Below, piece after piece: positions 1 to 64,000 of a stretch of DNA of 64,000 nucleotides. The position numbers were made by a program, and so were the translations under genes. Origin of the DNA: an uncultured Planctomycetota bacterium (GTDB lineage Bacteria; Planctomycetota; Planctomycetia; Gemmatales; Gemmataceae). Location: assembly GCA_963849325.1 (NCBI GenBank), contig CAWKHF010000006.1, positions 448,001 to 512,000 on the forward strand, read 5' to 3'. The notes under the pieces were generated by a model. The model did no database searches. It was not told the DNA's origin and worked only from the letters and a program-made list of their open reading frames with translations. Positions within the stretch are counted from its first letter, which is position 1; each line of letters opens with the position of its first letter.

Positions 1-428
1 CGAACGGCAGTGCGGCTTCCTGCCGGTCGTGCTTGCCGGCCCGGTCGCGGGCCGGGAGACGGGAGCAGAGGTCGTGCAAGAGGACGCGGAAGACGGCGTT
101 TCTCCGTCGCCTGCGCCACGTTGTACTTCGGCCAGTCCTGCTTGTAGACCTTCTTTTCGGTGAGGGTGATGGTCTTCGTTTCGATGACGGTGCCGTCGGG
201 CAGAACGTCGCGCTGGTGGACGATGGAGGCGGCGTAGAAGTGCTTGCAGGTGAAGCCCGCCCTCGGTGTGGTCCGGGCAAGTGCAGGTCTTCGCTTCCAG
301 GTTGACGTGATAGGTAGCGCGTCGCCGCCTTGGTGGACTGGCTCGGCACAAGCCAGGTGCCGTCAGGCCAGGCGGTTGAGCCGACAGGTCGCCGCGATAA
401 TCAGGCCGCGCTGCTCTCTGGCATCCAT
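1..428 (-). mobile_element. SWIM zinc-finger-containing transposase, N-terminal part (frameshifted, runs off window start)
   Basis: Manual translation across indels: MDAREQRGLIIAA...WLVPSQS...KTCTCPDH..GFTCKH (SWIM CxC-xn-CxH)...VYKQDWPKYNVAQATEK. This resembles the N-terminus of SWIM-DDE transposases. The catalytic domain lies outside the window. Confidence 0.6.
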
Positions 429-563
429 AGCGATTGCCTTCCATTGAAGGGCGGAATCGCGTAGAATGAATCTTATGCGAGGTCGCATTCTGGCGCTGAT
501 CCGCCGGACTGTGATCTGCTCAGCAGCCGTTAGCGCGGCTGCTGAGCGTTTCGGTTTCTGCAA

Positions 564-637
564 GGTGCATGACGGGAATCGAACCCGCAACCCTCCGACC
601 ACCAATCGGTTGCTCTGCCTGTTGAGCTACATGCACC
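564..637 (-). tRNA. tRNA gene, atypical (anticodon loop TT-GGT-GG reads as Thr, but His-like G-1:C73); no encoded CCA
   Basis: Minus strand: G GTGCATG TA GCTC AACAGGCA GAGC A ACCGA TTGGTGG TCGGA GGGTT GCGGG TTCGATT CCCGT CATGCAC C. Full cloverleaf with 7-bp acceptor stem, D arm and TTCGA T loop. Confidence 0.75.
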
Positions 638-640
638 ATC

Positions 641-674
641 GGGTTAGACGGAAGGCAGCACTTCCGTCTAACCC
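641..674. other. Perfect 14-bp inverted repeat (hairpin) in tRNA leader
   Basis: GGGTTAGACGGAAG-gcagca-CTTCCGTCTAACCC. Confidence 0.8.
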
Positions 675-698
675 ATCCTCCTCCCTTACCTTGATATG

Positions 699-726
699 AT
701 TATATCGCTATCAGGGTAAAAATCAA
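699..726 (-). promoter_or_regulatory. Putative sigma70 promoter driving tRNA and transposase
   Basis: Minus strand TTGATT-N16-TATAAT in an AT-rich divergent intergenic region. Confidence 0.55.
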
Positions 727-767
727 GCCTATCAGCCTTCTTTCTCAAGAATTTTTCGAGCCAGTTC

Positions 768-796
768 TTGACATGGCCCGATTGCCTGGATAGGAT
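768..796 (+). promoter_or_regulatory. Putative sigma70 promoter
   Basis: TTGACA-N17-TAGGAT followed by GAAAGGGGGA RBS and ATG at 821. Confidence 0.6.
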
Positions 797-820
797 TTAT
801 CGAGAAAGGGGGATTTTGTC

Positions 821-1619
821 ATGGCGGCAAGCGAGGAAAAGAAACGCACGCGAAGCCCAGCCTACCCAAGCATTGATCTTAAGGAAGCGATCCATTACGC
901 GGAGACGGCGTACAGCGAGGAAGACCACCACGCATTCACTCCAGAGGCGGCGGCGGAACACTGGGGCTACAAGTCCACCAGTACGCGCCGTGAGCCAAAT
1001 AATTTCGGCACTGAAGCAGTTTGGCTTGCTCATTGAAGAACACGGTAACGAGGTTCGACGGGTTCGACTATCGCCGCTAGCTCTTGATCTCATAGTCCAT
1101 GAAGACGAAAGCGATCTACAGAGGAGAGATTTGCTTAAGACTGCGGCCCTGAATCCGAAAATCCATCGAGAAATTTGGGACAAATACGGTGGCAAGTTGC
1201 CCTCCGATACTTCCCTGAGAATCTATCTTCTGCGGGAACGGGAAGGATCGCCCTTCAACAAAGATCAAGTCGATAGGTTTATCAGCCAGTTACGGGAAAC
1301 AATCGAGTTTGCAAAGCTCGCTCCGGGTGATAAAATGTCCGAAGGGGGTGCTGCTACGGTCGATTCAGTCGAGGAAGACAGCAACGGCGACGGTGACGTG
1401 GATGAAGGCAAGCAGCGCTCTCCGCAGCGGAGACGAGCGATGCAGACAGGGCTTAAAGAAGACGTTTACACATTGGATCAGGGGCAGGTCGTCGCCATCC
1501 AGTGGCCCGAAAAGATCGACGCGGGCGAGATTGAGGACGTAGCGGACTGGATGCAGTTGGTCATCAAGAAGATGAAACGCTCCGCTCAACAGGAAGAGAC
1601 AAAGGAATTTGCTGAATAA
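821..1619 (+). CDS. Hypothetical protein (RSPAYPSIDL N-terminal motif, possibly winged-helix DNA-binding); one frameshift near 985
   Basis: ORF 821..1036 joins ORF 768..1619; promoter and RBS upstream. Confidence 0.6.
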
Positions 1620-1889
1620 GCGGATGCGATCCACACAAGAAGTCCGGCCAAGCAGCCGGGCTTCTTCCTGCGCCTCTGCGTCCGCCCGCTCTGCGTGGCG
1701 GGCTAAGGGATCACCGGCGAGAGGTCTCAAAGTCCAGAAACGCCAATGATGCGGAGGGCGCAGTAGCAGAGGTAAGCTTGGATGGAGGAATCGCTCTTGC
1801 TGTACAGTCGTATCGGTGAGTAGACTAAGACAAAAGGAGAGCGTGGTAGCGCTCTCCTTGTCCCACACAAACCTGTTCAGGAGGTCGGT

Positions 1890-2666
1890 GTGACTACAAG
1901 TCATCCTATCGTTCGACGCCGTTTCGAGCAAGGTGTCCTTGTCTTCGACTACGGCGAAACACACGTCCGTTGCGGCGGAACTGCTGACAAGCCTTGGTTC
2001 GTCGCCAAGGACATGTGCGAGGTTCTTGGGATCTCCAACCACAGCGACGCCATCGGCGGGCTGGATGACGACGAGAAAGGTGAGGTCGCTATTGCCGACC
2101 CCATCGGCAGAAAGCAAAAGACGGCAATAGTTTACGAATCGGGTCTCTACCAACTTGTCTTCCGGTCCCGCAAACCCGAAGCCAAGGCGTTTCGCAAGTG
2201 GGTCACGTCCGAAGTCCTGCCTTCGATCCGCAAGACCGGCTCGTACCGCGCTCGGGAACGCCAACGGTATCAGCAGTTGGGTCTATCTCCTGAATGGATC
2301 GAAAAGCGCGAGGAAGGAATCGCTGCCCGGAATCAGTTCACAGACACCCTCAAAGAACATGGAGTAACGGAGGGGCGAGATTACGGTCGCATCACGAACA
2401 CGCTCTATTACCCAACGCTCGGCGGTGCGGCTGCCGCCGTCCGAAGTCGCCTAGGCATTCCCGTAAAAGCAAGCATTAGAGACAACTTGCCACTGCTGGA
2501 GTTGTTTAAGGTGGGCATGGCCGAATTGCTAGCTCAACGAAAGATCGAAGTAGAAAATCGACAAGGCTTCGATGAGTGCAATCAAGCCACGGCGATGGTG
2601 GCCAACAACGTCGCCAACGCCGTGAAGCAGACCGAAGAGGGCAAACGGCTGCCTCCTTCCGAGTGA
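1890..2666 (+). CDS. BRO-N domain protein (phage antirepressor-like)
   Basis: PWFVAKDMCEVLGISN...ESGLYQLVFRSRKPEAKAFRKWVTSEVLPSIRKTGSY is a canonical BRO-N signature; AGGAGG RBS. Confidence 0.9.
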   Translation: MTTSHPIVRRRFEQGVLVFDYGETHVRCGGTADKPWFVAKDMCEVLGISNHSDAIGGLDDDEKGEVAIADPIGRKQKTAIVYESGLYQLVFRSRKPEAKAFRKWVTSEVLPSIRKTGSYRARERQRYQQLGLSPEWIEKREEGIAARNQFTDTLKEHGVTEGRDYGRITNTLYYPTLGGAAAAVRSRLGIPVKASIRDNLPLLELFKVGMAELLAQRKIEVENRQGFDECNQATAMVANNVANAVKQTEEGKRLPPSE

Positions 2667-2677
2667 ATGAAAATCGG

Positions 2678-2720
2678 GCCGACCAGTTATGCTTGGCATA
2701 ACTGGTCGGCTCTTTCTCTT
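2678..2720 (+). terminator. Intrinsic terminator-like hairpin after BRO gene
   Basis: GCCGACCAGTTATGC-ttg-GCATAACTGGTCGGC followed by TCTTTCTCTT. Confidence 0.7.
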
Positions 2721-3035
2721 GCCGTCCGTGGATCGCCAATCCGTTGCAGCCGACCGAATTTCGTTGCAGGTGCCCAAAGCGTTGCAAAGACCCGCCATGC
2801 GATGGATGCTTGCGCGTCATCACAGCTCATCTCGCGTAAGCCGGTTGCTGGGCGCGGTGACGCCCTGGTTGAGGCATCTTCCACCTTTGTTGGCTTTGCC
2901 GTCTGCACGCTTCCCGCAGTCCTTGCTGCGAAAGCCTTATCCCGCGTCGTCCGCGCGGCCTTGTTCCGAGAGGCTGGAGAAGTTAAGTTAAATTTTCCGT
3001 CTCCGGCACTCCCCCTTCCTCATCGAGGAGAACCC

Positions 3036-5812
3036 ATGAAACGCACCTTGCTGGTCGTGCTGCCCTTGGCGGCGCTAACCCTCGGCCTGTTCGGCCACGC
3101 CGCTCCGTCGGGGCATTCGTCCGATGATCCGCCGAAGAAGTTCGAGGACTTCGACAAGGTCGTCAAGGGGGCCAAGCAATACGACGGCCTGTTCCGCCTG
3201 TTCCACAAGGACGAGCACCTGTACGCCGAGATCCGCACCGACCAGCTCGGCAAGCCGTTCCTCTGCCCCATCGCCATCGCGCGCGGCGCCGGCCTGGGCG
3301 GCTACACGCTCAACTTCGACGAGCAATGGGTGCTCCTCTTCAAGCGCGTCGGCGACAAGGTCCACCTGGTCCGCCGCAACGTCCACTTCCAGGCCAAGGC
3401 CGGCTCGCCGGCCGCTCACGCCGTCGAGACCACCTACACCGACTCGGTGCTGATGGCCCTGCCCATCAAGGCCATCAACCACGGCCACAACTCGCGTCCT
3501 GCTCGACTTCAACGACATCTTCATGACCGACTTCGCCCAGCTGAACCTGGGCTCGCTTCGACGCCAACCGCAGCACCTGGCACAAGATCAAGGCGTTCCC
3601 GCGCAACATCGAGCTGGAGGTGGCGGCCACCTTCGACGGCGGACGCGGCTTCTCGCTTCTTCGGCGACGACAGCGTCATCGACAGCCGCGGCAAGACCGT
3701 CGTCATCCACTACGGCCTGTGCCAGCTGCCCGAGCACGGCTATCAGCCGCGCCTGGCCGACGACCGCGTCGGCTACTTCCTCAGCGTCGTCAAGGACTTC
3801 AGCTCCGACAACGAGGACACGTCGTTCCTGCGCTACGTCAACCGCTGGCGGCTGGAGCGGGCCGAGCCGGTCGATCCCAAGCACCCCAACAAGCTGTCGC
3901 CGCCGAAAAAGAAGATCGTCTTCTGGATCGAGAAGTCGGTGCCCGACGAATACCGGGCGGCCGTGCGCGAGGGCATCCTCGAATGGAACAAGGCGTTCGA
4001 GAAGATCGGCTTCCGCGACGCCATCGAGGTGCGCCAGCAGGAGAACGAGGACTTCGATCCCGAGGACATCAACTACAACACGTTCCGCTGGATCACCACC
4101 GACCAGGGCTTCGCCATGGGGCCGTCGCGGGCCAACCCGCTGACCGGCGAGATCCTCGACGCCGACATCATCTTCGACGCCAGCATGGTCCGCTTCTGGC
4201 GCGAGGAGGCCAAGCTGTTCCGCGGCGACGGCAGCGCCGGCCAGCCTGATCCAGGCCACCCGCGCAGGGTTGGAGCCTGTTCGATCCGCCTGCGCGCCCG
4301 ATCGCCAGCGCGCAGGCTGTGATGGAAGGCTGGAACGATCCCAAGAAGGCGGAGCAGAACCGACTGCGCGCCCGCCTGCTGGCGACGCGGCAGGGTCTCT
4401 GCCAGTGCGGTGCCGCACATGCAGCTACGAGCTGGGCATGGCCGCCATGACGCTGGCCGCCAAGGGCGAGACCAAGCCCGGCGAGAAGCTGCCCGACGAG
4501 CTGATTCAGCAGGCCATCAAGGAAGTGACCATGCACGAGGTCGGCCACACGCTCGGCCTGCGGCACAACTTCAAGGCCAGCACCATGCTCAAGAACGAGC
4601 AGCTGCACGACACCAGCCATCACGCGCAAGCAAGGGCCTGGTCGGCTCGGTCATGGATTACGCCCCGATCAACCTCGCCCCCAAGGGCGTCAAGCAGGGC
4701 GACTACTTCAGCACGACCATCGGGCCCTACGACTACTGGGCCATCGACTACGCCTACAAGCCGCTGTCGGGCGGCACCGACGGCGAGGCTGGACAAGCTC
4801 AGGAGATCGCCACGCAAGGCGCCAAGCCCGGCCACGACTACGCGCACCGATGAGGACATGTTCAGCACGTCCGACCCGCTGGTCAACGTCTGGGACCTCG
4901 GCGCCGACCCGATGAAGTTCGCCCAGGACCGCATCCTGCTGGCCGAGGAGCTGCTCAAGGGGCTGGCCGACCGCGTCGTCGACAAGGGCGAGGGCTACCA
5001 GCGCGCCCGGCTGGCCTTCAACGTGCTGCTGGGGCAGTACGGCAACGGCGCCTACCTGATCGGCCAAGTTCATCGGCGGCGAGTACATGCACCGCGACCA
5101 CCGCGGCGACCCCAACGGCCGCGATCCGTTCGTCCCCGTCACGGCCGACAAGCAGCGCGAGGCGCTGAAGTTCTTGCAGGAGCACATCCTGTCGCGACAA
5201 GCACTTCCAGTTCTCGCCGCGGCTGCTGCGCCGTCTCGGCGCCGATCGCTGGCTGCACTGGGGCAACGAGATGGACGCGTTCGGCTCGGTCGATTACCCG
5301 CTGCACCAGCGCATCCTGAACATCCAGCGGATCGTGCTGGAGCACGTTTTCGACCGGCCGTGCTGTCGCGCATCCAGAACAACGCCGTGCAAGGCGGACA
5401 AGGACGAGAAGCCGCTGACGATCGCCGAGGTGTTCCGCGGCGTGACGGACGGCGTCTGGAGCGACGTGCCGGACAAGGACGGCAAGGAGGCCAAGCAGCC
5501 GCGTGTCCTCGTCGGTGATCCGCCGCAACTTGCAGCGCGAGCACCTGAAGAACCTGTACACCTTGGTGCTGGGCAAACGACAGCAGAACGATAGCTTCTT
5601 CTTCTTTTTCTTCGGCGGTGGCGACAGTTCGGTGCCGCCGGACGCCCGCAGCCTGGCGCGCATGCACCTGCGCGACATCGGCAAGCGCATTGACGCCACG
5701 CTCGGCGACAAGCAAGGCGACCGTGGACGACACGACCCGCGCTCACCTGGAGGAGTGCCGCGAGCGCATCGCCAAGGTGCTGGGCGCCTCGATGCAGGTG
5801 AATGAGCCGTAA
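3036..5812 (+). CDS. Secreted zinc-dependent metalloprotease (DUF5117/DUF4953, EcxA-like); multiple frameshifts
   Basis: Signal peptide; PRLADDRVGYF, GPSRANPLTGEILDADI, HEVGHTLGLRHNF zinc motif, SVMDY Met-turn spread over consecutive ORFs. Confidence 0.85.
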
Positions 5813-5821
5813 ATCGTTCGC

Positions 5822-5851
5822 GCCTCGCCCTCGGCTCCCCGAGGGCGAGGC
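5822..5851. terminator. Hairpin between convergent genes (possible bidirectional terminator)
   Basis: GCCTCGCCCTCGG-ctcc-CCGAGGGCGAGGC. Confidence 0.55.
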
Positions 5852-5870
5852 CGCTTCTTGGAATCGAATC

Positions 5871-6656
5871 TCAGGGTTGTTGAGGCGGTAGCTGGCGGCG
5901 GAGCTGTTCGAGTTCTTGTCGCAGTTGCTCCACTTCCGCCTCGGCGCGACGGCGTGCATCTTCCTCCCGAGCGCGTCCTTCGTCGGCGCGTTGGCGTTCG
6001 ATCTCCGCCTGAAGACGGCCCTCATGCTCCTCGGGAGGGGTCGGCAGCCATCGCGCGGTTGCCGGATCATACAAACGCAAGAACCTGCCGCCGCGCTCCA
6101 GGTGCAGCCCCAGTCTTTCACTCGGCAGTCGTCCGTCCACGGGCTGGATCGCCTGGTACTGGCCTTCGATTAAACGATAACCCTGCAGCGATGGCTCCAT
6201 GTATTCCTCGTAGGGATCGAAGAGAAAATATTCCTTCACTCCCAGTGGGTCACGATACAGGGCCATCTTATCGTCGATGTCTTCCTCGCGCGTGGAGTCG
6301 GACGTCAACTCGATGACCACGTCGGGCACCTTGCCTCCTTCCTCCCAGACGAGATAGCTTCGTCGTTCCGGATCGGTGTGCTTGGGAACGCCGTGGACGA
6401 CGAACACATCCGGCGACAGGTGCTTCAAGCGATCGCCGGGAACGTAATAGAGGAACATATTGCCGGCGATGAACACCTGCGATTCTCGTTCGTACCACAG
6501 GCGCAGCATGTATACGAGATAGGCCAGGTTATCGGCGTGCAGAGGAGTTTCGCCCATGGGTCGTCCATCCGAATCGGGGTAATGGACGTTCGAGATGGTC
6601 CGCGCGGGAGGGACGGTTGCCTTCGTCGTCACCTTTTTTTTCACGCCCACTTGCAT
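5871..6656 (-). CDS. Uma2/DUF820 family PD-(D/E)XK endonuclease-like protein
   Basis: YPDSDGRPMGET, SPDVFVV, PDVVIELTS, GVKEYFLFDP, coiled-coil tail. Confidence 0.9.
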   Translation of the reverse strand: MQVGVKKKVTTKATVPPARTISNVHYPDSDGRPMGETPLHADNLAYLVYMLRLWYERESQVFIAGNMFLYYVPGDRLKHLSPDVFVVHGVPKHTDPERRSYLVWEEGGKVPDVVIELTSDSTREEDIDDKMALYRDPLGVKEYFLFDPYEEYMEPSLQGYRLIEGQYQAIQPVDGRLPSERLGLHLERGGRFLRLYDPATARWLPTPPEEHEGRLQAEIERQRADEGRAREEDARRRAEAEVEQLRQELEQLRRQLPPQQP

Positions 6657-6659
6657 GGC

Positions 6660-7268
6660 TCACCTCCGTTCGGTTCGGATGGCATTCACCGTCGTGTACT
6701 CGATGCCCAGACGACGTCCTTCTTCTTTCGCTTTCCCTTGATACAGGTTCGCCTGGGGCACATCAATCCCGGCGCTGGCGTCCTCAATGAGTAGCACACG
6801 AAAACCCGCCTGCCGTAGATCGCGAGCCGCGAAGAAACAGCAGATGTTCGCGGCCAGTCCGCACACGACGACCGTGGAGATGCCGCCGGCACGCAGCAGG
6901 TCCGCGAAGCCCGGATGCTGCGCCGTCAGGGCGTAGGCCTCGAAATCTCGATCGTAACCCTTGCGCCAGACTGCATGGAAGCGCTCGGTATGTAGGCCGG
7001 GCAGGAAGTCGGCGCCGGGCGTACCCTGGATGCAGTGCGGTGGATAAAGGTTGTCGCGCTGGCCGCGGAAGCTGCAATGATCGGGCGGATGCCAGTCCTG
7101 GCTGGCGTCGATGCGCGCCCACGGCCGTTCCAGCAAGCGATTGACGTTCGGCACGATCTCCAGTCCGCCGGGTACGGGCAACTCCGGGGGGCACAATTCC
7201 GTAAAGCCGCGCTGGGCATCGACCACCAGCAGACTGCTCGCGGCAAGGGGAATCGGCTCCACAATCAC
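6660..7268 (-). CDS. pncA: Nicotinamidase/isochorismatase family cysteine hydrolase
   Basis: VVDAQRGF, QDWHP, PPHCIQGTPGA, RKG, GLAANICC. Confidence 0.75.
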   Translation of the reverse strand: MIVEPIPLAASSLLVVDAQRGFTELCPPELPVPGGLEIVPNVNRLLERPWARIDASQDWHPPDHCSFRGQRDNLYPPHCIQGTPGADFLPGLHTERFHAVWRKGYDRDFEAYALTAQHPGFADLLRAGGISTVVVCGLAANICCFFAARDLRQAGFRVLLIEDASAGIDVPQANLYQGKAKEEGRRLGIEYTTVNAIRTERR

Positions 7269-7327
7269 TCACTCTCTTACTTTTCCAGGGCGGCGAGAAC
7301 ACTCCGAGAGTCGCTAACCAAATACCA

Positions 7328-7411
7328 TTTTGACCACGGATAACACGGATGACACGGATAACGAAAACCAGAATGCTTCTTGTGTTTTATCCGTGTTATC
7401 CGTGGTCAAAA
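7328..7411. repeat. Inverted repeat built from CACGGAT units
   Basis: TTTTGACCACGGATAACACGGATGACACGGAT...ATCCGTGTTATCCGTGGTCAAAA. Confidence 0.75.
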
Positions 7412-7463
7412 TGCATTTGATTCCTGCCCCTTACGAGAAACGACTGCCGATGGAGACGATCCA

Positions 7464-10246
<2,783 letters not shown>

Positions 10247-10401
10247 GCTCGCCCGTCCACTTCACTGCAAGTCCACGAAACCCGTCCCGATTCGACGGGA
10301 CCACGTTGGCCTTATCCTATCAAAGGACGGCACGTCCTCGATACCGGGCGAGGTTTTCCTACCGAAAGGGAGCGAAGGGAGGGCGGCGAGGTTCACAGCG
10401 C

Positions 10402-10432
10402 AGGCGAACGGCCGGCGGGTGCCGGCCGTTCG
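10402..10432. repeat. Short palindromic REP-like hairpin related to the 52.5 kb repeat
   Basis: GGCGAACGGCCGGC-gggt-GCCGGCCGTTCGC. Confidence 0.55.
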
Positions 10433-10458
10433 CGGGGTTGGACGTGGCGGCGCGCCGA

Positions 10459-11541
10459 TCACGGCAGGGCGACCGTCTCCAGGTTGAGCTTCTTGTCCTG
10501 GGTCCGCATCAGCACCAGAGCATGTTCCTTGTCGAAGGCGTCCAGGTGTTCCGTCCCTTGTAGACTCTTGATCGTCTCATAGGGAAGGCCAGCCGTGCCC
10601 TTGACGGGCTTGGTAATGGCCTCGACCTTGTCGATGCCATCAGTGGGGATCTTCATGACGCCGCGCCGGTTGTTGGCCAGCAGGATGTAATCCTTGCCGT
10701 CCTTCTTGTAGACGATCATGTCCAGCGGCCGATTGCCGTTGCCCAGCTCGGCGATGGTCGTGCCCTTGACCTTGGCGCCGGGCTTGAGGTCGGCGACCGG
10801 CACCTTGACCAGCGGCGTGCAGGTGTAGGCGGCCAGCAGGTTCGCCTCGCCCTTGATCTCATAGGGCACGAAGGTACGGATGGGCGATTTCGTCTCGACC
10901 CGAGCGTGCGAGCCGTGGTAGATCTCGACGCCCGTGCCCGCGTCCACGTCCTTAAAGGGGAAGGAGAGGATACGGAAGCGCGAAGCGAACTCCTCGTTGG
11001 ACAGGCAAGCGACGTACAGCCGACCGTTGATATAGCCCATGTCGGTGATGGCTTCCTGACCGCCGCGGCCGCCGGACGGGTTGGGCAGTTTGGTGCGGGC
11101 GAAATTCACGTCCTTGAGCGATACCTCGGCGAGCTTGCCGGAGCGCTCGACACGCAGCAGAACAGGCTTGCCGTCGGCGCCCTTGCCGCGCGTCACCGAC
11201 AGGTAGGCGCTGCCCGACAGGGGATTGACGGCCAGGTCGTTGATGGCGAGTTGGCTGGACTCGATGCCCAGCAGCGAGGCGATTTTCTCATCGAGCGCCT
11301 CGACCTTGGGGCGCTCCGAGCCGGCGGCGGCGCGGTCCTGCGTGTCCACGGCGACGATGGCGGCGGTGCGCGGGTCGGCGAGGAACAGGATGCCTTCGGG
11401 TCCGAAGGTCAGGGCACCAATGGACTGTAGCTCCGGCGTCCCTTTCGTCAGGCTGTCCCTCGGGCCGGCGGCGCGGGCCGAGCCGGCGAGCAGGACGACG
11501 GCCAGCGCCAGCGGGGCGAGGCGGATTGGCGAGCAGGTCAT
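10459..11541 (-). CDS. Secreted hypothetical protein (probable beta-propeller)
   Basis: Intact ORF, signal peptide, AAGGAG RBS; EIYHGSH and AAYTCTPLV conserved-looking motifs. Confidence 0.7.
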   Translation of the reverse strand: MTCSPIRLAPLALAVVLLAGSARAAGPRDSLTKGTPELQSIGALTFGPEGILFLADPRTAAIVAVDTQDRAAAGSERPKVEALDEKIASLLGIESSQLAINDLAVNPLSGSAYLSVTRGKGADGKPVLLRVERSGKLAEVSLKDVNFARTKLPNPSGGRGGQEAITDMGYINGRLYVACLSNEEFASRFRILSFPFKDVDAGTGVEIYHGSHARVETKSPIRTFVPYEIKGEANLLAAYTCTPLVKVPVADLKPGAKVKGTTIAELGNGNRPLDMIVYKKDGKDYILLANNRRGVMKIPTDGIDKVEAITKPVKGTAGLPYETIKSLQGTEHLDAFDKEHALVLMRTQDKKLNLETVALP

Positions 11542-11709
11542 GCTGTCTACTCCTTGCACACGGGCGAAGCGGGGAATCGGGTGGATACGATGCTCCTTAT
11601 GATGCCGCTTCCGTGGCACAAAGCAAGTTAGAAATGGATGAAGGGCCGGGAAAAGGTTACGAAGGGAGCCTTGTCGTGACAGCGGACCTTTTGTGGACGC
11701 GGCCTCGTC

Positions 11710-12087
11710 TCAACTCACCCCCGCCAGGTCTTTGAGCTGCAGCGCCAGTTTGGCGATCACCAGTTGATTCAAACTGACGCCCTCCACGGCGGCTTCGCGT
11801 TCGAGGGCCGCGTGCAACGAACGCGGCAGACTCACGACCAAACGACCACTTCGTTTGGGCGTTGCGCCGGCCGACAAGCCGAATCGGTCCCGTGCCTCTT
11901 CCAGCAATTGCCGGATTTGTCGGTATTCTTCCGTTTGCATGAACGCTTCCCGCTCCGCGCGCGTCTCAAACGACCGAGAGACGATCCCTTCAAGCGGATC
12001 AAACAAAGCGTTGGACAAATCGGCCCAAGAGGTGACGGAGTGCGCCAACTCCTCGGCCGCACGCAGCAATTCCTCGGCTTTACTCAT
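11710..12087 (-). CDS. HicB-like antitoxin / ribbon-helix-helix protein
   Basis: C-terminal SGRLVVSLPRSLHAALEREAAVEGVSLNQLVIAKL is the typical HicB RHH. Confidence 0.75.
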   Translation of the reverse strand: MSKAEELLRAAEELAHSVTSWADLSNALFDPLEGIVSRSFETRAEREAFMQTEEYRQIRQLLEEARDRFGLSAGATPKRSGRLVVSLPRSLHAALEREAAVEGVSLNQLVIAKLALQLKDLAGVS

Positions 12088-12240
12088 CGTTTCCCTTCCC
12101 CTCCCGGTATCGTGCTGCCGTCGTTGAACGTCAGGGGAATGAGGAGCGTGACCTTCTTGAGCATGTTCCCATATTACCATAGAGAGAGGCCGCCATGAAG
12201 AACTCGACCGTCCGGTTCTGCCGCTCTCTCGGAGATCGGC

Positions 12241-13722
12241 GTGGACGTGAGGTTTGAGACGAAACATCCGGGAGTGCATGTTGTGGGCGATGGCGACGGC
12301 GGCTTGCAGCGGCAGTTCGGCCTGTTGCAGGCGACGGCCCTGAACATGACCACGATCGTCGGCGCGGGCGTGTTCATCACCATCCCGCTGATGCTCGACA
12401 AAATGGCGGGACCATACGCTCTGCTCGGCTGGCTGGCCGCCGGCGTGCTGGTCCTCGTGGACAGCCTGGTCTGGAGCGAGTTGGGCGCGGCCCTGCCCGG
12501 CTCGGGCGGTTCGTACCTGTATCTGCTGGAGTGCTTCGGCCGTCCGCGTTGGGGCCGGCTGATGGCCTTCCTGTTCATCTGGCAATTCCTTCTCAGTGGG
12601 CCGCTCGAGTTGGCGTCCGGCCTCATCGCCATGGACTCGTTCTCGCAATCGCTCAGTCCGGCCTTCCAGGCGTACAACCGCGCTCACACTTTCCAATTCA
12701 TCCTCTCGGCGCGACAGGAGCTGGACCTGACCGTTAGCCCGGCTCGGCTGGGCTGCGTGGCCGTCGGCTTGCTCCTCATCGTCTTGCTGTATCGCCGCGT
12801 CGCCGTCCTTGGTCGCTTGACGGTGCTGCTCTGGCTCGGCGTCCTGGCCGTCATCGCCTGGATCGGTGTCGAGGGCATCCTGCACTTTGACGCGGCACGG
12901 GCGTTCGATTTCAGCCAGCCCGGGCCGGCGAACCCGGGGACCGCGCTGGGCGCGGTGATGATCCTGGCGCTGTACTCGTACCTGGGTTATTACAACATCT
13001 GCTATGTCGGCGAGGAGGTCCGCGATCCGGGACGGACGATCCCGCGCGCCATCCTGCTCAGCGCCGTCCTGGTGTGCGTGCTGTTCGCCGGTCTGCACCT
13101 GGCCATGCTGGGAACGGTGCCGTGGACCGAGGCGCTGGCCGGGCGCCAGACGTGGAAGGATGAGTACAGTCTGCCGGCGGACTTCATGGGACGCATTCAT
13201 GGGCCGTGGGCGGTGCGGCTGGTCACGGTGCTGCTGATGGGCAGTTGCTTCGGTTCCGCCTTCGCCGGACTGCTGGGCTATTCGCGCATCCCCTACGGGG
13301 CGGCGCGGGCCGGACATTTCTTCGAGGCGGTCGGGCGCGTCCATCCTCGGCATCGCATCCCGCACGTGTCGCTGCTGCTGGTCGGCGCACTGACGCTGTT
13401 CTGGAGTTTCTTCGATCTGCAAAACGTCATCAACGCCCTCATCACCACCCGCATCCTCGTGCAATTCCTGGGGCAGATCGTCGGCGTCTTTCTGCTGCGG
13501 CGATCGCAACCGAATCGGCCGCGACCGTTCCGCATCTGGTTCGCCCCGTTGCCGTGCGGCCTGGCGCTGGCCGGCTGGCTGTACGTCTTCGCGGCGTCGG
13601 GAACCTTGTATGTCGTGTTGAGTGTGCTGGTGCTGCTGGCCGGGACGGCCGCCTTCCTGTTCTGGTCGGGGCGCACCGGAGGCTGGCCGTTCGCCGACAG
13701 AGGGCCGAAGGTGGTACAATAG
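12241..13722 (+). CDS. APC family amino acid permease
   Basis: IVGAGVF, GGSYLYL, GEEVRDPGRTIPRAI, ~12 hydrophobic segments. Confidence 0.9.
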   Translation: MDVRFETKHPGVHVVGDGDGGLQRQFGLLQATALNMTTIVGAGVFITIPLMLDKMAGPYALLGWLAAGVLVLVDSLVWSELGAALPGSGGSYLYLLECFGRPRWGRLMAFLFIWQFLLSGPLELASGLIAMDSFSQSLSPAFQAYNRAHTFQFILSARQELDLTVSPARLGCVAVGLLLIVLLYRRVAVLGRLTVLLWLGVLAVIAWIGVEGILHFDAARAFDFSQPGPANPGTALGAVMILALYSYLGYYNICYVGEEVRDPGRTIPRAILLSAVLVCVLFAGLHLAMLGTVPWTEALAGRQTWKDEYSLPADFMGRIHGPWAVRLVTVLLMGSCFGSAFAGLLGYSRIPYGAARAGHFFEAVGRVHPRHRIPHVSLLLVGALTLFWSFFDLQNVINALITTRILVQFLGQIVGVFLLRRSQPNRPRPFRIWFAPLPCGLALAGWLYVFAASGTLYVVLSVLVLLAGTAAFLFWSGRTGGWPFADRGPKVVQ

Positions 13723-13765
13723 ACGATGATCCGGCGTCCAGAAGGATCGACGCGGAGGAGGACGC

Positions 13766-14818
13766 TTGACTGCCAGGCTAAACGTGGTGACGGGAGCGAC
13801 GGGCTTGCTCGGCAGCCACATCGTCGAGCACCTGCGGAGACGCGGCGAACGGGTCCGCGCTCTGGTGCGTCCGGCCAGCGACACGAGCTTCCTGCGTTCC
13901 CTCGGCGTCGAGCTGGCCGTTGGCGACCTGACCAGGCCGAACAGCCTTCGCCGCGCCGTCGAGGGCGCCGATGTCGTTTATCACTGCGCCGCCCGCGTCG
14001 GCGATTGGGGTCCGTGGCGCGTCTTCCAACGCGAGGTCATCGACGCCACCGCCAACCTGCTCGATGCTTGCCGCGCCGCCGGCGTCGGCCGAGTGCTGCA
14101 CGTCAGCTCGATCATCGTCTATGGCCATCCCCACATCCGGCAGGAGCTGTTCACCGAGGACGAACCGCTCGGTCAGGATCTGTGGGTATGGGACCACTAC
14201 TGCCGGGCCAAGGTGCGGGCCGAGGAATTGTGTCGTCAGTATCCCGGCGAGTTGACCATCGTCCGCCCCAGCTGGATTTACGGCCCGCGCGACCGCACGA
14301 CGCTGCCGCGCATCCTCAAGGCGCTGGACGCCGGCCGAATGGGGATCATCGGCCCGGGCGACAATCTGCTGAACATCGTGTACGCTGGCGACGTGGCCGA
14401 AGGCGCTATCCGGGCGGCCAACCATCCGCGGGCCGCCGGCCAGGCATACAACCTCAGCAGCGAGGGCGAGATCACGCAACGCGACTTCCTCAATTTGCTC
14501 GCCGACGTGCTGGGCCGGCCGCGCATTCGCCGCCATGTCTCCTACCGGCTGGCCTTCTGGGCCGGGCTTCTGTCGGAGGTGATCGGTCGAATCATTCGCA
14601 TCCGCCGGCCGCCGCACCTGACGCGCTACGCCGTGGCCCTAATCGGCCGTTCGACGCGCTTCAGCATCGCCAAGGCCCGCGAGCAGCTCGGCTGGCAGCC
14701 GCGGATCGACGTCCGCGAAGGCGTGCGCCGCACCATCGACTGGTACAAAAAACAAGGTTTCGAGCCAGCGGACCACCGAGCCGCGACCGTTAGAGAGCGG
14801 GGTTTCTCCACTTCCTGA
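13766..14818 (+). CDS. NAD-dependent epimerase/dehydratase (extended SDR)
   Basis: VTGATGLLGS, YCRAK (YxxxK), RPSWIYGPRD. Confidence 0.9.
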   Translation: MTARLNVVTGATGLLGSHIVEHLRRRGERVRALVRPASDTSFLRSLGVELAVGDLTRPNSLRRAVEGADVVYHCAARVGDWGPWRVFQREVIDATANLLDACRAAGVGRVLHVSSIIVYGHPHIRQELFTEDEPLGQDLWVWDHYCRAKVRAEELCRQYPGELTIVRPSWIYGPRDRTTLPRILKALDAGRMGIIGPGDNLLNIVYAGDVAEGAIRAANHPRAAGQAYNLSSEGEITQRDFLNLLADVLGRPRIRRHVSYRLAFWAGLLSEVIGRIIRIRRPPHLTRYAVALIGRSTRFSIAKAREQLGWQPRIDVREGVRRTIDWYKKQGFEPADHRAATVRERGFSTS

Positions 14819-14840
14819 CGGTCGCGGCCCCGACCGAGTC

Positions 14841-15799
14841 ATGAGCATGAGCCACTTCGCCGACCGTCTGGCCGCCGCCGTGCGGGCCAAGGGCAACGCC
14901 GTGTGCGTCGGCCTCGATCCGCGCTGGGAATCGCTGCCGGCGAGCCTGCGCGATCGCCACGGCGGTGCGACGCTGGCCACGGTGGCCGCCGCCTTCGAGG
15001 AGTTTTGCGGCCGGGTGCTCGACATCGTGGCTCCGCTGGTGCCGGTGGTCAAGCCGCAGAGCGCCTTCTTCGAGGCGTGCGGCCCGGAGGGCATGGCCGT
15101 GCTGCAACGTCTGTTGCGCAAGGCCCGCGACCTCGGTCTGCTGACCATCCTCGACGGCAAGCGCAACGACATCGCCTCGACGGCGGCCGCCTACGCCGAC
15201 GCCGCCTTCGCCGGCACGCGCCTGGCCGGCCGTACCTATCCCGTCTGGGAGGCCGACGCGCTGACGATCAACCCCTATCTCGGCCGCGATGCCGTCGAGC
15301 CGTTCCTGGAGAGCGCCCGCCGCGCCTCGCGCCGGGCGTGTTCGTGCTGGTGCGGACCAGCAATCCAGGCGCCGGGCAGTTCCAGGATCTGCTCGTTTCC
15401 AGCGGTACGGAGCCGGCCCGACCGTTGTATCAGCACGTCGGCGCCGCCGTGTCGGCCTGGGCGCGGGAGAACCTCGGCGCCTGTGGCCTGGGCGACGTCG
15501 GCGCCGTGGTCGGTGCGACGTACCCGGCCGAACTGGCGATGCTGCGGGCGATTTTGCCGGAGGTGATCTTCCTGGTGCCCGGCTTCGGCGCTCAGGGGGG
15601 CACGGCCGCCGGCGTCGCCACCGCCTTCCGCTCCGACGGACTGGGCGCCGTCGTCAACAGCTCGCGCGGCATCCTCTTTCCCTTCTCGCCCACCGAGCCG
15701 AACTGGGAGGTGCGTATCGACGAAGCGGCTCGCGCCGCTGTCGCCGCCCTGGCGTCAATTGGCAAAGATGTCGGTGGCGGCGGCGCGCGGCGCTCGTAA
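14841..15799 (+). CDS. pyrF: Orotidine-5'-phosphate decarboxylase (one frameshift near 15330)
   Basis: CVGLDP, KPQSAFFE, DGKRNDIAST, LVRTSNPGA, VVGAT, LVPGFGAQGG, VNSSRGI. Confidence 0.93.
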
Positions 15800-15870
15800 C
15801 ATGAGAGGAATACGGATTCATCCCCCAAGCCGCCGGCGTCGGCGGTGCCATCACCCCAACGAGAGTTGCC

Positions 15871-17139
15871 GTGGTCTATCCCAAAATCGTTCGCATTCGT
15901 CAGAACTTCGAGCGGCCTCGGGTGGCCGACATCCCCGCGGCCGTCGCTTCGACCCTGGAGAAACTGGACCTGGGCCAACGCATCCGGCCCGGCCAGACCG
16001 TCGCGCTGACGGCCGGCAGCCGCGGCATCGCCAACATCCCGCTCATCCTGCGCAGCACGGCCGCCTTCCTCAAGAAACTCGGCGCCAAACCGTTCCTCGT
16101 CCCGGCGATGGGCAGCCACGGCGGCGGCACCGCCGAGGGACAGCGGCAGCATCCTCGAAAGCTACGGCATCACCGAGGAGTTCGTCGGCGTGCCGCATCC
16201 GCGCCTCGATGGACATCGTCGCAGGTCGGCGTCACGCCCGAGGGCTTTCCCGTCTTGCTCGACCGCATCGCCTCCGAGGCCGACCACATCGGCGTCGTCG
16301 GCCGCGTCAAGCCGCACACCGGCTACCACGGCCCCATCGAGAGCGGCCTGATGAAGATGATGATGATCGGCCTGGGCAAGCACGCCGGCGCCCTCGCCTA
16401 CCACCGCATCCTCCTCGAACACCCTTACGACCAGGTCGTCCGCTCGGTCGGCCGGACGCTGCTGGCCGCCGCCCCCATCGCCTTCGGCCTGGCCCTGGTC
16501 GAGAACGCCTACGACGAGACGGCCTCGATCGAAGCGGTCGCGCCCGGAGACGTTCGAGGCGCGCGAGGAGCAGCTGCTGGCCGAGGCGCGACGTCTGCTG
16601 GCCCGGCTGCCGTTGCGCGAGGCCGACCTGCTCATCGTGGACGAGATCGGCAAGAACATCAGCGGCTCGGGCATGGACACCAACGTCGTCGGCCGCAAAC
16701 GCGCCTTCCGCGCGCCAGCCGCCGCCCGGACGGACTCGCCGATCCTGCGACTGATCTTCGTCCGCGGCCTGACGCGCGAAGACGCACGGCAACGCCACCG
16801 GCATCGGCCTGGCCGACTTCACCACGACGCGCCTCGTCCGGCAAATGAACTACCGGGCCACCGTCATCAACTGCCTGACGGCCGGCTATCCCGATGGGGC
16901 GTTCCTGCCGGTCCATTTCGAGACCGACCGCGAAGTGCTCGACGCCGCCCTGGCGATCATCGGCACGCGGCACGCCGGAACAGGCGCGGCTCATGCGCAT
17001 CCGCAACACGCTGCACCTGGACGAAGTGGAGGTCTCCGAGGCGTGTCTGACCGAGCCGGATCGGCAAACCGATTTCACGCCGATCGGCCGGCCTCGAACG
17101 CTGGAGTTCGACGCGGCCGGCAATCTGCCACCCTTGTGA
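15871..17139 (+). CDS. LarA-like lactate racemase-domain / DUF362-type protein (frameshifted)
   Basis: TAGSRGIANI, PAMGSHGGGTAEGQ, RVKPHT, ESGLMKM, GKNISGSGMDTNVVGR. Confidence 0.75.
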
Positions 17140-17146
17140 CCATCCT

Positions 17147-17205
17147 GTTTAGCCGCGACGCGCAGCGGAGCGCGGCATGCGCTCTGCTGCGCGTCGCGGC
17201 TAAAC
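17147..17205. repeat. REP-like palindrome family B, copy 1
   Basis: GTTTAGCCGCGACGCGCAGCGGAGC...GCTCTGCTGCGCGTCGCGGCTAAAC. Confidence 0.85.
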
Positions 17206-17229
17206 AGAGAGAGGTTCTCGGACGAAATC

Positions 17230-17532
17230 TCATCGTCGGGACAGCTGCTCGCGGCGGGCGTGTTCGAGGATCTCGCTCAGTTCCTGGCCGAGATAGGCGA
17301 TCAGGTGCCGCGTTTCCTCGTTGGTCTGAATGGTCTTCTGCACGGCATTCTGCAAGGCGAGCAGCGTCGGATAATGGCTGCGCTTGCGGATGGGCCGGCT
17401 GAGATCGCGCAGGTCGGCGGTGCGGGCCAGCCAGGTGACGGTGAAGTGCTCGATCAGATCGCGCACCCGTTTCTCGGCATCCGTCATCAGATCGCGCAGG
17501 GGCAGACGGCGAAAGGATCGATCGGAGATCAT
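17230..17532 (-). CDS. Small hypothetical protein
   Basis: 100-aa ORF with GGAGGAG RBS. Confidence 0.55.
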   Translation of the reverse strand: MISDRSFRRLPLRDLMTDAEKRVRDLIEHFTVTWLARTADLRDLSRPIRKRSHYPTLLALQNAVQKTIQTNEETRHLIAYLGQELSEILEHARREQLSRR

Positions 17533-17819
17533 GGCTCACTCCTCCCGCGTCGGCGGGGGAACAGCGAGGTACAGAGACGGCGCTCTCCTCCCGGAGACGC
17601 GCCTCGGCGTCCGGAGGTTCCGTGACGACCCACCGTCTCGCTTCCTCCGCGCGAGTCAACGGGAATAGCGTGGGGAGACGGCGAGCAATTTCGCAATGGT
17701 CCCGTCGAGGGTTGGGAAAATGGCAGCGGTTGTTCCCCTCAACGGATCTCTTTGTGTATACTCCATGAAGAGCCTCGGCGTCAAGCACGGCCTTCCCTTT
17801 TATCTCATAATTGTCCTCC

Positions 17820-18536
17820 ATGCGCATCCTGGTCATCGCGGACATTCACGGCAATTGGCCGGCCCTGCAAGCGGTGGCGGCCGAGCCGCACGACGTTTGC
17901 CTGTGCCTGGGCGACCTGGTCGATTACGGTCTGGAGCCAGCCCCGTGCATCGGCTGGGTGCGCGACAGGGTCCAGTACGCGGTGCGCGGCAACCACGACC
18001 ACGGCGTCGCCCAGAACGTCATCGTCCAGGGCCGCGCCGGCTTCAAGTACCTGACCGGCGTCACGCGGCCGCTGACACGCGAACGTCTGGGCGAGGGCGA
18101 CTTGCGCTTCCTGTCCCGTCTGCCGGTGACGCGCCTGGTGACCCTGGACAATACGCGCTTTTTGCTGGTCCATGCCACGCCGCGCGATCCGCTCGACGAG
18201 TACGCGCCGCCCGACGTCGAGTTCTGGACGCGGCGGCTGCAAAACGTCGAGGCCGACGTCGTCTGCGTCGGCCATACCCATCAGCCCTACGTGCTGGAAC
18301 TGGGCGACAAGCTGGTCATCAACCCCGGCAGCGTCGGCCAACCGCGCGACGGCGACCCGCGCGCCTCCTGCGCCATCATCGAAGATTATAAAGTCGATCT
18401 CAAAAGGATCGATTATCCTATCGAGGACACCGTCGCCGCCATCCAGGGCAGTTCGCTGCCGGAAAACGCCAAGGACATGCTGATCGACGTTTTCCGCACC
18501 GGCGCGCCGATGCCGAATGGACAAAAGAGTTCGTAG
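17820..18536 (+). CDS. Calcineurin-like metallophosphoesterase (YfcE-like)
   Basis: ADIHGN, GDLVDYG, GNHD, VHA, GHTH, NPGSVGQPRDGD. Confidence 0.92.
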   Translation: MRILVIADIHGNWPALQAVAAEPHDVCLCLGDLVDYGLEPAPCIGWVRDRVQYAVRGNHDHGVAQNVIVQGRAGFKYLTGVTRPLTRERLGEGDLRFLSRLPVTRLVTLDNTRFLLVHATPRDPLDEYAPPDVEFWTRRLQNVEADVVCVGHTHQPYVLELGDKLVINPGSVGQPRDGDPRASCAIIEDYKVDLKRIDYPIEDTVAAIQGSSLPENAKDMLIDVFRTGAPMPNGQKSS

Positions 18537-18550
18537 ACAAAACTTCTCGG

Positions 18551-18600
18551 AGCCCGCAGCGTCAGTGAGGGAACGTACACCCTTGCTCCCGCTGCGGCCC
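18551..18600. repeat. Degenerate REP-like palindrome upstream of the RNAP-like operon
   Basis: AGCCCGCAGCGTCAGTGAGGG...CCCTTGCTCCCGCTGCGGCCC imperfect inverted repeat. Confidence 0.45.
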
Positions 18601-18640
18601 CTGTCCAAAATGCGCCTACCTGGCTTGGAGCGACGATCGC

Positions 18641-20391
18641 ATGGCTGGCCGATGCTTTTACGTCTCGTGGGTGGACCTTCGCACCGATCCGTGGCCGCAG
18701 TGGGAGAAGGTCCGACCCGGCACCGGGGAGATGATGCTGGAAGGGCAACGCATCCGCTGCCTGCCGGTCGACCATCCCCACTGGCCGGCCGTCCCGCTGC
18801 TGGAGCAGGCGGGGCCGCCGATGGTGGCCGACCCGCGCCTCGGCCGCTACGTCTGGCCGGGCATCCCGCTTGTGCTCGACGGCCGACCATGCCGCCTCTA
18901 CACCGGCCCGACGCTCAGCGCCCTGTTCCATCCGGGCAGTCGATTCTGCAATCTCGAAGGACTCGATGTCGTCTACCTCTTGTATCAGCCCGAACGCGCG
19001 GACGGATCGCACGAGCTGTTGCGCAACGTCCTCGCCCGACTCTGCCAGGCCCGCGACATCCAGAACGCGGACAAGCGAATCCAGTTCGTGGACGTCAAGG
19101 GCATCGCCGACCCAACCGACCACGCCGCCATCATTCGAGCGATCGAACAATGGCTGGGGCGGGACGACCCGTTCGATCTCGGCCGCCGCGGCTCGGCGAA
19201 AAACCCGCCGCGCATCGTCATCAACCTGAGTCCGGGCACGCCGTCCATGCACGCCGCCTGGCTGATGCTGCGCTGGAATGGAGCGCTGGGCGGGCGGAGA
19301 GTATCGTCGAATTCGTCCAGGGCGACGGCGGACTGGTCGAGCGCTGCCGTCGAGGGACCGCCGCCCAACCCGCTGCGCATCGTGCCGATCGACGTGCTGG
19401 CTCAGTGGTCGGCCGCAACGGGGGCTGGCGCCGCAGCCGGCCCTCGGCCCGGAAGAACCGAGCGTGCCGCTGGAAGAGCTGAACGGCCCGCCCTTCGACG
19501 ACCTGCGCCAGAAGATCGACCACGCCGCCATGCTCGGCCTGCCGATCCTCTTGCAGGGCGAGCGCGGCACCGGCAAGACGTTCCTGGCCCACTACTACCA
19601 TCAGCGCCGACAATTCTACGCGCCTTCCAGGCGGAGCGAGGCCGCGCCGGCCAAGACCGGCGGCGCAAGGCGACGGCAAGGAGGCGATGCGAAAGGCCGC
19701 CGAACGCTTCCCGGAGAAGACCGGGCCGAGCAGCTTCGTCGGCGTCACGCTGTCGGAGTTCGCCGACCTCGATACGCTGCGCGACACGCTGTTCGGCTGG
19801 GCCAAGGGAACGCCTGGACCGGCGCCTACAAGGCGTACGACGGCCTGCTCGGCGAGGCGCACGGCGGCACGCTGTTCCTCGACGAGATCCACCACCTGAC
19901 CCGGCCGTTGCAGGCGGCGCTGCTCGGCCCGCTCAACGCCGCCGCTATCGCCCCAAGATGGCCGACCTACGAGGTCATCAGCCACTTCGACCTGGTCGTC
20001 GCCACCAACGATCCGCAAGTGGCGCGACAAGATGGCCGACGACTTCCGCGACCGCATCGAGCGGATCGTCCTGGAGGTGCCGTCGTTCCGCTCCTTTCAG
20101 CGACACGGGGCGGACATCATCTGGCGGTTCTGGGAGTTCACGCTCCGCCGCCGCTGCCGCGAGTGCGGCATCGAGTACAGCGGCGAGGGACGGGCTTGGC
20201 CGGAGTGCTGCGAGCAGCTGAAGGGCTGTTCCGACGTCACCCGCTGGCGCGGCAACTGGCGCGATCTGCAACGCCTGGCCGACAACTTGCTGCTGCATCT
20301 GACCTCGTCCCGCGACGGCCGGCCGTCGCCGATCCGCTGGGACCGCGACAAGCTGGAGCACGCCATCGCCGAGACGTTCGCGGAGACGTGA
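18641..20391 (+). CDS. Sigma54-interacting AAA+ activator (bEBP) with N-terminal CARF/RtcR-like domain and no evident C-terminal HTH (frameshifted)
   Basis: N-term VSWVDLRTDP...GPTLSAL...IADPTDHAAI...INLSPGTPSMHAAWLML (RtcR-type CARF-like). Walker A QGERGTGKT, TLFGWAKG/AWTGA (GAFTGA loop), Walker B TLFLDEI, LQAALL, VVATND, WRGNWRDL (sensor II). Confidence 0.85.
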
Positions 20392-20438
20392 GGGGGGAGC
20401 GACCGCCTCGGGAGGATATGCCGTTCGGAGGAATTGTC

Positions 20439-21458
20439 ATGGCCAGACGTGCCGGTGTGCGCAAGGGCATTCAGAAACAGGGACAGACGCAGGTGCAAAT
20501 TCAGACCACCATGCGGCGCCGGGCCGGCGTGGAGGAACTGAGTACCTGGCAGGAGACGGCAGTTCGCCCCGGCGTTTCCCCGCGCGGCGGCGACCTGGGT
20601 TACGATGAGGAGGCGGACGGCGATCAGCTGCTCGACGACGGCGAGGAATCCGGGTCCAGCGAACCGACGGGCGATGATTGCTTCCAACCCGAGGAGTCGG
20701 ACGATGAGCCGCAAATCCGTCATCGGCTGACAGTGGCCGATCTTCTCGGTTCACGACCTCCGGTAGTGCTTCTCCGTCTGAGCCTGGAAAACGGTGCGGT
20801 CGCCGTTCGGACCTGTGCGCGACCGGCTTCGCGCGATGCCGGCCAGGCTCTGGAGCTGCTGCGTGACTTCGTGACTCGATGCTTCCAGGATGGCCGCGCT
20901 CACTTCACGGACGCCGAGTGGGACCAGCTGCTCGGCAATGCGCGTCGCCGTTGGTCCGCCGTTTAACGCTGTTGCTACGACTGGCGGTCAAGGGCCGAGA
21001 GAAGGTCCGTCTCGACGAGGAGAGCGAGGCGGCATTCACGCCGCACGACATCGGCCTGGAGCGCTTCGCCAACAAGTTCGCCGCCCTGCCGGACGGCACG
21101 CCGTTCAGCATTCGTCTGCTCTTGTTGGACCAGCGCGGCCGCGAGCGCGGCGAGCACTTCTTCGATCAACTGCCCGAACGCCGTCAAGCTCCTGGCTCTG
21201 CGGCGGGCCTTGCAGCGCGAGCGGCAAAAGGGCGTGGCGGTCAGCGACCACGAATTCCGCGACGAGATCCAGCACGCCCTCGAAGAACTGCTCGGCATGG
21301 AAGTGCCCAAGCCCACCGAAGACCAGGTGCGGCGACGCCTGCGCGACAACTTCAAGCGCAAAGGTCTGGGCGACCTCTTCCCCAACCAGGCCGCCCGCCA
21401 GCGCGAGCACGACCGGATGGCGGCGACTGCCCCCGTCCGTACCGAGGAATCCGCATGA
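20439..21458 (+). CDS. Divergent sigma54 (RpoN)-like factor, ~339 aa (two compensating frameshifts near 20940 and 21180)
   Basis: Gln-rich N-terminus (QKQGQTQVQIQTT) and acidic linker. HDIGLERFANKFAALPDGTPFSIRLLL resembles HESTISR..KY..P.G.F.LK.FF. RERQKGVAVSDHEF resembles E...PLSD..L, and FPNQAARQR resembles IP.S..R. GGAGG RBS; ATGA overlap with the next gene. Confidence 0.6.
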
Positions 21459-24400
21459 GCGCCAGCCTGCTCGCGCATGTCGGTCTAGATCTTGTCACTC
21501 CTCGTGTCGCAGCCCTGCGGCTAGGGGAGTTGACCGTCGAGCCGGTGCAAACCGTTCTCGGCCGCGCCGACCTGGCGGGTAGCTCGCGCCCACTGCCATC
21601 TAGTGCCGTGCTCTTGAGGCTCGGCGATCAGTCGTTGTGGCTGCCCGCACCAGCCGCACCAGCCGCGCCGTCCGAGCCGGACGAAGGCCGAGCACCGATC
21701 TATCTGCACGGCGGACAAGAACTCGTCCTGCCCTTCGTCCGTCTCTTCGTTCTCCAAGCCGACCAGGAACCGGACAAGGCACGGGTCGAATACCTGGGTC
21801 TGTCCGATTGGTTGGACGACGCCGTTGCCGTGTGGCGCTTCGAGCCGGCACGGCGGGATGGCTCCCCCCGTCCGCTGCTGGACCATCTCGAACAAAACGC
21901 GACTTCGCCGGCCGAAGCCTTGCAAGCGATCAGCCGGGTACTTTGTTTCGCCTTGTTTGGCGCGGCAAGCCCGGCCGTGGTCGGTGGCCTGCGTCTGCCC
22001 GCCTGTCCGATGTGGCTCCGCCCCGTAGGAGAAACGCCATTCGCGCGCCGTATCGCCCGCGCGCTGGTGGTCACTGCTCGCCTCTCGGCCGATCCCGCCA
22101 AACCGACCGTGCCCTCCACGAACTTGCGGACATCGGCCTACCGCATTCGCCCCGCCGAGCCGCGCGATTGGGGTCTCGATCCCGTCCACACGCCGGAAGG
22201 CGCCGACATCCGCCTGACCGGCCGACTCGGCGTCGGTGTCGCTGTGCGCGGCCGGGCGCTGCACGCTCCGGAGACGGAACGGCCGCCGTTGTCGGCGTCC
22301 ACGGCCCGGCTGCCGTTCGCCGGCTACAACGACCCTCGCCGTCTGCTGATGGCCGCCAACATGCAGGCACACGCCGTGCCCCTGCCGCGACAGGAACCGC
22401 CTTGCGTCCGCATGACTCCCGAAGCGGATGACCCGCCCGGCGTCAACCTCCGCGTCGGCTACCTCGCCTGGCAGGGTTGGAATCACGAGGACGCCTGGGT
22501 GCTGTCCGAATCCGCAGCCCGGCGTCTCGGCACGCTCCAGGTTCTGGTGCAGACCATCGCCATCCGTGCCGTCGAGGTGGCTCCCGATCTGCTGGTGCAG
22601 TGCGGCCAGCCGGTCGAACGTGGCCAGCTGCTCGTCCGTCGTTTTGTGGCCCCGGCCTTGCTCTGCCCGTCGCTGGAACTGCTGGCGACGCTGGAAGACC
22701 TGGACGACAAGGTACCGCTTCGGCCGGAGGTCGATGACTCGGCTGCGGAGAGCGGCACCATCATCCGGCTTGAAGAATGGGACCTGCGCGACCGGCGCGG
22801 CCTTCCGATAGACTGGCAAGTGCCGGAAGCGGTGGCCGGGGCATTCCGGACTGTTTATCGCATCCACATCGAACGCGCGCTGCCGCTGAGCGTTGGCGAC
22901 AAGCTGGCCAACCGGCACGGCCACAAGGGCGTCGTCGGCGCCATCCTGCCCGATGACGACATGCCGCGCTGGCGCGGTCGGCCGCTGGAAGCCCTGATCG
23001 ACCCGATCAGCGTCCTCAACCGCTCTAACTGGGGACAGGTCTACGAGGCACTGGCCGGGGCGCTGGTGGAGCCGGGTCAGGTGCGCGACGTCAACGGTGT
23101 CTCCGGCGAAGAGGTGCGGGCGGAGGCACAACGGGCAGGGGCCGACGCACAGGGCCGTTGGCTCATCGAGCCTCCGATGGCGGCACGCTGGTTGACGAAG
23201 GAAGTGCGCGCCGTCGCCGGTGTCCAGTACGTCATGCGGATGCCGCATCACGCCGCCGACAAGATCTCCGGCAATCCTCCACCGCCGCCATCGTTGGGTT
23301 ATCGGGTGCGCCGCCGATCGCAGCGGCTAGGCGAGATGGAGCACTGGGCGCTGTGGGCGCACGGCATCGGTGCGCACGGCCTCCTCCGCGACCGAGGACG
23401 GCGGACAGAGGGCGCTGTCTCCCGCCGTGGCCCGTCTTCGCCGCTTGCTCGGGTCGGCCGGGTTCGGCATGGACGTCGAGGGCGGATCGCTGCTCGTTCG
23501 GAAGCTGGCGCTCGACGCGGAGCCACCCGCTGATAACAAGATATTATCTCTCCTTAAAGAGAATGAAACAAGCACCGCGGAGAGCGGCGTGGAGGGAAGC
23601 AAGGAAACGAAGTCCCCGCGATCCCTGGCCGAACTCTACGACGCCCTGGATGCGGTCGCGCCCGAAACGCCGACCGTACTCGTCTTCGATCCGCCGCTCC
23701 TCCGCCCATCCAAGGGGGATGACGTCGAGGTGGCGCTGCGCTGGATGCCCGTGTTGCCCGCCTGCGATCGCCCGCCGCGGCGTTGGTTCGACGGCTCGGA
23801 GGAGCCGCACGAATTGACCGCCGACCTGCGCCGCCTGGTCCGCCTGATTCGCAAACGTCGGCAAGCGCGGACGGAAGACGAGGACGCCGCCAACGCGGAA
23901 CTGTTCTACGCCGCTCGCCAGTTCCTATCCGATGCCTACATCGCGGCGGTAGGGCGCGGGGCGACCGGCCCATTCAGCAGTAAACTGGCTTACTTGCGTC
24001 GCGGTGTGCTGGGGCAGCGCTTGCCCCGCTCGGCACGGGCGACCGTCTCTCCCGGCGGTACGCGGCGTTTGGGACTGGACGAAATCGGTCTGCCGCCGGC
24101 GCTGGCCCACACTCTTTTCGGGCCAGGACTGCCGAGCGAGGAAAACCAGTTGGCCGAGGTCGTCGCCGGCCGCTGGGTGTGGCTCAAGCGCGATCCGGTA
24201 TTGCACCGCTGGGGTCTGCTGCCGGTGCGCGTCCGTGTCGTACCCGGCGTCACTATCCGCCTGCCGGCGTCGCTGCTGGGACCGCTGGGGGCCGATTTCG
24301 ACGGCAACACGGTCGCCCTCTTCGCCGCGTTGCCCGGTGCCCTCGCCGACCTCCACGCCTGTTCGCCGCCGGCGCTCGCCTGGCACCCGTTGCTCGACGA

Positions 24401-25307
24401 AGCCCTGTTCCAACCGAGCAAGCAGTATCAATACGGTCTTTTCCTTTTGTCACAAAGCAGAGAGCAAAAGGAACGATTGCAACTGGCGTTGCAAGCCGAG
24501 GGCGCCCTGACTTGGCCGGATGAGTCCGACCCCAAAAGGGCATTTTCAACCTGGGTCCGTCAGGCCATCCAGCAGGGACCGAAAGGACATTGGTGGGCCA
24601 TCCTCGAAGTATACGCCCTGCACGCCCTGGCCGACGATCCCGCGATGGGCTTCGGCCTAGGTGACGTGGACGAACTGGCGCGGTTGCCGGTGGTCCGTTG
24701 CGGAGCGGCCAAGGATCTGTATGGCGGTGTCGAGCCGCCGGCGTCCCCCGCGGCGCGGACGGACTGGGAGCGAAACCGGAAGGCGATGGCGGACATCTTG
24801 CACGGACAAAGCCTGACGATCTATCGGCGCCGCGGCGATTTGGGCGATCCTATCGCCGACGTCATGGTCGCCGCCAAGGCGTCCATCGGCCAGTTCGGCG
24901 GCGCCCTGCGCCGGCTGGTGTACTCCGCGGACCATCTTCGACCCGAGGACATCCAAATGGCCCAATGTCTGACCGAGCAGGTCACGCAAAAGGCGCTGAG
25001 CGTCAAAGCGGGCAAGCCTCCGCTGTTGTACGCCGACTTCGAGCGGCAGCTGCGGCAACTGCTCAAACGGCAAGAGTTGAATGAATCCGAGCGGGAGAAA
25101 CTGCAAACGCTGCTGGCTGAGATCGGCAAGAAACTGGAGCCGGTCTGGACGGCTTTGGGTTCGTTGATGCCGAGCGAACCCAAAGCCTGGTTGGAATGGC
25201 TGCGGAAGCCGCACGAATTGGACGAACTCGTCGCGGCGAAGGGCGAGATTCGTCTGCCGCTGGACGATTTACGCTTACGCGCGTTCCTGTCGGAGCCTGA
25301 AGCGTAA
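21455..25307 (+). CDS. Minimised two-barrel RNA polymerase, beta-like plus beta'-like, probably one fused ~1,280-aa polypeptide (frameshift near 23370-23400)
   Basis: Beta motifs: DPVHTPEG, NDPRRLLMAANMQAHAVPL, GVNLRVGYLAWQGWNHEDAWVLSES, VGDKLANRHGHKGVV, DPISVLNRSNWGQVYE, YVMRMPHHAADK, SQRLGEMEHWAL. Beta' motifs: MPVLPACDRP, LRRGVLGQR...SARATV, LKRDPVLHRWG, GADFDGNTV, PSKQYQYGLF, QFGGALRRLV (bridge helix), AQCLTEQVTQ (trigger loop). Confidence 0.9.
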
Positions 25308-25340
25308 GCGAAGAAATCCCTTCGCTTACGCTTCAGGCTC
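25293..25340. repeat. REP-like palindrome family A, copy 1 (contains the RNAP-like stop codon)
   Basis: GAGCCTGAAGCGTAAGCGAAG...CTTCGCTTACGCTTCAGGCTC. Confidence 0.9.
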
Positions 25341-25355
25341 GGAAAGAGGACCTTG

Positions 25356-26186
25356 CTAGGCGAGTCCGTCGGGGGCGTTGCTGAAAGTGCCGTGGCCGAA
25401 GCGGATTTTCGGCGGCGTCACCTTGGTGCGGTGATCGGGGGCGGCGTTGCGGCCGGCAGCGTCCTGGCCGTGGAAGTAGTCCTTCTGCCAGCCATCGCCC
25501 CGGACTTCGCCCTGGGCTTTCTGCTGGTGAAACATGTTACGCGATTTCTGCCACTCCAGGTAAGAGTTGTACACCTCGGGGTTGTCGGCCAGGCGGTTGT
25601 AATTGATGGTGGCCCCTTCGAGGTCGGCGCAGACGTTGCTGATCAGGGGGACCGCCTGGAAGAGCGGCTCGCCGACGTTGTAACGAACCGGCTCATTGGG
25701 CCGCATGATCTTGTAATTCATCGTGAACGACATGCTGATCCAGTCGCTCTCGACCAGCGCGGTGAGCGGGTGCAAATTGTGCTTGAAGTAGTTGACCGGC
25801 CCGAGGATCAGCAAGCGCGAGCCGGGAGGATTGGTGCGGAAGAGGAACGGTGTGTTCCAGGTGATGATGCCCTCGCCGAACTGGTTGTTGATCCAGCCCA
25901 TCCAGAACTCGGGGGCCGCGTCGAACCAGAACTCGATGGTGCCCGGCTCCATCCGGCCGCGCCAGATGGCGGTGAAGCCGACCGGGTTGTTGATCCAGAA
26001 GCCCGTCTGGTTCATGATGGTCAGGGGCAGGCAGCGGTAGGCGTGGTGGCTGGGCGTGGCGTCCATCCATTCGCGCCGCCTCTCGGCCCAGCCCCAGTCC
26101 CAACCCGTGCCGTCGCGGCGGTGCTTCTTCAGCGTCTCATCGCCGGCAATTTGATAAATGTTGATCTCAAAAGGCGGTTGTGACAT
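25356..26186 (-). CDS. DUF6065-like hypothetical protein
   Basis: RREWMDAT...AYRCLPLTIMNQTG...FGEGIITW...VESDW...FTMNYK...WQKDYFHG. Confidence 0.75.
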   Translation of the reverse strand: MSQPPFEINIYQIAGDETLKKHRRDGTGWDWGWAERRREWMDATPSHHAYRCLPLTIMNQTGFWINNPVGFTAIWRGRMEPGTIEFWFDAAPEFWMGWINNQFGEGIITWNTPFLFRTNPPGSRLLILGPVNYFKHNLHPLTALVESDWISMSFTMNYKIMRPNEPVRYNVGEPLFQAVPLISNVCADLEGATINYNRLADNPEVYNSYLEWQKSRNMFHQQKAQGEVRGDGWQKDYFHGQDAAGRNAAPDHRTKVTPPKIRFGHGTFSNAPDGLA

Positions 26187-26370
26187 GGCTGCTCCAGGAT
26201 CGGGACCGGCCCGATGCCATCGAGAGGGAATCGTACTCGATAGCAAGTGCGCGGCCGGCTGAGACGGATCTCCCCTCAATCCCTAGCAAACGTCCAAGGC
26301 TTCGTCAAGCGAACGCCGCCGCTTTTGCGGGGCCGGTCCCGAGCCGCTTGCGGCTTCGCGGCAACGGGTC

Positions 26371-28632
26371 TCAGGCCGGCGGCGCCAACAGGTAGTCGTC
26401 GTAGGCCGTGGGGCCGGAGCGAACGCCGTTGACGACGGTGCCCAGCAGAGGAATGCGCAAGGACGCCAGACGCTCGAAGGCGGCGGACACCAGCGGGAAC
26501 TGGCTCACGGTCGGCCGAACCGAGAGCAACACGCCGTCCACGCGCTTGCCCAAGAGCAGGGCGTCGGCCACCGGCAGCACCGGCGAGGAATCCAGCAGGA
26601 TGAAATCGAACTCCTTGCGGGCGTCCTCCAGGAGCTGGCGCATCTGGGGGAGGACCTGGGCGAAGTTGAGCTGGTGGGAATCCTCGCCGGCGGTGAGGAT
26701 GGACAGCCCGTCCAGGGGCCCTGGACGGACGGCCTCCGCCACGGTCGCCTGTCCGCTCAGCACTTCGCTCAGGCCCGGCCCGCGCGGCAGGTCGAAAGCC
26801 CGGTGCATCTGCGGCCGGCGCAGATCGCCGTCGATGAGCAGGGTTCGCCGTCCGGCGTGGGCCACGCTCACCGCCAGGTGACTGGCGAGGGTCGTCTTGC
26901 CCTCGCGGGCGACGGCGCTGGTGACCATCAGCACCCGGCCGGTTTGCTGCTCCTCGGCCTCGCACAGCAGCCGGGCGCGCAGATCGTCCACCGATGCCGT
27001 CAATCGCACCAACGAATCGGGGACCGGGCCGTCGCCACGCCGGGCCGCCGCGTTCACCCACGGCAACACACCGACCACCCGGCAACCCAGCACCTCGACC
27101 ATTTCCTCCTTGGTCCGGATACGATGGGCGCGGGCTTCCACGTAACAGACGCCGAACAGGCCGAGCAAAAGCCCCAGGCCGCCGGCGAGACCGACGATGC
27201 GAGCCTGCGCCACCACGTTCTTTTTCGACGGCACCTCGGCGGCGTGCAGCACACTGACGCGCTGCTTGCTCGATTGAAGCTCCACTTGCAGACGTTCCTT
27301 CTCTTCGCGCAACCGTTTGATGACCGCCTCTGCTTGCTCCAGTTCGCCGCGCTTCAGCTCCAGCTCGAAGGTGGCGATGCCGATGTTCTGCGCCTCCTTC
27401 AACACGCGATCCACCTCGGCCTGGAGCAGCTTCTCCTGCTGCCGCCACACTTCCAGATTTTCTCGGGACTGCTGGTCCTTCAGGTCCCGATCGCCGCGTA
27501 TCCGGTCCTGCACCTGCTTGCCCAGGCTGGTCCGCAGTCGGGTACGTATCTCCTCGCGGGCTTTTTCCAGCCCCTGCCGTTCCTTCTCATACCGCGCGCG
27601 CATCGGGTGCCCCGGCTCGGTCAACTCGACCAGCTGGCTGATGCGGCTGTCAAACTGGGCCAGCTCGACATTCTTCTGGATAACCAGCGGGTCGACCTCG
27701 ACGGCCTGCTCCAACGCCGCCTCCGACACCACCGTGCCGGGGTTGTCGCCGTTGGTCTTGCGCACGGCCAGCGCGATCTCGGTGCCGCGCAGCTGCGCCT
27801 GCAAGAGCGACAACTCTCGGCGCAGCGAGGCATATTCATCGAGGATCGCCTTCTGCTTGACGCCCAGCGCCTGGGTGTCGCTCGATTGCAGTCGCTGGGC
27901 CAGGTCGCGCAGGGCCGACCGCTGGCCGCGGATTTTGGCGTCCGAGGACAGGTAGACTTTTTCCACGTCCTCGAGCTGGGTGAGCTTCTTGTTGCGCTGG
28001 GCGTTGACCTCGCCCTCCATGTAGGCGTCCTTGACGGCGTTGACGAGGGCGGCCAGTTCGTTGGGGTTGGTGCCGTCGAGGGAGACGTGGAGGATATCGG
28101 TCTTTTCGAGGAAGACAACGTGGAGATGTTGTTCCAACCAGGCGGCGGGGTCCGGCTCGGTGCGAACGAGGTCGAGGTCGGCGACCTCTGGCCGCTGCAG
28201 GGCGGCCAGGAGGATGGGCCGGCTCTTGATGAGCGCCATCTGTGTATTCTCGAAGTAGCGATCGGCCGGGGTGGCCGGCACGCGCTGATCGGGGATCAGG
28301 GGCAGCGGCTCGGCTTCGGCGACGCGGAGCAGAGCGGAGGCCGTGTACTTGGCGGGGAACCAATACCAGGCGGCGACGGCGAACAGACCGAACAAGGTCC
28401 ATCCGGCGGCGAGGGCCAGCAGCCAGCGATGGCGAAACGCTTTCACGAGACTGCCCAGGCTCAGGGGCGAGGCGATGCCCGTGGCGACGGGTTGCATCCC
28501 GTCCGACTCTTCCACTTCCAGGATCGGCGGGCCGAGGGGTGTCGCGGGGCGCTCGCCGGGGCCGGCCGGCGAAGCGGGCAGGTTGGCATCGGCATACGTC
28601 ATCGGTACGCTGCCGGCATCCGAAGTCGCCAT
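26371..28632 (-). CDS. wzc: Polysaccharide co-polymerase / tyrosine autokinase (Wzc/GumC family)
   Basis: TM-coiled coil-TM architecture, then VTSAVAREGKTT, LIDGDLRRP, DFILLDSSPVL. Confidence 0.88.
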   Translation of the reverse strand: MATSDAGSVPMTYADANLPASPAGPGERPATPLGPPILEVEESDGMQPVATGIASPLSLGSLVKAFRHRWLLALAAGWTLFGLFAVAAWYWFPAKYTASALLRVAEAEPLPLIPDQRVPATPADRYFENTQMALIKSRPILLAALQRPEVADLDLVRTEPDPAAWLEQHLHVVFLEKTDILHVSLDGTNPNELAALVNAVKDAYMEGEVNAQRNKKLTQLEDVEKVYLSSDAKIRGQRSALRDLAQRLQSSDTQALGVKQKAILDEYASLRRELSLLQAQLRGTEIALAVRKTNGDNPGTVVSEAALEQAVEVDPLVIQKNVELAQFDSRISQLVELTEPGHPMRARYEKERQGLEKAREEIRTRLRTSLGKQVQDRIRGDRDLKDQQSRENLEVWRQQEKLLQAEVDRVLKEAQNIGIATFELELKRGELEQAEAVIKRLREEKERLQVELQSSKQRVSVLHAAEVPSKKNVVAQARIVGLAGGLGLLLGLFGVCYVEARAHRIRTKEEMVEVLGCRVVGVLPWVNAAARRGDGPVPDSLVRLTASVDDLRARLLCEAEEQQTGRVLMVTSAVAREGKTTLASHLAVSVAHAGRRTLLIDGDLRRPQMHRAFDLPRGPGLSEVLSGQATVAEAVRPGPLDGLSILTAGEDSHQLNFAQVLPQMRQLLEDARKEFDFILLDSSPVLPVADALLLGKRVDGVLLSVRPTVSQFPLVSAAFERLASLRIPLLGTVVNGVRSGPTAYDDYLLAPPA

Positions 28633-28717
28633 GAGGGGGACTCCTTCGAGGTTTGAGCAACCCTCTCCGTTCGGGGGTGTGTTTTTAGATGCCGACGCAC
28701 ACCAGGGGGTTCAAAAA

Positions 28718-28928
28718 GGGAATAGGGAATAGGGAATAGGGAACAGGGAAGAAGACCGGAACACGCTCCCAGCCTGTGTATCACTTACCCTATTCCCTAT
28801 TCCCTACGAATCTTTTCCCGGCAGGGAGCATCTAACTTTTGCATCGAACAAGGCATTCCTCCGGCGAGGCGCTGGGAGCGTGTGCTGGTCTTCTTCCCTA
28901 GTCCCTAGTCCCTATTCCCTATTCCCTA
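28718..28928. repeat. GGGAATA / TATTCCC heptamer tandem and inverted repeats in the divergent promoter region
   Basis: (GGGAATA)x3-4 at 28718; complementary (CCCTATT) runs at ~28788 and ~28897. Confidence 0.8.
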
Positions 28929-28935
28929 CGGTAGT

Positions 28936-29838
28936 ATGGCGGGGACCATGGCGAGCAGTGTTCTCTCGGATAACCGATCGCGCCCGTCCGTCGCCGCCGT
29001 CGCCTGCGAAACGACGGCCGTGCCGGCCATCCGCATTCGGCCGCCGAGCGGCTGGGTGTCGCTGGGTCTGGGTCAGCTATGGGCTTACCGAGAGCTGCTC
29101 TATTTCCTCGTCTGGCGCGACATCAAGGTGCGTTACAAACAGACCGTTCTGGGTGCGGCCTGGGCCATCCTCCAGCCGTTGTTGACCATGCTGGTTTTCA
29201 GCCTCTTTTTCGGACGGCTGGCACGGGTCGCCTCCGACGAACTGCCTTACGCTCTGTTCTGTTTCGCCGCCCTGGTGCCGTGGACCTTCTTCGCCAACGG
29301 CCTGACGCAGTCCTCCAGCAGCCTCGTCGGCAGCGCCAACCTCATCACCAAGGTTTACTTCCCGCGGCTGACCCTGCCCATCGCCGGCGTCACCGCCGGT
29401 TTGGTGGACCTGGCCCTGGGACTGATCGTGTTGGCCGGCATGATGGCCTATTACCGCGTTGTCCCGACCGTCAACGTGCTCTGGGCGCCTTTGTTCTTGC
29501 TGCTGGCCCTGGTCACCTGCCTGGGAGCGGGACTGTGGTTGTCGGCCCTCAACGTCCAGTATCGGGACGTTCGCTTCGCGGTGCCGTTCCTGACGCAGCT
29601 GTGGATGTTCGTCACGCCCGTCGCCTACCCCAGCAGTCTGTTGTCGGAGCCGTGGCGGACCTTGTTTGGACTCAACCCCATGACGGGCGTCGTGGAGGGT
29701 CTGCGCTGGGCCTTGCTCGATGCCAAGACGGCCCCCGGGCCGACCATCGCTGTCTCGTCCGCCGCCGCCGCGATCCTGCTCGTCAGCGGAGCGTTCTGGT
29801 TCCGGCGCATGGAGAAGACGTTCGCGGACCTGGTTTAA
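28936..29838 (+). CDS. wzm: ABC-2 polysaccharide export permease
   Basis: WRDIKVRYKQTVLGAAWAILQP, NLITKVYFPR, LNPMTGVVEGLRW. Confidence 0.92.
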   Translation: MAGTMASSVLSDNRSRPSVAAVACETTAVPAIRIRPPSGWVSLGLGQLWAYRELLYFLVWRDIKVRYKQTVLGAAWAILQPLLTMLVFSLFFGRLARVASDELPYALFCFAALVPWTFFANGLTQSSSSLVGSANLITKVYFPRLTLPIAGVTAGLVDLALGLIVLAGMMAYYRVVPTVNVLWAPLFLLLALVTCLGAGLWLSALNVQYRDVRFAVPFLTQLWMFVTPVAYPSSLLSEPWRTLFGLNPMTGVVEGLRWALLDAKTAPGPTIAVSSAAAAILLVSGAFWFRRMEKTFADLV

Positions 29839-29863
29839 GGGGGCGTCCAAACCAAAGTTCCCA

Positions 29864-29918
29864 GTTTAGCCGCGACGCGCAGCGGAGCAGCGCGCTCCGC
29901 TGCGCGTCGCGGCTAAAC
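29864..29918. repeat. REP-like palindrome family B, copy 2
   Basis: GTTTAGCCGCGACGCGCAGCGGAGC...GCTCCGCTGCGCGTCGCGGCTAAAC. Confidence 0.9.
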
Positions 29919-29932
29919 GAGAGAGAGGGGCC

Positions 29933-31205
29933 ATGAGCGACCTGGCGATCCGCGCCGAGGGGTTGGGCAAGCGCTACGGCATCGGCGGCCCGGCCACGGG
30001 TTATCGCACGCTCCGCGAGAGCATCACCGAGGCGGCCAGGGCGTCGGCGCGGGCCTTGCGATGGCGGCGTCGGCCCAAGCCGGGCGGAAACGGCGACACG
30101 TTCTGGGCCTTGAAGGACGTTCTCGTTCGAGGTGCGCCGCGGCGAGGTGGTCGGTCTCATCGGCCGCAACGGCGCGGGCAAGAGCACGTTGTTGAAACTC
30201 CTCTCCCGCATCACCGAGCCGACCGAGGGGCAGGCCGACATTCACGGCCGCGTCGGTTCGCTGCTGGAGGTCGGCACCGGCTTTCATCCCGAGTTGACCG
30301 GCCGCGAGAACGTCTACCTCAACGGGGCCATTCTGGGCATGCGCCGCGACGAGGTCCGCCGCAAATTCGACGCCATCGTCGCCTTCGCCGAGGTGGAGCG
30401 GTTCATCGACACGCCGGTGAAGCGTTACTCCAGCGGCATGTATCTGCGGCTGGCCTTCGCCGTGGCGGCGCACCTGGAGCCGGAAGTCCTCATCGTCGAT
30501 GAGGTGCTGGCCGTCGGCGACGCGGCGTTTCAGAAGAAGTGCCTGGGTAAGATGGAGACCGTGGCCGGCGAGGGCCGAACGGTCCTGTTCGTCAGCCACG
30601 ACATGACCAACATCGCCGTGCTCTGTGGCCGGGTGCTGTTGCTGGAAGGCGGCCGGATCAAGACAGCAGGTCCGCCGGCCACCGTCATCGAGGAGTACGT
30701 GCGGCAGGGCGCGTCCGCCTGTCCGTCCGTGTCGTGGGAGTTGGACGCGGCCCCCGGCGACGAGCAGGCGCGGATCGTCGGCGTGCGGGCGGCGGGCCGG
30801 CTCGACGGCGGCGATTCGTTCGCCCTACAAGGGCCGGTGTCGCTGACCATCGAGTTCGTGGTCCTGGCTGGTGGGATGCGTCTCAACCCGGTTTTCCTCG
30901 TCAAGAACGCCCTGGGCACGACGCTGTTCTCGACGGCCAACTACGGCGAGCCGGAGTGGGGGACGCGGTCCTACGAACCCGGTCGCTACCGCGCCGAGTG
31001 CCGGGTGCCGGCCCATCTGCTCAACGAGGGCCGCTACACGGTGGACGTCCTGTTGGTTCAGGACATGCGCGCCGTTCGCGCCTCGGCGGTGGGCGCCGTG
31101 GCTTTCGGGGCTTACGACGACGGCACGACTCGCGGCGATTACGTCGGCGCCTGGGTCGGCCTCGTCCGCCCCAAGTGTGAGTGGATCACCCGAGTCCGAG
31201 CCTGA
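29933..31205 (+). CDS. wzt: Polysaccharide ABC exporter ATPase with C-terminal carbohydrate-binding domain (one frameshift near 30122)
   Basis: [33 protein letters not shown]. Confidence 0.92.
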
Positions 31206-31264
31206 AGCGTAAGCGAAGGAACGGCAACCTTGGGTTGCCGTTCCTTCGCTTACGCTTCAGGCTC
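31198..31264. repeat. REP-like palindrome family A, copy 2
   Basis: GAGCCTGAAGCGTAAGCGAAGGAACGGCAACC...GGTTGCCGTTCCTTCGCTTACGCTTCAGGCTC. Confidence 0.9.
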
Positions 31265-31289
31265 CGAAAGAACCTCCCTGGAGGTACCC

Positions 31290-32079
31290 TTGATCCCGGA
31301 GCGACTGGTCCCTGGTACGCTGGAGTGGCGAGCTGTACCACCATGAACACGAGCAGCGCTACCGTTTCTTCGCCGAGCGTTACGTGGGCCTCGACGTGCT
31401 CGACGCGGCGTGCGGCGTGGGCTACGGCTCCGCCCTCATCGCCCGCGCCGGCGCCAAGTCGGTGCTCGGCATCGACATCGACCCGCGGACCATCGCCTAC
31501 GCCGGCGAGCACTTCGCCCGCCCCCGCGTTGGCTTCACCGAGGTCGCCGCCGAGCAACTCACGCAGCTGGGTCGGACCTTCGACGTGGTGGTCAGCTTCG
31601 AGACGATCGAGCACCTGCATGAGCCGGCGCGCTTTCTCGCCGAGGTCCGCCGTGTCCTGCGGCCGGGCGGCCTCTTCATCTGCAGCACACCCAACCGCGA
31701 CTTCGCCGGCAAGGAGGAGAAGAACGCCAATCCCTACCATCTATCCGAGATGAGCTTCGCGGAGTTGATCGAGGCGTTCTCGTTGCACTTCGACATTGAG
31801 GAGCAGTATCACCAGTCGCACTCGGAAGGCTACCGCCGTCACCTGCAGCTGGTCGAAGAAGTGAACCGTCTGTCGCAACGAGTGCGCCACAGCAAACTGC
31901 TCGGTCTGGAGAACTGGCTGCGGCGGCTGCTGGGCAAGCAGCCGTGGCCGTTGGACCCCCTCGCCGACGACCTGTCGCGGGTCGTGCCGGGCGATTACGT
32001 CATCGAACCTCTGGAGAACGCCCAGCCATCGCACCTGGTCTTCATTCTCGTGGGCCGAAAAAAAAGTTCTGAGTTCTGA
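31290..32079 (+). CDS. Class I SAM-dependent methyltransferase (frameshift near 31330)
   Basis: ERLVP...EHEQRYRF, VLDAACGVGYGS, FDVVVSFETIEH, STPNR. Confidence 0.88.
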
Positions 32080-32170
32080 GTTCTGAGTTCTGAGTGAAAA
32101 CAAATTCCGAACTTCTTTCCTCAGAACTCAGAACTCAGAACTCAGAACTCAGAACTCAGAACTCAGAACT
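32066..32170. repeat. Inverted heptamer tandem array (GTTCTGA)x4 / (TCAGAAC)x7
   Basis: Directly visible; can fold into a long hairpin. Confidence 0.9.
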
Positions 32171-32175
32171 GACGA

Positions 32176-33369
32176 ATGCGTCCCCTGCACATTTGCTTTG
32201 TGTCGCAAGAGTATCCACCGGAGACGGGCTGGGGCGGCATCGGCGCCTACACCTATGAGATGGCCCACGGCTTGGCGCAGGCGGGCCAGCGCGTGACCGT
32301 CATTGCCCTGGCGCGAAACGGCGAGAGCGTGACTCGCGGCGGCGGGGTCGAAGTCCATCGCGTTCCGCACGGACCCCAATGGGATCGCCGCCGTGTCCTG
32401 TGGCGGCTCAACCGCTTCTGGCCGGGGTTCGCCTGGGCCGCCGCTCGCCGCCTCCGCGAAATCCATGCCGGCGACGCCGTGGACGTCGTCGAGGCGGCCG
32501 AATGTCGGGCGGACAGTCTCTTTCTTCCCCTGCTTCGCCGCGGCCCGCGCGTGATCGTCCGTCTGCATACAGCCTGGATTTTCGTGGACCGAATGAACGG
32601 TATTGTCCCGGATCGGCGGAAACGTCTCATCTACCTTCAAGAAGCGCTGTCCATCCGCGCCGCCGACCGCGTGACCGCTCCCAGCCGCGCCGTCATCGAT
32701 CTCACCAAAACGTGGACCCACATCGGACGAACCGAGATCGGCGTCGTGCCCAACCCGGTCAACAGCGCGACGTACAGCCCTCCGCCGGCGCCTCCTCGAA
32801 CCGAGGAAATTCTCGTCGTCGGCCGATTGGAGGTGAACAAGGGCAGTGCCGTCCTCGAACAGGCGATGCCGTTGATCCTGCGGCGCCGACCGTCCGCATC
32901 GTTCCGAATCGTTGGCAAGGACGGTACGGCCCCCTGCGGCCGATCGTGGCGACAGCGCATCCTGGACGCGCTGACGCCGGCCGAGCGGCCGCGCGTCCTT
33001 TTCGAGCAGACGAGCCGGGTGGAACTGATCGAGCGCTATCGGCAAGCCCCGCTCTGCCTTCTGCCGTCGCTGTGGGAGAATTTTCCTTACGCCGTGCTGG
33101 AGGCGATGGCCTGCGGCGTCCCAGTGGTGGCCTCCCGAACCGGCGGCGTACCCGAGCTGGTTGACGATGGCGTGACGGGGGTGCTTGTGCCCCCCTGCGA
33201 TCCCGCCGCCTTGACGGAAGCCGTGTGTTCGCTGCTGGAGGACGCCGCTCTCCGCCAGCGGATGAGCCGCGCCGCCCGCGAACGGGTGCAGGAGCGTTTC
33301 CGCGTCGAGTCGGTCGTACCGCGCATGCTCGCGGTGTACCGGGCCGTCCGCGAGGGGAGGCGATCGTGA
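32176..33369 (+). CDS. Glycosyltransferase family 4
   Basis: SQEYPPETGWGGIG, PSLWENFPYAVLEAMACG. Confidence 0.92.
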   Translation: MRPLHICFVSQEYPPETGWGGIGAYTYEMAHGLAQAGQRVTVIALARNGESVTRGGGVEVHRVPHGPQWDRRRVLWRLNRFWPGFAWAAARRLREIHAGDAVDVVEAAECRADSLFLPLLRRGPRVIVRLHTAWIFVDRMNGIVPDRRKRLIYLQEALSIRAADRVTAPSRAVIDLTKTWTHIGRTEIGVVPNPVNSATYSPPPAPPRTEEILVVGRLEVNKGSAVLEQAMPLILRRRPSASFRIVGKDGTAPCGRSWRQRILDALTPAERPRVLFEQTSRVELIERYRQAPLCLLPSLWENFPYAVLEAMACGVPVVASRTGGVPELVDDGVTGVLVPPCDPAALTEAVCSLLEDAALRQRMSRAARERVQERFRVESVVPRMLAVYRAVREGRRS

Positions 33370-34312
33370 GCGCCGCGCCGCGAATCTCGGCGATCCTTTG
33401 CACGCATAACCGGGCCGACTACCTGGAGCGCGCCTTGAAGAGCCTGGCGGAGCAATCGCTGCCGCCGGAGCAGTTCGAGGTCGTCGTGGTGGACAACGCC
33501 TCCTCGGATCGAACACTGGATGTGACGAAACAGTGGATGATACGGATGTCTAATCTACGCTATGAGCGTGAAGAACGCCTTGGTCTGTCGCAGGCGCAAC
33601 ACCGGCGCCGCGGCGAGCCGGGCGCCCTACCTGGCTTACCTCGATGACGATGCTCGTGCGGATCGAGACTGGCTGAAGCAGCTGCTTCACACCTTCGAGG
33701 AGTGTACCTCGCCCCCGCCGGCTTGCATTGGCGGGCGCGTCTGGCTGGACTGGGGAACGGCCGCGCCAGGCTGGTTGCCGGCCCGCTATTACTCCCTGTA
33801 TACCTTCGTGGATCACGGCGCGGAGGATCGTCCGTTGGGAGAAGGCGAGTACCTGGTCGGAGCGAACCTCGCCTTCCGCCGCGACGCCCTGCTCCAACTC
33901 GGCGGCTTTGATACCAACCTCGGACGGAAAGGCTCGACGCTCCTCTCCGGCGAGGAATCTGCCCTCGTCGGCCGATTGCGGGAGCATGGCCTGGCGGTCT
34001 ACTATGCCGGGCAGCGCCATGGTGTGGCACGCGGTCCCGCGGACGCGGCGGCGACGACGATGGTTGTGGGCGCGGATGTTCTGGGACGGCGCCTCGCAGC
34101 CGCTCCTCGACTCCGGCACGGGGCATCCGGCGGGACACTATCTGCGACAGGGCTATCGAGATTTGCGGCGGATGGCGCGTTTCACGCTGGAGGGTGGCCT
34201 CGCTCTCGCCGGTGGAGATCGGCCGCAATGCCTGGACAATGTCTTGCGGCTGATCCAGCGGGCCGGCCGGCTCCGCACGCACCTGCTGCTCGCCGCGGGG
34301 AGGATCCGGTGA
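33366..34312 (+). CDS. Glycosyltransferase family 2 (frameshifted)
   Basis: ILCTHNRA, VVVDNASSD, AYLDDDA, GANLAFRR, SGEE. Confidence 0.88.
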
Positions 34313-34351
34313 TCGCTCCCTTGAGAACGAGCGGACCAAAGGTGTTTGCCC

Positions 34352-34402
34352 GAGCCTGAAGCGTAAGCGAAGAGCAACCTTCTTCGCTTACGCTTCAGGC
34401 TC
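34352..34402. repeat. REP-like palindrome family A, copy 3
   Basis: Same 21-bp arms as copy 1. Confidence 0.9.
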
Positions 34403-34421
34403 GGAGGCGCGAGAGTGTCCC

Positions 34422-37047
34422 ATGCACGTCTGCTTCAACGCACTGGATTATCCCTCCGAGGCCGGCGGCGGCGGCGTCGGCAACCAGGTACGCCTCCTGG
34501 GACAGGCGCTCGTGGAGTCTGGACACCGCGTCACGGTCCTGGACGTGGCCCAGAAGGGGATGCCGGACGCCCTGGAGGATAAGGGCGTCCGCGTCCGCCG
34601 CATCCGTTGCGGCCATTGGCACTGGTATCTAACGAAAGTGCCCACCCTCGGCCGTCTCCTGGTTGCGCCCGTGCGCGAGCTGGAGCGAAGCTGGGCGGCC
34701 TGCCGAGCTATCGCCGAGCTGCATCGGGAGTCCCCGGTTGACGTGATCGAAGGCACGGAGACGGGCATGTTCTGGCTCCCTTTTTGGATGCCGCGACTCT
34801 CTTATGTCGTCCGTCTGCACGGTGAACCGTACACCTTCCGCAAGTATACTCCCGGCGCGCGGTTGTCCCTCGGTCTGCGCCTGTGCCGTCTGCTGCAGCG
34901 CGTACCCCTCCGCCGCGCTCGGCTCCTCATCTCTCCCAGCCGCGCCCATGCCGCCGAAATCGCCCGAGAACTGGGGTCAATCCACCCTCCCTTTGAGGTC
35001 GTTCCCAATGTGCTCGCACCGTGTCTGATCGAGGCCGGGCGAACCGAACGTGTCCCGTCCTCGGCGCCGGCCATCAAGGGGCGGATCGTGCTGTATGCCG
35101 GACGCCTGGAGCACGGCAAGGGCATTCTCCCTCTGCTCGAAGCGGCGACGGAAGTGCTGCGAACGGTGCCGGACGCTCATTTCGTCCTCGCGGGGACGCG
35201 GCATCCGGAACTCCCGGCCGAAGAGCTGGAGTCGGCGCGGAAGCGTGTGTCCTGTGCGGAGCGGATTCATTTCCTCGGCCACGTACCCTGGCAGGAGTTG
35301 CTCGGCTGGTATCGCCGCGCCGCCGTCTGCACGCTGCCGTCTTTCTACGAGACGTTCGGCCTGGCCGCGCTGGAGCCGATGGCCCTCGGCGTGCCTGTCG
35401 TCGCCACGCGAGCGGCGGGATTGCCCGAGATAGTCGAGGATGGCGTGTCCGGCCTTCTCGTTCCGCCCGGCGACTCCGCCGCCCTGGCCCGAGCGATCAC
35501 CCGCCTGTTGATCGATCCCGAGATGGGCCGGCGCATGGGAGAAGAAGGGCGGAAACGCGCGTTCGAGCGTTTCTCGATGGCACGCCATGTCAACACGAAC
35601 CTGGAGTTGTGGCAGTGGGTCGCCGAGACGGGCGGGCCGTCCGTCGCGCCGCGGGAGCACCTTTTCTTCTCGCCGCACCTGGACGACGCCGTGCTGTCTT
35701 GCGGCGGGCTGATTCACGCGGCCGTCGCTCGCGGTGAGAGGGTGCGAGCCATCACCGTCTTCGCGGGCATCGCCAAACGGCCGCCGCTGTCGGCCTTCGC
35801 TCGCCACCTGCACCACAAATGGCGGTTGTCGGACTCGTCCGCGGCGCGGCTGGAGGAAGACCGCAATTCCTTCCGTCTCCTGGGCGTTGCCGACGTCGAG
35901 CACTGGGAGCTGTTGGAGGCGCCGTATCGGAACAACGCGGCGGGCCAGCCTCTTTACTGCAGCTACGAAGACCTGAAGGAGCGTCCGGTCGCGGCCGACC
36001 TGCCGCTGATCGATGACCTGGTAGCGCGGGTCCGCCAGAGTGCGCCGGTCGGTCCCGCCATCCGCCGGTTGTACTTCCCCCTGGCCCTCGGGGGGCACGT
36101 GGACCACCGATTGTTATTCCAGGTCGGGCTGCGTCTGCGTGCGGACGGCTGGGACGTCCGTTTCTACGAGGATTGGCCCTACGCGGAGTCCTACCAGCTC
36201 TCCCGCGCGGAGGGTTGGTTGAGCGAAACGATAGACGTTCTGCCTCGCGGCCAAGCATGATGCCGTGATGGCGTATCGCTCGCAGTTGGCCGGCCTGGGC
36301 GGCTCCGCCGTCGTCCTGCGCGATCGCCAGACGAAGTACGCTCGACACGTTGGCAATGGGCGTCCGTGCGAGCGCTACTGGTTTGCTACCTCCGCCCGCG
36401 CCGGCCGCACGATCGAGAACGCGGAAGGCACTCCGCCGGGTCCGTTCATGCCGAGGACGAAGCAAACCGCTGGCAGTACCGTTCGGCGAATCCTCTCCCT
36501 CGTCCGCGGCATCGAACTGATTCACCTGTTGCCTCCAGGGGTGGGCGATTGCCTGGACCTCAGCAGGACAGAGGACGTCCAGGCGGCGATCAATGCCCGA
36601 GGCTACCGTTGTGTTAGTACGGCAGGCACGCCGGGCCGACTGGCGGCAGTGGTGTCCTGGGAGCCGATGGGGCGATCGGTCGCCGAACAACTCATCCGGG
36701 AAGCGTTCGTCCTGCTGGAACCGGGCGGCGTCCTTGTTGGCCGACTCTCTCGGCAGGAGACAGAAGGAACGAGTTGGCCGGCGGATTACCCGGAAGAATT
36801 TCTCCGACGGCAGGGTTTTCGGGACGTACAGATGCGGCCGGGGCGGCGTGGGCCGTTTCCAAACCCTCCGCTCGCCCGGTTGAAACAACTGTTAAAAGGG
36901 ATCGGTCTCGTCGTCCGTATCGGCGCGCGTTTCGTCGGTCGGTGGCGGCGTCGGCCGTCTCCGCCGAACGAGGACGTCGTACTGGCGTTGGCCGATCACA
37001 TGATCTTCGTGGCTCGCAAGGCCGCGGTGAGATTGCCATGCACGTAG
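34422..37047 (+). CDS. GT4 glycosyltransferase fused to PIG-L family deacetylase and a degenerate methyltransferase-like C-terminal domain (frameshift near 36255)
   Basis: GT4 PSFYETFGLAALEPM; PIG-L SPHLDDAVLSCGG, GGHVDH, FYEDWPY, YRSQL, ERYW; tail with LLEPGGVLV. Confidence 0.75.
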
Positions 37048-38239
37048 GTTTTCTGACGGCGGAATCTCCCTACGACCTCAGCGGAGGCGGCGGCATTGCC
37101 GCCTACCTGCGAGCGGTGATTCCGGCCCTCGTACATGCCGGACATCGGGTCAGCGTCCTCGCCCATTCGCGTCAGGCTGCCGGCGAAACGCATCCTTGCG
37201 AGGGCGTGCGCGTCCTCCATTTCGGCCTCCCCAACCTGCACTGGTACTGTTCCCGTCTCCCCGTCCTCGGTCGTCTGCTGACCCTGCCGCTGCGCCAGCT
37301 CGAATGGTCCCGCAAGTTCTCCGCTGTCGTCGCCGAACTGATGGCGAATGACCCGGTGGACGTACTGGAGAGCCTGGAGTTGGGCGCCCTGTTTCTGGCC
37401 CATAGGTCGCGGCCGCCGTTGATCATCCGATTGCATGGCAGCGACTACACCTTCCGCAAGTACAGCGGAGAAGCGATGCCGGCGGGGTCGCGCTGGAACC
37501 ATCGTCTGGAGCAAACCATCTGGCGTCACGCCCGCGCCATTACCTCGCCGAGCCGGTTCCAGGCGCGCGAAGTGACCGAACAAATGGGCTGGCCGCCGGA
37601 ACGAGTTGACGTCATCCCCAATCCGATCGCCCCGGAAGTGCTCGCGGAAGGTCTGCGCGAGGGAGCCGACCCGCCGACGCACTCCGCCGACCCGATCGTG
37701 CTGTACACGGGCCGGTTGGCCATCGTGAAAGGCGTGGCATCGTTGCTGGCGGCGGTCCCCCTGGTGCATCGCGAATGCCCGCGAGCGCGGTTCGTGTTGG
37801 CGGGGCCGTGGCAGATGCCGGACAGGCCGGAGAAATGGGGGTTGGAGCGCAGCGACGACCTCGGCGCGCAAGCCGTGGCCTGGCTGGGGCACGTTCCCTG
37901 GCCGAAGCTGATGGACTGGTATCGCCGCGCGGCGCTGCTGGTGATGCCGTCCTTTTATGAGACGTTCGGCATCTCTTGTTTGGAGGCGATGGCTTTCGGC
38001 CTGCCGGTGGTGGCGACACGGGCCGGCGGCTTGCCGGAAGTCGTCGAGGACGGCGTGACCGGATTGCTCGTCCCGCCCGGCGATCCGCGGCCCTGGCCGA
38101 CGCCCTCTGTCGTCTGCTCGCGGACCCGGCCCGGCGCCGCCGCATGGGCCGAGCCGGACGAGAGCGCGTCGTGGCGGAATTCACGGCCGATCGCGTGGCC
38201 CGAGAGACGGTGTCCCTTTATGAACGAGTACGAAGCTGA
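37038..38239 (+). CDS. Glycosyltransferase family 4 (frameshift near 38090)
   Basis: GGGIAAY, PSFYETFGISCLEAMAFG. Confidence 0.9.
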
Positions 38240-39495
38240 CCGGCGGAGCGAAGACGCGGCAGCGGTCGGGAGACCCCTGAAGATCCTCCTGTTTCCGTCT
38301 TCCTACGCGCCCGTCCTGGGCGGGTTGCAGACGGTGGCGCAGGCCCTGGCCCGAAACCTGTCCGCACGGGGGCACTCGGTACGTGTGGTGACCAAGCGTT
38401 ATCCGCGGCAACTGCCGGAGCGCGAGATGGTCGAGGGCGTCTCCGTCGAGCGCTGGCCGCTGCTGCGGCCAAGCTGGCGGCAGCTTCGCCAGGCCCGGCC
38501 CGACCTGTTCCTGGCCTCACTTTATTACGCCCCGTCCGTCCGCAACCGCATGGAGCGCTTGCTGCGGTCGTTCCAGCCCGACGTGGTGAACGTCCATTTC
38601 CCCGACGCCCAAATCCCCTTTGTGCTCGATTTACGCCGCCGCTTTGATTTCCGCCTGGTAGTATCGCTCCACGGCCACGACGTACAGCGGTTCGCGGAGG
38701 ACGAGGAGCAGGCGCCCACCACGCGGGCCTTGCGGTCCCTCCTCCGCGAAGCCGACGCCGTCACCGCCTGCTCGCGCCATCTGCTCGACCGCGCCTGTCG
38801 TCTGGAGCCGAAGGTCCAGGCCAAGGGAACGGTGATTTACAACGGCATCGATCCCGCGCTTCCAGGATCCTGTGCCGTACCGCCATCCTCGTCCCTACAT
38901 CCTGGCCCTGGGTCGGCTGACGCGGAAAAAAGGATTCGATCTGCTCCTGGAGGCGTTGGCCCGCATCGATCCGGCGACGCATGGCGTGGATCTCGTTCTG
39001 GCCGGAACGGGCGAGGAACAGCACGCTCTGGAGGCACAGGCGCGGGAGTTGGGTTTGCGGGAGCGGGTCCATTTTTACGGGCGGGCCAGCCCGGACGAGG
39101 TCGTTTGCCTGCTCAATGGCTGTCGGTTGCTGGCGGTCCCCTCGCGGGTGGAGCCGTTCGGAATCGTCGCCCTGGAAGGGTTGGCGGCGGGCAAGCGCGT
39201 GCTGGCCACCTGCGTCGGAGGAATGGGAGAATTCCTGACGCAAATATCTTCTTCTCGATGGTCCTCGCGCGACGAAAACGAAGGCCAAGCTACCAATCCG
39301 GTGGACGCCGTGGTCGCCCTGGTGGGGCCGACGGCGGAGGAACTCGCCGAGGGGCTGCGGAAGCAACTCTCCTCCTCGGCCGAAGCCGAGATGGCGGCGC
39401 GGATGAGCCGCCGCGTTCGACAGGAGTATTCCTGGGAGCGAGTGAGCCGGCGGTACGAGGGCGTGCTCACCGGCACACCATTTATCCGAGCTTGA
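38220..39495 (+). CDS. Glycosyltransferase family 4 (frameshift near 38858)
   Basis: YAPVLGG, GRLTRKKGFD, PSRVEPFGIVALEG. Confidence 0.88.
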
Positions 39496-39586
39496 AACTT
39501 TTCGTCGATCCGCGCTTCTAAAACATCTGCTTCGACAGCCGAATCCGAGCCGGTGCGATACGGAACCGACAGAAGGGCCGAGGCGG

Positions 39587-40983
39587 ATGGCCGAGAACAC
39601 TCACCTGTTCAAGCTGCTTCTCTACGTCCTTCTCGGCTGTGCCGGCCTTTGCGCCTTCGTGCTCAGCCGAGACCGGCTGCGGAACGGCTTCTTTCTGTTC
39701 ATCTGCACGCTGGGTCTGGGTTATCGCACATTCGCGCTGACGCCGAAGCTGCGCATCATCCCCGCCGAACTGGTGCTCTGCGCTCTGGTCGTGCTGGCGC
39801 TCGGCCGATCGTCCACCCCGGCCGGCGGCCCCAGGACGATCCGTCCGCCGTGGTGGGTGCTCGTTCTGCTCCCCTTCTGGGGCCTGGCCTGGTTGACCGG
39901 ATCGGAGACCGGCTTTCCCTGGGACGCTCGTCTCGCCGAGTTCTGCAACTTCATCGTGCTCGTCCCGTTAGGTTTCGTTACGCCTGTCATCCTTTGCGCC
40001 GGGGAGAATGGCGGCCGGTGGTCCTGGCTTTACTGGGCGTAAGCACCTGGCTGGCCGGCATGGGCCTTCTCGAACACTACGTCCCCAGCGTCGCGCACGT
40101 CATCCCCGGTTTCATGGGCGATCCCAATCCCATCATCGCGGACGGCTTCAAGCGGGCGCGTTTTTCGTTCTACGGCCACCCCATCGCCGTCTTCATTTGC
40201 GCCATGGCCCTGCCCCTGTCCCTGGCGGCCTGGCGCTGGTGGCCCTCGCCGCAAAAACGATCGCTGATACTTGCCGGTGCCGCCGTGCAGCTGGCGGCCA
40301 TTTACATCAGCGGCTACCGCAGCATTTGGCTGCTCCTCGCCTTGCAGTTCGCCGTACTGGTGATCGTGCGCAAAAAGTATTGGCTGGGGATTGTCGCGCT
40401 GGTTCTGGCGCTGGCGTCCTATCAGGTGCTCCCGGAAGTCACGCGCCATCGAATCCAATCGCTCGTCCGCGTCCTGGAGGGTCGTCCGGAAGAGACGGAT
40501 ACGAGCGGCCAACATCGCTGGCACCGGGCTATGGAGGCGTTCCATTGGGCCTTGGACGATCCCGCCGGGCACGGCTGGGCCGCTTCCGGCTGGGTCCACA
40601 GCGATTTCATTCAGGTCGCCGCCAATCAGGGTCTCGTTCCGGCCATTCTTTTTCTCGGTGCCTACCTGATCGCCCTGGGGCGGCTCGGCAAGTGGAGTCG
40701 TTCGCCGGACCTGACGCCGGAGCTGGAAACGCTGCAGCTTCCTCTCTTGCTCTCCTTCGTCGCCGTGGGAGGAATTCTCCTGTATGAAGGGGTCCAGTTC
40801 CTCCCCCAGACCATTCTGCCGGTATGGCTGATGTGGTCGCTGGTGGAGGTTTGGTTGGCCCAGGCGTCCCGGACGCCGAGGACGAAACCACGCGCCGGCC
40901 GGCGTTTCTCTCGAATCTCCCGGACGCCTGCCCTCATCCAAAGAGTCAGATCGAAAGCATCCCTGGTGGGGCTTCGCCGATGA
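39587..40983 (+). CDS. O-antigen ligase/polymerase (Wzy_C-like) membrane protein (frameshift near 40000)
   Basis: Multi-TM; SGYRSIW, S...R..R, GHGW, VHSDFIQVAANQG. Confidence 0.75.
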
Positions 40984-41756
40984 CCCGGCCTCCGCTATCC
41001 GTTCTGCTGCCGACGGGCAATTGTGCGCGGACTGTCCGGGCCACGCTCGAATCCGTGAAGTGGGCCGACGAAATTCTCGTGGTGGATTCCTACAGCACCG
41101 ACGACACGCTCTCGATCTGCCGCGAGTACGGAGTGCGCGTCCTCCAGCACGAGTACGTCAACTCGGCGACGCAGAAGAACTGGGCCATCCCGCAGTGCCG
41201 GCACGAGTGGGTGCTGCAAATCGATTCCGATGAGGTGCTGTCCGCCGAGCTGCGTCAGGAAATCGAGCGGGCGGTCGCCCAGTCGCCGTCCGAGGTCCAC
41301 GCCTTCCGCATGCCGCGCCGCAACCACATGCTTGGGCGTTGGGTGCGCCACGGCGGCGTTTATCCGGATTACCAGATTCGCCTACTGCGGCGCGACCAGG
41401 CCCGCTGGCGCGAGCGCGAAGTTCACGCTCACATCCTGGTCGCCGGCCGGATCGAAACGCTCCGCCACGACCTGCTGCACTACGACATTCCCCACATCGC
41501 CAAGCCGCTGGGCAACCTCGACCGCTATACCCGTTACGAGGCCGACGAGCTGAAGAAGCAGGGCACGCGCTTCCGCTGGCATCACGTGCTGATCCGCCCG
41601 GCGGGGGCGTTCCTGTATCGCTATCTCTGGCTGCAAGGGTTCCGCGACGGCTGGCGCGGGTTGGTGATTTGTGCCTACTGGTCCATGTACGTGTTCCTGA
41701 CGCGGGCCAAGTTGTGGGAGATGGAGGAGCTTGGGTTGGAGAAGAGTCCTCGGTAG
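40980..41756 (+). CDS. Glycosyltransferase family 2 (WaaE/KdtX-like)
   Basis: VVDSYSTDDT, QKNWA, WVLQIDSDE, YPDYQIRL, GFRDG. Confidence 0.9.
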   Translation: MTRPPLSVLLPTGNCARTVRATLESVKWADEILVVDSYSTDDTLSICREYGVRVLQHEYVNSATQKNWAIPQCRHEWVLQIDSDEVLSAELRQEIERAVAQSPSEVHAFRMPRRNHMLGRWVRHGGVYPDYQIRLLRRDQARWREREVHAHILVAGRIETLRHDLLHYDIPHIAKPLGNLDRYTRYEADELKKQGTRFRWHHVLIRPAGAFLYRYLWLQGFRDGWRGLVICAYWSMYVFLTRAKLWEMEELGLEKSPR

Positions 41757-41767
41757 AGAGACCCTTA

Positions 41768-41853
41768 GTTCTGAGTTCTGAGTTCTGAGTTCTGAGTGAA
41801 GAACCATCCGCTTCTTTCTCTTCACTCAGAACTCAGAACTCAGAACTCAGAAC
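41768..41853. repeat. Inverted heptamer tandem array (GTTCTGA)x4 / (TCAGAAC)x4
   Basis: Same unit as 32066-32170. Confidence 0.9.
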
Positions 41854-41876
41854 TTTGTCGTGGGGATGGAGGAAGA

Positions 41877-43187
41877 ATGACAGCGAGCCTCGTCCGGGGC
41901 CGTGAATGTGAACCGCCGGCCGTGGACGGCCGTCGCCGGCTCGTCGTCTTTGTCACCGGCGGCGCGGCCATGGCCGGGGTCGAGTTCAACGCCATCCGTC
42001 TGGCCGAGCGGCTGGACCGCGCGCGGTGGCGGGTGGTCCTGGTCTGTCCGCAAGACGGCGACTTGCCGAACGCCTTTCGCAAGGCCGGACTCGATGTCCG
42101 CCTGCTGTCGCGCCCGCGCCTCTTTTCGACCAGCATTCCGCTGGGCCGAAAAAGACGTGTGCCGAACCCCTTCGCTTGCATCTGGGACGTGGCCGCCTTT
42201 CTGAGAGCGGCGCGCGGCCTGTCGGCCCTGCTCGCCGAGATGAAGCCGGATCTCGTGGTCACCAAGGGGCTGTTTCCGCATTTCTACGGCGGCCTGGCCG
42301 CGCGTCGCGTCGGCGTGCCCTGCCTGTGGCACGCGGAGGACTTTATCTCCGAACGCTGGGGCGGCGTTTTTCGCCGCTGTTTCGGCCTGGCGTCGCGCTG
42401 GCTGCCCACCGAGATCGCCGTCATCGGCGAGCCGATCGCCGAGCAGCTCCCCATCGCCGTCCGCAAACGAGTACGGGTCATTCATAATGGGGCCGACACG
42501 CGGACGTTCCGGCCGGGCTTCGATGGCTTGCCCATTCGCCGCGAACTGGGCATCCCGGCCGACGCCCTGGTCGTCGGACACGTCGCCCGACTGACGCCGT
42601 GGAAGGGACAGCACCATCTGATGGAAGCGTTCGCCCGGCTCGCCGGCCGTGTGCCGCGCGCCGATCTTCTGCTGGCCGGGGCGCCGGTTTTCGACAGCGA
42701 TGCCTACGCGCGGGGGTTGCAGGCGCGTGCCGTCGCCCTGGGGCTGACGGAGCGCATTCATTTCGCGGGCTATCGCCGCGACATCCTCTCGGTCCTGGCG
42801 GCGATGGACGTCCTGGCCTATCCCTCGGTCGAGAAGGACAACTGCCCCCTTTCGCTGCTGGAAGGCATGGCGGCCGGGCTGCCCGTGACAGCTTTCGACA
42901 TCCCCGGCGTCCGCCTGGTCCTGGCGGGGCCGGACGACGGCTTGCTCGTTCCCGTCGAGCGCAGCGACCTCCTCGCCGAAGCGCTGCACGCGCTTCTGAC
43001 GGACGAGGAACTGCGCCAGCGCCTGGCCATCGGCGCCCGCCGCCGCGTCGAGACGGCTTTCAGCCTGGACCTCCATGCTCGCCGCTTTGAAGAAGCGTTC
43101 CTCGATCTAATCGAGCGTCCCGAGACGCCGAAAGACCTGGCCCATGAGAGAAGCCGTGAGCAAGCGCATCCTCTTCGTTCACAATGA
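41877..43187 (+). CDS. Glycosyltransferase family 4
   Basis: VARLTPWKGQ, PSVEKDNCPLSLLEGMAAG. Confidence 0.9.
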   Translation: MTASLVRGRECEPPAVDGRRRLVVFVTGGAAMAGVEFNAIRLAERLDRARWRVVLVCPQDGDLPNAFRKAGLDVRLLSRPRLFSTSIPLGRKRRVPNPFACIWDVAAFLRAARGLSALLAEMKPDLVVTKGLFPHFYGGLAARRVGVPCLWHAEDFISERWGGVFRRCFGLASRWLPTEIAVIGEPIAEQLPIAVRKRVRVIHNGADTRTFRPGFDGLPIRRELGIPADALVVGHVARLTPWKGQHHLMEAFARLAGRVPRADLLLAGAPVFDSDAYARGLQARAVALGLTERIHFAGYRRDILSVLAAMDVLAYPSVEKDNCPLSLLEGMAAGLPVTAFDIPGVRLVLAGPDDGLLVPVERSDLLAEALHALLTDEELRQRLAIGARRRVETAFSLDLHARRFEEAFLDLIERPETPKDLAHERSREQAHPLRSQ

Positions 43188-44145
43188 GCGGACCCGTTTC
43201 GTGCAGATCGACCGCGACCTGCTCGCCGGGGAACATGCCGTGACGGAATGGCACGAGGTCTCGCTGCGCCGGCTTCGTCCCTGGCGGGTCTGCCGGGCCG
43301 TCCGCGATCACGACCTGGTCTTCGCCTGGTTCGCCAGCTGGCATTCGCTGCCGGCGGTGCTGTGGGCGCGGCGGCTGGGCAAACCGTCCATCGTCGTCAT
43401 CGGCGGCTACGACACTGCCAACGTCCCCGAGGCGGGTTACGGCTCCCAGCGCGGCGGACTGCGGAAAATCCTCTCGCGCACCGTCATTCGCGCCGCCACT
43501 CATCTGATCGCCAATTCGGAGTCGGCCAGACGCGAGGCGGTGGCCAACGCCGGCGCCGACCCCGGCCGCATCTCCGTGATCTACCACGGTGTGGAGCCGG
43601 CCCCCGACGCGCCGGCGGACGGCCGCGAACAACTCGCGCTGACCGTCGGCAACGTCTGGCGCGAGAACCTCCTGCGCAAAGGGCTGCTGCCCTTCGTCCG
43701 GGCTGCCGCTCACCTACCGGACGTGCGCTTCGTTCACGTCGGCAAATGGTGCGACGGCATCGAGGAATTGCGGCGGGAGGCGGCCCCCAACGTCGAATTT
43801 CGCGGCTTCCTGCCCGACGACGATCTCTTTCGCCTGTACGGCCGGGCCTCGGTCTACGTCCAGGCCAGCCTGCACGAGGGTTTCGGTCTCAGCGTCGCCG
43901 AGGCCATGTCGGCCGGCTGCGTTCCGGTGGTCAGCCGCGCCGGTTCGCTGCCCGAGGTGGTCGGCGACACCGGCGTCTTCACCGCTTCGACCGATGCCCG
44001 CAACGTCGCCGGCGCCATTCGCCAGGCGCTCGGACACGGTGACGAGGCGCGCCGGCAGGCGCGGGCCCGCATCCTGGAGCAGTTCCCGATGCAGCGCCGC
44101 CAGGCCGCCCTCCTCGCCCTTGTCGCCGCACTCCTCCGAGCCTGA
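43144..44145 (+). CDS. Glycosyltransferase family 4
   Basis: SLHEGFGLSVAEAMSAG. Confidence 0.9.
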   Translation: MREAVSKRILFVHNERTRFVQIDRDLLAGEHAVTEWHEVSLRRLRPWRVCRAVRDHDLVFAWFASWHSLPAVLWARRLGKPSIVVIGGYDTANVPEAGYGSQRGGLRKILSRTVIRAATHLIANSESARREAVANAGADPGRISVIYHGVEPAPDAPADGREQLALTVGNVWRENLLRKGLLPFVRAAAHLPDVRFVHVGKWCDGIEELRREAAPNVEFRGFLPDDDLFRLYGRASVYVQASLHEGFGLSVAEAMSAGCVPVVSRAGSLPEVVGDTGVFTASTDARNVAGAIRQALGHGDEARRQARARILEQFPMQRRQAALLALVAALLRA

Positions 44146-44207
44146 GGCGTAAGCGAAGAGGGACGGCAACCGAAGGTTGCCGTTCTCTTCGCATACGCCT
44201 CAGGCTC
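44138..44207. repeat. REP-like palindrome family A, copy 4 (with compensatory changes)
   Basis: GAGCCTGAGGCGTAAGCGAAG...CTTCGCATACGCCTCAGGCTC. Confidence 0.88.
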
Positions 44208-44235
44208 GGATCGATTCCTTTTGTCCGCGGGAGAA

Positions 44236-45284
44236 ATGCTCGTGACCGATACCGCCCCCGCCTCGCTTCCTTTCGTCTCCGTGCTGGTCCCGGCGCGGAA
44301 TGAGGGGCGCCACATCGCTCGCTGCCTCGACGGCGTCCTTAACCAGGACTACCCGCGCGAGCGGATGGAGGTGATCGTCGCCGACGGCATGTCCAGCGAC
44401 GACACGCGCGACATCACGGCGAGCTACGCCGCCCGCGACGGCCGCGTCCGCGTCATCGACAACCCTCGCGGCATCGTCGCTACCGGGTTGAATGCCGCCC
44501 TGGCGCTGGCCCGCGGCGAGGTGATCGTCCGCGTGGACGCGCACACGGAATATGCCCCCGATTACGTCCGTCAATGTATCGCCGTCCTCGCCGAGACGGG
44601 GGCGGCCAACGTCGGTGGGCCGGCATGCACGCGCACGACACGATCTGGCAGCGGGCCATCGCCGCCGCCTACCACTCGCCGTTTTCCTGCGGCGGCGCTC
44701 GCTTTCATGACGTGGCCTACGAGGGGCCGGTGGATACGGTGACGTATGGCTGCTGGAAGAGGGATGTCTTCGACCGCGTCGGTCTGTTCGATGAGGAACT
44801 GGTGCGCAACCAGGACGACGAGCACAACCTCCGCCTGCGCCGTGCCGGCGAATTGGTGTGGCAGTCGCCGCGCATCCGCAGCTGGTATAGGCCGCGTGGC
44901 TCGCTGCCGGCCCTGTTCCGCCAGTACGTGCAGTATGGCTACTGGAAAGTTCGAGTGATCCGCAAGCACAAGCTGCCGGCGTCGGTGCGTCATCTGGTGC
45001 CCGCGCTGTTCGTGGCCGGACTCATCGTGTTGACGCTGGCCGCGCCCTGGTGGCCGCCCGCCCTGTGGGCCTGGGTCGGGTTGACGAGCTGTTATCTGCT
45101 CGCCGTGACGACGGCCTCGTTCCTCACCTGCGTCAAGGCGGGCTGGGAGCTTCTGCCCCTCCTGCCGGCCGTCTTCTGGTGTTATCACTTCGGCTACGGT
45201 TATGGATTTCTTCGCGCCCTCGGCGATGCCCTCCTTCCGAAGAGGAAATGGGCCGAGGCCGGCTTCAGCACCCTCACGCGCTGA
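44236..45284 (+). CDS. Glycosyltransferase family 2 (ExoA-like; frameshift near 44635)
   Basis: PARNE, ADGMSSD, RVDAH, RNQDDEHNLR, QYGYWK. Confidence 0.88.
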
Positions 45285-46296
45285 GGTCGCGGCATCGCGG
45301 CGTACACGCCTCCAGCAGCTTGCGAAGATAGTTGTCGAAGGTGAAGTGACTCTCGACGTGACGACAAGCGTTCTCCGCCAGCCGGCGCCGGAGATCGTCG
45401 TCGGCGATCAAGCGCTGAATCTGCAGCCGCAGCTCCGCCGAATCTCCCGGCGCGTAAAACAGGACTTCGCGCTCCGAGACGTAGTCCATGACCTGGAACG
45501 TCCGGGCGGCGATGACGGGTACGTGCATCTGGGCGGCTTCGAGCAGGGCGATTTGACCCAGGAGGCGCTGGTGCCGCTGTCCGAAAAGAGGAACCACCGC
45601 GATCGCCGCCTGCGCGATGAAATCGCGGTAGCGTGCGAACGGCAGTTCGTAGTGGACCTCGACGTTCGCCGGGAGATTGTCTCCGATGGTGGCCCGATCC
45701 GAGGCGCCGGCCACGAGCACCGTGCGCCAGGGAAGGTCGCGGACGGCGTCGAGAAAACACGGGAAGTCTCGATGACGCCCGGCGGCGAGGACGTAGGGCG
45801 ATGCGATTACCGGAGGGCGGACCTCCTTCCGCCAGGTCGCGGCATCCGTGTAGACGTGATAAGGAATGAACACGAATCGATGCGACGGGGTGCCGAAGAA
45901 CGTCGAATACAGTCGGACCTCGGCCTCGGAATGGACGATGACGACGTCAACCAGGGCCGTCAGCCGCCGGAAGAAGAGCCGTCGCATCGTCCGCCGCAGC
46001 CTCGAATACATCGTTGGCTTCGTCGGCGCCGGCTCACTGGTATCGAAGTAAAACTCATGCTGGACGAGCCAAAGTCGGGGCCGGAAAATGGATCGCAGCA
46101 GCGCGAACAGGAACGCCAAGCGAAGGTCGCCGTAGAGAAGGACCGTGTCGTATCGTCCCGCTACTTTCCCTAACAGGAGCACTTTCAGCCACAGGGATCG
46201 GCGCTGCCACGACGGGATGGCTTCGGTGATGGGAGTGGCATGCGCGAACCATTCCGGGTCCGTGTTCAAGGTCGGATTGAGACTCAAAATGCGCAT
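45274..46296 (-). CDS. Glycosyltransferase family 4-like
   Basis: AAGRHRDF, GQIALLEA. Confidence 0.75.
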   Translation of the reverse strand: MRILSLNPTLNTDPEWFAHATPITEAIPSWQRRSLWLKVLLLGKVAGRYDTVLLYGDLRLAFLFALLRSIFRPRLWLVQHEFYFDTSEPAPTKPTMYSRLRRTMRRLFFRRLTALVDVVIVHSEAEVRLYSTFFGTPSHRFVFIPYHVYTDAATWRKEVRPPVIASPYVLAAGRHRDFPCFLDAVRDLPWRTVLVAGASDRATIGDNLPANVEVHYELPFARYRDFIAQAAIAVVPLFGQRHQRLLGQIALLEAAQMHVPVIAARTFQVMDYVSEREVLFYAPGDSAELRLQIQRLIADDDLRRRLAENACRHVESHFTFDNYLRKLLEACTPRCRDLSA

Positions 46297-46314
46297 GATG
46301 TCCAGAAAAACTTC

Positions 46315-46377
46315 GTTTAACCGCGACGCGCAGCGGAGCGCGTCGGTCCCGCGCTCCGCTGCGCGTCGCGGCTAAAC
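46315..46377. repeat. REP-like palindrome family B, copy 3
   Basis: GTTTAACCGCGACGCGCAGCGGAGC...GCTCCGCTGCGCGTCGCGGCTAAAC. Confidence 0.88.
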
Positions 46378-48312
46378 GGAGCCGGGAAGATGCCCCAGAA
46401 GTAAAACGTACCCTCGCCAAGAAGGTTCTCCACGCGAACCCGGCACGCCGGCGCCTCCAGAGGCGGCGTAGGCGTCCCCCATACCGTGGCCGTGTAGTGC
46501 TCATAGGCATCGGGGTAACCGGATCGGCCAACGAGGTGCAAGCGTTTGGGCCAATGGGCCAGGGGGCGGCAGCGCGTTGCTTGCGCAGGCCCAGCTCGCC
46601 GTGTCCTCATTCGCCCGAAGGACGAAGGTCCGGGCCTCTCCACTATCCGACTCGAAAACCAGACGGGCTACCGGAGTGCCGTCGGGGACCGGAGTCCGGC
46701 ATCGGTAGTTGGAAGCGACCAGAAAATGGCCCGGAGGGAGTTGGGCCGCGACCGTGACGGCCGGCCGATCCTTGTCCAATCTCATGAAGCCGAGCAGTTC
46801 CCAGTCCTCGTTGTGGACCTTCAACGGCAGTCGCAAGTCCTGCTCCGGCAGTCCGAGCCGAGACGGACGGAAGCGGACCAGCCCGCCCGAGCGATCGCGC
46901 TCATAGACGGTGACCTGGCCCGGAAAGAGAGTGTAATTGCGGACCAATTCGTACCGGGCGTCCAGGGCGAGCGCAACGTCGTCGAGGTGCCGGGTCATCT
47001 TCAGGCGGGCGTCATTGGACACGAGCACGAGCCGCGTGGGGAGCTTGTCCGGGACCACTCCGGGAGGCGACACCGACGTGGATGGAGGCGCATAGCGGAG
47101 GACCCTCTCCTCGGCGCGGCCATCCACGAGCACACAGGTATCGGCCGGCTCGGCGATGGCTTCGCGGAGCTGGCTCCGCCAATCCATCACGTCCACCGGC
47201 GGATCGTTCCAGGACGGGACCAGCAAGCAGCCCAGCCCGACGACCTGGACGGCGAGCGGCGCCAGCAGCAACAGGTAGCGCTCGGCCATACCCACCGCGA
47301 TGGCGGCGAGGATGCCCGGCAGGAGGAAGATAACGTGCCTGGAATCGACCCCGGGAGCCTGAGCGGGGGCGAGCGTGTCCGCGACCAGAAAGACAAAAGC
47401 GAATTGCAGCAGAAAAATGACGACGAGCGATTGGAGGAATGGGGCCGTCCTCAGCCGGAGCAGTCCCCGCGCCAGGGCGACGACCGAGATCAGCATGGCG
47501 GGCACCGACACCCACCACCACAAGGGATACAGCCGTCTGCCGAGAGTGAAGCAGTGAACGGCGTAGACCATCTTGGCCAGCCCCACGGTCACGCCGCCGC
47601 GAGCCGGGACGCCGGCTGTCACCGGCTGATTTTCCAGGCGCTGTTCGAGCATCACGATTCCTTGCCGGATCGGCGGAACGAACAACAGCGCGACCAGGAC
47701 GAGGCCGACCAGCAGAAAGAGCGGCTTCGCTCGTCCCAGGCGCGGCCACATCCAGGTCACGACCAGGGCGGCGATCACTAAGAGGCAAAAGAACTGGGCC
47801 GAACAAAGCAGAAGCAGGGAGCCGAGCAACCAAAGAGCGTTCGCCCGATCCGGCCGCATCTGCCAGGCCCGGAACCGCCACAGGGTCAGGACGGTCCCGG
47901 CGACAAAGTAAGCGTAATAGCGAATGTAGAGAAAATAGATCCATAAAAACGGATTCGTGACCCACAGAAGCAGAATGGCGAAGCGGGTGAACGGAGAGAG
48001 CGGTTCCAGGTCGAGCCAGCGCCGCAGCGCCCACACGCTCACGCCTCCCCAGAAAAGAGAGAGGCAGCGCAGCGCCCAATCCTGGTCCGTCACGCTCAAC
48101 AAGGCCCTCAGCTGCAGACAGTAGCCGATGCCGGCTGGATTGAGTTCCAGGTTGCGGGCCTCGGCCAGCGACCAGTACTCATCGCCGTAGAAAGCGGGAA
48201 ACGAGTCGAACAGGAAGAGGAGGGCCGGAATCAGCCCGAAGAGCAACCAGATCGCCGGTGATCCCACCGAGCGTCCTGGCGTTGTCTCAAGGGGAACCGT
48301 GGAGGAGTCCAT
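46317..48312 (-). CDS. Polytopic membrane protein, GT-C (PMT/GT39-like) glycosyltransferase candidate (C-terminal frameshift)
   Basis: FYGDEYWS, LRCLS, IRYY motifs and ~11 TM segments. Confidence 0.55.
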
Positions 48313-48349
48313 AATAGCTTTCGCCTTCTTTTCGGCCGATCAATGTCTG

Positions 48350-50578
48350 TCAATAGGTCCGCAGGACCATCACGCGAGCGCGGCCCGCCGCGAGGCCGCT
48401 GTCCAGGAAGAGAACGTAACTGCCCGACGCCGGTGGGGTCGAACCGCCGGAATCGTGGATCGTGCCCTCGACTCGCTGGGAGGCGATGCCGATGTCGCCG
48501 GCCTTCCAGGCGCCGTCGGTTTGGATGCCCGGGACGACACTGCCGGGTGCGGAGCCGGCCAGCAGGATGCCTTTCTGACTCTCCGTCGCATCGGCGATGG
48601 CGAAGCCGAGGAAGGTGTTCTCCTTTAAAGTCAGGTGGGCCGCCTGCCCCGAGTCTCCCAGTCGTACCGTTCGACCGCCTGCCAGCGGCGAGGCGGATCG
48701 GGCCACTCGCAAAAGACGCCCCGAAGCGCGATCGAGCGGCACAACATGATCGTCCTGTGCCTTGTAGCGGATGGACAGGGAGTTGTTGGCGAAGTCGAGT
48801 CCGGGCGGCACATCGACCAGTTGCAGCCCTGCCCCGGTGACGGTGTTGTCGTGAATCGAGCCGGTCGGGACGTTGGCCGCCGCGTTCCAGTTGCCGAAGG
48901 TCGCGCCCTCCGACAGCAGAACTTGATTGCCGGCGATTTCGACGTTGCGGGCGTCGGCCTTGAGCACCGTCGTGAACGCTCCGCCGCGGAGCGTGGCCCG
49001 GTTGCCGCGGACCACCATGTTGTCGCCGTTGAGAGCGACGCAGACGCCGGCGGAGCCGCTGAACTGGTTGTCGCTAATCAGGCAGGAACCATCGGCTCGC
49101 ACCATCGGCCCCTTGCCGCGCCAGTCGAAAAACTGATTGCCGCTCACCACCGCGTTGTTGCCGGCGACGATGCCGATGGCGCTTGAGCCGCTGTCGTTCA
49201 ACGGACGGAAGACGTTGCCGACGACCGACTGATTGAAGGCGTCGGCGTTCGACGACAGGGCGAGGTAGACCACTCCGGCAGCGTCCTCAAAAACGCAATT
49301 GGACAGGAGCGCTCCGCCGGTGCCGATGGCGACACCGACGCCGGTACTCGGACTTTTCGCGCCTGCGGTGCGGCGAAAAATACAACCAATCACTTCCGTA
49401 TATCGGTTCATCGGCTGGCCGCGCGGCACGTCGGGGTTGGCGCCGTCGGAGGGGACGGAATCGGCGACCAAGTGTTGGGCGCCGGGATTGACGGACAAAC
49501 AGCCAAGGTAGCGGTTACCGCTGGCATCCAAGGCGGTGACGGCGATGTGATTGTGATAACTGAAACCGCCGACTCCCTCCGCCTGGCAAGCGTGGAAGCT
49601 GTTGTATCCGCCCTGGATGTAGAAGCCGTGCTGGGTAGATCGGCGGCCCACATTCCGCACGAGGCAATCGCGGAAAATGTTTTTGCACGAGTTGACGACG
49701 AACCCGGTCGCTTGCCCCGCGTCGTGGACGCAAACCCGTTCGACGATGGCATACTGATTGCCGAGGCTGGGAACCTCGACGGCATCGTTCGCTCGGTGGT
49801 CGTTGGCGAAGTTGGCGGTACACGTGGTCGCCGTCACCTCGGCGACGGCAACGAACTCGGGCGCCGCGCCGCCGATCCGCAGGAGGCGCCCCGCGTAGAT
49901 GCCTTCCATCGAAGCCGGCGCGACTGTCCGTTTTCCGGCGTCTATGTCCTGGCCCAGCGTCGTGACGGACTCGGCCTGGGAAGCGCGCTGGTAGAGGGTG
50001 ATGCCGGCGCCGCCGGCGTTGCCGCCGCCGAACACTCCCGCGATGTCCAGGTCGAAGAGGTGAGGATCGAACGCGCCGGACTCGACGGCGATCACCACCA
50101 GGCCGGCCCCTCCGCCGCCGTCGCGCATGTTGGCGCCGTTGACAAAACTCAGGTCGTGCAGGGATTGGTTTCGTCCCTGGAGGCTGAACACCTTGACGTC
50201 CGCGCGAAGAGTGACGTTGTCCGCGTAACGAAGGACCGTCTTGCCGATACCGTCGCCGAAGATTTCCATGCCGTCGCGGGAAACAGGGAATCGGACGCCT
50301 CGGCTACCGCTGAGCAGGTAGGTGCCCGCCGGCAGATACAGCCGGGCGTGCGAGGACTTCCTGGCGGCGGCCAGGGCGGCGGCGATTGCCTCGGTGTCAT
50401 CGGTCTCCCCATCCCCCCGGGCGCCGTACTCGCGGACGTTCACCACCTGGGCGGTGCCGCCCGGCGCCGGTTGCGGCGAACGAGACGCCGCCCGGAAGAG
50501 CGTGGGAGATACCCCGGCCATTCCGGCCACGCAGGCCAGAAGGACCGCACTCCGCCATCGCCGTTTCGGCGTCCGCAT
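48350..50578 (-). CDS. Secreted right-handed beta-helix protein (pectate lyase-3/GH28-like N-terminus)
   Basis: VNVREYGARGDGETDDTEAI...LYLPAGTY, Asn-rich beta-helix repeats, signal peptide. Confidence 0.8.
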   Translation of the reverse strand: MRTPKRRWRSAVLLACVAGMAGVSPTLFRAASRSPQPAPGGTAQVVNVREYGARGDGETDDTEAIAAALAAARKSSHARLYLPAGTYLLSGSRGVRFPVSRDGMEIFGDGIGKTVLRYADNVTLRADVKVFSLQGRNQSLHDLSFVNGANMRDGGGGAGLVVIAVESGAFDPHLFDLDIAGVFGGGNAGGAGITLYQRASQAESVTTLGQDIDAGKRTVAPASMEGIYAGRLLRIGGAAPEFVAVAEVTATTCTANFANDHRANDAVEVPSLGNQYAIVERVCVHDAGQATGFVVNSCKNIFRDCLVRNVGRRSTQHGFYIQGGYNSFHACQAEGVGGFSYHNHIAVTALDASGNRYLGCLSVNPGAQHLVADSVPSDGANPDVPRGQPMNRYTEVIGCIFRRTAGAKSPSTGVGVAIGTGGALLSNCVFEDAAGVVYLALSSNADAFNQSVVGNVFRPLNDSGSSAIGIVAGNNAVVSGNQFFDWRGKGPMVRADGSCLISDNQFSGSAGVCVALNGDNMVVRGNRATLRGGAFTTVLKADARNVEIAGNQVLLSEGATFGNWNAAANVPTGSIHDNTVTGAGLQLVDVPPGLDFANNSLSIRYKAQDDHVVPLDRASGRLLRVARSASPLAGGRTVRLGDSGQAAHLTLKENTFLGFAIADATESQKGILLAGSAPGSVVPGIQTDGAWKAGDIGIASQRVEGTIHDSGGSTPPASGSYVLFLDSGLAAGRARVMVLRTY

Positions 50579-50729
50579 CCTCAACACTCCCCCGAGCCAG
50601 AGAGTTGGTAACCGTTTCTTGCTGGTTTTGGATGCCGGCCCGGTGGAATGGATTCGCAGGGTGAGGGCGAATCCTTCCGCCACTGCCAACCTCTAAGAAC
50701 GGGCGGACATGTAAAGTTGAGGGATGAGG

Positions 50730-51393
50730 ATGCTTCACCCCGTCCTGTCTCTGTTGGCCCGTGGCAAACGCTACCTCGCCCTTCGTACACGGGCCAAACG
50801 CTATGCGACGGTCGCGGCCGGCTGGATGGACGATCTGTACTGGGATTGGCGCTGCGGCGGCTGGACCGGCGGCATCGTCGAGAACGTCCTACGCCGCGCG
50901 CGGAGCCTGCAACACCGAGTCGATCCGTTACGACGTTCTCCGGCGTGTTTTCCGGCAGGTGAAGATCGCACCCAACGATGTGCTGGTCGATGTCGGCTGC
51001 GGCAAGGGACGTGTTCTCGCCTGGTGGCTGTCGAGGGGCTATCGCAATCGGATGATCGGCCTGGAACTGGATCCTCGCATCGCGGCCGCGACCGCGGCGC
51101 GCTTCGCCGCCGCCTCGAACGTGCGGGTCATCGCCGGCGATGCCGTCGAGAACCTACCGCCGGACGGGACGCTGTTCTGGCTCTTCAATCCGTTCGACGA
51201 GCCGGTCCTGCGGGCCTTCCGCGATCGTCTGAAACAGTGCTGCGAAGAAGGAGCACGCCTGGTCTATTCTCACGCCCGACATCTGGCGGTGTTCTCCGGT
51301 GACGCCGCATTCACCTGCGAGCCTCTCTGTCCCGGATGGCTGGGTACACGAGCGCGGCCAACCTATTTGATTCAGCTTTCTTTCCGAGCCTGA
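50730..51393 (+). CDS. Class I SAM-dependent methyltransferase (frameshift near 50895)
   Basis: LVDVGCGKGRVL, GLELD, GDAV, LFNPF. Confidence 0.82.
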
Positions 51394-51454
51394 AGCGTAA
51401 GCGAAGAGGACGGCAACCGAAGGTTGCCGTCCTCTTCGCTTACGCTTCAGGCTC
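51386..51454. repeat. REP-like palindrome family A, copy 5
   Basis: GAGCCTGAAGCGTAAGCGAAGAGGACGGCAACC...GGTTGCCGTCCTCTTCGCTTACGCTTCAGGCTC. Confidence 0.9.
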
Positions 51455-51475
51455 GGAAAGAAAGCTTGTCTGGTA

Positions 51476-52216
51476 CTACGGACATTCTTCTTCGTGGATC
51501 GCCTGCATGACCCAGCGGTTGATGTCGCGGAGCATGTCGCGGTGAATGCCGTGGTTGGAGGCGTAGGTGTGCATGCGGATGGACAGACCGGCGGTGTAGA
51601 GCAGACGATAATCCTGGCGGGCCATCTCCAGCGGCACGACCTCGTTGGCGACGCCGTGGCCGATGAGGATGCGGAGGTGGCGGACCTCCGGCAGTCGCAA
51701 CAGCGGCCCGCCGCGCCGCGGCATGGCGCCGTTGAGCGAGATGATCCCCGCGAAGCGCTCAGGGAACGTCATGCCCAGCCGATACGCCAGCGTCGCTCCC
51801 TCGTGGAAACCGGCCAGGTAAATGCGCTCCGAGTGAACGTGATAGTGCCGCCGCGTCTGCTCGATCGCTCGGAAGACGTACTCCTCGACGCGGCCGTCGT
51901 CGTGGGCTTCCGCGTCCCAGCTGTAGGCCGGCAGGCCGTTGTCGCGCAAGCCCAAGGCGCGCGGCCCACGCAGGCCGATACAGATGTAATTGCGCCGGCT
52001 TAATTGTGGAGCCAGGCGGAGGATTTGCTCCTCGCTGCCGCCGTGGCCGTGCAGGAAGACCAGCAGCGGATAGGGATAGTTGGCCTCATAGCCGGTCGGC
52101 AAGAAGGTCCGCAGGGGCCAACCGTCTCCGCGGCGCTCCTGAGAGGCCGGTACTTCCGAGGTGTAAAAGCCCTCGGCCGGACGGGACAGAAAGACGGGCA
52201 GGTCGGTAGGTGGCAT
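51476..52216 (-). CDS. Alpha/beta hydrolase (phospholipase/carboxylesterase-like); nucleophile motif GFHEG lacks Ser
   Basis: PLLVFLHGHG, IYLAGFHEGA, IGHG. Confidence 0.75.
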   Translation of the reverse strand: MPPTDLPVFLSRPAEGFYTSEVPASQERRGDGWPLRTFLPTGYEANYPYPLLVFLHGHGGSEEQILRLAPQLSRRNYICIGLRGPRALGLRDNGLPAYSWDAEAHDDGRVEEYVFRAIEQTRRHYHVHSERIYLAGFHEGATLAYRLGMTFPERFAGIISLNGAMPRRGGPLLRLPEVRHLRILIGHGVANEVVPLEMARQDYRLLYTAGLSIRMHTYASNHGIHRDMLRDINRWVMQAIHEEECP

Positions 52217-52500
52217 GAGATACCCGTTGTTCCAATTCTAGCGGTTCCGCCGATTGTACGAGTTCTAAGGACTTATGGGCGAACCTTTTCGGGCGAATCC
52301 ACGTCCTTCATTCACGAGGACGGGCCAAGTCTACGTTTGCACGCCGAGGGTGTCAACGCGGCCCTGAAGCAAACTCCGCAAAAACAAGGCTTTTTCGCCG
52401 TCCGGCTGCGGAATGCAACGGTTAGGCGGAGTAGGCGGAACGGCGGAGATAAACGGAATGATGCGATCCCTTCCAAATTCCAAGTTCTGAGTGACTTTTA

Positions 52501-52601
52501 GGCGAACGGCCGGCGTTAGCCGGCTGGTACTATGGCGAACGGCCGGCGTTAGCCGGCTGGTGGAGATCTTCTTACCAGCCGGCTAACGCCGGCCGTTCGC
52601 C
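52501..52601. repeat. REP-like family C: two direct copies and one inverted copy of a 28-mer
   Basis: GGCGAACGGCCGGCGTTAGCCGGCTGGT x2, then ACCAGCCGGCTAACGCCGGCCGTTCGCC. Confidence 0.88.
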
Positions 52602-52607
52602 ATAGTC

Positions 52608-53219
<612 letters not shown>

Positions 53220-53239
53220 CCTCGCTCACTCCTGTTAAA

Positions 53240-53288
53240 GCGATCAGCAATCAGCAGTCCCAACGGCTGATTGCTGATTGCTGATCGC
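53240..53288. repeat. ATCAGCA heptamer hairpin
   Basis: GCGATCAGCAATCAGC...GCTGATTGCTGATTGCTGATCGC. Confidence 0.7.
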
Positions 53289-53295
53289 TTTTGTT

Positions 53296-54270
53296 TTACT
53301 TGCCCGACAGGGGTTCATCCAGGGGCTTGATGCCGAGACGGCGCACGATCTTGAGGGGTTTGCCGGGGAAGCCCTTGAAGCCGGCTACGCCGACGGTAGC
53401 GTGGAAGACGCCGGCCGGCTCGCCGGTCGTTACGAAGATCTCGTCGTGGCGCGGCCCGCCGAAGGTGAGATTGCTCACCTGTCCGGCCGGGATGGGGATG
53501 TGGCCGAGGACGTGCGCCTGCGGACTGAGGAGGGTGATACGGCCTTGACGGGTCTGGGGCCGATGGAAGTCGGCAACCCAGAAATTGCCGGCCGCGTCGA
53601 AGACACAGCCGTCGCCGCCGGAACCACCCAGGGCGAAGAACACCACCGGCTTGCCCAGCGGCTGGCCGGGTGCTGGCAGGTCGTAACGCAGCACCTTGGC
53701 CGTCTGCGATTCGATCAGGTACAGGTAGCGGTTGTCCGGATCGACTTCGAGTCCGTTGGGGAACGCCAGGTTGTTCGCCAGTCGATCCACCACGCCGTCC
53801 GGCGTCACGCGGAAGATGCTGCCGACCGGCTCCTCGCGCGACGAGCCGCTTGGGTCCGTCCAGTACACGTTGCCGTCGCGATCGACCGTAACGTCGTTGA
53901 GACTGTTCAACTTCTGGCCGCGATACTTTTCGACCACGACACTCACTGTCCCATCCGGGGCCAAATCGAGCAGGGCCGGCAGTTTGTTATCGCAGACGAG
54001 AATGTGTCCGTTGGCGAATAGATAGGTGCCGGCGGGACTGACGTCCAGGTAGCGGCGCACCTTGCGGTCGCGGGTCACGCGCAGCAGGCCGGTACTGCAA
54101 AAGAACAATTCGCCGTCGCGCCAGCTCGGCCCCTCCGAGTAGGCCGGCGCGGCGGCGTAGCGTTCGACTTTGACCCGAGACAGCCGGGCGCTCCATTCGG
54201 AAGGCGAGTCGGCGGCATACAGGCCGGACAGGGATAGGAGGGACATCAGACAGGCCAGGGTACGGCGCAT
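53296..54270 (-). CDS. SMP-30/gluconolactonase/LRE family protein
   Basis: EGPSW, LNSLND, FPNGL, GDGCVFD, SNLTFGG; signal peptide. Confidence 0.9.
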   Translation of the reverse strand: MRRTLACLMSLLSLSGLYAADSPSEWSARLSRVKVERYAAAPAYSEGPSWRDGELFFCSTGLLRVTRDRKVRRYLDVSPAGTYLFANGHILVCDNKLPALLDLAPDGTVSVVVEKYRGQKLNSLNDVTVDRDGNVYWTDPSGSSREEPVGSIFRVTPDGVVDRLANNLAFPNGLEVDPDNRYLYLIESQTAKVLRYDLPAPGQPLGKPVVFFALGGSGGDGCVFDAAGNFWVADFHRPQTRQGRITLLSPQAHVLGHIPIPAGQVSNLTFGGPRHDEIFVTTGEPAGVFHATVGVAGFKGFPGKPLKIVRRLGIKPLDEPLSGK

Positions 54271-54309
54271 GGGCGCGGCCCTCGGGTTGGCAGGCAACGA
54301 CGCTTCGGA

Positions 54310-54900
54310 TCAGGGCAGCTCCACCTCGGCCGGGGCCAGCACGAAGGGATCCTGGCCTTCGGGCGGGGTGGGGAGCGTGTAATTCTTGACGCGCCAGCCG
54401 TGGTGCTGCAAGGTGCCGCGGAAGGGCGGTTGGCCGGTCACGTTGCCGGTCAGACGGATGGCCGACGGATCGAAGCTCGGCGGCACTTCGACCGTTTCGC
54501 CCTCGTTATGCGGCAGCACCGGCTCCAGAACGAGATGGTCCTTGACGACCGCCTGCGCCTTGCGATGCAGTTCGCGCACACCGGCGCCGAGCTGCTCGTC
54601 GGCCGCGCCTTGAATGTCCTCCAGCAGAAAATCGAGCAAGCGCCTTCGCGCTGCAACAGGGCCAGGAGACGCAGCGGCTCGGGGGACAGCCGAGCCGGCT
54701 TCTTCGTCTCCTCGGCGGGGGGCGGTTCGAGCAACGGTCGCACGCGCTCCGCCAAGGCGGGGTCACCCATGACGCGGAAGAACGCCCGGCAGGCCAGGCC
54801 AAGACGGGTGAGGCTGCCCTTGCCGGCGATCAGCAGCACCAGCAGCTTCAGCACGACGACCGCGGCCAGGGTCAGCAGCACGATCTGATACGGTTCCATC
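54310..54900 (-). CDS. DUF2760 domain protein (frameshift near 54640)
   Basis: LLALLQREG(R)LLDFLLEDI...FDPSAIRLTGNVTGQPPFRGTLQHHGW...APAEVEL. Confidence 0.85.
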
Positions 54901-55159
54901 ATGAGCGCTCTCGTCTTCCGCAAGGACCGGGGCACAACACGCGGTTCCTTCCGCCTCTTTTATATGAATGGCTCATAACGCCGTCGCCCATTCGGACATT
55001 CCGGCAAAAAAGGGAGAAAAAGGATTGAAGGGAGGACGGAATACCTCTTATCCTGGATATACTCGCCACGATTGCGCCCACGTAGCCGGACAGCTCGCCG
55101 GGATGATGCAGCTCTCCATGCCCCTTGGTGATTGGATGATGCGGACAGGAGTTCCTTCG

Positions 55160-58100
55160 ATGAAATGGCCCTTGCGGTTGTCTCTCGCCGTCGCGCTGCT
55201 GCTGGCACGAATGAGCGTCCCCCTTGCCGCAGCAGAAACGAAGGTCGATTACGACCGCGACATTCGCCCGGTTCTCTCGGACAATTGTTTCGCCTGCCAC
55301 GGACTCGACGCCAAGCAGCGCAAGGCGAAACTGCGCCTCGACACGCGCGAGGGTGCCCTCGCTGAGTTACGGAGCGGCGAACACGCCATCGTGGCCGGCA
55401 AGCCCGACGATAGCGTCCTCCTTGAGCGTGTCTCCGCCGATGATCCCGCCCAGCGCATGCCGCCGAAGAAGACCGGCAAGCATCTCACCTCTGCGCAGAT
55501 CGACTTGCTCCGCCGCTGGATCACGCAGGGACGCACCTATGCGGCCCACTGGGCGTTCGTCCCGCCGAGCCGGCCAACCCTGCCGCAAGGTGACGAACCC
55601 GGCCTGGCCGCGCAATCCCGTCGATTCCTTCATCCTCGCCCGCCTCGAAGCGGCCAGACTGCAACCGACGCCCGAGGCGAACCGGACGACCTTGATCCGC
55701 CGCGTGACGCTGGACTTGACCGGCTTGCCGCCAACGCCGGCCGAGGTCGATGCCTTCCTGGCCGACCCGTCGCCGAACGCTTACGAGAAGGTCGTGGATC
55801 GTCTGCTGCGGTCGCCGCGCTACGGCGAACACATGGCCCGCTTCTGGCTCGACGCCGCCCGCTACGGCGACACGCACGGCCTGCACCTGGACAACTACCG
55901 CGAAATGTGGCCCTACCGCGACTGGGTCATCCGCGCCTTCAACGACAACAAGCCGTATGACCGCTTCCTGACCGAGCAGCTGGCCGGCGACCTGCTGCCG
56001 AACGCGACGCTGGACCAGATCGTCGCCACCGGCTTCAACCGCTGCCACGTCACCACCAGCGAGGGCGGCTCCATCGAGGAGGAAGTCTACGTCCGCAACG
56101 TCGTCGATCGCGTGGAAACGACCGGCACGGTATTTATGGGTCTGACCGTCGGCTGCTGCCGCTGCCACGATCACAAGTTCGACCCGATCAAGCAGAAAGA
56201 GTTCTACCAGTTCTTCGCGTTCTTCAACAACCTCGACGGCACCCGCCCTGGACGGCAACGCCGCCCGGCCGGCGCCGGTCGTGCGCATCCCGACCGCCGA
56301 GCAAGCCGCGGAGCTGGAGCGCGTGCAGAAGCGCATCGACGCTCTGCGCAAGCGGATCGACGCCGAGGTGGCGAAGGTGAAGTACGACGACAGCGCCGAT
56401 GCGAAGGAGCCGGAACAGAGCCAGCGGGCGGAATTCGTGTGGATCGACGACGCCCTGCCGGCCGGCGCCAAGCCGTCCGGCGACGGCGGCGCCAACGGCC
56501 CGTGGAACTTCGTCGGCCGACCGGATCACCCCGTTTTCAGCGGCGAAAAGTCGTCGATGCGTACCGCCTCCGGTCTGAGTCAGCACTTCTTCGACGGGCG
56601 CCAGTCCGGGTCTGCGCGTCGGCGCCGGCGACACGCTGTTCGCTCACGTCTATCTCGACCCGGCCAACCCGCCGAAGGAGATCATGCTCCAATGGAACAC
56701 CGGCGATTGGAACCACCGTGCCTACTGGGGCGAGAACGCCATCCCGTGGGGCCGCGACGGCTCGGGCGAGCGCCGGCAGTTCGGGCCGCTGCCGAAGAAG
56801 GGCGAATGGGTGCGTCTGGAGGTCGAGACGACGAAGGTCGGCTTGAAGCCCGGCATGGTCATCAACGGCTGGGCTTTCACCCAGTTCGGCGGCACGGTGT
56901 ACTGGGACCGGGCCGGCATCGTCACGCGAACGCCGCAGGGTAAGCAGCCATTCCACACCCTCTCGGCGTGGCTCCGTGTTCAGCGTGCCACCGGCGGGCG
57001 CGGGCCTGCCACCGACCATCCAGGCCATCGTCAAGCTGCCGCGCGACAAGCGCAGCGAGCAACAAAGGAAGGAGCTGCGCGGCTTACTTCATCGAGAACG
57101 CCTACGCGGATACGCAGACGACGTTCGCCCCACTGCGGAGTCAGATGGCGGCACTGGACAAGGAACGCACGCGCATCGATAAGGAGACGCCGGCGACGCT
57201 GGTGTTCAAGGAGCAGGGCCACGCCGAAGCCGGCCTACGTCCTCAAGCGCGGCGAGTACGATCAGCGCGGCGAACAGGTGGGACGAGCGACGCCGAAGTT
57301 TCTGCCGCCGCTGCCGGACGAAGGCCAGCCGCGATCGCCTCGGCCTGGCGCGGTGGCTGTTGTCTGCCGAGCATCCCCTGACGGCCCGCGTCGAGGTCAA
57401 CCGTCTGTGGCAGCAGTGCTTCGGTACCGGCCTGGTCAAGACCACCGAGGATTTCGGCACCCAGGGCGAATCGCCCAGCCATCCCGAATTGCTCGACTGG
57501 CTGGCCGTGCAGTTCCGCGACGACGGTTGGGACGTCAAGAAGACGATGAAGCGCCTGGTGATGTCGGCGACGTACCGGCAATCGTCGCACGTCAGCGAAG
57601 GATCGGCTGGCGAAGGATCCGGACAATCGGCTGTTGTCGCGTGGGCCGCGCTACCGGCTCGACGCCGAGATGCTGCGCGATCAGGCGTTGTTCGTCAGCG
57701 GCCTCCTGGTCGAGAAGCTGGGCGGGCCGAGCGTCAAGCCGCCGCAGCCGAGCGGACTGTGGGAGGCGGTCGGCTACACCGGCAGCAACACGCGGCACGT
57801 TCGTGCCCGATCGGGGCCATGAGAAGGTGCATCGCCGCAGCATGTACACCTTCTGGAAGCGCACCGCTCCGCCGCCGGAGATGAACACCTTCGACGCTCC
57901 GTCGCGCGAAGTCGTGCATCGTGCGGCGCGAGCGGACCAACACGCCGCTGCAAGCGCTGTTGTTGATGAATGACCCGCAATTCGTCGAGGCCGCCCGCAC
58001 TCTCGGCGAGCGAGCCATGAAGGAAGGCGGTTCGACGCCGCAGGATCGCTTGACGTACCTGTTCCGGCTGACGACGGCCCGGCGACCCGACGCCAAGGAA

Positions 58101-58289
58101 CTGGCCGAATTGCTCGCCGCTTACAAGGACCATCTGGCGACGTATACGCGGGACGCGGCGAAGGCGAAGCAGCTCATCAATGTCGGCGAACTCAAGCCCG
58201 ACGCGAAGCTGAATCCGAGCGAACTGGCGGCGTGGACGATGATCGCCAATTTGCTACTGAACCTTGATGAGGTGATCAACAAGGGATAA
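55160..58289 (+). CDS. Planctomycete cytochrome c / DUF1549 / DUF1553 (PSD1) protein (many frameshifts)
   Basis: [62 protein letters not shown]. Confidence 0.92.
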
Positions 58290-58348
58290 GCGCAGCGGTG
58301 CTCTTGGAACATAAGAGAGATCGCTCATATGCGAGAGGAAGTTTGTCG

Positions 58349-58669
58349 ATGACGGAGTCGATTGACAGCGGCAACAAGGGGTTCGTCGAACACTGGCGGC
58401 GTGTCGGCCCCATTCTCGAAGCCATTCGCCGTGGCGAATCCTTACGAGAACGCATGAAAGGAGCTAACGATACGGAAACAATCACTATCTCCTTGTCCGA
58501 GCCGGTTCTGCGGAAACTCCAGGAACGGGCCAGAGAAGCGAATGTCGCGCCTGAGGAATTGGTGCGCGCCAGAGTGGAAGAATGGCTACAACGGCCGAAA
58601 GACGATTTCGGGCTTGCCGCAGAATATGTAATCGAGAAAAACGCCGTCCTCTATCGGCGACTGGCATGA
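58349..58669 (+). CDS. Small putative DNA-binding antitoxin-like protein (start uncertain; may begin at 58454)
   Basis: ITISLSE...AREANVAPEEL...AAEYVIEKNAVLYRRLA resembles RHH antitoxins found upstream of Fic/Doc toxins. Confidence 0.5.
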   Translation: MTESIDSGNKGFVEHWRRVGPILEAIRRGESLRERMKGANDTETITISLSEPVLRKLQERAREANVAPEELVRARVEEWLQRPKDDFGLAAEYVIEKNAVLYRRLA

Positions 58670-58703
58670 TACGATATTGCCTACCGGCGGGAGGTGAAAA
58701 ACA

Positions 58704-58928
58704 ATGAGCTGGGGATGGATCAAGCGAATCGTACCGGGCTTTGTCTTGGCAGCGATCTTTTTCGCTATGCCGTTCACGAAACTTGGCGAGATCGAACCGT
58801 GGTATTTTTGGATGGGGAGCGGTGTTGTTGCTTTCCTGGTTGGAGTTCTACTGACCTGGATCATGCTTGAAGGGCAAAAACCGCATCCGCGACGGCGCAA
58901 TGAAGAACAATCTCTTCAAGAGGAATAA
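58704..58928 (+). CDS. Small two-TM hypothetical protein
   Basis: GGAGGT RBS; two hydrophobic helices. Confidence 0.55.
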   Translation: MSWGWIKRIVPGFVLAAIFFAMPFTKLGEIEPWYFWMGSGVVAFLVGVLLTWIMLEGQKPHPRRRNEEQSLQEE

Positions 58929-58985
58929 GTCTTCCTCCTCATCCGATCAACTGACTGTGCAGATTCGAGTAACGGAGCCATCCCC

Positions 58986-60437
58986 ATGCACCCGATGCAC
59001 GAACACATTCAGACCCTCACCCGCCGCCACTTCTTCGGCCGCGCCGCCCTCGGCCTGGGGACGGCGGCGCTGGCGACGCTGACGGCCGGACGCGCCGGCG
59101 CGACAACGGCTACCGGCGGCCTGCCCGACCTGCCGCACTTCGCGCCACGGGCCAAGCGTGCCATCTATTTGTTCATGAACGGCGGCCCCTCGCAGATGGA
59201 CATGTTCGATTACAAGCCGGCCATGGACAAGCTGTTCGACAAGGACTTGCCCGAATCGATCCGCCAGGGTCAGCGTCTGACGACCATGACCTCGGGCCAG
59301 ACACGCTTCCCCCTGGCGCCGTCGAAATATAAGTTCCAGCGGCACGGCCAATCCGGCGCCTGGGTCAGCGAGCTGATGCCGTGGACGGCCAAAATCGTCG
59401 ATAAATTGACCTTCATCAAGAGCGTCAATACCGAGGCCATCAACCACGATCCGGCCGTGACCTACATCTGCACCGGCCATCAACTGCCCGGTCGCGCCAG
59501 CCTCGGCGCCTGGCTCAGCTACGGCCTGGGCACCGAGAACCAGAACCTGCCGGCCTTCGTGGTGATGACCGCGACCTGGACCGGCCGCAAGGAGGCGCAG
59601 GCGATCTACAACCGTCTGTGGGGTTCGGGTTTTCTGCCCAGCAAACACCAGGGCGTCGCCCTGCGCTCCAGCGGCGATCCGGTGCTGTTCCTGTCCAACC
59701 CGGCCGGTGTCGATGCCGCGACGCGCCGCCGTATGCTCGACGCCCTGGCCCGGCTGAATCAGAAGCAGCTCGACGAGGTCGCCGACCCGGAGACGCAGGC
59801 CCGCATCGCCCAGTACGAGATGGCCTTTCGCATGCAGTCGTCGGTGCCGGAATTGATGGACGTGACGCACGAACCGAAGCACGTCCTCGATATGTACGGC
59901 CCGGACGTACACAAGCCCGGCACGTTCGCGGCGAGTTGTCTCCTGGCGCGGCGGCTGACCGAACGCGGCGTGCGCTTCGTGCAGATTTTCCATCGCGGCT
60001 GGGACCAGCACTTCAACATCGCCGGCGACCTGCCCAACCAGTGCCGCGACGTGGATCGGCCCTGCTACGCCTTGGTCCGCGACCTCGAACAGCGCGGCCT
60101 GCTCGACGAGACCCTGGTTGTCTGGGGCGGCGAGTTCGGTCGGACCATCTACTGCCAGGGCAAGCTGACGCGCGAAAACTACGGTCGCGATCACCATCCG
60201 CGCTGCTTCACCGTCTGGATGGCCGGCGGCGGCATCAAGGGCGGCATCACCTACGGACAGACCGACGACTTCAGCTACAACGTCGTCGAGAATCCCGTAC
60301 ACATCCACGCCATGAACGCGACCATTTTGCACTGCCTGGGCATCGACCATCGGCGGCTGACGTTCAAGTCGCAGGGTCTGGACATGCGACTGACCGGCGT
60401 CGAGGAGCACCAGTCGGTCAAGGCCATCCTGTCCTAG
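58986..60437 (+). CDS. DUF1501 domain protein (Tat signal, sulfatase-like fold)
   Basis: [42 protein letters not shown]. Confidence 0.93.
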
Positions 60438-60572
60438 CCTTATTGGGGACGGTTGAGCTTTTCCCTTGCCTTGGGTATCCTGCGTGCATTACAAATAGGC
60501 TTAGCCAAGGGGCGGCATGCCCGCAGGCGTTTGGGTGCGCATCGCATCGGACTTTCTTCCGGGGACACTCGC

Positions 60573-60815
60573 ATGGCTCTGTTCGCGCCTCCGCCCCGCA
60601 CACCACGAATCGCCCTGGACGACAACGACGACCTCAAGCACCTGCGCCTGCGGCTGACGCAGATCATGGTGTCGATCCTCACCGTGCTGGTCACGGCCTG
60701 GCTCTGCACCTTCGGCGCCATCTCGGCCATCCTGGCCCTCATGGTGGCCAAGCACATTCTCGTGGCCATTCTCGTTATGGGACTGGGCGTGGACGCCCAG
60801 CGCGTGGAGACGTGA
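60573..60815 (+). CDS. Small membrane hypothetical protein
   Basis: 80-aa ORF with 2 TM segments and high GC3. Confidence 0.6.
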   Translation: MALFAPPPRTPRIALDDNDDLKHLRLRLTQIMVSILTVLVTAWLCTFGAISAILALMVAKHILVAILVMGLGVDAQRVET

Positions 60816-60837
60816 GCGGGACCGCTTGCGGCGTCAC

Positions 60838-62460
60838 TTACCCTCGCGGTTTCAGCAATTCGTGCAGTTTCGTCGCCACTTCCCCGAGAGGTAGTCGTTC
60901 CTGTTTGAGCGTGTCGCGGTCGCGGATGGTGACGGTCTGGTCTTGCAGCGTCTGGCCGTCGATGGTGAAGCAGTACGGCGTCCCCGCCTCGTCCTGGCGG
61001 CGATAGCGGCGGCCCACGGCGCCCTTGTCGTCGTAGAAGACGTTGAAGTCGCGTCTTCAGCTCGCGGTAGAGCCGCTGGGCGACCTCCGGCATCCCGTCC
61101 TTCTTGACCAGCGGAAAGATGGCCGCCTTGATACGGCGCCAGCCGCGGATGCAGCTTGAGCACGACGCGCTCGGTCAGCTTGCCGTTCTCGTCGGGCACC
61201 TTGTCCTCGCAGTACGCCTCGCACAGAAACGCCAGCGTGGCGCGGTCGGCCCCCGCCGACGGCTCGATCACGTGCGGGACGTAGCGCTCGCGCGTCTGAT
61301 CGTCGAAGTACGTCAGGTCCTTGCCGCTGCCCTTGTACCGCGGCTTGCCGTCCGGTCCCATTTCGACCACCAGCTCGTTGTCCTTGCGTACCAGCTTGCC
61401 TTCCATGTGGCTGCGCAGGTCGAAGTCGCCGCGATGGGCGACCCCTTCCAGCTCGCCGAACTCGCCCGGCGGCAGGAAGGGGAAGGCGTACTCGATGTCG
61501 GCGGTCCCGCAGGAGTAGTGGCTCAGCTCCTCCGCACTGTGATCGCGCAGCCGCAGGCGCTCGCCCGCCAAGCCCAGGCCGAGATACCAGGCATAGCGGC
61601 GGTCGCGCCAGTAGCGATACCATTCCGGCGACTGCTTCGGATGAGCAGAAAAACTCGATCTCCATCTGCTCGAACTCGCGCGAGCGGAAGGTGAAGTTGC
61701 GCGGCGTGATCTCGTTGCGGAAGCTCTTGCCCATCTGGGCGATGCCGAAGGGGATGCGCACCCGCGAGCTATCGACCACGTTCTTGAAGTTGACGAAGAT
61801 GCCCTGCGCCGTCTCCGGCCGCAGGAAAGCCGCGTCCTCCTCGCCGCCCAGTGCCCCGACGGTCGTTTTGAACATCAGGTTGAACTCGCGCGGCGGCGTC
61901 AGCGTGCCCAGTTCCTTGGCGTCCGGCCCGAGCACCGGGACTGAAATCCTTCACCGTCGTCAGCGACACGAGCGGCCCATCCCAGTGCAGCTCCTCGGCG
62001 TTCTTGGTTCGCAGGTTGAAGAACTTGAGCGCCCGCTGTTCCGCCTCCTTCTCGCCCTCCTCGCCGCCAGACTGCACGGCCACGAAGATGCGTCTCCCCT
62101 TGGCCTCGACCCAGCGGCCCCGACACCTGATCGTGCCGGTAGCGCTTCTTCGACTCGCGGCAATCGACCATGAAATCGTGGAACAGGTCGTAATGCCCCG
62201 AGCACTTCCAGACCTGCGGGTGCATGATGATGGTGCAATCGAGTCCGACCATCTCATAGGGCGCAGGGCGCGCCGGGCGGCGTGGCCAGGTCGTCGTGGC
62301 CGGTGACCATGTCGCGCCACCACGCTTCCTTGACGTTGCGCTTCAGTTCGACCCCGAGCGGACCATAGTCCCAGAAGCCGTTCAACCCGCCGTAGATCTC
62401 GCTCGATTGAAAGAGGAAGCCACGTCGTTTGCACAGGGCGACAAGTTTGTCCATTTCCAT
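60838..62460 (-). CDS. glyQS: Glycine--tRNA ligase, alpha2 (GlyQS) type (frameshifted)
   Basis: [70 protein letters not shown]. Confidence 0.95.
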
Positions 62461-62499
62461 AATTTCAGGTCCGTATTATCTCCGGGGTATCGTACCGGT

Positions 62500-63270
62500 T
62501 TACTTGAGCCAGTGACTTTTGACAATGCCGACGGCGCCGATCTCGACGCGGAGCGGTTCGCGGCGGAGTTCCGGCACCACGGCGAACTGATCGACGCCGC
62601 GCCGCCGCCCGAATGTCGTCATCATATCCCAGGCGAGCGCAGGTGGGCGCCGCCGGCGCTGACTTCCAGCGCCCCGTCGAGGACGCGGCCGTGGTGCTCG
62701 AAGCAGTCCCAGGCCAGGCGGGCGGCGTCGTTGAGCGCGACCGGCCCGTGCTCGCACAGATACTCGACCAGCGCTCCGGCCAGCAGGGCGTCCTCCAGGG
62801 CGACGTCGCCGTGGCAGCCGGCGCAGACGATGTCGATCGGACGCGCCTCCTGCGTCAATTGTTCGCAGACGGCGCTGTAATTGACGAAGCCGGCGACCAG
62901 CACCCGCGCCGCCGCGGCGGCGCGGAGCAGAGCGCGCGTGCCGTTGGTCGTGGTCAGCACCAGCGTCGTGCCCTTGCAGCGCGCGCAGGTGTATTCGCCG
63001 GGCGAGTTGCCCAGGTCGAAGCCGGCCAGCGGCATCGCCGTCGCGCTCGCCGCCCAGCAGGACGCGGCCGGCGCGCATCTGGTCGGCGATGCGCCGCGCT
63101 TCCTCGACTTCTTCGACCGGCCACACGGCGCCGCAGCCCGCGGCCAGGGCGTGAACGATCGTCGTCGTGGCCCGCAACACGTCGATGACCACGGCAACAC
63201 TCTCGCCGAGCCGTTCCGGCACCAGTCGATCCGGCGTCAGGTGAACGCGGACAACCCGCTCCTCGGCCAT
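62500..63270 (-). CDS. comB: 2-phosphosulfolactate phosphatase (frameshifted)
   Basis: VVIDVLRATTT, GGER, FDLGNSP, LTTTNGTRAL, LEDALLAG. Confidence 0.9.
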   Translation of the reverse strand: MAEERVVRVHLTPDRLVPERLGESVAVVIDVLRATTTIVHALAAGCGAVWPVEEVEEARRIADQMRAGRVLLGGERDGDAAGRLRPGQLARRIHLRALQGHDAGADHDQRHARSAPRRRGGAGAGRRLRQLQRRLRTIDAGGASDRHRLRRLPRRRRPGGRPAGRSAGRVSVRARAGRAQRRRPPGLGLLRAPRPRPRRGAGSQRRRRPPALAWDMMTTFGRRRGVDQFAVVPELRREPLRVEIGAVGIVKSHWLK

Positions 63271-63575
63271 GCCATCCCCTCCCCCGTTCGTGCAACCGCT
63301 GTGCAATCATAGCGAGGGCGGGCACGAGGGGATAGGTGCAGGACTCCTCTCCAGCGGAAGAAAGCTCCCTGTCCGGATCGCGGACATTTCTCCTGTCGTC
63401 CAAATGCGGACATTTCTATTGTCGCCGGACAGCCGGCGGTCTGCCTGCTTGATGGCGCCCGCTTTCTGTGTTACAACACAGTCGGAGTAGGTAGGGCGAC
63501 AGCATGGATGCACTCTCCTCCTGACCGTTTTCGTCTCCTACAGGATCGCTCACCGGAAGCTCGCAGTACACGATC

Positions 63576-64000
63576 ATGAAACGAGGCCTGCCCATATCGC
63601 CGGGGGTGGCTGTGGCCCGCGTCTTCTGCCTGGACCAGGGGCTGGCCCAGCAGGAAACGTTCCATCTCGACGCCGCCGCCCTGTCCGGCGAGGTCAGCCG
63701 TTTCGACCGTGCCTGCGCCGCCGTGGCCCGCGACCTGGACGCCAGCATCGAGCGCATCAGCCATCAGGTCGGCGAAGACGAAGCCGCCATCTTCCGCGCC
63801 CACCGTCTGTTGCTGCGCGACCCGACCCTGAGCACCAAGGTCAAGACGGCCGTACACGAGCGTCACATCGACGCCGCCGCCGCCCTGCGCGAAGTCCTCG
63901 ACGAGTACAACAAGCTGTACAGCCAGATCGACGACTCGTACCTGCAAGAGCGCATGGCCGACCTGCGCGACGTGATCGGCCGCATCCTCACGCAGCTGTC
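63576..64000 (+). CDS. ptsI: Phosphoenolpyruvate--protein phosphotransferase (PTS enzyme I), 5' part
   Basis: MKRGLPISPGVAVA...AAIFRAHRLLLRDP...YLQERMADLRDVIGRIL. Confidence 0.9.
   Translation, partial: MKRGLPISPGVAVARVFCLDQGLAQQETFHLDAAALSGEVSRFDRACAAVARDLDASIERISHQVGEDEAAIFRAHRLLLRDPTLSTKVKTAVHERHIDAAAALREVLDEYNKLYSQIDDSYLQERMADLRDVIGRILTQL

Follow-up and report, generated by a model that had tools for sequence, protein, structure and literature searches.

The locus described here raises two questions: whether a coding region that resembles both large subunits of the bacterial RNA polymerase (RNAP) and is interrupted by a frame break is one gene, and what such an enzyme would do for its host. 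The region lies at 21455-25307 (+) of the window, that is, the whole 64,000-nt stretch of an uncultured Planctomycetota bacterium which was analysed (GCA_963849325.1, CAWKHF010000006.1:448001-512000). A sequence-only reading had proposed a single-chain beta-beta' RNAP of about half the usual size. Pfam matches both halves, and the motifs quoted at that time are all present.

In detail, two overlapping ORFs are found on the + strand (20879..23533 and 23370..25307), with frames one base apart. The beta-like half comes first, with 21455-23533 matching RNA_pol_Rpb2_6 (E 1.3e-22, 80.8 bits, cut-off 23.4) and, below the cut-off, the first residues of Rpb2_7 (E 0.0014). It is followed by the beta'-like half, in which 23370-25307 matches RNA_pol_Rpb1_2 (E 2.2e-11, 44.7 bits, cut-off 25.3).

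The first 640 codons (21455..23375), assigned by Pfam, alignments and structure, contain DPVHTPEG (22178-22201), NDPRRLLMAANMQ (22328-22366), NHEDAWV (22481-22501), GDKLANRHGHKG (22895-22930) and GEMEHWALWAH (23330-23362). NHEDAWV (the NxED motif) and GDKLANRHGHKG (the Lys/Arg loop GDKxxxRHGxKG) are invariant in the RNAP family, and with the Rpb2_6 match they mark a beta-type double-psi beta-barrel. The last ~642-643 codons and the TAA stop (23377..25307), assigned by Pfam, an alignment to Taq beta' and a model, begin with the beta C-terminal helix LSPAVARLRRLLGSAGF (23415-23465). The beta'-like motifs follow, namely YLRRGVLGQRL (23991-24023), KRDPVLHRWG (24186-24215), the catalytic loop GADFDGNTVA (24288-24317), the bridge-helix-like GQFGGALRRLVY (24888-24923) and the trigger-loop-like LTEQVTQKALSVKAG (24969-25013). 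In this half GGALRRL may correspond to the bridge-helix motif and LTEQVTQ..SVKAG to the trigger-loop motif; the signature motifs of the two subunits are ETPEG-like, NxED, GDKxxxRHGxKG, RxxLLGxR and the DFDGD loop. The beta' half has only four, scattered Cys and no zinc-binding Cys cluster; judged by sequence, it lacks the N-terminal zinc finger of beta', as had been supposed.

The +1 frame break between the halves is located near 23376, inside the interval of about 23370-23400 where it had been placed. An independent 151-nt short-read unitig, 99% identical to window 23343-23494 (one other letter, one gap, depth 2.1; its source might be a close relative or the sample behind the window itself), is without one base at 23376 and gives an intact frame. 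When this surplus base (23376..23376, +) is dropped, the halves join as 640 + 1 + 642 = 1,283 codons, matching the expectation of roughly 1,280 after a single indel fix. All 11 full-length homologues (1,187-1,307 aa) are uninterrupted across this position in alignment A1, where the frame-1 product of the window aligns up to ...WALWAHGIGA and the frame-2 product from ...ATEDGGQRALSPAVARL onward. The RNAP copy of a relative, G020, is also continuous there. Other genes of the same assembly are similarly broken, with rpoB in three frames, rpoC in at least two and fusA in at least three pieces; elsewhere inside the window, leuS is in three frames and a GT2 gene in two. An indel of the assembly, or a sequencing error, very probably accounts for the break, and 21455-25307 forms a single gene whose 1,283 codons encode a minimal two-barrel RNAP in one chain.

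The family search gave 574 matches at E<=1e-3, of which 73 reached E<=1e-30. In this top group of 73, an unbroken ORF of 1,187-1,625 aa was seen in 35 cases, each matching the second ORF of the window in its C-terminal half; the check proposed earlier was for single ORFs of about 1,200-1,300 aa. Rpb2_6 is found in 31/31 scanned members and Rpb1_2 in 30/31, and the only other Pfam domain is Rpb2_7, in four; the canonical full set (Rpb2_1,2,3,6,7 and Rpb1_1-5) was not found in any of the 31. A family member, P0020, scored far below the cut-offs of the canonical RpoB and RpoC equivalogs (TIGR02013, 94.1 bits vs 801; TIGR02386, 22.2 vs 963.5). Against the PDB, the family profile matched bacterial beta (E 3e-43) and beta' (E 6e-19).

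In the tree of the beta barrel region, the mini-RNAPs form their own clade (SH-aLRT 100), and the genome's own rpoB groups with canonical rpoB (SH-aLRT 99). The gene is therefore not a recent rpoBC pseudogene, and the family is not nested in canonical rpoB; nesting in planctomycete RpoB/RpoC was one of the outcomes that the earlier reading had thought could overturn it. As this tree has no root and leaves its deep forks open, an independent minimisation of this RNAP family is no more than plausible.

The AlphaFold model of family member P0021 (1,187 aa; pLDDT 87.3, pTM 0.89) aligns over its first ~594 residues with Rpb2/beta (Z 26-27.5, 440-495 residues). The model of the window beta' half (pLDDT 88.6), with long helices at 491-514 and 522-540, aligns with whole beta'/Rpb1 chains in VIA-align (Z 17-19, 475-543 of 642 residues); for instance, it spans residues 3..1471 of 6asg_D, and the alignment extends to chain residue ~1471 of 1524 in Thermus beta' and to 1356 in E. 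coli. Confident models thus align with both large RNAP subunits from end to end. Foldseek placed bacterial beta chains first (E 2.5e-22), the best viral model being at E 2.8e-17, and by these comparisons (PDB profile, Foldseek, VIA-align) the enzyme is closer to cellular than to phage-type RNAPs, as had been proposed. The two halves are joined via the beta C-terminal helix; in each, the core conserved in that subunit is retained, while roughly half of the subunit's mass is gone.

No published description of such a minimal RNAP operon was found in our literature searches, and the enzyme differs from each of the closest known systems. The family shares both double-psi beta-barrels and the signature motifs with bacterial RpoB/RpoC; however, the window RNAP consists of a single ~1,283-aa chain where E. 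coli has two (about 1,340 and 1,400 aa), lies outside the rpoBC operon and belongs to a separate clade. The full-size fused RpoB-RpoC proteins (PRK09603 and PRK14844) likewise carry beta then beta' in one polypeptide, but their profiles are ~2,840-2,890 aa long and the mini family reaches only 59 and 54 bits, respectively, vs 5,372 and 4,632. The full-size fusions are known as the only RNAP of their cells, whereas the window host keeps canonical rpoB and rpoC beside the fused mini-RNAP.

K2ORF6p (982 aa) of the yeast cytoplasmic linear plasmids (VLE) likewise joins beta to beta' in much reduced form and belongs to an accessory genetic element; according to PMC2919709 and PMC6211774, it is an Rpb2::Rpb1 fusion that has lost about half of the coding sequence. 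This eukaryotic, plasmid-encoded enzyme has its C-terminal beta' regions on a separate small subunit (K2ORF7p), as those descriptions have it, whereas in the window a single chain continues through the beta' half to its C-terminal core; K2ORF6p was compared by description only. YonO, a late-gene enzyme of the Bacillus prophage SPbeta, shares with the window family the state of a single polypeptide homologous to multisubunit RNAP, and is described in PMC5467207 as active without other core subunits, ~100 kDa in size, with few residues in common with multisubunit RNAP and no detectable trigger loop. Unlike YonO, the window family passes the Pfam thresholds for both barrels, and ~80% of its beta' half is aligned. 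A YonO-type RNAP was ruled out by this Pfam-level likeness to both subunits and by the lack of prophage genes around the locus.

The RNAP gene is the last of three co-directional, tightly packed genes, and the order CARF-AAA+, MID, RNAP is conserved as an operon. These partners, like the change in the catalytic loop described below, went unmentioned in the first reading. Gene 1 (18641..20391, +) encodes an RtcR/PspF-like CARF-AAA+ ATPase, recognised by Sigma54_activat (Pfam, E 1e-16), PADLOC and tblastn, so that a bEBP/RtcR-type AAA+ protein stands beside the fused RNAP. Its features are the CARF motif LSPGTPSMHAAW (19226-19261), Walker A GERGTGKT (19557-19580), a degenerate L1 loop AWTGA (19812-19826), Walker B LFLDEIHH (19872-19895) and GNWRDL (20251-20268), all on the + strand. 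The assembly splits it over three frames, which takes four or more switches (tblastn HSPs in frames 2, 3, 1). The CARF piece belongs to the PADLOC family PDLC01994 RtcR_PspF1--CARF_AAA_HTH (E 1.1e-12), as do the intact homologues of loci L012 (E 1e-63) and L013 (E 4.7e-49).

An AAA+ gene is found upstream on the same strand in 8 of the 11 distinct assessable loci (window, L006, L012, L013, L019/20/21, L022, L027 and L033) and was not found in L011, L023 and L025/26, so the polymerase is not always in need of these partners nearby; in L011 and L023, MID was not found either.

Gene 2, named MID (20439..21458, +), encodes an orphan protein of ~340 aa, with homologues between the AAA+ gene and RNAP. 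Its coding sequence is spread over two frames and needs two switches; the protein has a basic and then acidic N-terminus and carries the conserved motif KFAALPDGTPF (21074-21106, +) and the C-terminal motif GLGDLFPN (21363-21386, +). Its TGA stop overlaps the ATG of RNAP (ATGA, 21455-21458). MID is a separate gene in six loci (window, L012, L019/20/21, L022, L027, L033) and is fused to the RNAP N-terminus in two (L013, L026). No match was obtained in the family and profile searches, and likeness to sigma54-like proteins was not detectable (hhalign probability 0.1).

In the complex prediction, MID and RNAP gave ipSAE values of 0.63, 0.66 and 0.66 (best control 0.00), a mark reached by 58/80 solved complexes and 2/110 mismatched pairs, counts that are only rough as own alignments were used. 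The score is that of a model which was given half of the RNAP. The runs had at least 55% of contacts in common, with partner pLDDT of at least 61. The LPDG motif of MID (residues 203-208) is in predicted contact with RNAP residues 387-481, the insert that separates the NHED motif from GDKLANRHGHKG, and MID is thus predicted to dock on a flap-like insert of RNAP.

A sister family of larger fused beta-beta' proteins (2,037-2,101 aa; L034, L036, L039) shows a related arrangement, i.e., a shortened fused RNAP beside an RtcR/bEBP-type AAA+ ATPase. In contrast to the window family (~1,250 aa, MID upstream, no sigma54-like gene), it retains Rpb2_3, Rpb1_1 and Rpb1_5, and its loci encode their own Sigma54_DBD protein downstream. 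The two families are separate clades in the beta tree (100 each). The AAA+ protein of L036 has HTH_8, and L039 adjoins Cas10 and RAMP genes (type III CRISPR). No Sigma54_DBD ORF was found in window 8194-36257, and no Cas10 palm2 or RAMP match, as a source of the ligand, in the host genome (G000, 84.7% complete).

The results above establish the gene structure, the family, the fold and the conservation of the operon, and they predict that MID binds the RNAP; what the ligand, template and AAA+ target are, and what the operon does for the cell, we infer. MID would be a subunit of the polymerase, placed on the flap/wall-like insert of the beta barrel, and would act as an initiation or specificity factor. 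The CARF domain would sense a small nucleotide or RNA-end signal, and the AAA+ ring, using ATP, would activate the complex of MID and RNAP, by analogy with the opening of the sigma54 holoenzyme by enhancer-binding proteins. The outcome would be private, signal-gated transcription, probably for a stress or defence response. The reading as a whole, with one RNAP gene, an artefactual break and an operon that forms a signal-gated private transcription module, seems to us reasonably probable. The narrower proposal, in which the CARF sensor-AAA+ motor directly opens a private minimal RNAP and MID is a new fold family unrelated to sigma factors, is tentative and rather doubtful. The degenerate L1 loop, the lack of a DNA-binding domain and the sister family's own sigma54-like factor were counted for AAA+ action on the private RNAP; the DFDGN sequence, the three loci without AAA+ and the unlikeness of MID to sigma54-like proteins or any family were counted against the whole reading, as were the host rpoN with the -24/-12 element of L012, the failure to find a ligand source, the depth and uncertain origin of the unitig, and the model-based nature of the complex score.

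The main alternative takes the CARF-AAA+ protein for a conventional enhancer-binding protein of the RtcR type, which activates the host sigma54-RNAP at the operon promoter, with MID and mini-RNAP as induced effectors; the trigger would then be damaged RNA or a cyclic nucleotide. Gene 1 shares with RtcR (CARF-AAA+-HTH) a CARF N-terminus followed by the sigma54-interaction-type AAA+ domain, the PADLOC match is to RtcR_PspF1, and NCBIfam ranks RtcR first for the intact homologues (E 1.7e-32 and 7.8e-29). Their scores, however, are 113 and 100.9 bits, far below the cut-off of 650 (NF038308), and gene 1 was not accepted as an RtcR equivalog. The sigma54-contacting loop of GAFTGA type is degenerate across loci (GSWNLA, KSYTGA, GYFTGQ, GSFTDA; AWTGA in the window), and no HTH or other DNA-binding domain was found by Pfam in the mini-family AAA+ copies.

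The rtcR gene is a divergent regulator of the rtcBA RNA-repair operon, whereas gene 1 is co-directional with its neighbours and abuts them. The host has rpoN, the only Sigma54_DBD ORF in its genome being on contig C5, and L012 shows a perfect -24/-12 element (10/10 match to TGGCAC-N5-TTGC, ~245 nt before the AAA+ start), a combination that fits the ordinary RtcR model. On the other hand, the best match is 8/10 or lower in 17/18 upstream regions scanned, a level also attained by 16/177 background windows, and the count of the pattern across the window is that of chance (67 found vs 65 expected). PMC11090510 interprets the RtcR homologues that stand 5' in defence superoperons as such regulators. 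Against this alternative, the sister family supplies its own sigma54-like factor. Overall, this alternative is unlikely.

One caveat concerns the catalytic loop. At 24306-24308 the codon is AAC (Asn), so that the third Asp of the metal-binding motif is replaced (DFDGN), where all 31 aligned members have Asp; D939, D941, G942 and D943 are invariant in alignment A2. If the base call is right, the window copy may be impaired, because PMC5467207 reports that YonO was inactive once Asn replaced all three Asp. No reads over this codon were found among the short-read unitigs, and the assembly is error-prone.

Less probable than the RtcR alternative, and indeed improbable, is that the window copy is a real pseudogene or dead enzyme, with the frameshift and the D-to-N change as true mutations of a decaying, horizontally acquired operon. 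The operon requires seven frame switches (4 + 2 + 1 for genes 1, 2 and 3) in 6.7 kb, and the G020 copy, in a short-read-like assembly, is broken at two other places and has a truncated AAA+ gene. However, essential genes of the window's assembly are broken at similar density, and the unitig is intact in frame at 23376. Moreover, the copy keeps 65/66 family-invariant columns, the Asn codon being the sole difference, and 111/113 near-invariant ones, and is therefore not decaying.

That the RNAP serves a prophage or mobile element, as YonO serves SPbeta, with no gain for the host, is very improbable: the spread is sporadic (1/40 relatives, G020 only; 0/400 further genomes of the phylum; MAGs of Planctomycetota, Pseudomonadota and Spirochaetota) and an integrase and HTH_17 gene lie just downstream in L022, but within window 8194-36257, where leuS, a permease, pyrF, a phosphoesterase and polysaccharide genes flank the locus, Pfam detected neither phage nor transfer genes, and the 18 loci from an IMG/VR scan are all 25-30% identical and beta-only, none being a family member.

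If direct opening of the private RNAP by the CARF-AAA+ protein is true, it would add a third route, next to initiation of the sigma70 and sigma54 types, by which a polymerase of cellular type starts transcription. Bacteria would use it for an inducible stress or antiviral response, and the enzyme would be a naturally orthogonal RNAP of ~140 kDa, with the bridge helix and trigger loop retained.

The RNAP gene is the third gene of an operon. The first gene (18641-20391) encodes a CARF domain and a sigma54-interaction-type AAA+ domain, the second (20439-21458) an orphan protein of about 340 aa, here called MID, with the conserved motifs KFAxLPDGxxF and GLGDxFPN, and the third (21455-25307, + strand) the polymerase. 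In the family of such single-chain beta-beta′ RNAPs of about 1,280 aa (hereafter the mini family), 8 of the 11 distinct loci that could be assessed have a same-strand AAA+ gene upstream of the RNAP; L011, L023, and L025/26 lack it. MID is a separate gene in six loci and is fused to the N-terminus of the RNAP in L013 and L026. The loci without MID, L011 (1462-5322) and L023 (7914-11552), hold a subclade of the family in which the RNAP stands alone, preceded by a divergent HlyD-like gene in L011 and, as judged by eye from the translation, by a tRNA-synthetase-like ORF in L023. Some members hence function without the partners or find them elsewhere.

Intact homologues of gene 1 matched the PADLOC model RtcR_PspF1--CARF_AAA_HTH at 1e-63 and 4.7e-49, and the CARF piece of the window matched it at 1.1e-12. 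The top NCBIfam match of gene 1 is RtcR, with 113 bits against a cut-off of 650. Going one step beyond gene structure, fold, and operon linkage, which are shown, we infer that the operon is a signal-gated private transcription module. MID would be a subunit and specificity factor of the RNAP, the CARF domain would sense a nucleotide or RNA-end signal, and the AAA+ ring would then activate the MID-RNAP complex. In the main rival explanation, gene 1 encodes an RtcR-type activator of the ordinary kind, working on the host's sigma54-RNAP. The host has rpoN, RtcR homologues heading defence operons are interpreted as sigma54 activators in PMC11090510, and in a Planctomycetales MAG (L012) a perfect -24/-12 element (4957-4971, matching at 10/10 specified bases) precedes the CARF-AAA+ gene by about 245 nt. 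A Cas1 gene is found on the other strand of that locus (927-2258), about 3 kb further upstream than the element. However, the GAFTGA-type loop of gene 1 is degenerate, no HTH was found in it with Pfam, and conserved sigma54 promoters are absent. In the scan of upstream regions only L012 was perfect, the other 17 regions being siteless or scoring 8/10 or lower, a score of 8/10 that was attained by 16 of 177 background windows. A search of the whole window for TGGCAC-N5-TTGC with up to two mismatches gave 67 matches versus 65 expected. Finally, a sister family of larger fused polymerases brings a sigma54-like factor of its own.

This sister family is represented by three loci, L034 (3040-13048), L036 (1598-13789), and L039 (1091-13696), each with a fused beta-beta′ protein of about 2,050 aa (2,037-2,101 aa), an RtcR-like AAA+ protein, and, downstream, a Sigma54_DBD protein that has a zinc ribbon. 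At the Pfam level the fused proteins retain Rpb2_3, Rpb1_1, and Rpb1_5. The AAA+ protein of L036 carries the Pfam RtcR domain and HTH_8. L039 abuts Cas10 palm2 and two RAMP genes, and L034 also contains a SprT-like and a radical-SAM gene. In the window's own assembly, which is 84.7% complete and indel-rich, Cas10 palm2 and RAMP gave no match, a result that does not imply the absence of type III CRISPR from the host.

MID gave chance-level matches only in Pfam up to E 10 and no match in NCBIfam and PADLOC; in the ESM Atlas the feature score reached at most 0.80 and the TM at most 0.25, with a poor model on the Atlas's own side (pTM 0.32). An identity as a sigma54-like protein was rejected (hhalign probability 0.1 vs sigma54-like proteins). 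Complex prediction of MID with the beta-like half of the RNAP gave ipSAE values of 0.63, 0.66, and 0.66 (best control 0.00), with contact agreement of at least 55% between runs and partner pLDDT of at least 61. The calibration of this ipSAE mark, which was attained in 58 of 80 solved complexes and in 2 of 110 mismatched pairs, holds only roughly here because the alignments were our own. MID is thus predicted to bind the RNAP, placing its LPDG motif on residues 387-481 (L020 numbering), i.e., the insert between NHED and GDKLANRHGHKG, which by topology would be the site of the beta flap/wall.

The polymerase itself is read in two overlapping + strand ORFs of the window, 20879..23533 and 23370..25307, in frames one base apart. 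The first contains RNA_pol_Rpb2_6 (E 1.3e-22) and the first residues of Rpb2_7, the second RNA_pol_Rpb1_2 (E 2.2e-11) in Pfam; the true start is the ATG at 21455, which forms an ATGA overlap with the stop codon of the gene before it. The sequence-only reading had seen here a single-chain, half-size beta-beta′ RNAP with a frame break at about 23370-23400. All the motifs it quoted were found in the window, and the reading proved essentially right.

The break at position 23376 is very probably an assembly artefact, based on unbroken homologues, an indel-rich assembly, a short read sequence without the extra base, and a copy that is not decaying. When 1.84 billion cluster representatives were searched by phmmer with the beta′ half as query, 574 matches had E<=1e-3 and 73 had E<=1e-30. 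Of the latter, 35 are single ORFs of 1,187-1,625 aa with the query aligned to the C-terminal half, and the rest are shorter, mostly metagenome fragments. The junction is crossed without interruption by all 11 full-length homologues of alignment A1, in which the frame-1 product of the window aligns until ...WALWAHGIGA and the frame-2 product from ...ATEDGGQRALSPAVARL. The copy of one relative (genome G020, locus L006), broken at other places and used for the junction only, is also continuous at this position. A natural split was rejected: the two candidates, P0004 (647 aa) and P0017 (639 aa), start at a Met inside GEMDxWALWAH and look, from their sequences, as if gene calling had resumed past a contig edge or frameshift.

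Frame switches are common in the assembly. Its rpoB is spread over three frames (Rpb2_1, Rpb2_2+3, and Rpb2_6+7), rpoC is in at least two frames, and fusA in at least three pieces; upstream of the RNAP there are four switches in gene 1 and two in gene 2. The leuS gene (8194-10261, - strand) occupies three overlapping frames, 8194-9744, 8670-9623, and 9005-10261, each matching LeuRS domains, a further sign of indel errors within the window. A GT2 glycosyltransferase gene (33165-34356, + strand), placed among ABC-2 transporter, methyltransferase, and GT4 genes, is found in two frames (33165-33644 and 33541-34356).

Reads at the break were inspected in one public short-read run (X1; share of words 0.07), which covered 5 of 30 bins. 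A 151-nt unitig, with a depth of 2.1 and from a source that may be the same sample or a close relative, aligns to 23343-23494 with one mismatch and one gap, the latter corresponding to a missing base at 23376. Without this base, 640 codons, one bridging codon, and 642 codons give a gene of 1,283 codons. The window copy retains 65 of 66 columns that are invariant in the family and 111 of 113 that are nearly so, on which basis it is judged not to be decaying. The sole invariant column missed is the third Asp of DFDGD, read as AAC (Asn) at 24306-24308, a codon outside the coverage of X1.

Both halves of the protein are related to the large subunits of the cellular enzyme. The family profile matched bacterial beta (E 3.4e-43) and beta′ (E 6.2e-19) chains of the PDB; Rpb2_6 was found in all 31 members scanned and Rpb1_2 in 30, and in NCBIfam all family scores fell far below the RpoB, RpoC, and fused-RpoBC equivalog cut-offs. 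The homologue P0021 (1,187 aa), with 52% identity to the window over the beta-like ORF (A1) and 45% over the beta′ half (alignment A6), gave a full-length AlphaFold model with pLDDT 87.3 and pTM 0.89, and its top Foldseek matches in the PDB were bacterial beta chains (E 2.5e-22). Superposed with VIA-align, its residues 1 to ~594 fit Rpb2/beta with Z 26-27.5 over 440-495 residues. The beta′ half of the window itself (642 aa, pLDDT 88.6) was superposed over the full length of beta′, Rpb1, Pol III RPC1, and the vaccinia large subunit with Z 17-19 over 475-543 residues, reaching, for instance, 3..1471 of 6asg_D and 9..1356 of 4mey_D. According to these structural alignments, each half is a core-only version of its subunit that reaches well past the barrel. 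The predicted loss of the zinc finger agrees with the window RNAP sequence, in which zinc-finger Cys clusters are absent. Judging by motif likeness and by how far the structural alignment extends, segments like the bridge helix and the trigger loop appear to be present in the beta′ half.

In a quick IQ-TREE tree of the beta-barrel region, built from 41 rows whose alignment was fitted to the family profile, the mini family forms one clade (SH-aLRT 100), and the genome's own rpoB groups with canonical rpoB (99). The sister fused family (SH-aLRT 100) and phage beta-like proteins are separate from it. The proposed independent minimisation is only possible, since the tree is unrooted and its deep forks are open. 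A 2,759-aa single ORF over the beta and beta′ regions, at 6099-14375 both in a Rhodobacterales MAG contig (L016) and in a metagenome contig (L046), forms a long branch next to the phage beta-like proteins, away from canonical rpoB. A phage origin was rejected, as the 18 IMG/VR loci are all 25-30% identical, beta-only, and include no family member, and viral models match less well, the best 50 of BFVD being giant-virus and phage RNAP subunits, with YonO absent among these 50 and with E 2.8e-17 (giant-virus subunits) or weaker.

To our knowledge, single-chain relatives of cellular RNAP are few, namely YonO, the crAss-like phage virion enzyme, and the yeast plasmid enzyme. The mini family keeps far more of the cellular enzyme than YonO (PMC5467207) does. 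In contrast to the Rpb2::Rpb1 fusion of yeast plasmids (PMC2919709 and PMC6211774), it is bacterial and its single chain includes the C-terminal beta′ core. Relative to full-size RpoBC fusions, the mini-RNAP is an accessory enzyme of half their size.

The distribution of the gene is sparse. It was found in 1 of 40 genomes of relatives, and no match at E<=1e-60 was obtained in a sample of 400 further genomes of the phylum. That relative (G020), the only one with the operon, carries the RNAP at L006 (C288, 9580-13895, - strand) as three pieces (619, 326, and 175 aa) that show a frameshift and a TAA, and all that precedes it is a CARF fragment of 155 aa; the copy may truly be decaying. Where family members occur in named records, these are MAGs of Alcaligenaceae, Planctomycetales, and Spirochaetes, and a metagenome scan gave 15 family loci (L019-L033). 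A source name was given for 5 of the 10 members looked up, and all 5 are annotated as "hypothetical protein".

The neighbours of the family RNAPs in other loci are often defence-like, as with the Cas1 gene of L012. In the Spirochaetes MAG (L013), a 520-aa protein directly 3′ of the MID-fused RNAP (11405-12964, + strand) matches PADLOC CARF_HEPN (E 2.4e-7). On the opposite strand of L020, 3′ of the operon (12475-19851, - strand), a PLD-like nuclease, an unassigned 442-aa ORF, and a 1,514-aa SF1 helicase (AAA_11/AAA_12) form what looks like a defence island, and an integrase neighbours the RNAP locus L022. The flanks of the window consist of housekeeping and polysaccharide genes. A DUF6065 protein (E 1.4e-63; 25356-26279, - strand) converges on the end of the RNAP gene, an arrangement not seen in the other loci scanned with Pfam.

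The mini-RNAP family and its operon are undescribed in the full-text literature searched, where a mention in a 2012 architecture review or a 2020 CARF census is conceivable. The model name RtcR_PspF1, which presumably originates from the latter, hints that the ATPase was known to the census, in whose neighbourhood tables the polymerase may already appear. What is new is the conserved CARF-AAA+/MID/RNAP operon together with its sigma54-bearing sister family.

Single-chain RNAPs have served to determine which components of the ~400-kDa core are indispensable. With about 1,280 residues, the mini family retains the conserved core of both beta and beta′; its fold is predicted with high confidence, and it is found on chromosomes of bacteria from several phyla. 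Structural and mechanistic studies would therefore gain a much closer natural "minimal core", as would orthogonal expression systems. The fixed CARF-AAA+/MID partnership and a sister family with its sigma54-like factor, sometimes beside type III CRISPR, suggest that bacteria own inducible private transcription systems, and would tie a dedicated polymerase to nucleotide or RNA-damage signalling in a way that can be tested.

Follow-up and report, generated by a model that had tools for sequence, protein, structure and literature searches.

A candidate sigma54-like initiation factor encoded between a CARF-AAA+ ATPase and a fused mini RNA polymerase in a planctomycete genome

A three-gene cassette with interrupted reading frames

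The window, by which we mean the whole stretch of 64,000 nucleotides analysed here from an uncultured member of the Planctomycetota (family Gemmataceae), carries on its forward strand a cassette of three genes, flanked by housekeeping or polysaccharide genes. The first gene (18641–20391) encodes an ATPase with a CARF-like N-terminal domain and an AAA+ domain of the sigma54-activator type, and the third (21455–25307) encodes a fused beta-beta' RNA polymerase of ~1280 aa. The gene between them (20439–21458), hereafter called the target, is the subject of this study. All coordinates refer to the window and all features lie on its forward strand.

In the target gene, frame 0 was open from an ATG at 20439 to a TAA at 20964–20966 and again from ~21177 to a TGA at 21456–21458, and between these two stretches a protein-like reading was found in frame 2 only. 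The frame switches of the GC3 signal coincided with these changes. When the gene was compared with a family profile built from 35 intact homologues, profile positions 5–163 matched 20448–20945 in frame 0, positions 164–248 matched 20945–21190 in frame 2, and positions 242–327 matched 21171–21434 in frame 0, the three pieces being colinear. The homologue P0002 (342 aa, 64% identical to the target) crosses both junctions in one frame.

At the first break (20943–20945, frame 0 to 2), where the profile pieces abut at 20945, the window was one base short compared with the intact homologues, and a single frame gives LLG-xxx-A/S-PLxRRL in P0002 and other homologues. At the second break (21176–21179, frame 2 to 0), one extra base was found in 'gaac' after CCC (Pro); here the homologues read LP-D/x-A-V-K-L-L in one frame, and the profile pieces overlap at 21171–21190. 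The region 20439–21458 most likely encodes one intact protein of ~340 aa, read in frames 0, 2, and 0, and the single protein proposed in the initial annotation agrees with the intact homologues reading straight through both breaks. A reading as three separate small genes was ruled out because the homologues are single ORFs.

The first piece of the target (20439–20945, frame 0, approximately residues 1–169), defined by its translation, the profile match at 5–163, and its phmmer relatives, begins with a basic, Gln-rich helix (~20460–20543) that includes the Gln-rich run IQKQGQTQVQIQ (20469–20504). It continues with an acidic disordered linker (~20544–20730) containing DLGYDEEADGD (20592–20624), and LLGSRPPVVLL (20742–20774) marks the start of an ordered alpha/beta domain. 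The extents of the helix and of the disorder were taken from AlphaFold2 (AF2) models of homologues. The second piece (20945–21178, frame 2; translation and profile 164–248) encodes the remainder of the middle domain, including the invariant family motif KFAALPDGTPF (21074–21106), a predicted polymerase contact; the P-D-G of its ALPDG core was invariant in alignments of 35 and of 53 sequences. The third piece (21177–21458, frame 0; profile 242–327) encodes a C-terminal helical helix-turn-helix (HTH) domain, which the fold matches described below place on the RpoN domain of sigma54 (model residues ~240–330). It contains AVKLLALRRAL (21180–21212), the putative recognition helix RRRLRDNFKR (21330–21359), and FPNQAARQR (21378–21404), and its stop codon (21456–21458) overlaps the polymerase ATG at 21455. 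All motifs quoted in the initial annotation (KFAALPDGTPF, RRRLRDNFKR, FPNQAARQR, and the Gln-rich and acidic stretches) were located in the window, and the N-terminal Gln/Arg-rich helix, acidic disordered linker, and C-terminal HTH region that it described are present.

The upstream ATPase gene is read with ~4 frame shifts (frames 2, 0, 1, 0, 1) and carries Walker A (GERGTGKT, 19557–19580), Walker B (LFLDEIHH, 19872–19895), and sensor II (GNWRDL, 20251–20268) motifs. It matched Pfam Sigma54_activat at 1e-16 in the window and at 4e-19 to 5e-27 in intact homologues. It also matched the PADLOC profile RtcR_PspF1--CARF_AAA_HTH (2e-56, profile positions 19–389 of 468, with the HTH end unmatched) and NCBIfam RtcR (8e-23, 81 bits against a cut-off of 650). 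The GAFTGA loop of bacterial enhancer-binding proteins (bEBPs) is nearly invariant, and such activators normally need a DNA-binding domain. The cassette ATPase differs from sigma54 activators on both counts. Its L1 loop reads LFGWAKG/WTGA (19789–19826) in place of GAFTGA, G?WTGA in alignment with five homologues that have GSWNLA, NAWNLA, GSWTGA, KSYTGA, and KTVTDV, and the homologue alignment left no residues for a DNA-binding domain beyond sensor II.

RtcR, a CARF-AAA+-HTH protein, activates the sigma54-dependent rtcBA operon for RNA repair. The upstream gene resembles RtcR and the 'RtcR_PspF' CARF group in its layout of a CARF-like sensor and an NtrC-type AAA+ domain, but the cassette has no rtcA or rtcB nearby, and its ATPase has a factor and a polymerase of its own as partners where RtcR has the host sigma54.

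The polymerase gene is interrupted once, near 23365, where the reading passes from frame 2 to frame 0; its relative P0072 aligned through residues 1–650 in frame 2 and 616–1323 in frame 0. Pfam matches to RNA_pol_Rpb2_6 (1e-22) and Rpb1_2 (2e-11) were obtained, and the motifs GDKLANRHGHKG (22895–22930), GEMEHWALWAH (23330–23362), and ADFDGN (24291–24308) were located. Its homologues are single chains of 1150–1400 aa. PMC2919709 and PMC5467207 describe fused or reduced two-barrel RNA polymerases. Like YonO of prophage SPbeta and the yeast killer-plasmid Rpb2::Rpb1 fusion, the cassette enzyme is a shortened single chain of beta and beta' with both double-psi barrels, but the latter two are carried by a phage or a plasmid, and no sigma54-like factor or AAA+ activator is described for them. 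No relatives of the cassette polymerase were found in phage and plasmid collections, where only rpoB-like segments matched.

A rare family and its gene neighbourhood

A phmmer search of 1.84 billion cluster representatives gave 45 proteins matching the target at E<=1e-3, of which 37 were 275–422 aa long, with the first piece of the target matching their N-terminal half. With 45 relatives, 37 of them of similar length, the target gene is not just an ORF that arose by chance. Intact homologues had 310–360 aa. A profile search of a 5.8-billion protein set recovered 35 family members, all of them unnamed and lacking a Pfam domain, and yielded no sequence bridging the family to sigma54. The target itself had no match in Pfam, NCBIfam, or PADLOC, and in the ESM Atlas it met only unnamed clusters (at most 0.90, recognition below the mark). 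As judged from these searches, the family is rare and unnamed. It was found in one of 401 phylum genomes searched, which was the window's own, and that genome held no paralogue. In viral contigs, 50 stretches fitted the pattern and none was confirmed.

Members of the target family are usually flanked on one side by a CARF + AAA+ ATPase that has no DNA-binding domain and on the other by a fused beta-beta' mini polymerase. Eight distinct loci were compared, with L024, L025, and L026 being the same locus and counted once. The AAA+ gene lay directly upstream of the target in six of the eight (the window, L022, L023, L024, L027, and L029) and not in L028 and L078. Downstream DNA was visible at six loci; the fused polymerase was directly downstream in four of them (the window, L024, L027, and L029) and not adjacent in the other two (L022 and L078). 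Four further target/polymerase pairs were apparent contig-mates, and in genome G441 all three genes were present on three different contigs. Among the compared loci, no flanking gene was conserved beyond the trio, and there was no conserved cargo gene. No description of a trio of target, ATPase, and polymerase was found in the literature searched. The initial annotation had invoked a bEBP and a reduced polymerase, and the neighbours of the target are indeed an AAA+ ATPase of the bEBP type and a polymerase of reduced size.

Comparison with sigma54 and a possible role in initiation

The target had been described as a cryptic sigma54-like factor, and sequence comparison gave no sign of such a relationship. 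Neither the 35 family members nor the three window pieces matched Sigma54_AID (PF00309), Sigma54_CBD (PF04963), or Sigma54_DBD (PF04552) at E<=1. Profile alignment with hhalign of the family against 9 and against 25 sigma54 sequences gave probabilities of 0.2–0.7% and scores of 19.2–22.2, which lay within the range of column-shuffled controls (mean 15.2, sd 2.7, maximum 22.2, n=40), so the profile link is not significant. The sole local alignment, itself non-significant, landed on the RpoN-box HTH. A PDB sequence profile search with the family returned only ArsR (E 0.17) and TrpB (E 0.64). The expected profile similarity to RpoN domains was thus missing (Pfam 0/35; hhalign as above). The absence of the RpoN box (ARRTVxKYR) reported in the initial annotation was borne out, since no such box was found in the window or in the family consensus. 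A helix reading xxx[V/I]xxLRxxLKRxGL occupies the equivalent place, a placement taken from the non-significant hhalign alignment and from the fold match 2o9l_A (Z 4.2, 63 aligned residues).

The predicted fold had sigma54 as its best match, at modest scores. AF2 models of P0002 (pLDDT 84.2, pTM 0.74) and, as a replicate, of P0037 (pLDDT 81.1; 31% identical to P0002) were compared with 48,161 PDB cluster representatives (chains). For P0002, the first match was Aquifex sigmaN (5ui5_V; Z 6.0, rmsd 6.0, 161 aligned residues, model 109–324 on chain 204–397) and the second was sigma54 (8re4_M; Z 5.0, 166 aligned), with only 48–87 residues of the C-terminal domain aligned in the matches listed at ranks 3–50. 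For P0037, 5ui5_V again ranked first (Z 5.4, 157 aligned) and 8re4_M third (Z 4.7, 158 aligned) of the 48,161. In second looks, rows 1–14 for P0002 were all sigma54/sigmaN (Z 5.2–7.0, with the next row at Z 4.2), many spanning model residues 16–330 on sigma54 11–477, and rows 1–18 for P0037 were all sigma54/sigmaN; these rows represent two or three distinct proteins that have been solved repeatedly. The middle domain of P0037 alone aligned to sigma54 270–403 (9q96_M; Z 6.1, rmsd 3.6, 88 aligned).

In both predicted models, sigma54 is the best PDB match, comprising the region I helix, the ELH-HTH, and the RpoN domain, with the core-binding domain skipped. VIA Z values of 5.4–7.0 are in the range that the tool calls 'middling', with ranks 2–3 tied with generic winged-helix rows, and such modest scores do not establish homology with sigma54. 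Foldseek returned nothing at E<=1e-3 against the PDB (best sigma54 row E 0.7) or against BFVD. The C-terminal domain also matched many unrelated winged-helix/HTH proteins at Z 4–4.7. Chains of sigma28 and sigmaA matched it at Z 4.5–4.7 over 52–53 residues, in the C-terminal domain only; Sigma70_r2 and Sigma70_r4 had no Pfam match in the 35 members, and in these models the sigma28 and sigmaA matches appear to show nothing beyond a general HTH resemblance.

The order of modules in the target resembles that of sigma54: a regulatory helix, an acidic disordered linker, a long helix with an HTH, and a C-terminal three-helix DNA-binding domain. In the models, a helix at residues 8–35 (pLDDT 87–95) is followed by a disordered acidic stretch at 36–98, and several fold alignments place residues 16–35 onto sigma54 from residue 11 onward. 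The composition of this helix is Arg/Gln-rich, unlike the Leu/Gln-rich region I. The ordered chain then runs from the end of the linker (~residue 98) directly into the segment that aligns to sigma54 267–405, which leaves no ordered stretch of the size of the core-binding domain, and no PF04963 match was found among the 35 members. This domain covers residues 120–250 of sigma54, about 130 residues, according to passages of PMC5095919. What had been called a much shortened core-binding domain is better described as absent, and a family-specific alpha/beta element with ALPDG is the predicted contact instead. The proposed sigma54-like domain order is supported in part, by the predicted fold and the order of modules, and is not supported by the sequence profiles or by a core-binding domain. 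The target further differs from sigma54 in having no detectable sequence similarity and no ARRTVxKYR box, and in its middle domain, which in the AF2 models carries beta strands that are absent from the sigma54 ELH-HTH, together with the invariant ALPDG motif.

The interaction with the polymerase was predicted for P0011 and residues 245–925 of its contig-mate P0080, a slice of the polymerase and not the whole enzyme. Three runs gave ipSAE values of 0.81, 0.82, and 0.83, and the best of three controls gave 0.00; of 80 solved complexes, 58 attained the mark for this score, as did 2 of 110 mismatched pairs, counts that are only rough with our own alignments. The runs shared at least 62% of their contacts, and the partner pLDDT was at least 75. 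On the target side, the lowest-error contacts were made by the invariant ALPDG motif. On the polymerase side, the interface involved residues 379–473 (between NHEDAW and GDKLANRHG), 688–697, and 744–768 (the clamp-helix region). The ALPDG motif is thus predicted to sit on the flap-like and clamp-helix elements of the polymerase. Passages of PMC5095919 name the flap and clamp-helix regions as docking sites of initiation factors on cellular polymerases (sigma54, sigma70). The partnership with the reduced polymerase suggested in the initial annotation is in line with this prediction (ipSAE 0.82 against 0.00 for the control).

Taken with its position beside a Sigma54_activat-family ATPase, these observations led us to consider that the target probably serves the mini polymerase as its dedicated initiation factor of a sigma54-like kind, with gating by the AAA+ ATPase. 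Like sigma54, it is predicted to touch flap-like and clamp elements of a two-barrel enzyme, but its partner would be a private fused beta-beta' polymerase and not the host core. The middle alpha/beta-plus-helical domain would dock via ALPDGxPF on the reduced flap-like insert and the beta' N-terminal/clamp-helix region. The C-terminal HTH domain, at the position of the sigma54 RpoN domain, would read DNA with a different helix ([D/E]x[V/I]xxLRxxLKRxGL). The N-terminal basic/Gln-rich helix would pack against the long helix in the way that region I of sigma54 packs against the ELH, and with the acidic linker it would hold the complex closed until the upstream ATPase remodels this state, presumably once a nucleotide or RNA-end signal is bound by the CARF domain of the ATPase. 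DNA binding by the target, ATPase gating through its N-terminal helix, and the nature of the CARF signal and of the transcribed genes are the steps that we infer. The new promoter specificity put forward in the initial annotation is plausible, but no promoter was found: no dyad, 8-mer, or promoter motif of note was shared upstream of five cassettes.

A stronger version, which we put forward only tentatively, is that the target is a far-diverged sigma54 descendant that has no core-binding domain and whose DNA-reading helix has been rewritten, and that, with the CARF activator and the single-chain polymerase, it makes up a second transcription machine in bacterial chromosomes, self-contained and gated by a signal. 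If this version is true, the region I/ELH-HTH/RpoN module of sigma54 and its ATPase gating would be portable to a non-canonical polymerase. To our knowledge, sigma54 on the five-subunit core enzyme of the host is the sole case in which initiation is gated by an ATPase. The target combines a sigma54-like shape, without recognisable sequence, with a genetic tie to its own activator-type ATPase and a half-size single-chain polymerase. CARF sensor domains are of a kind used in antiviral signalling. If the model of a dedicated initiation factor holds, bacteria can carry a compact, private three-gene transcription system of ~6.7 kb that is switched on via a CARF sensor. This would have a bearing on sigma54 evolution and provide a minimal, tractable system for the opening of a closed promoter complex by an AAA+ ATPase. 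A family left 'hypothetical' by every current annotation library would also gain a name, if the model holds.

A different view of the same predictions is that the target binds the mini polymerase or the ATPase as a structural or assembly subunit, or as an inhibitor removed by the AAA+ ATPase, and not as a specificity factor; the C-terminal HTH-like bundle would then be a generic protein/nucleic-acid module and the sigma54 likeness a common helical arrangement. The complex model speaks to binding only and not to function, which leaves room for such a role, and the middling fold scores (Z 5.4–7.0), the fit of the C-terminal domain to unrelated winged-helix/HTH proteins, the missing promoter motif, and the absent sequence link to sigma54 all suit it. 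We nevertheless consider it unlikely. Colinear coverage of two or three modules, over 157–213 residues and in two models, is seen for the sigma54 rows alone, and the predicted contacts on the flap-like insert and clamp-helix coincide with docking sites of initiation factors. In addition, the polymerase needs a specificity factor, and the cassette offers no other candidate.

The cassette in its host genome

Both frameshifts in the target are almost certainly, or at the least very probably, assembly indels and not biology. In the same genome, the host rpoB was split over four frames with 3 shifts in 3.8 kb, and leuS, within the window, fell into at least four frame pieces. The cassette had 7 shifts in 6.7 kb (four in the AAA+ gene, two in the target, and one in the polymerase). 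Since rpoB and leuS are broken at a density similar to that of the cassette, the breaks are a property of the assembly, which consists of 14 contigs with a marker completeness of 84.7%. The initial annotation had presented the gene as hidden by two compensating frameshifts; the frame changes are real in the data, but the hidden look of the gene is very probably an assembly artefact.

If the breaks were real, the target and the whole cassette could be a decaying pseudogene relic in this genome. The number of breaks across the 6.7 kb and the restriction of the family to one of the 401 phylum genomes would be in keeping with decay. The invariant third catalytic Asp of the polymerase reads Asn (DFDGD to DFDGN), and if that base call is correct, the polymerase encoded here may be inactive. 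In the relative G020, the cassette has clearly decayed: a remnant of the CARF part and a polymerase gene interrupted by an in-frame TAG are left, and the target is missing. We regard such a relic as very unlikely here: the essential rpoB and leuS are about equally broken, the assembly is of limited marker completeness, and at the residue level the target retains 45 of the 47 columns conserved at >=80% in the family and the polymerase 188 of 189 conserved columns.

The host also has a sigma54 of its own. A six-frame search of the genome with PF04552 found only the canonical rpoN (1e-57, contig C5), and canonical rpoN was present in 61 of 61 phylum genomes searched. The target could be a cofactor or substrate of an RtcR-like ATPase that acts on the host sigma54 holoenzyme, with the cassette being a sigma54-dependent operon and the target having no role with the mini polymerase. 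RtcR-type CARF-AAA+ proteins are described as sigma54 activators in passages of PMC4012209, and at L022 no polymerase adjoins the target and ATPase genes. We consider this arrangement very unlikely as well. The ATPase has no DNA-binding domain and an altered GAFTGA loop, no TGGCAC-N5-TTGC-like site was present in the cassette intergenic regions or upstream of the cassette, and the canonical sigma54 pattern, of the -24 GG / -12 GC type, was not enriched across the whole window, where 30 matches were counted with up to 2 mismatches allowed and 25.65 were expected. The predicted complex with the mini polymerase passes its controls, and G441 retains all three genes though they are unlinked, both of which count against this arrangement.

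Programmed ribosomal frameshifting that regulates production of the full-length protein is extremely unlikely: the second break does follow a CCC-G context, of a type known to favour +1 slippage, and in the family record P0003 the match to the family likewise ends at this codon, directly behind 'FFDQLPD', but 35 of 35 aligned members read both sites in one frame, a slippery heptamer is absent at the first break, and housekeeping genes of the same assembly are broken likewise. As a practical consequence of the assembly origin of the breaks, genes that look hidden by frameshifts, as the target does in this genome, are easily lost by gene callers.

Reading frames of the target gene

The target, encoded at 20439–21458 (+ strand), is a real, single gene. 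Frame 0 stays open between the ATG at 20439 and the TAA at 20964–20966, and then again from ~21177 to the TGA at 21456–21458. Between these two stretches only frame 2 gave a protein-like reading, and third-position GC changed frame at the same break points. A phmmer search of 1.84 billion cluster representatives with the first 175 residues yielded 45 proteins at E ≤ 1e-3, 18 at ≤ 1e-10, and 5 at ≤ 1e-30 (the window's own counted), and 37 of the 45 were 275–422 aa long with their N-terminal half aligned to the query. The nearest relative, P0002 (342 aa, 64% identical), was encoded in a single frame across both breaks, and its sequence matched the second and third pieces of the target. A family profile, A1, was built from 35 of the 45 matches, leaving out the window's own protein (P0001), a frame-broken one (P0003), and fragments or outliers (P0006, P0010, P0012, P0029, P0034, P0040, P0044, P0045). 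It matched the window in three abutting pieces, with profile positions 5–163 in frame 0, 164–248 in frame 2, and 242–327 in frame 0. Because these pieces abut in three frames and P0002 reads through both breaks, the ~340 codons form one gene, as the initial annotation had proposed. The peptides it had quoted were all located on the + strand: the Gln-rich IQKQGQTQVQIQ (20469–20504), the acidic DLGYDEEADGD (20592–20624), KFAALPDGTPF (21074–21106, frame 2), RRRLRDNFKR (21330–21359), and FPNQAARQR (21378–21404).

The breaks lie near 20943–20945 (one base short) and near 21176–21179 (one base extra in 'gaac'). They had been taken for compensating frameshifts that hide the gene, a view that did not hold: the broken look is almost certainly an artefact and the breaks a property of the assembly. 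The assembly (8.16 Mb, 14 contigs) has a marker-gene completeness of only 84.7% and an indel rate of ~1 per kb. The housekeeping gene rpoB of the same genome (contig C1, 334925–338629) runs through four successive frames when compared with the intact 1258-aa RpoB of a relative, i.e. three breaks in 3.8 kb. Within the window, the essential gene leuS (7467–10246, − strand) falls into at least four frame pieces that overlap and carry, in turn, the N-terminal part of tRNA-synt_1, the editing domain, the C-terminal part of tRNA-synt_1, and the anticodon-binding domain. Across its 6.7 kb the cassette has seven breaks, of which the ATPase gene holds four, the target two and the polymerase gene one, a density close to that of the housekeeping genes. 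Its residues are undecayed, with 45 of the 47 target columns conserved at ≥80% kept in the window (the misses being the start Met, an alignment gap, and an L to V change), as were 188 of the 189 polymerase columns conserved at ≥90%. Since rpoB and leuS are broken at about equal density and the residues have not decayed, the cassette breaks are attributed to the assembly. In P0003 the family reading was lost right after 'FFDQLPD', at the same codon as the second break of the window, and was followed by Ser/Gly/Arg-rich off-frame text; the two breaks may share an error-prone context (CCC-GA), or the coincidence may be chance.

The target family had no Pfam, NCBIfam or PADLOC model, and sources that name it call it 'hypothetical protein'. 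Among 401 genomes of the host phylum it was found only in the window's own, and no member was confirmed in viral contigs.

The neighbouring ATPase and polymerase genes

The gene directly upstream (18641–20391, + strand) encodes an AAA+ ATPase with a CARF-like N-terminal domain. The PADLOC model RtcR_PspF1--CARF_AAA_HTH matched it at 2e-56, over profile positions 19–389 of 468 only. An alignment of five homologues showed a CARF-type NLSPGT motif, Walker A (GERGTGKT), Walker B (LFLDEIHH), and sensor II (GNWRDL), and left no room after sensor II for a DNA-binding domain. The L1 loop, GAFTGA in enhancer-binding proteins, was instead GSWNLA, NAWNLA, GSWTGA, KSYTGA or KTVTDV in the five homologues and G?WTGA in the window, where it spans a frame break.

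The downstream polymerase is one fused gene with beta-like and beta'-like halves (21455–25307, + strand), which appears as two genes in the ORF list only because of a frame break near 23365. Its homologues are single chains of 1150–1400 aa with both PF00562 and PF00623. Non-canonical two-barrel polymerases are treated in PMC2919709.

We surveyed eight distinct target loci (L025 and L026, near-copies of L024, were not counted separately). A gene with a CARF-like N-terminus and a Sigma54_activat AAA+ domain lay directly upstream of the target in six (window, L022, L023, L024, L027, L029) and was not there at L028 and L078. Of the six loci with visible downstream DNA, four (window, L024, L027, L029) had a single-chain beta-beta' polymerase (~1300 aa) as the next gene downstream, and two (L022, L078) did not. 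No other conserved genes surrounded the trio across the loci compared. In genome G441 the trio was intact on three different contigs (polymerase L012; target L078, 5943–6911; ATPase L079), with the polymerase adjoining prfB and the target between scpB and a DUF1501 gene, both housekeeping surroundings, and these neighbours resemble genes of the window's phylum. An intact but unlinked trio points to a functional tie that goes further than a shared operon. A same-family relative, G020, carried a decayed copy (L011, contig C288, 3581–7896), in which a 155-aa CARF remnant immediately adjoined a fragmented polymerase that carries a TAG interruption; neither an ATPase domain nor, within the 13 kb of contig examined, a target was found.

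A YfcE-type metallophosphodiesterase (Pfam Metallophos_2, 2e-24; NCBIfam yfcE, 2.5e-18) is encoded 104 bp upstream of the cassette on the same strand (17811–18536, +), with no counterpart at the other loci compared. To connect it with a cyclic nucleotide as the signal of the CARF domain would be speculation.

Comparison with sigma54

By every sequence criterion the target stands outside the sigma54 family. None of 35 family members matched Sigma54_AID, CBD or DBD at E ≤ 1, and a PDB sequence search retrieved no sigma54 chain. Comparing the family by hhalign with two sets of sigma54 proteins (9 from the order of the host, 25 spanning the phylum) gave probabilities of 0.2–0.7% and scores of 19.2–22.2, the highest equalling the maximum of 40 column-shuffled controls (15.2 ± 2.7, maximum 22.2). 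In three of four unshuffled comparisons the best local alignment, which carries no statistical weight, set the family helix 'TEDQVRRRLRDNFK' against 'ARRTVTKYRKLL', the helix of the RpoN box, as the initial annotation would have it. The RpoN box, previously described as rewritten, is indeed not there, and the core-binding domain is missing altogether rather than shortened; both are defining parts of sigma54. The host genome has its own canonical rpoN, a gene present in 61 of 61 genomes of the phylum searched.

Structural comparison gave a modest, positive and reproducible likeness between predicted models of the target family and sigma54. The AlphaFold2 model of P0002 (no templates, 35-sequence alignment; pLDDT 84.2, pTM 0.74) comprised a long N-terminal helix (residues 8–35), a disordered acidic stretch (36–98), an alpha/beta-plus-helical middle domain (99–232), and a helical C-terminal domain (241–332). 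Foldseek against the PDB found nothing at E ≤ 1e-3, with seven sigma54 entries in the first 42 rows. In an exhaustive alignment to 48,161 PDB cluster representatives, Aquifex sigmaN on promoter DNA ranked first (Z 6.0, rmsd 6.0, 161 residues, model 109–324 against 204–397) and sigma54 in a transcribing complex second (Z 5.0, 166 residues, 100–324 against 269–472). The remaining rows listed covered the C-terminal domain (48–87 residues), including an isolated RpoN domain at rank 11 (Z 4.2). On re-alignment of the Foldseek list, rows 1–14 were all sigma54 chains (Z 5.2–7.0; next row Z 4.2), the many sigma54 rows being two or three proteins solved repeatedly. Many paired model 16–330 with sigma54 11–477, i.e. 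the region I helix, ELH-HTH and RpoN, skipping region II and the core-binding domain. A replicate model of P0037 (31% identical, 53-sequence alignment, pLDDT 81.1) placed sigma54 representatives at ranks 1 and 3 of 48,161 (Z 5.4 and 4.7; 157 and 158 residues); rows 1–18 of its re-aligned Foldseek list were all sigma54. Its middle domain alone matched sigma54 270–403 (Z 6.1, rmsd 3.6, 88 residues), although sigma54 is without the strands found in that domain.

These scores are modest (Z 5.4–7.0), and by the aligner's own guidance unrelated models commonly score Z under 8. The match gains weight because the sigma54 hypothesis, set in advance from the gene neighbourhood, topped the ranking twice and was the sole multi-domain colinear match.

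Predicted polymerase contacts and proposed mode of action

We predicted the complex of P0011 (a 313-aa target homologue) with residues 245–925 of the polymerase P0080, giving family alignments for both chains. P0080 is apparently the contig-mate of P0011, as both come from contigs with a length of 19,127. The ipSAE values were 0.81, 0.82, and 0.83 (best of three controls, 0.00), with at least 62% of contacts in common and partner pLDDT of at least 75. When the tool was calibrated, 58 of 80 solved complexes reached this ipSAE mark, as did 2 of 110 mismatched pairs; with user-supplied alignments these counts are only approximate. Such a result is unlikely to echo a solved structure, because no similar complex is known for the partner. 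The lowest-error contacts on the target side were the invariant ALPDGxPF motif and neighbouring strands. They faced P0080 379–383 and 406–432 (an insert between NHEDAW and GDKLANRHG, in the place of beta's flap and wall), 688–697, and 744–768 (helices ahead of the beta' barrel, at the clamp-helix position). On this slice of the enzyme, the target is predicted to bind the mini polymerase through its ALPDG domain.

Given its predicted shape, its partners, and the predicted seat on a private polymerase, the best-supported reading is that the target is probably a sigma54-like, ATPase-gated initiation factor. Common descent with sigma54 is possible, if rather doubtful. A signal would bind the CARF domain of the ATPase; RtcR-like CARF proteins are covered in PMC4012209, where RNA ends or nucleotides are proposed as the signal for RtcR-type domains. 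The AAA+ ring would act on the N-terminal helix of the target and on its acidic linker, in analogy to region I of sigma54. The domain boundaries and contacts of sigma54 used here follow PMC5095919. The ALPDG domain would hold the target on the polymerase while its C-terminal HTH may be set on a promoter, and remodelling by the ring would then permit opening. No promoter or conserved cargo was found for the trio, and a full-text literature search returned no description of it.

Two features of the polymerase chains were also observed. In the window the beta' catalytic motif reads ADFDGN (24291–24308; codon AAC at 24306–24308) instead of the ADFDGD shared by all 29 family members in the alignment, the sole mismatch among the 189 conserved columns. 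Either the base call is wrong or the Mg-binding Asp has truly been changed and this copy disarmed. P0072, the polymerase paired with P0002, has three tandem 'PSLARRANGGED' copies with partial copies at both ends in its clamp-helix region (~825–880), and these copies are missing from the other polymerase members.

Follow-up and report, generated by a model that had tools for sequence, protein, structure and literature searches.

YonO, a protein of about 100 kDa encoded by the Bacillus subtilis prophage SPbeta, is an experimentally active DNA-dependent RNA polymerase which its abstract credits with "very distant homology" to msRNAPs (PMC5467207). Fusions of the beta::beta' type are represented by Orf6 of the yeast killer plasmid pGKL2 (982 aa) and by Corynebacterium NCgl1702 (2,169 aa) (PMC2919709). 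RtcR, in turn, combines CARF, AAA+ and HTH domains and acts as the sigma54 activator of rtcBA, an operon for RNA repair; RtcR-like proteins without linkage to Rtc also exist, according to Makarova et al. 2014 (PMC4012209).

The window studied here is a stretch of 64,000 nucleotides from an uncultured Planctomycetota bacterium, to which all positions below refer. As judged from its sequence, the gene in question is predicted to encode the beta'-like part of a beta-beta' fusion in one chain, which would be a two-barrel RNA polymerase of bacterial type with around 1,280 aa. Intact members of its family share with YonO the single polypeptide, the two-barrel core and the aspartate triad, but, compared by description, they are larger and readily recognised by rpoB/rpoC models. 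The family is also linked to CARF-AAA+ genes and, unlike the prophage protein, was not found among 50,697 phage and 72,556 plasmid records, where the sole matches were rpoB-like fragments spanning no more than 25% of the query. Like the fusion, pGKL2 Orf6 and NCgl1702 are single chains in the order Rpb2::Rpb1 or beta::beta' and have undergone a heavy loss of domains, whereas these two, again compared by description, belong to a eukaryotic cytoplasmic plasmid and are a lone corynebacterial giant protein, respectively, and no CARF-AAA+ partner is mentioned for them in the passages of PMC2919709 consulted.

Both double-psi barrels and the catalytic motifs are common to housekeeping RpoB/RpoC and the fusion family, whose profile matches the solved bacterial chains in the PDB (E 3.1e-58 for beta and 5e-37 for beta'). 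By contrast, the fusion is one polypeptide of about half the mass, in which only equivalents of beta ~535-1160 and beta' ~165-516 are detectable by sequence, and it stays far under the NCBIfam cut-offs (110.7 versus 896 bits, and 32 versus 819); against the equivalogs, the window copy reaches 24.7 of 963.5 bits for rpoC and 106.2 of 801 for rpoB. It is also rare and accessory, with a true homologue in 1 of 40 relatives and in none of 400 additional genomes sampled from the phylum, while canonical rpoB and rpoC are found on contig C1. Since the canonical rpoC is there, a housekeeping rpoC identity was rejected for the window gene, which is a divergent paralogue.

Table 1. Coordinates of the three-gene module and of the motifs of the fusion gene in the window.
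Feature	Position	Strand	Basis or remark
RtcR/PspF-like CARF + sigma54-type AAA+ ATPase, no C-terminal HTH	18620..20388	+	tblastn of L065, L018 and L022 homologues
Middle gene, acidic protein of ~320 aa	20472..21458	+	28% identity, E 1e-19, to L065:4889-6043
Beta-like half, second double-psi barrel (GWNHED, GDKxxNRHGHKG, NRSNWGQ, GEMEHWALWAH)	21455..23362	+	Pfam RNA_pol_Rpb2_6, E 2.9e-22
GWNHED	22475-22492		
GDKLANRHGHKG	22895-22930		
NRSNWGQ	23018-23038		
Interval at the junction of the two halves, containing a +1 frame change	23363..23411	+	three-frame translation
Beta'-like half (KRDPVLHRWG barrel strand, catalytic loop, helical C-terminal domain)	23412..25307	+	Pfam, hhalign, family alignments
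Catalytic loop GADFDGN	24288-24308	+	third metal-binding Asp to Asn (AAC at 24306-24308)
Second departure, CTG (Leu)	24507..24509	+	Pro in 13/13 first homologues

As shown in Table 1, the two barrels are separated in the window by a +1 frame change, and the gene appears as an 884-aa ORF followed by a 645-aa ORF. The Pfam matches of both halves are above the gathering score, that of the second ORF (23370-25307) being to RNA_pol_Rpb1_2 over residues 263-319 with an E value of 2.2e-11, and the beta-like half also matches NCBIfam rpoB models (E 4.7e-32), far under their cut-off. In the relatives the gene is a single ORF that runs continuously through the beta/beta' junction, and the beta-like half is collinear with the single-ORF homologues L017, L018 and L065. 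A three-frame translation shows no open downstream frame before 23331, and the tblastn pieces meet at 23379-23383 in one comparison and at 23362/23409 in another. Because the assembly carries approximately one single-base indel per kb, rpoB and rpoC included, the apparent split is best explained as an assembly frame error and is likely an artefact; it would be a +1 frame error of the kind that also breaks rpoB and rpoC. The standard beta/beta' pair assumed in the original prediction would in this way be replaced by a fused mini-polymerase.

Proteins of this family measure around 1,200-1,650 aa (1,286 aa at L017, 1,340 aa at L018 and 1,652 aa at L022, each of them fused), with 39 representatives longer than 1,100 aa. 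Leaving the window copy aside, the D-x-D-G-D triad is kept in every one of the 64 family proteins whose sequence includes the loop (66 were considered and 2 are truncated), and likewise at 14/14 related loci, in 43/43 full-length members and in 13/13 first homologues. On the beta side, the columns of the ED pair, the two Lys and the Arg are invariant in the 43 full-length members and present in the window; we take the ED pair, the two Lys of GDKxxxRHGxKG and the Arg of NRSN to be the catalytic residues of the RNAP beta barrel. Intact members are predicted to carry a full two-metal active site, with the aspartate triad on one barrel and these residues on the other, and we infer that members of the family probably synthesise RNA. 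One full-length member was modelled with AlphaFold (pLDDT 88.6, pTM 0.90), and the best Foldseek matches of the model were bacterial RNAP beta chains, with an E value of 2.8e-22. At around 140 kDa the polymerase of this family is compact, plainly of bacterial type and folded with confidence by prediction; if active, it could serve as a tractable minimal system in which to study the core of multisubunit RNAPs.

The catalytic loop of the window copy departs from this pattern. Its codons are GGG GCC GAT TTC GAC GGC AAC, in frame with the ORF at 23370-25307, whose translation includes LLGPLGADFDGNTVALF, and it lies inside a region whose alignment with canonical beta' has an hhalign probability of 99.4%; at the level of sequence, the resemblance of this region to the beta' catalytic loop is not a matter of chance. 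As written, the triad is D-F-D-G-N, with one ligand missing, and the altered G of the last codon is preceded by C, that is, it belongs to a CpG site. The original prediction had placed this loop here with the same codons, had put the Asn codon one base from GAC and had considered the beta-side residues as kept. All of this agrees with direct reading and in-frame translation, with the single transition that separates AAC from GAC, and with the presence of the three beta-side motifs listed in Table 1 in the upstream ORF.

The nearest homologues, with 59-66% identity, retain Asp at the position of the Asn. Among the 70 columns of the beta' half that are invariant in the 13 first homologues the window departs at two, D313N and P380L. 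It departs at 1 of 43 columns invariant across all members and, when the core 36 alone are compared, at 1 of 60; leave-one-out controls gave 0-3 departures with a single outlier of 10. Only one departure at family-invariant columns gives no sign of relaxed constraint, and the gene does not behave as a pseudogene either, with one frame switch over 3.85 kb, where the background is around one per kb, and 1/60 departures against 0-3 in most controls. The Asn is private to this one record, a local change of a single base, and does not characterise the family.

The load of indels in the assembly is visible in its housekeeping genes. rpoC, which is one ORF of 1,453-1,511 aa in 18 relatives, is spread over three frames by two single-base insertions, rpoB falls into four pieces and contains two garbled runs, and one copy each of gyrA and of a secA-like gene is broken into about ten and into five pieces, respectively; the three-gene module, with around seven frame switches in 6.7 kb, is in line with this background. 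The errors documented in the assembly are indels and not substitutions. Sixteen near-identical IS copies showed 16 private substitutions, around 0.7 per kb, a value to be read as an upper bound on substitution error in which real mutations may be included; G:C to A:T changes account for 10 of them and CpG sites for 6, the class of the Asn change. RpoC (G000) showed no private differences at the 689 columns that do not vary among 18 relatives, and RpoB, RpoC and one more gene together gave three isolated ones at 1,821 invariant columns, where same-genus controls gave 0-12. Further points against a consensus error are that substitution errors are not demonstrably common, that CpG G to A is the commonest natural mutation, and that natural decay is seen in copies of the fusion gene, the one at L019 being read in frames 2/1/3 with a TAA and the one at L023 in frames 1/3. 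A look-up of sequencing runs for 21400-25400 listed none.

With Asp kept by all relatives and errors throughout the assembly, the Asn is best put down to faulty sequencing or to a mutation private to this record, and not to an enzyme designed to be dead. A consensus error in this error-rich assembly, in which the true codon would be GAC, is the single likeliest cause, with a probability close to even but short of it. A genuine strain-specific missense allele, encoding a crippled or null polymerase, is a serious candidate too, although we would not call it probable. Loss of the Mg-A carboxylate would cripple or abolish nucleotide addition and spare folding and nucleic-acid binding, and the allele would be a recent null or strong hypomorph, possibly the first lesion in the neutral decay of a dispensable accessory gene, or a knock-out selected against a costly active enzyme. 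Such an allele fits with rpoB and rpoC being free of a measurable excess of substitution errors, with a gene as rare and accessory as this one, with the visible degradation of the L019 and L023 copies and with a CpG transition, typical of natural mutation; in YonO, moreover, elongation complexes were reported to be stable but unable to extend RNA once all three Asp of the triad had been replaced by Asn (PMC5467207). However, all the rest of the gene is intact (59/60 core invariant columns), its single frame break is at or under the background rate, knock-outs are usually frameshifts, stops or deletions and not a hit on one of three codons, and the assembly is demonstrably unreliable at the single-base level.

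That the Asn marks a deliberately inactive polymerase, acting as a phage anti-RNAP decoy, a sigma scaffold or a DNA-bound roadblock, seems to us highly improbable. The fold-determining and nucleic-acid-contacting motifs are certainly kept, and the elongation complexes still formed by the triad-to-Asn mutant of YonO make a binding-only role physically possible. But such a role should be conserved in a clade, and none of the 64 relatives shares the Asn, not even the nearest ones; the beta-side catalytic residues are conserved as in active-type members, little of the canonical enzyme is left beyond the two segments detectable by sequence, and nothing in the neighbourhood of the locus points to any of the three roles. 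The original prediction had offered an error or allele on one side and a dead decoy on the other: the former is supported, with homologues that are all of the DFDGD type, and the latter finds no support, with the Asn in no relative, no other invariant change and nothing suggestive in the neighbourhood. The motif alignment across homologues that it had proposed, with Asp in 64 of 64 relatives, supports an active-type family and a local error or mutation. By itself, the Asn teaches little, beyond the need for caution when a changed catalytic site is read out of a long assembly rich in errors.

An RtcR-like CARF-AAA+ ATPase without DNA-binding domain, usually accompanied by a small acidic protein, is encoded ahead of the fusion in 5 of 7 lineages. 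In the window, the CARF-AAA+ gene is read in frames 2/3/1/3/1, with at least four frame switches; Pfam Sigma54_activat matches its ORF at 19278-20966, and the copy aligns to its homologues over both parts, a CARF followed by an NtrC-type AAA+. Three homologues match the PADLOC model RtcR_PspF1--CARF_AAA_HTH over positions 18-397 of 468 (E 4.6e-49 to 9.2e-64), whose last ~70 positions, beyond ~390-397 and corresponding to the C-terminal HTH, are unmatched, the proteins ending around 30 aa past the AAA+ lid. The sigma54-contacting GAFTGA loop is not intact (DAFTGA, GSFTDA, GSWNLA), and the best NCBIfam match of the homologues is RtcR, with E values of 7.6e-29 and 1.5e-32 and 101-113 bits against a cut-off of 650. 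The upstream protein is in this manner like RtcR in its CARF and AAA+ parts, both covered by the PADLOC model, but it differs in the absent HTH, the altered loop and a score far under the cut-off, and its neighbour is a mini RNA polymerase instead of rtcBA or restriction-modification genes.

This arrangement leads us to infer that the CARF-AAA+ ATPase and the acidic protein may control or assist the polymerase. The upstream gene could also be an ordinary sigma54 enhancer-binding protein that turns on the downstream genes through the host sigma54 holoenzyme and does not act on the mini-polymerase, which we consider possible but doubtful. Its AAA+ domain matches the Sigma54_activat and RtcR/PspF models, rpoN is present in the genome, and enhancer-binding proteins without a DNA-binding domain exist; against this are the absent HTH and the varying GAFTGA loop, the genes at L018 and L022, which abut with gaps of 3 nt that leave no room for a promoter, and the -24/-12 pattern, found in the window at chance level (67 versus 65 expected). 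A rather unlikely extension is that of an autonomous, signal-gated RNA-synthesis module in which the CARF-AAA+ motor acts directly on a sigma-independent, single-chain polymerase, and in which the Asn would have knocked out, by natural mutation, the catalysis of an enzyme costly to its host. The CARF would sense a nucleotide or damaged-RNA signal, and the motor, without a DNA-binding domain and with its sigma54-contact loop altered, would act on the polymerase, perhaps via the small acidic protein, in a defence or RNA-damage response. We found no description in the literature of a CARF-AAA+ protein linked to a beta-beta' fusion, although supplements (e.g. that of PMC4012209) may list such neighbourhoods. 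Their repeated pairing suggests the testable idea of a motor of the enhancer-binding type re-targeted from sigma54 to a private polymerase, maybe under the control of a small molecule or RNA fragment.

PADLOC defence models gave no match with either polymerase half or with the full-length homologues, and the middle protein had no match in Pfam, NCBIfam or PADLOC and no usable one in the ESM Atlas (scores no higher than 0.80 and TM no higher than 0.25, for a model of pLDDT 0.50). Its gene shows two frame switches and ends in a TGA (21456-21458) that shares bases with the start codon of the gene that follows, in an ATGA. A homology search found only three proteins; the similarity to L018:7025-7975 is weak (E 0.007). 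The upstream ORF of L066, considered as a homologue, was rejected, as it is a class I Trp/Tyr-tRNA synthetase.

The catalytic loop of the polymerase gene was read directly from the sequence. Its codons (GGG GCC GAT TTC GAC GGC AAC) are in frame with an ORF whose product includes ...LLGPLGADFDGNTVALF... and matches Pfam RNA_pol_Rpb1_2 (E 2.2e-11), in such a way that codons and translation bear out the original prediction of a loop in which Asn takes the place of the third Asp of the D-x-D-G-D triad. The beta-side catalytic residues, predicted to be kept, are all found in the upstream ORF (GWNHED, GDKLANRHGHKG and NRSNWGQ), which matches Pfam RNA_pol_Rpb2_6 (E 2.9e-22).

Features of the window, the related loci (L) and the source assembly (contigs C1, C4, C12, C14); positions are those of the window unless a contig or locus is named
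Feature	Position	Strand	Description
pyrF-like (OMPdecase) and LarA-like (Lar_N) genes	14841-15799 and 15759-16848		each divided over two overlapping frames
RtcR/PspF-like CARF-AAA+ gene	about 18620-20388	same as polymerase	immediately upstream of polymerase; then middle gene
Middle gene	about 20472-21458		acidic protein of about 320 aa, between CARF-AAA+ gene and polymerase
Beta ORF	20879-23533		RNA_pol_Rpb2_6
Beta' ORF	23370-25307		RNA_pol_Rpb1_2
Catalytic loop	24288-24308		Asn codon at its end
Leu codon	24507-24509		CTG
DUF6065 gene	25356-26279	minus	E 1.4e-63; tail to tail with polymerase gene
L017 polymerase			single ORF, 1,286 aa
L018 polymerase			single ORF, 1,340 aa; CARF-AAA+ upstream, then 316-aa ORF with weak similarity to middle protein (E 0.007)
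L019 polymerase	L019 6140-9755 (Gemmataceae MAG G020)		degraded, frames 2/1/3 plus TAA; still GADFDGD; sole copy among 40 relatives; CARF-AAA+ upstream, partial
L022 polymerase			single ORF, 1,652 aa, long N-terminal extension; low-GC Spirochaetes MAG; CARF-AAA+ upstream
L022 CARF-HEPN (Csx1/Csm6-like) gene	L022 11386-12945		directly 3' of fusion polymerase; E 5.6e-8
L065 polymerase			single ORF, 1,300 aa
L065 downstream genes	L065 10543-17847	minus	PLD-type nuclease, 440-aa protein of no assigned family, 1,489-aa SF1 helicase
L066 polymerase			single ORF, 1,212 aa
L064/L065/L067			one lineage; CARF-AAA+ upstream
L017/L066			no CARF-AAA+ upstream (6.1 kb available in L066)
L069/L070			no CARF-AAA+ upstream (2.3-4.2 kb available)
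Frame-broken essential genes	C1 334.9-343.1 kb, C14 48.4-51.0 kb, C1 105.9-107.7 kb		rpoB, rpoC, one gyrA copy, one secA-like copy; 3-10 pieces, single-base indels
IS-like repeats	several contigs, e.g. C1 908-2416, C12 656.6-658.2 kb, C4 141.4-142.7 kb		at least 5 families, 1.3-1.5 kb, 3-5 near-identical copies each

A housekeeping role for this gene was rejected, as its NCBIfam rpoB and rpoC scores are far under the cut-offs and canonical rpoB and rpoC sit on C1. A first homology search retrieved 15 proteins, and in four of them (P0004, P0009, P0010 and P0011) beta-like and beta'-like parts form one chain, continuous past ...GEMxxWALWAH... into the beta' part; the gene is also a single ORF in five genome and metagenome loci (Table). 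At a threshold of E <= 1e-30, a profile search against 1.84 billion representatives retrieved 106 proteins, and 39 members of the family set are longer than 1,100 aa. Among solved bacterial structures, the family profile hits both beta chains (E 3.1e-58; positions 280-690 against about 535-1160 of beta) and beta' chains (E 5e-37; about 660-988 against about 165-516), and hhalign against the canonical beta' of relatives gave a probability of 99.4%. The AlphaFold model, which is of the full-length homologue P0025 and not of the window protein (43 aligned sequences), had a mean pLDDT of 88.6 and a pTM of 0.90, and Foldseek matched it best to beta chains of bacterial RNAP (E 2.8e-22 over 700-830 columns). 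From the single-ORF relatives, these matches and the homologue's model, the window gene is predicted to be a compact fused bacterial-type two-barrel polymerase.

The division of the window gene into beta and beta' ORFs arises from one +1 shift inside 23363-23411. The CARF-AAA+ gene has at least four frame switches and the middle gene two, giving about 7 per 6.7 kb for the three-gene module. In the source assembly (14 contigs, 8.16 Mb), rpoC, a single ORF of 1,453-1,511 aa in 18 relatives, spans three frames, each of its two breaks being one inserted base outside any homopolymer; rpoB is split into four pieces with two garbled runs, one gyrA copy into about ten (another is intact) and one secA-like copy into five. 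A completeness of 84.7% over the 14 contigs fits with such indel-broken genes. Given the broken essential genes and the switches across the module, the beta/beta' split is best read as an assembly artefact, and any "lesion" in this assembly, whether frameshift or point change, is to be distrusted. The splits of the pyrF-like and LarA-like genes are probably further assembly frameshifts.

The homologue motif alignment proposed as a check was run, and Asn was found in the window only. The loop reads GAD[FY]DGD in 13/13 first homologues, the triad columns are D, D and D in all 64 further family proteins covering them (66 of at least 430 aa were examined, two being truncated and lacking these columns), and the alignment of 43 full-length members shows no variation at the three Asp or at the Gly. 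D-x-D-G-D was also present in 14/14 related loci, of which the seven metagenome loci are a biased sample for the triad, as that scan used two patterns and one of them included the final D; the genome-contig patterns did not include it. As judged from these alignments, Asn is not a family feature. When the window was added to the full-length alignment, Asn was its sole departure from invariant columns (1/43 over all members, 1/60 over a core of 36; leave-one-out controls 0-3, with one outlier of 10). The beta' half departs from the 13 first homologues at two of 70 columns (D313N and P380L), the same count being 0-4 for other homologues and 25/93 for the divergent P0016. So few departures at invariant columns indicate a protein without general decay. 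The Leu codon (Table) stands where all 13 first homologues have Pro; with CCG as the ancestral codon it would be a second CpG transition, beside that from Asp to Asn.

The Asn itself is ordinary, being either a private lesion or an error. Substitution errors are less easily estimated than indels. At 689 columns that do not vary among 18 relatives, RpoC of the source genome has no private difference. A comparison of RpoB, RpoC and one more gene with 11 closer relatives gave 28 private differences over 1,821 invariant columns; 25 of these fall within the two garbled runs of RpoB and three are isolated, and with same-genus controls of 0-12 these three give no measurable substitution excess. Among 20 IS copies from five families, the 16 near-identical ones have 16 private substitutions between them, a rate of about 0.7 per kb that is an upper bound because the substitutions may be errors or real mutations; all 20 together have 8 private indel columns. 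Ten of the 16 substitutions are G:C to A:T and six are at CpG, the class of the D-to-N change, since the G at 24306 is preceded by C. By our own reckoning, an error at one of about 8 target sites has a probability of about 0.1-0.6% if errors occur at 0.1-0.7 per kb, and a true mutation of the triad in a dispensable gene is about as probable. On these similar chances, we consider an error slightly short of an even bet, and a real allele almost as likely; for the latter speak the decayed copies found elsewhere, in L019 (Table) and L023 (frames 1/3). If real, the allele, with one Asp-to-Asn change in the triad, should encode a crippled enzyme. The same is expected from the tightly held Mg2+ bound by the triad, described in one preprint as serving in RNA cleavage as well as in RNA synthesis (bioRxiv 10.1101/2024.06.20.599782), and from YonO, a mutant of which with Asn in place of each triad Asp reportedly formed elongation complexes with the RNA unextended (PMC5467207).

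The gene neighborhood was also studied. A CARF-AAA+ gene lies upstream of the fusion in 5/7 lineages (Table), and in the window the TGA stop of the middle gene overlaps the ATG of the polymerase. The CARF-AAA+ homologues match PADLOC RtcR_PspF1--CARF_AAA_HTH (E 4.6e-49 to 9.2e-64) only over profile positions 18-397 of 468, so that the HTH is missing; their best NCBIfam match is RtcR, far under cut-off, and their GAFTGA-equivalent loops read DAFTGA, GSFTDA and GSWNLA. The CARF-HEPN neighbor in L022 links the module a second time to CARF-type signalling, and the surroundings in L065 look like a defence island. In the window, the DUF6065 gene has no synteny in relatives and is followed by a polysaccharide export and glycosyltransferase cluster; the upstream phosphoesterase gene is conserved in 12/12 relatives searched. 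A true polymerase homologue was found in one of 40 relatives, in none of 400 further genomes sampled from the phylum, and the family in neither the plasmid nor the phage collection searched, so the fusion family is rare.

With the active-site architecture and the fusion as observed, intact members would synthesise RNA with two metal ions, as multisubunit RNAPs do. By analogy with RtcR, as presented in two articles (PMC7790460, PMC9650030), the CARF domain may sense a ligand that is nucleotide-like or an RNA fragment. Beside the observed gene linkage and overlapping stop and start, we propose as a new idea that the AAA+ motor may remodel the mini-polymerase directly. Alternatively, the motor could work via host sigma54; rpoN is present in the source genome, and the sigma54 promoter pattern was not above chance in the window.

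Each component type is known separately. YonO, pGKL2 Orf6 and NCgl1702 are described as single-chain or fused two-barrel RNAPs, and RtcR-like CARF-AAA+ proteins occur away from Rtc loci, reportedly near restriction-modification genes (PMC4012209). A literature search, with supplementary files outside its scope, found no paper joining the two, and we therefore count the family and its module, pairing a fused RNAP with a CARF-AAA+ protein, as a new form within these known types. Fusions of about 1,275-1,450 aa (P0095, P0103, P0109, P0117, P0118, P0122 and P0124) form a sister group whose barrel strand, NRxPSLHKY, is more canonical and whose loop is [GNA]AD.DGD, followed in most by M (e.g. GADFDGDQM), so that the superfamily of fused mini-polymerases extends beyond the clade analysed.
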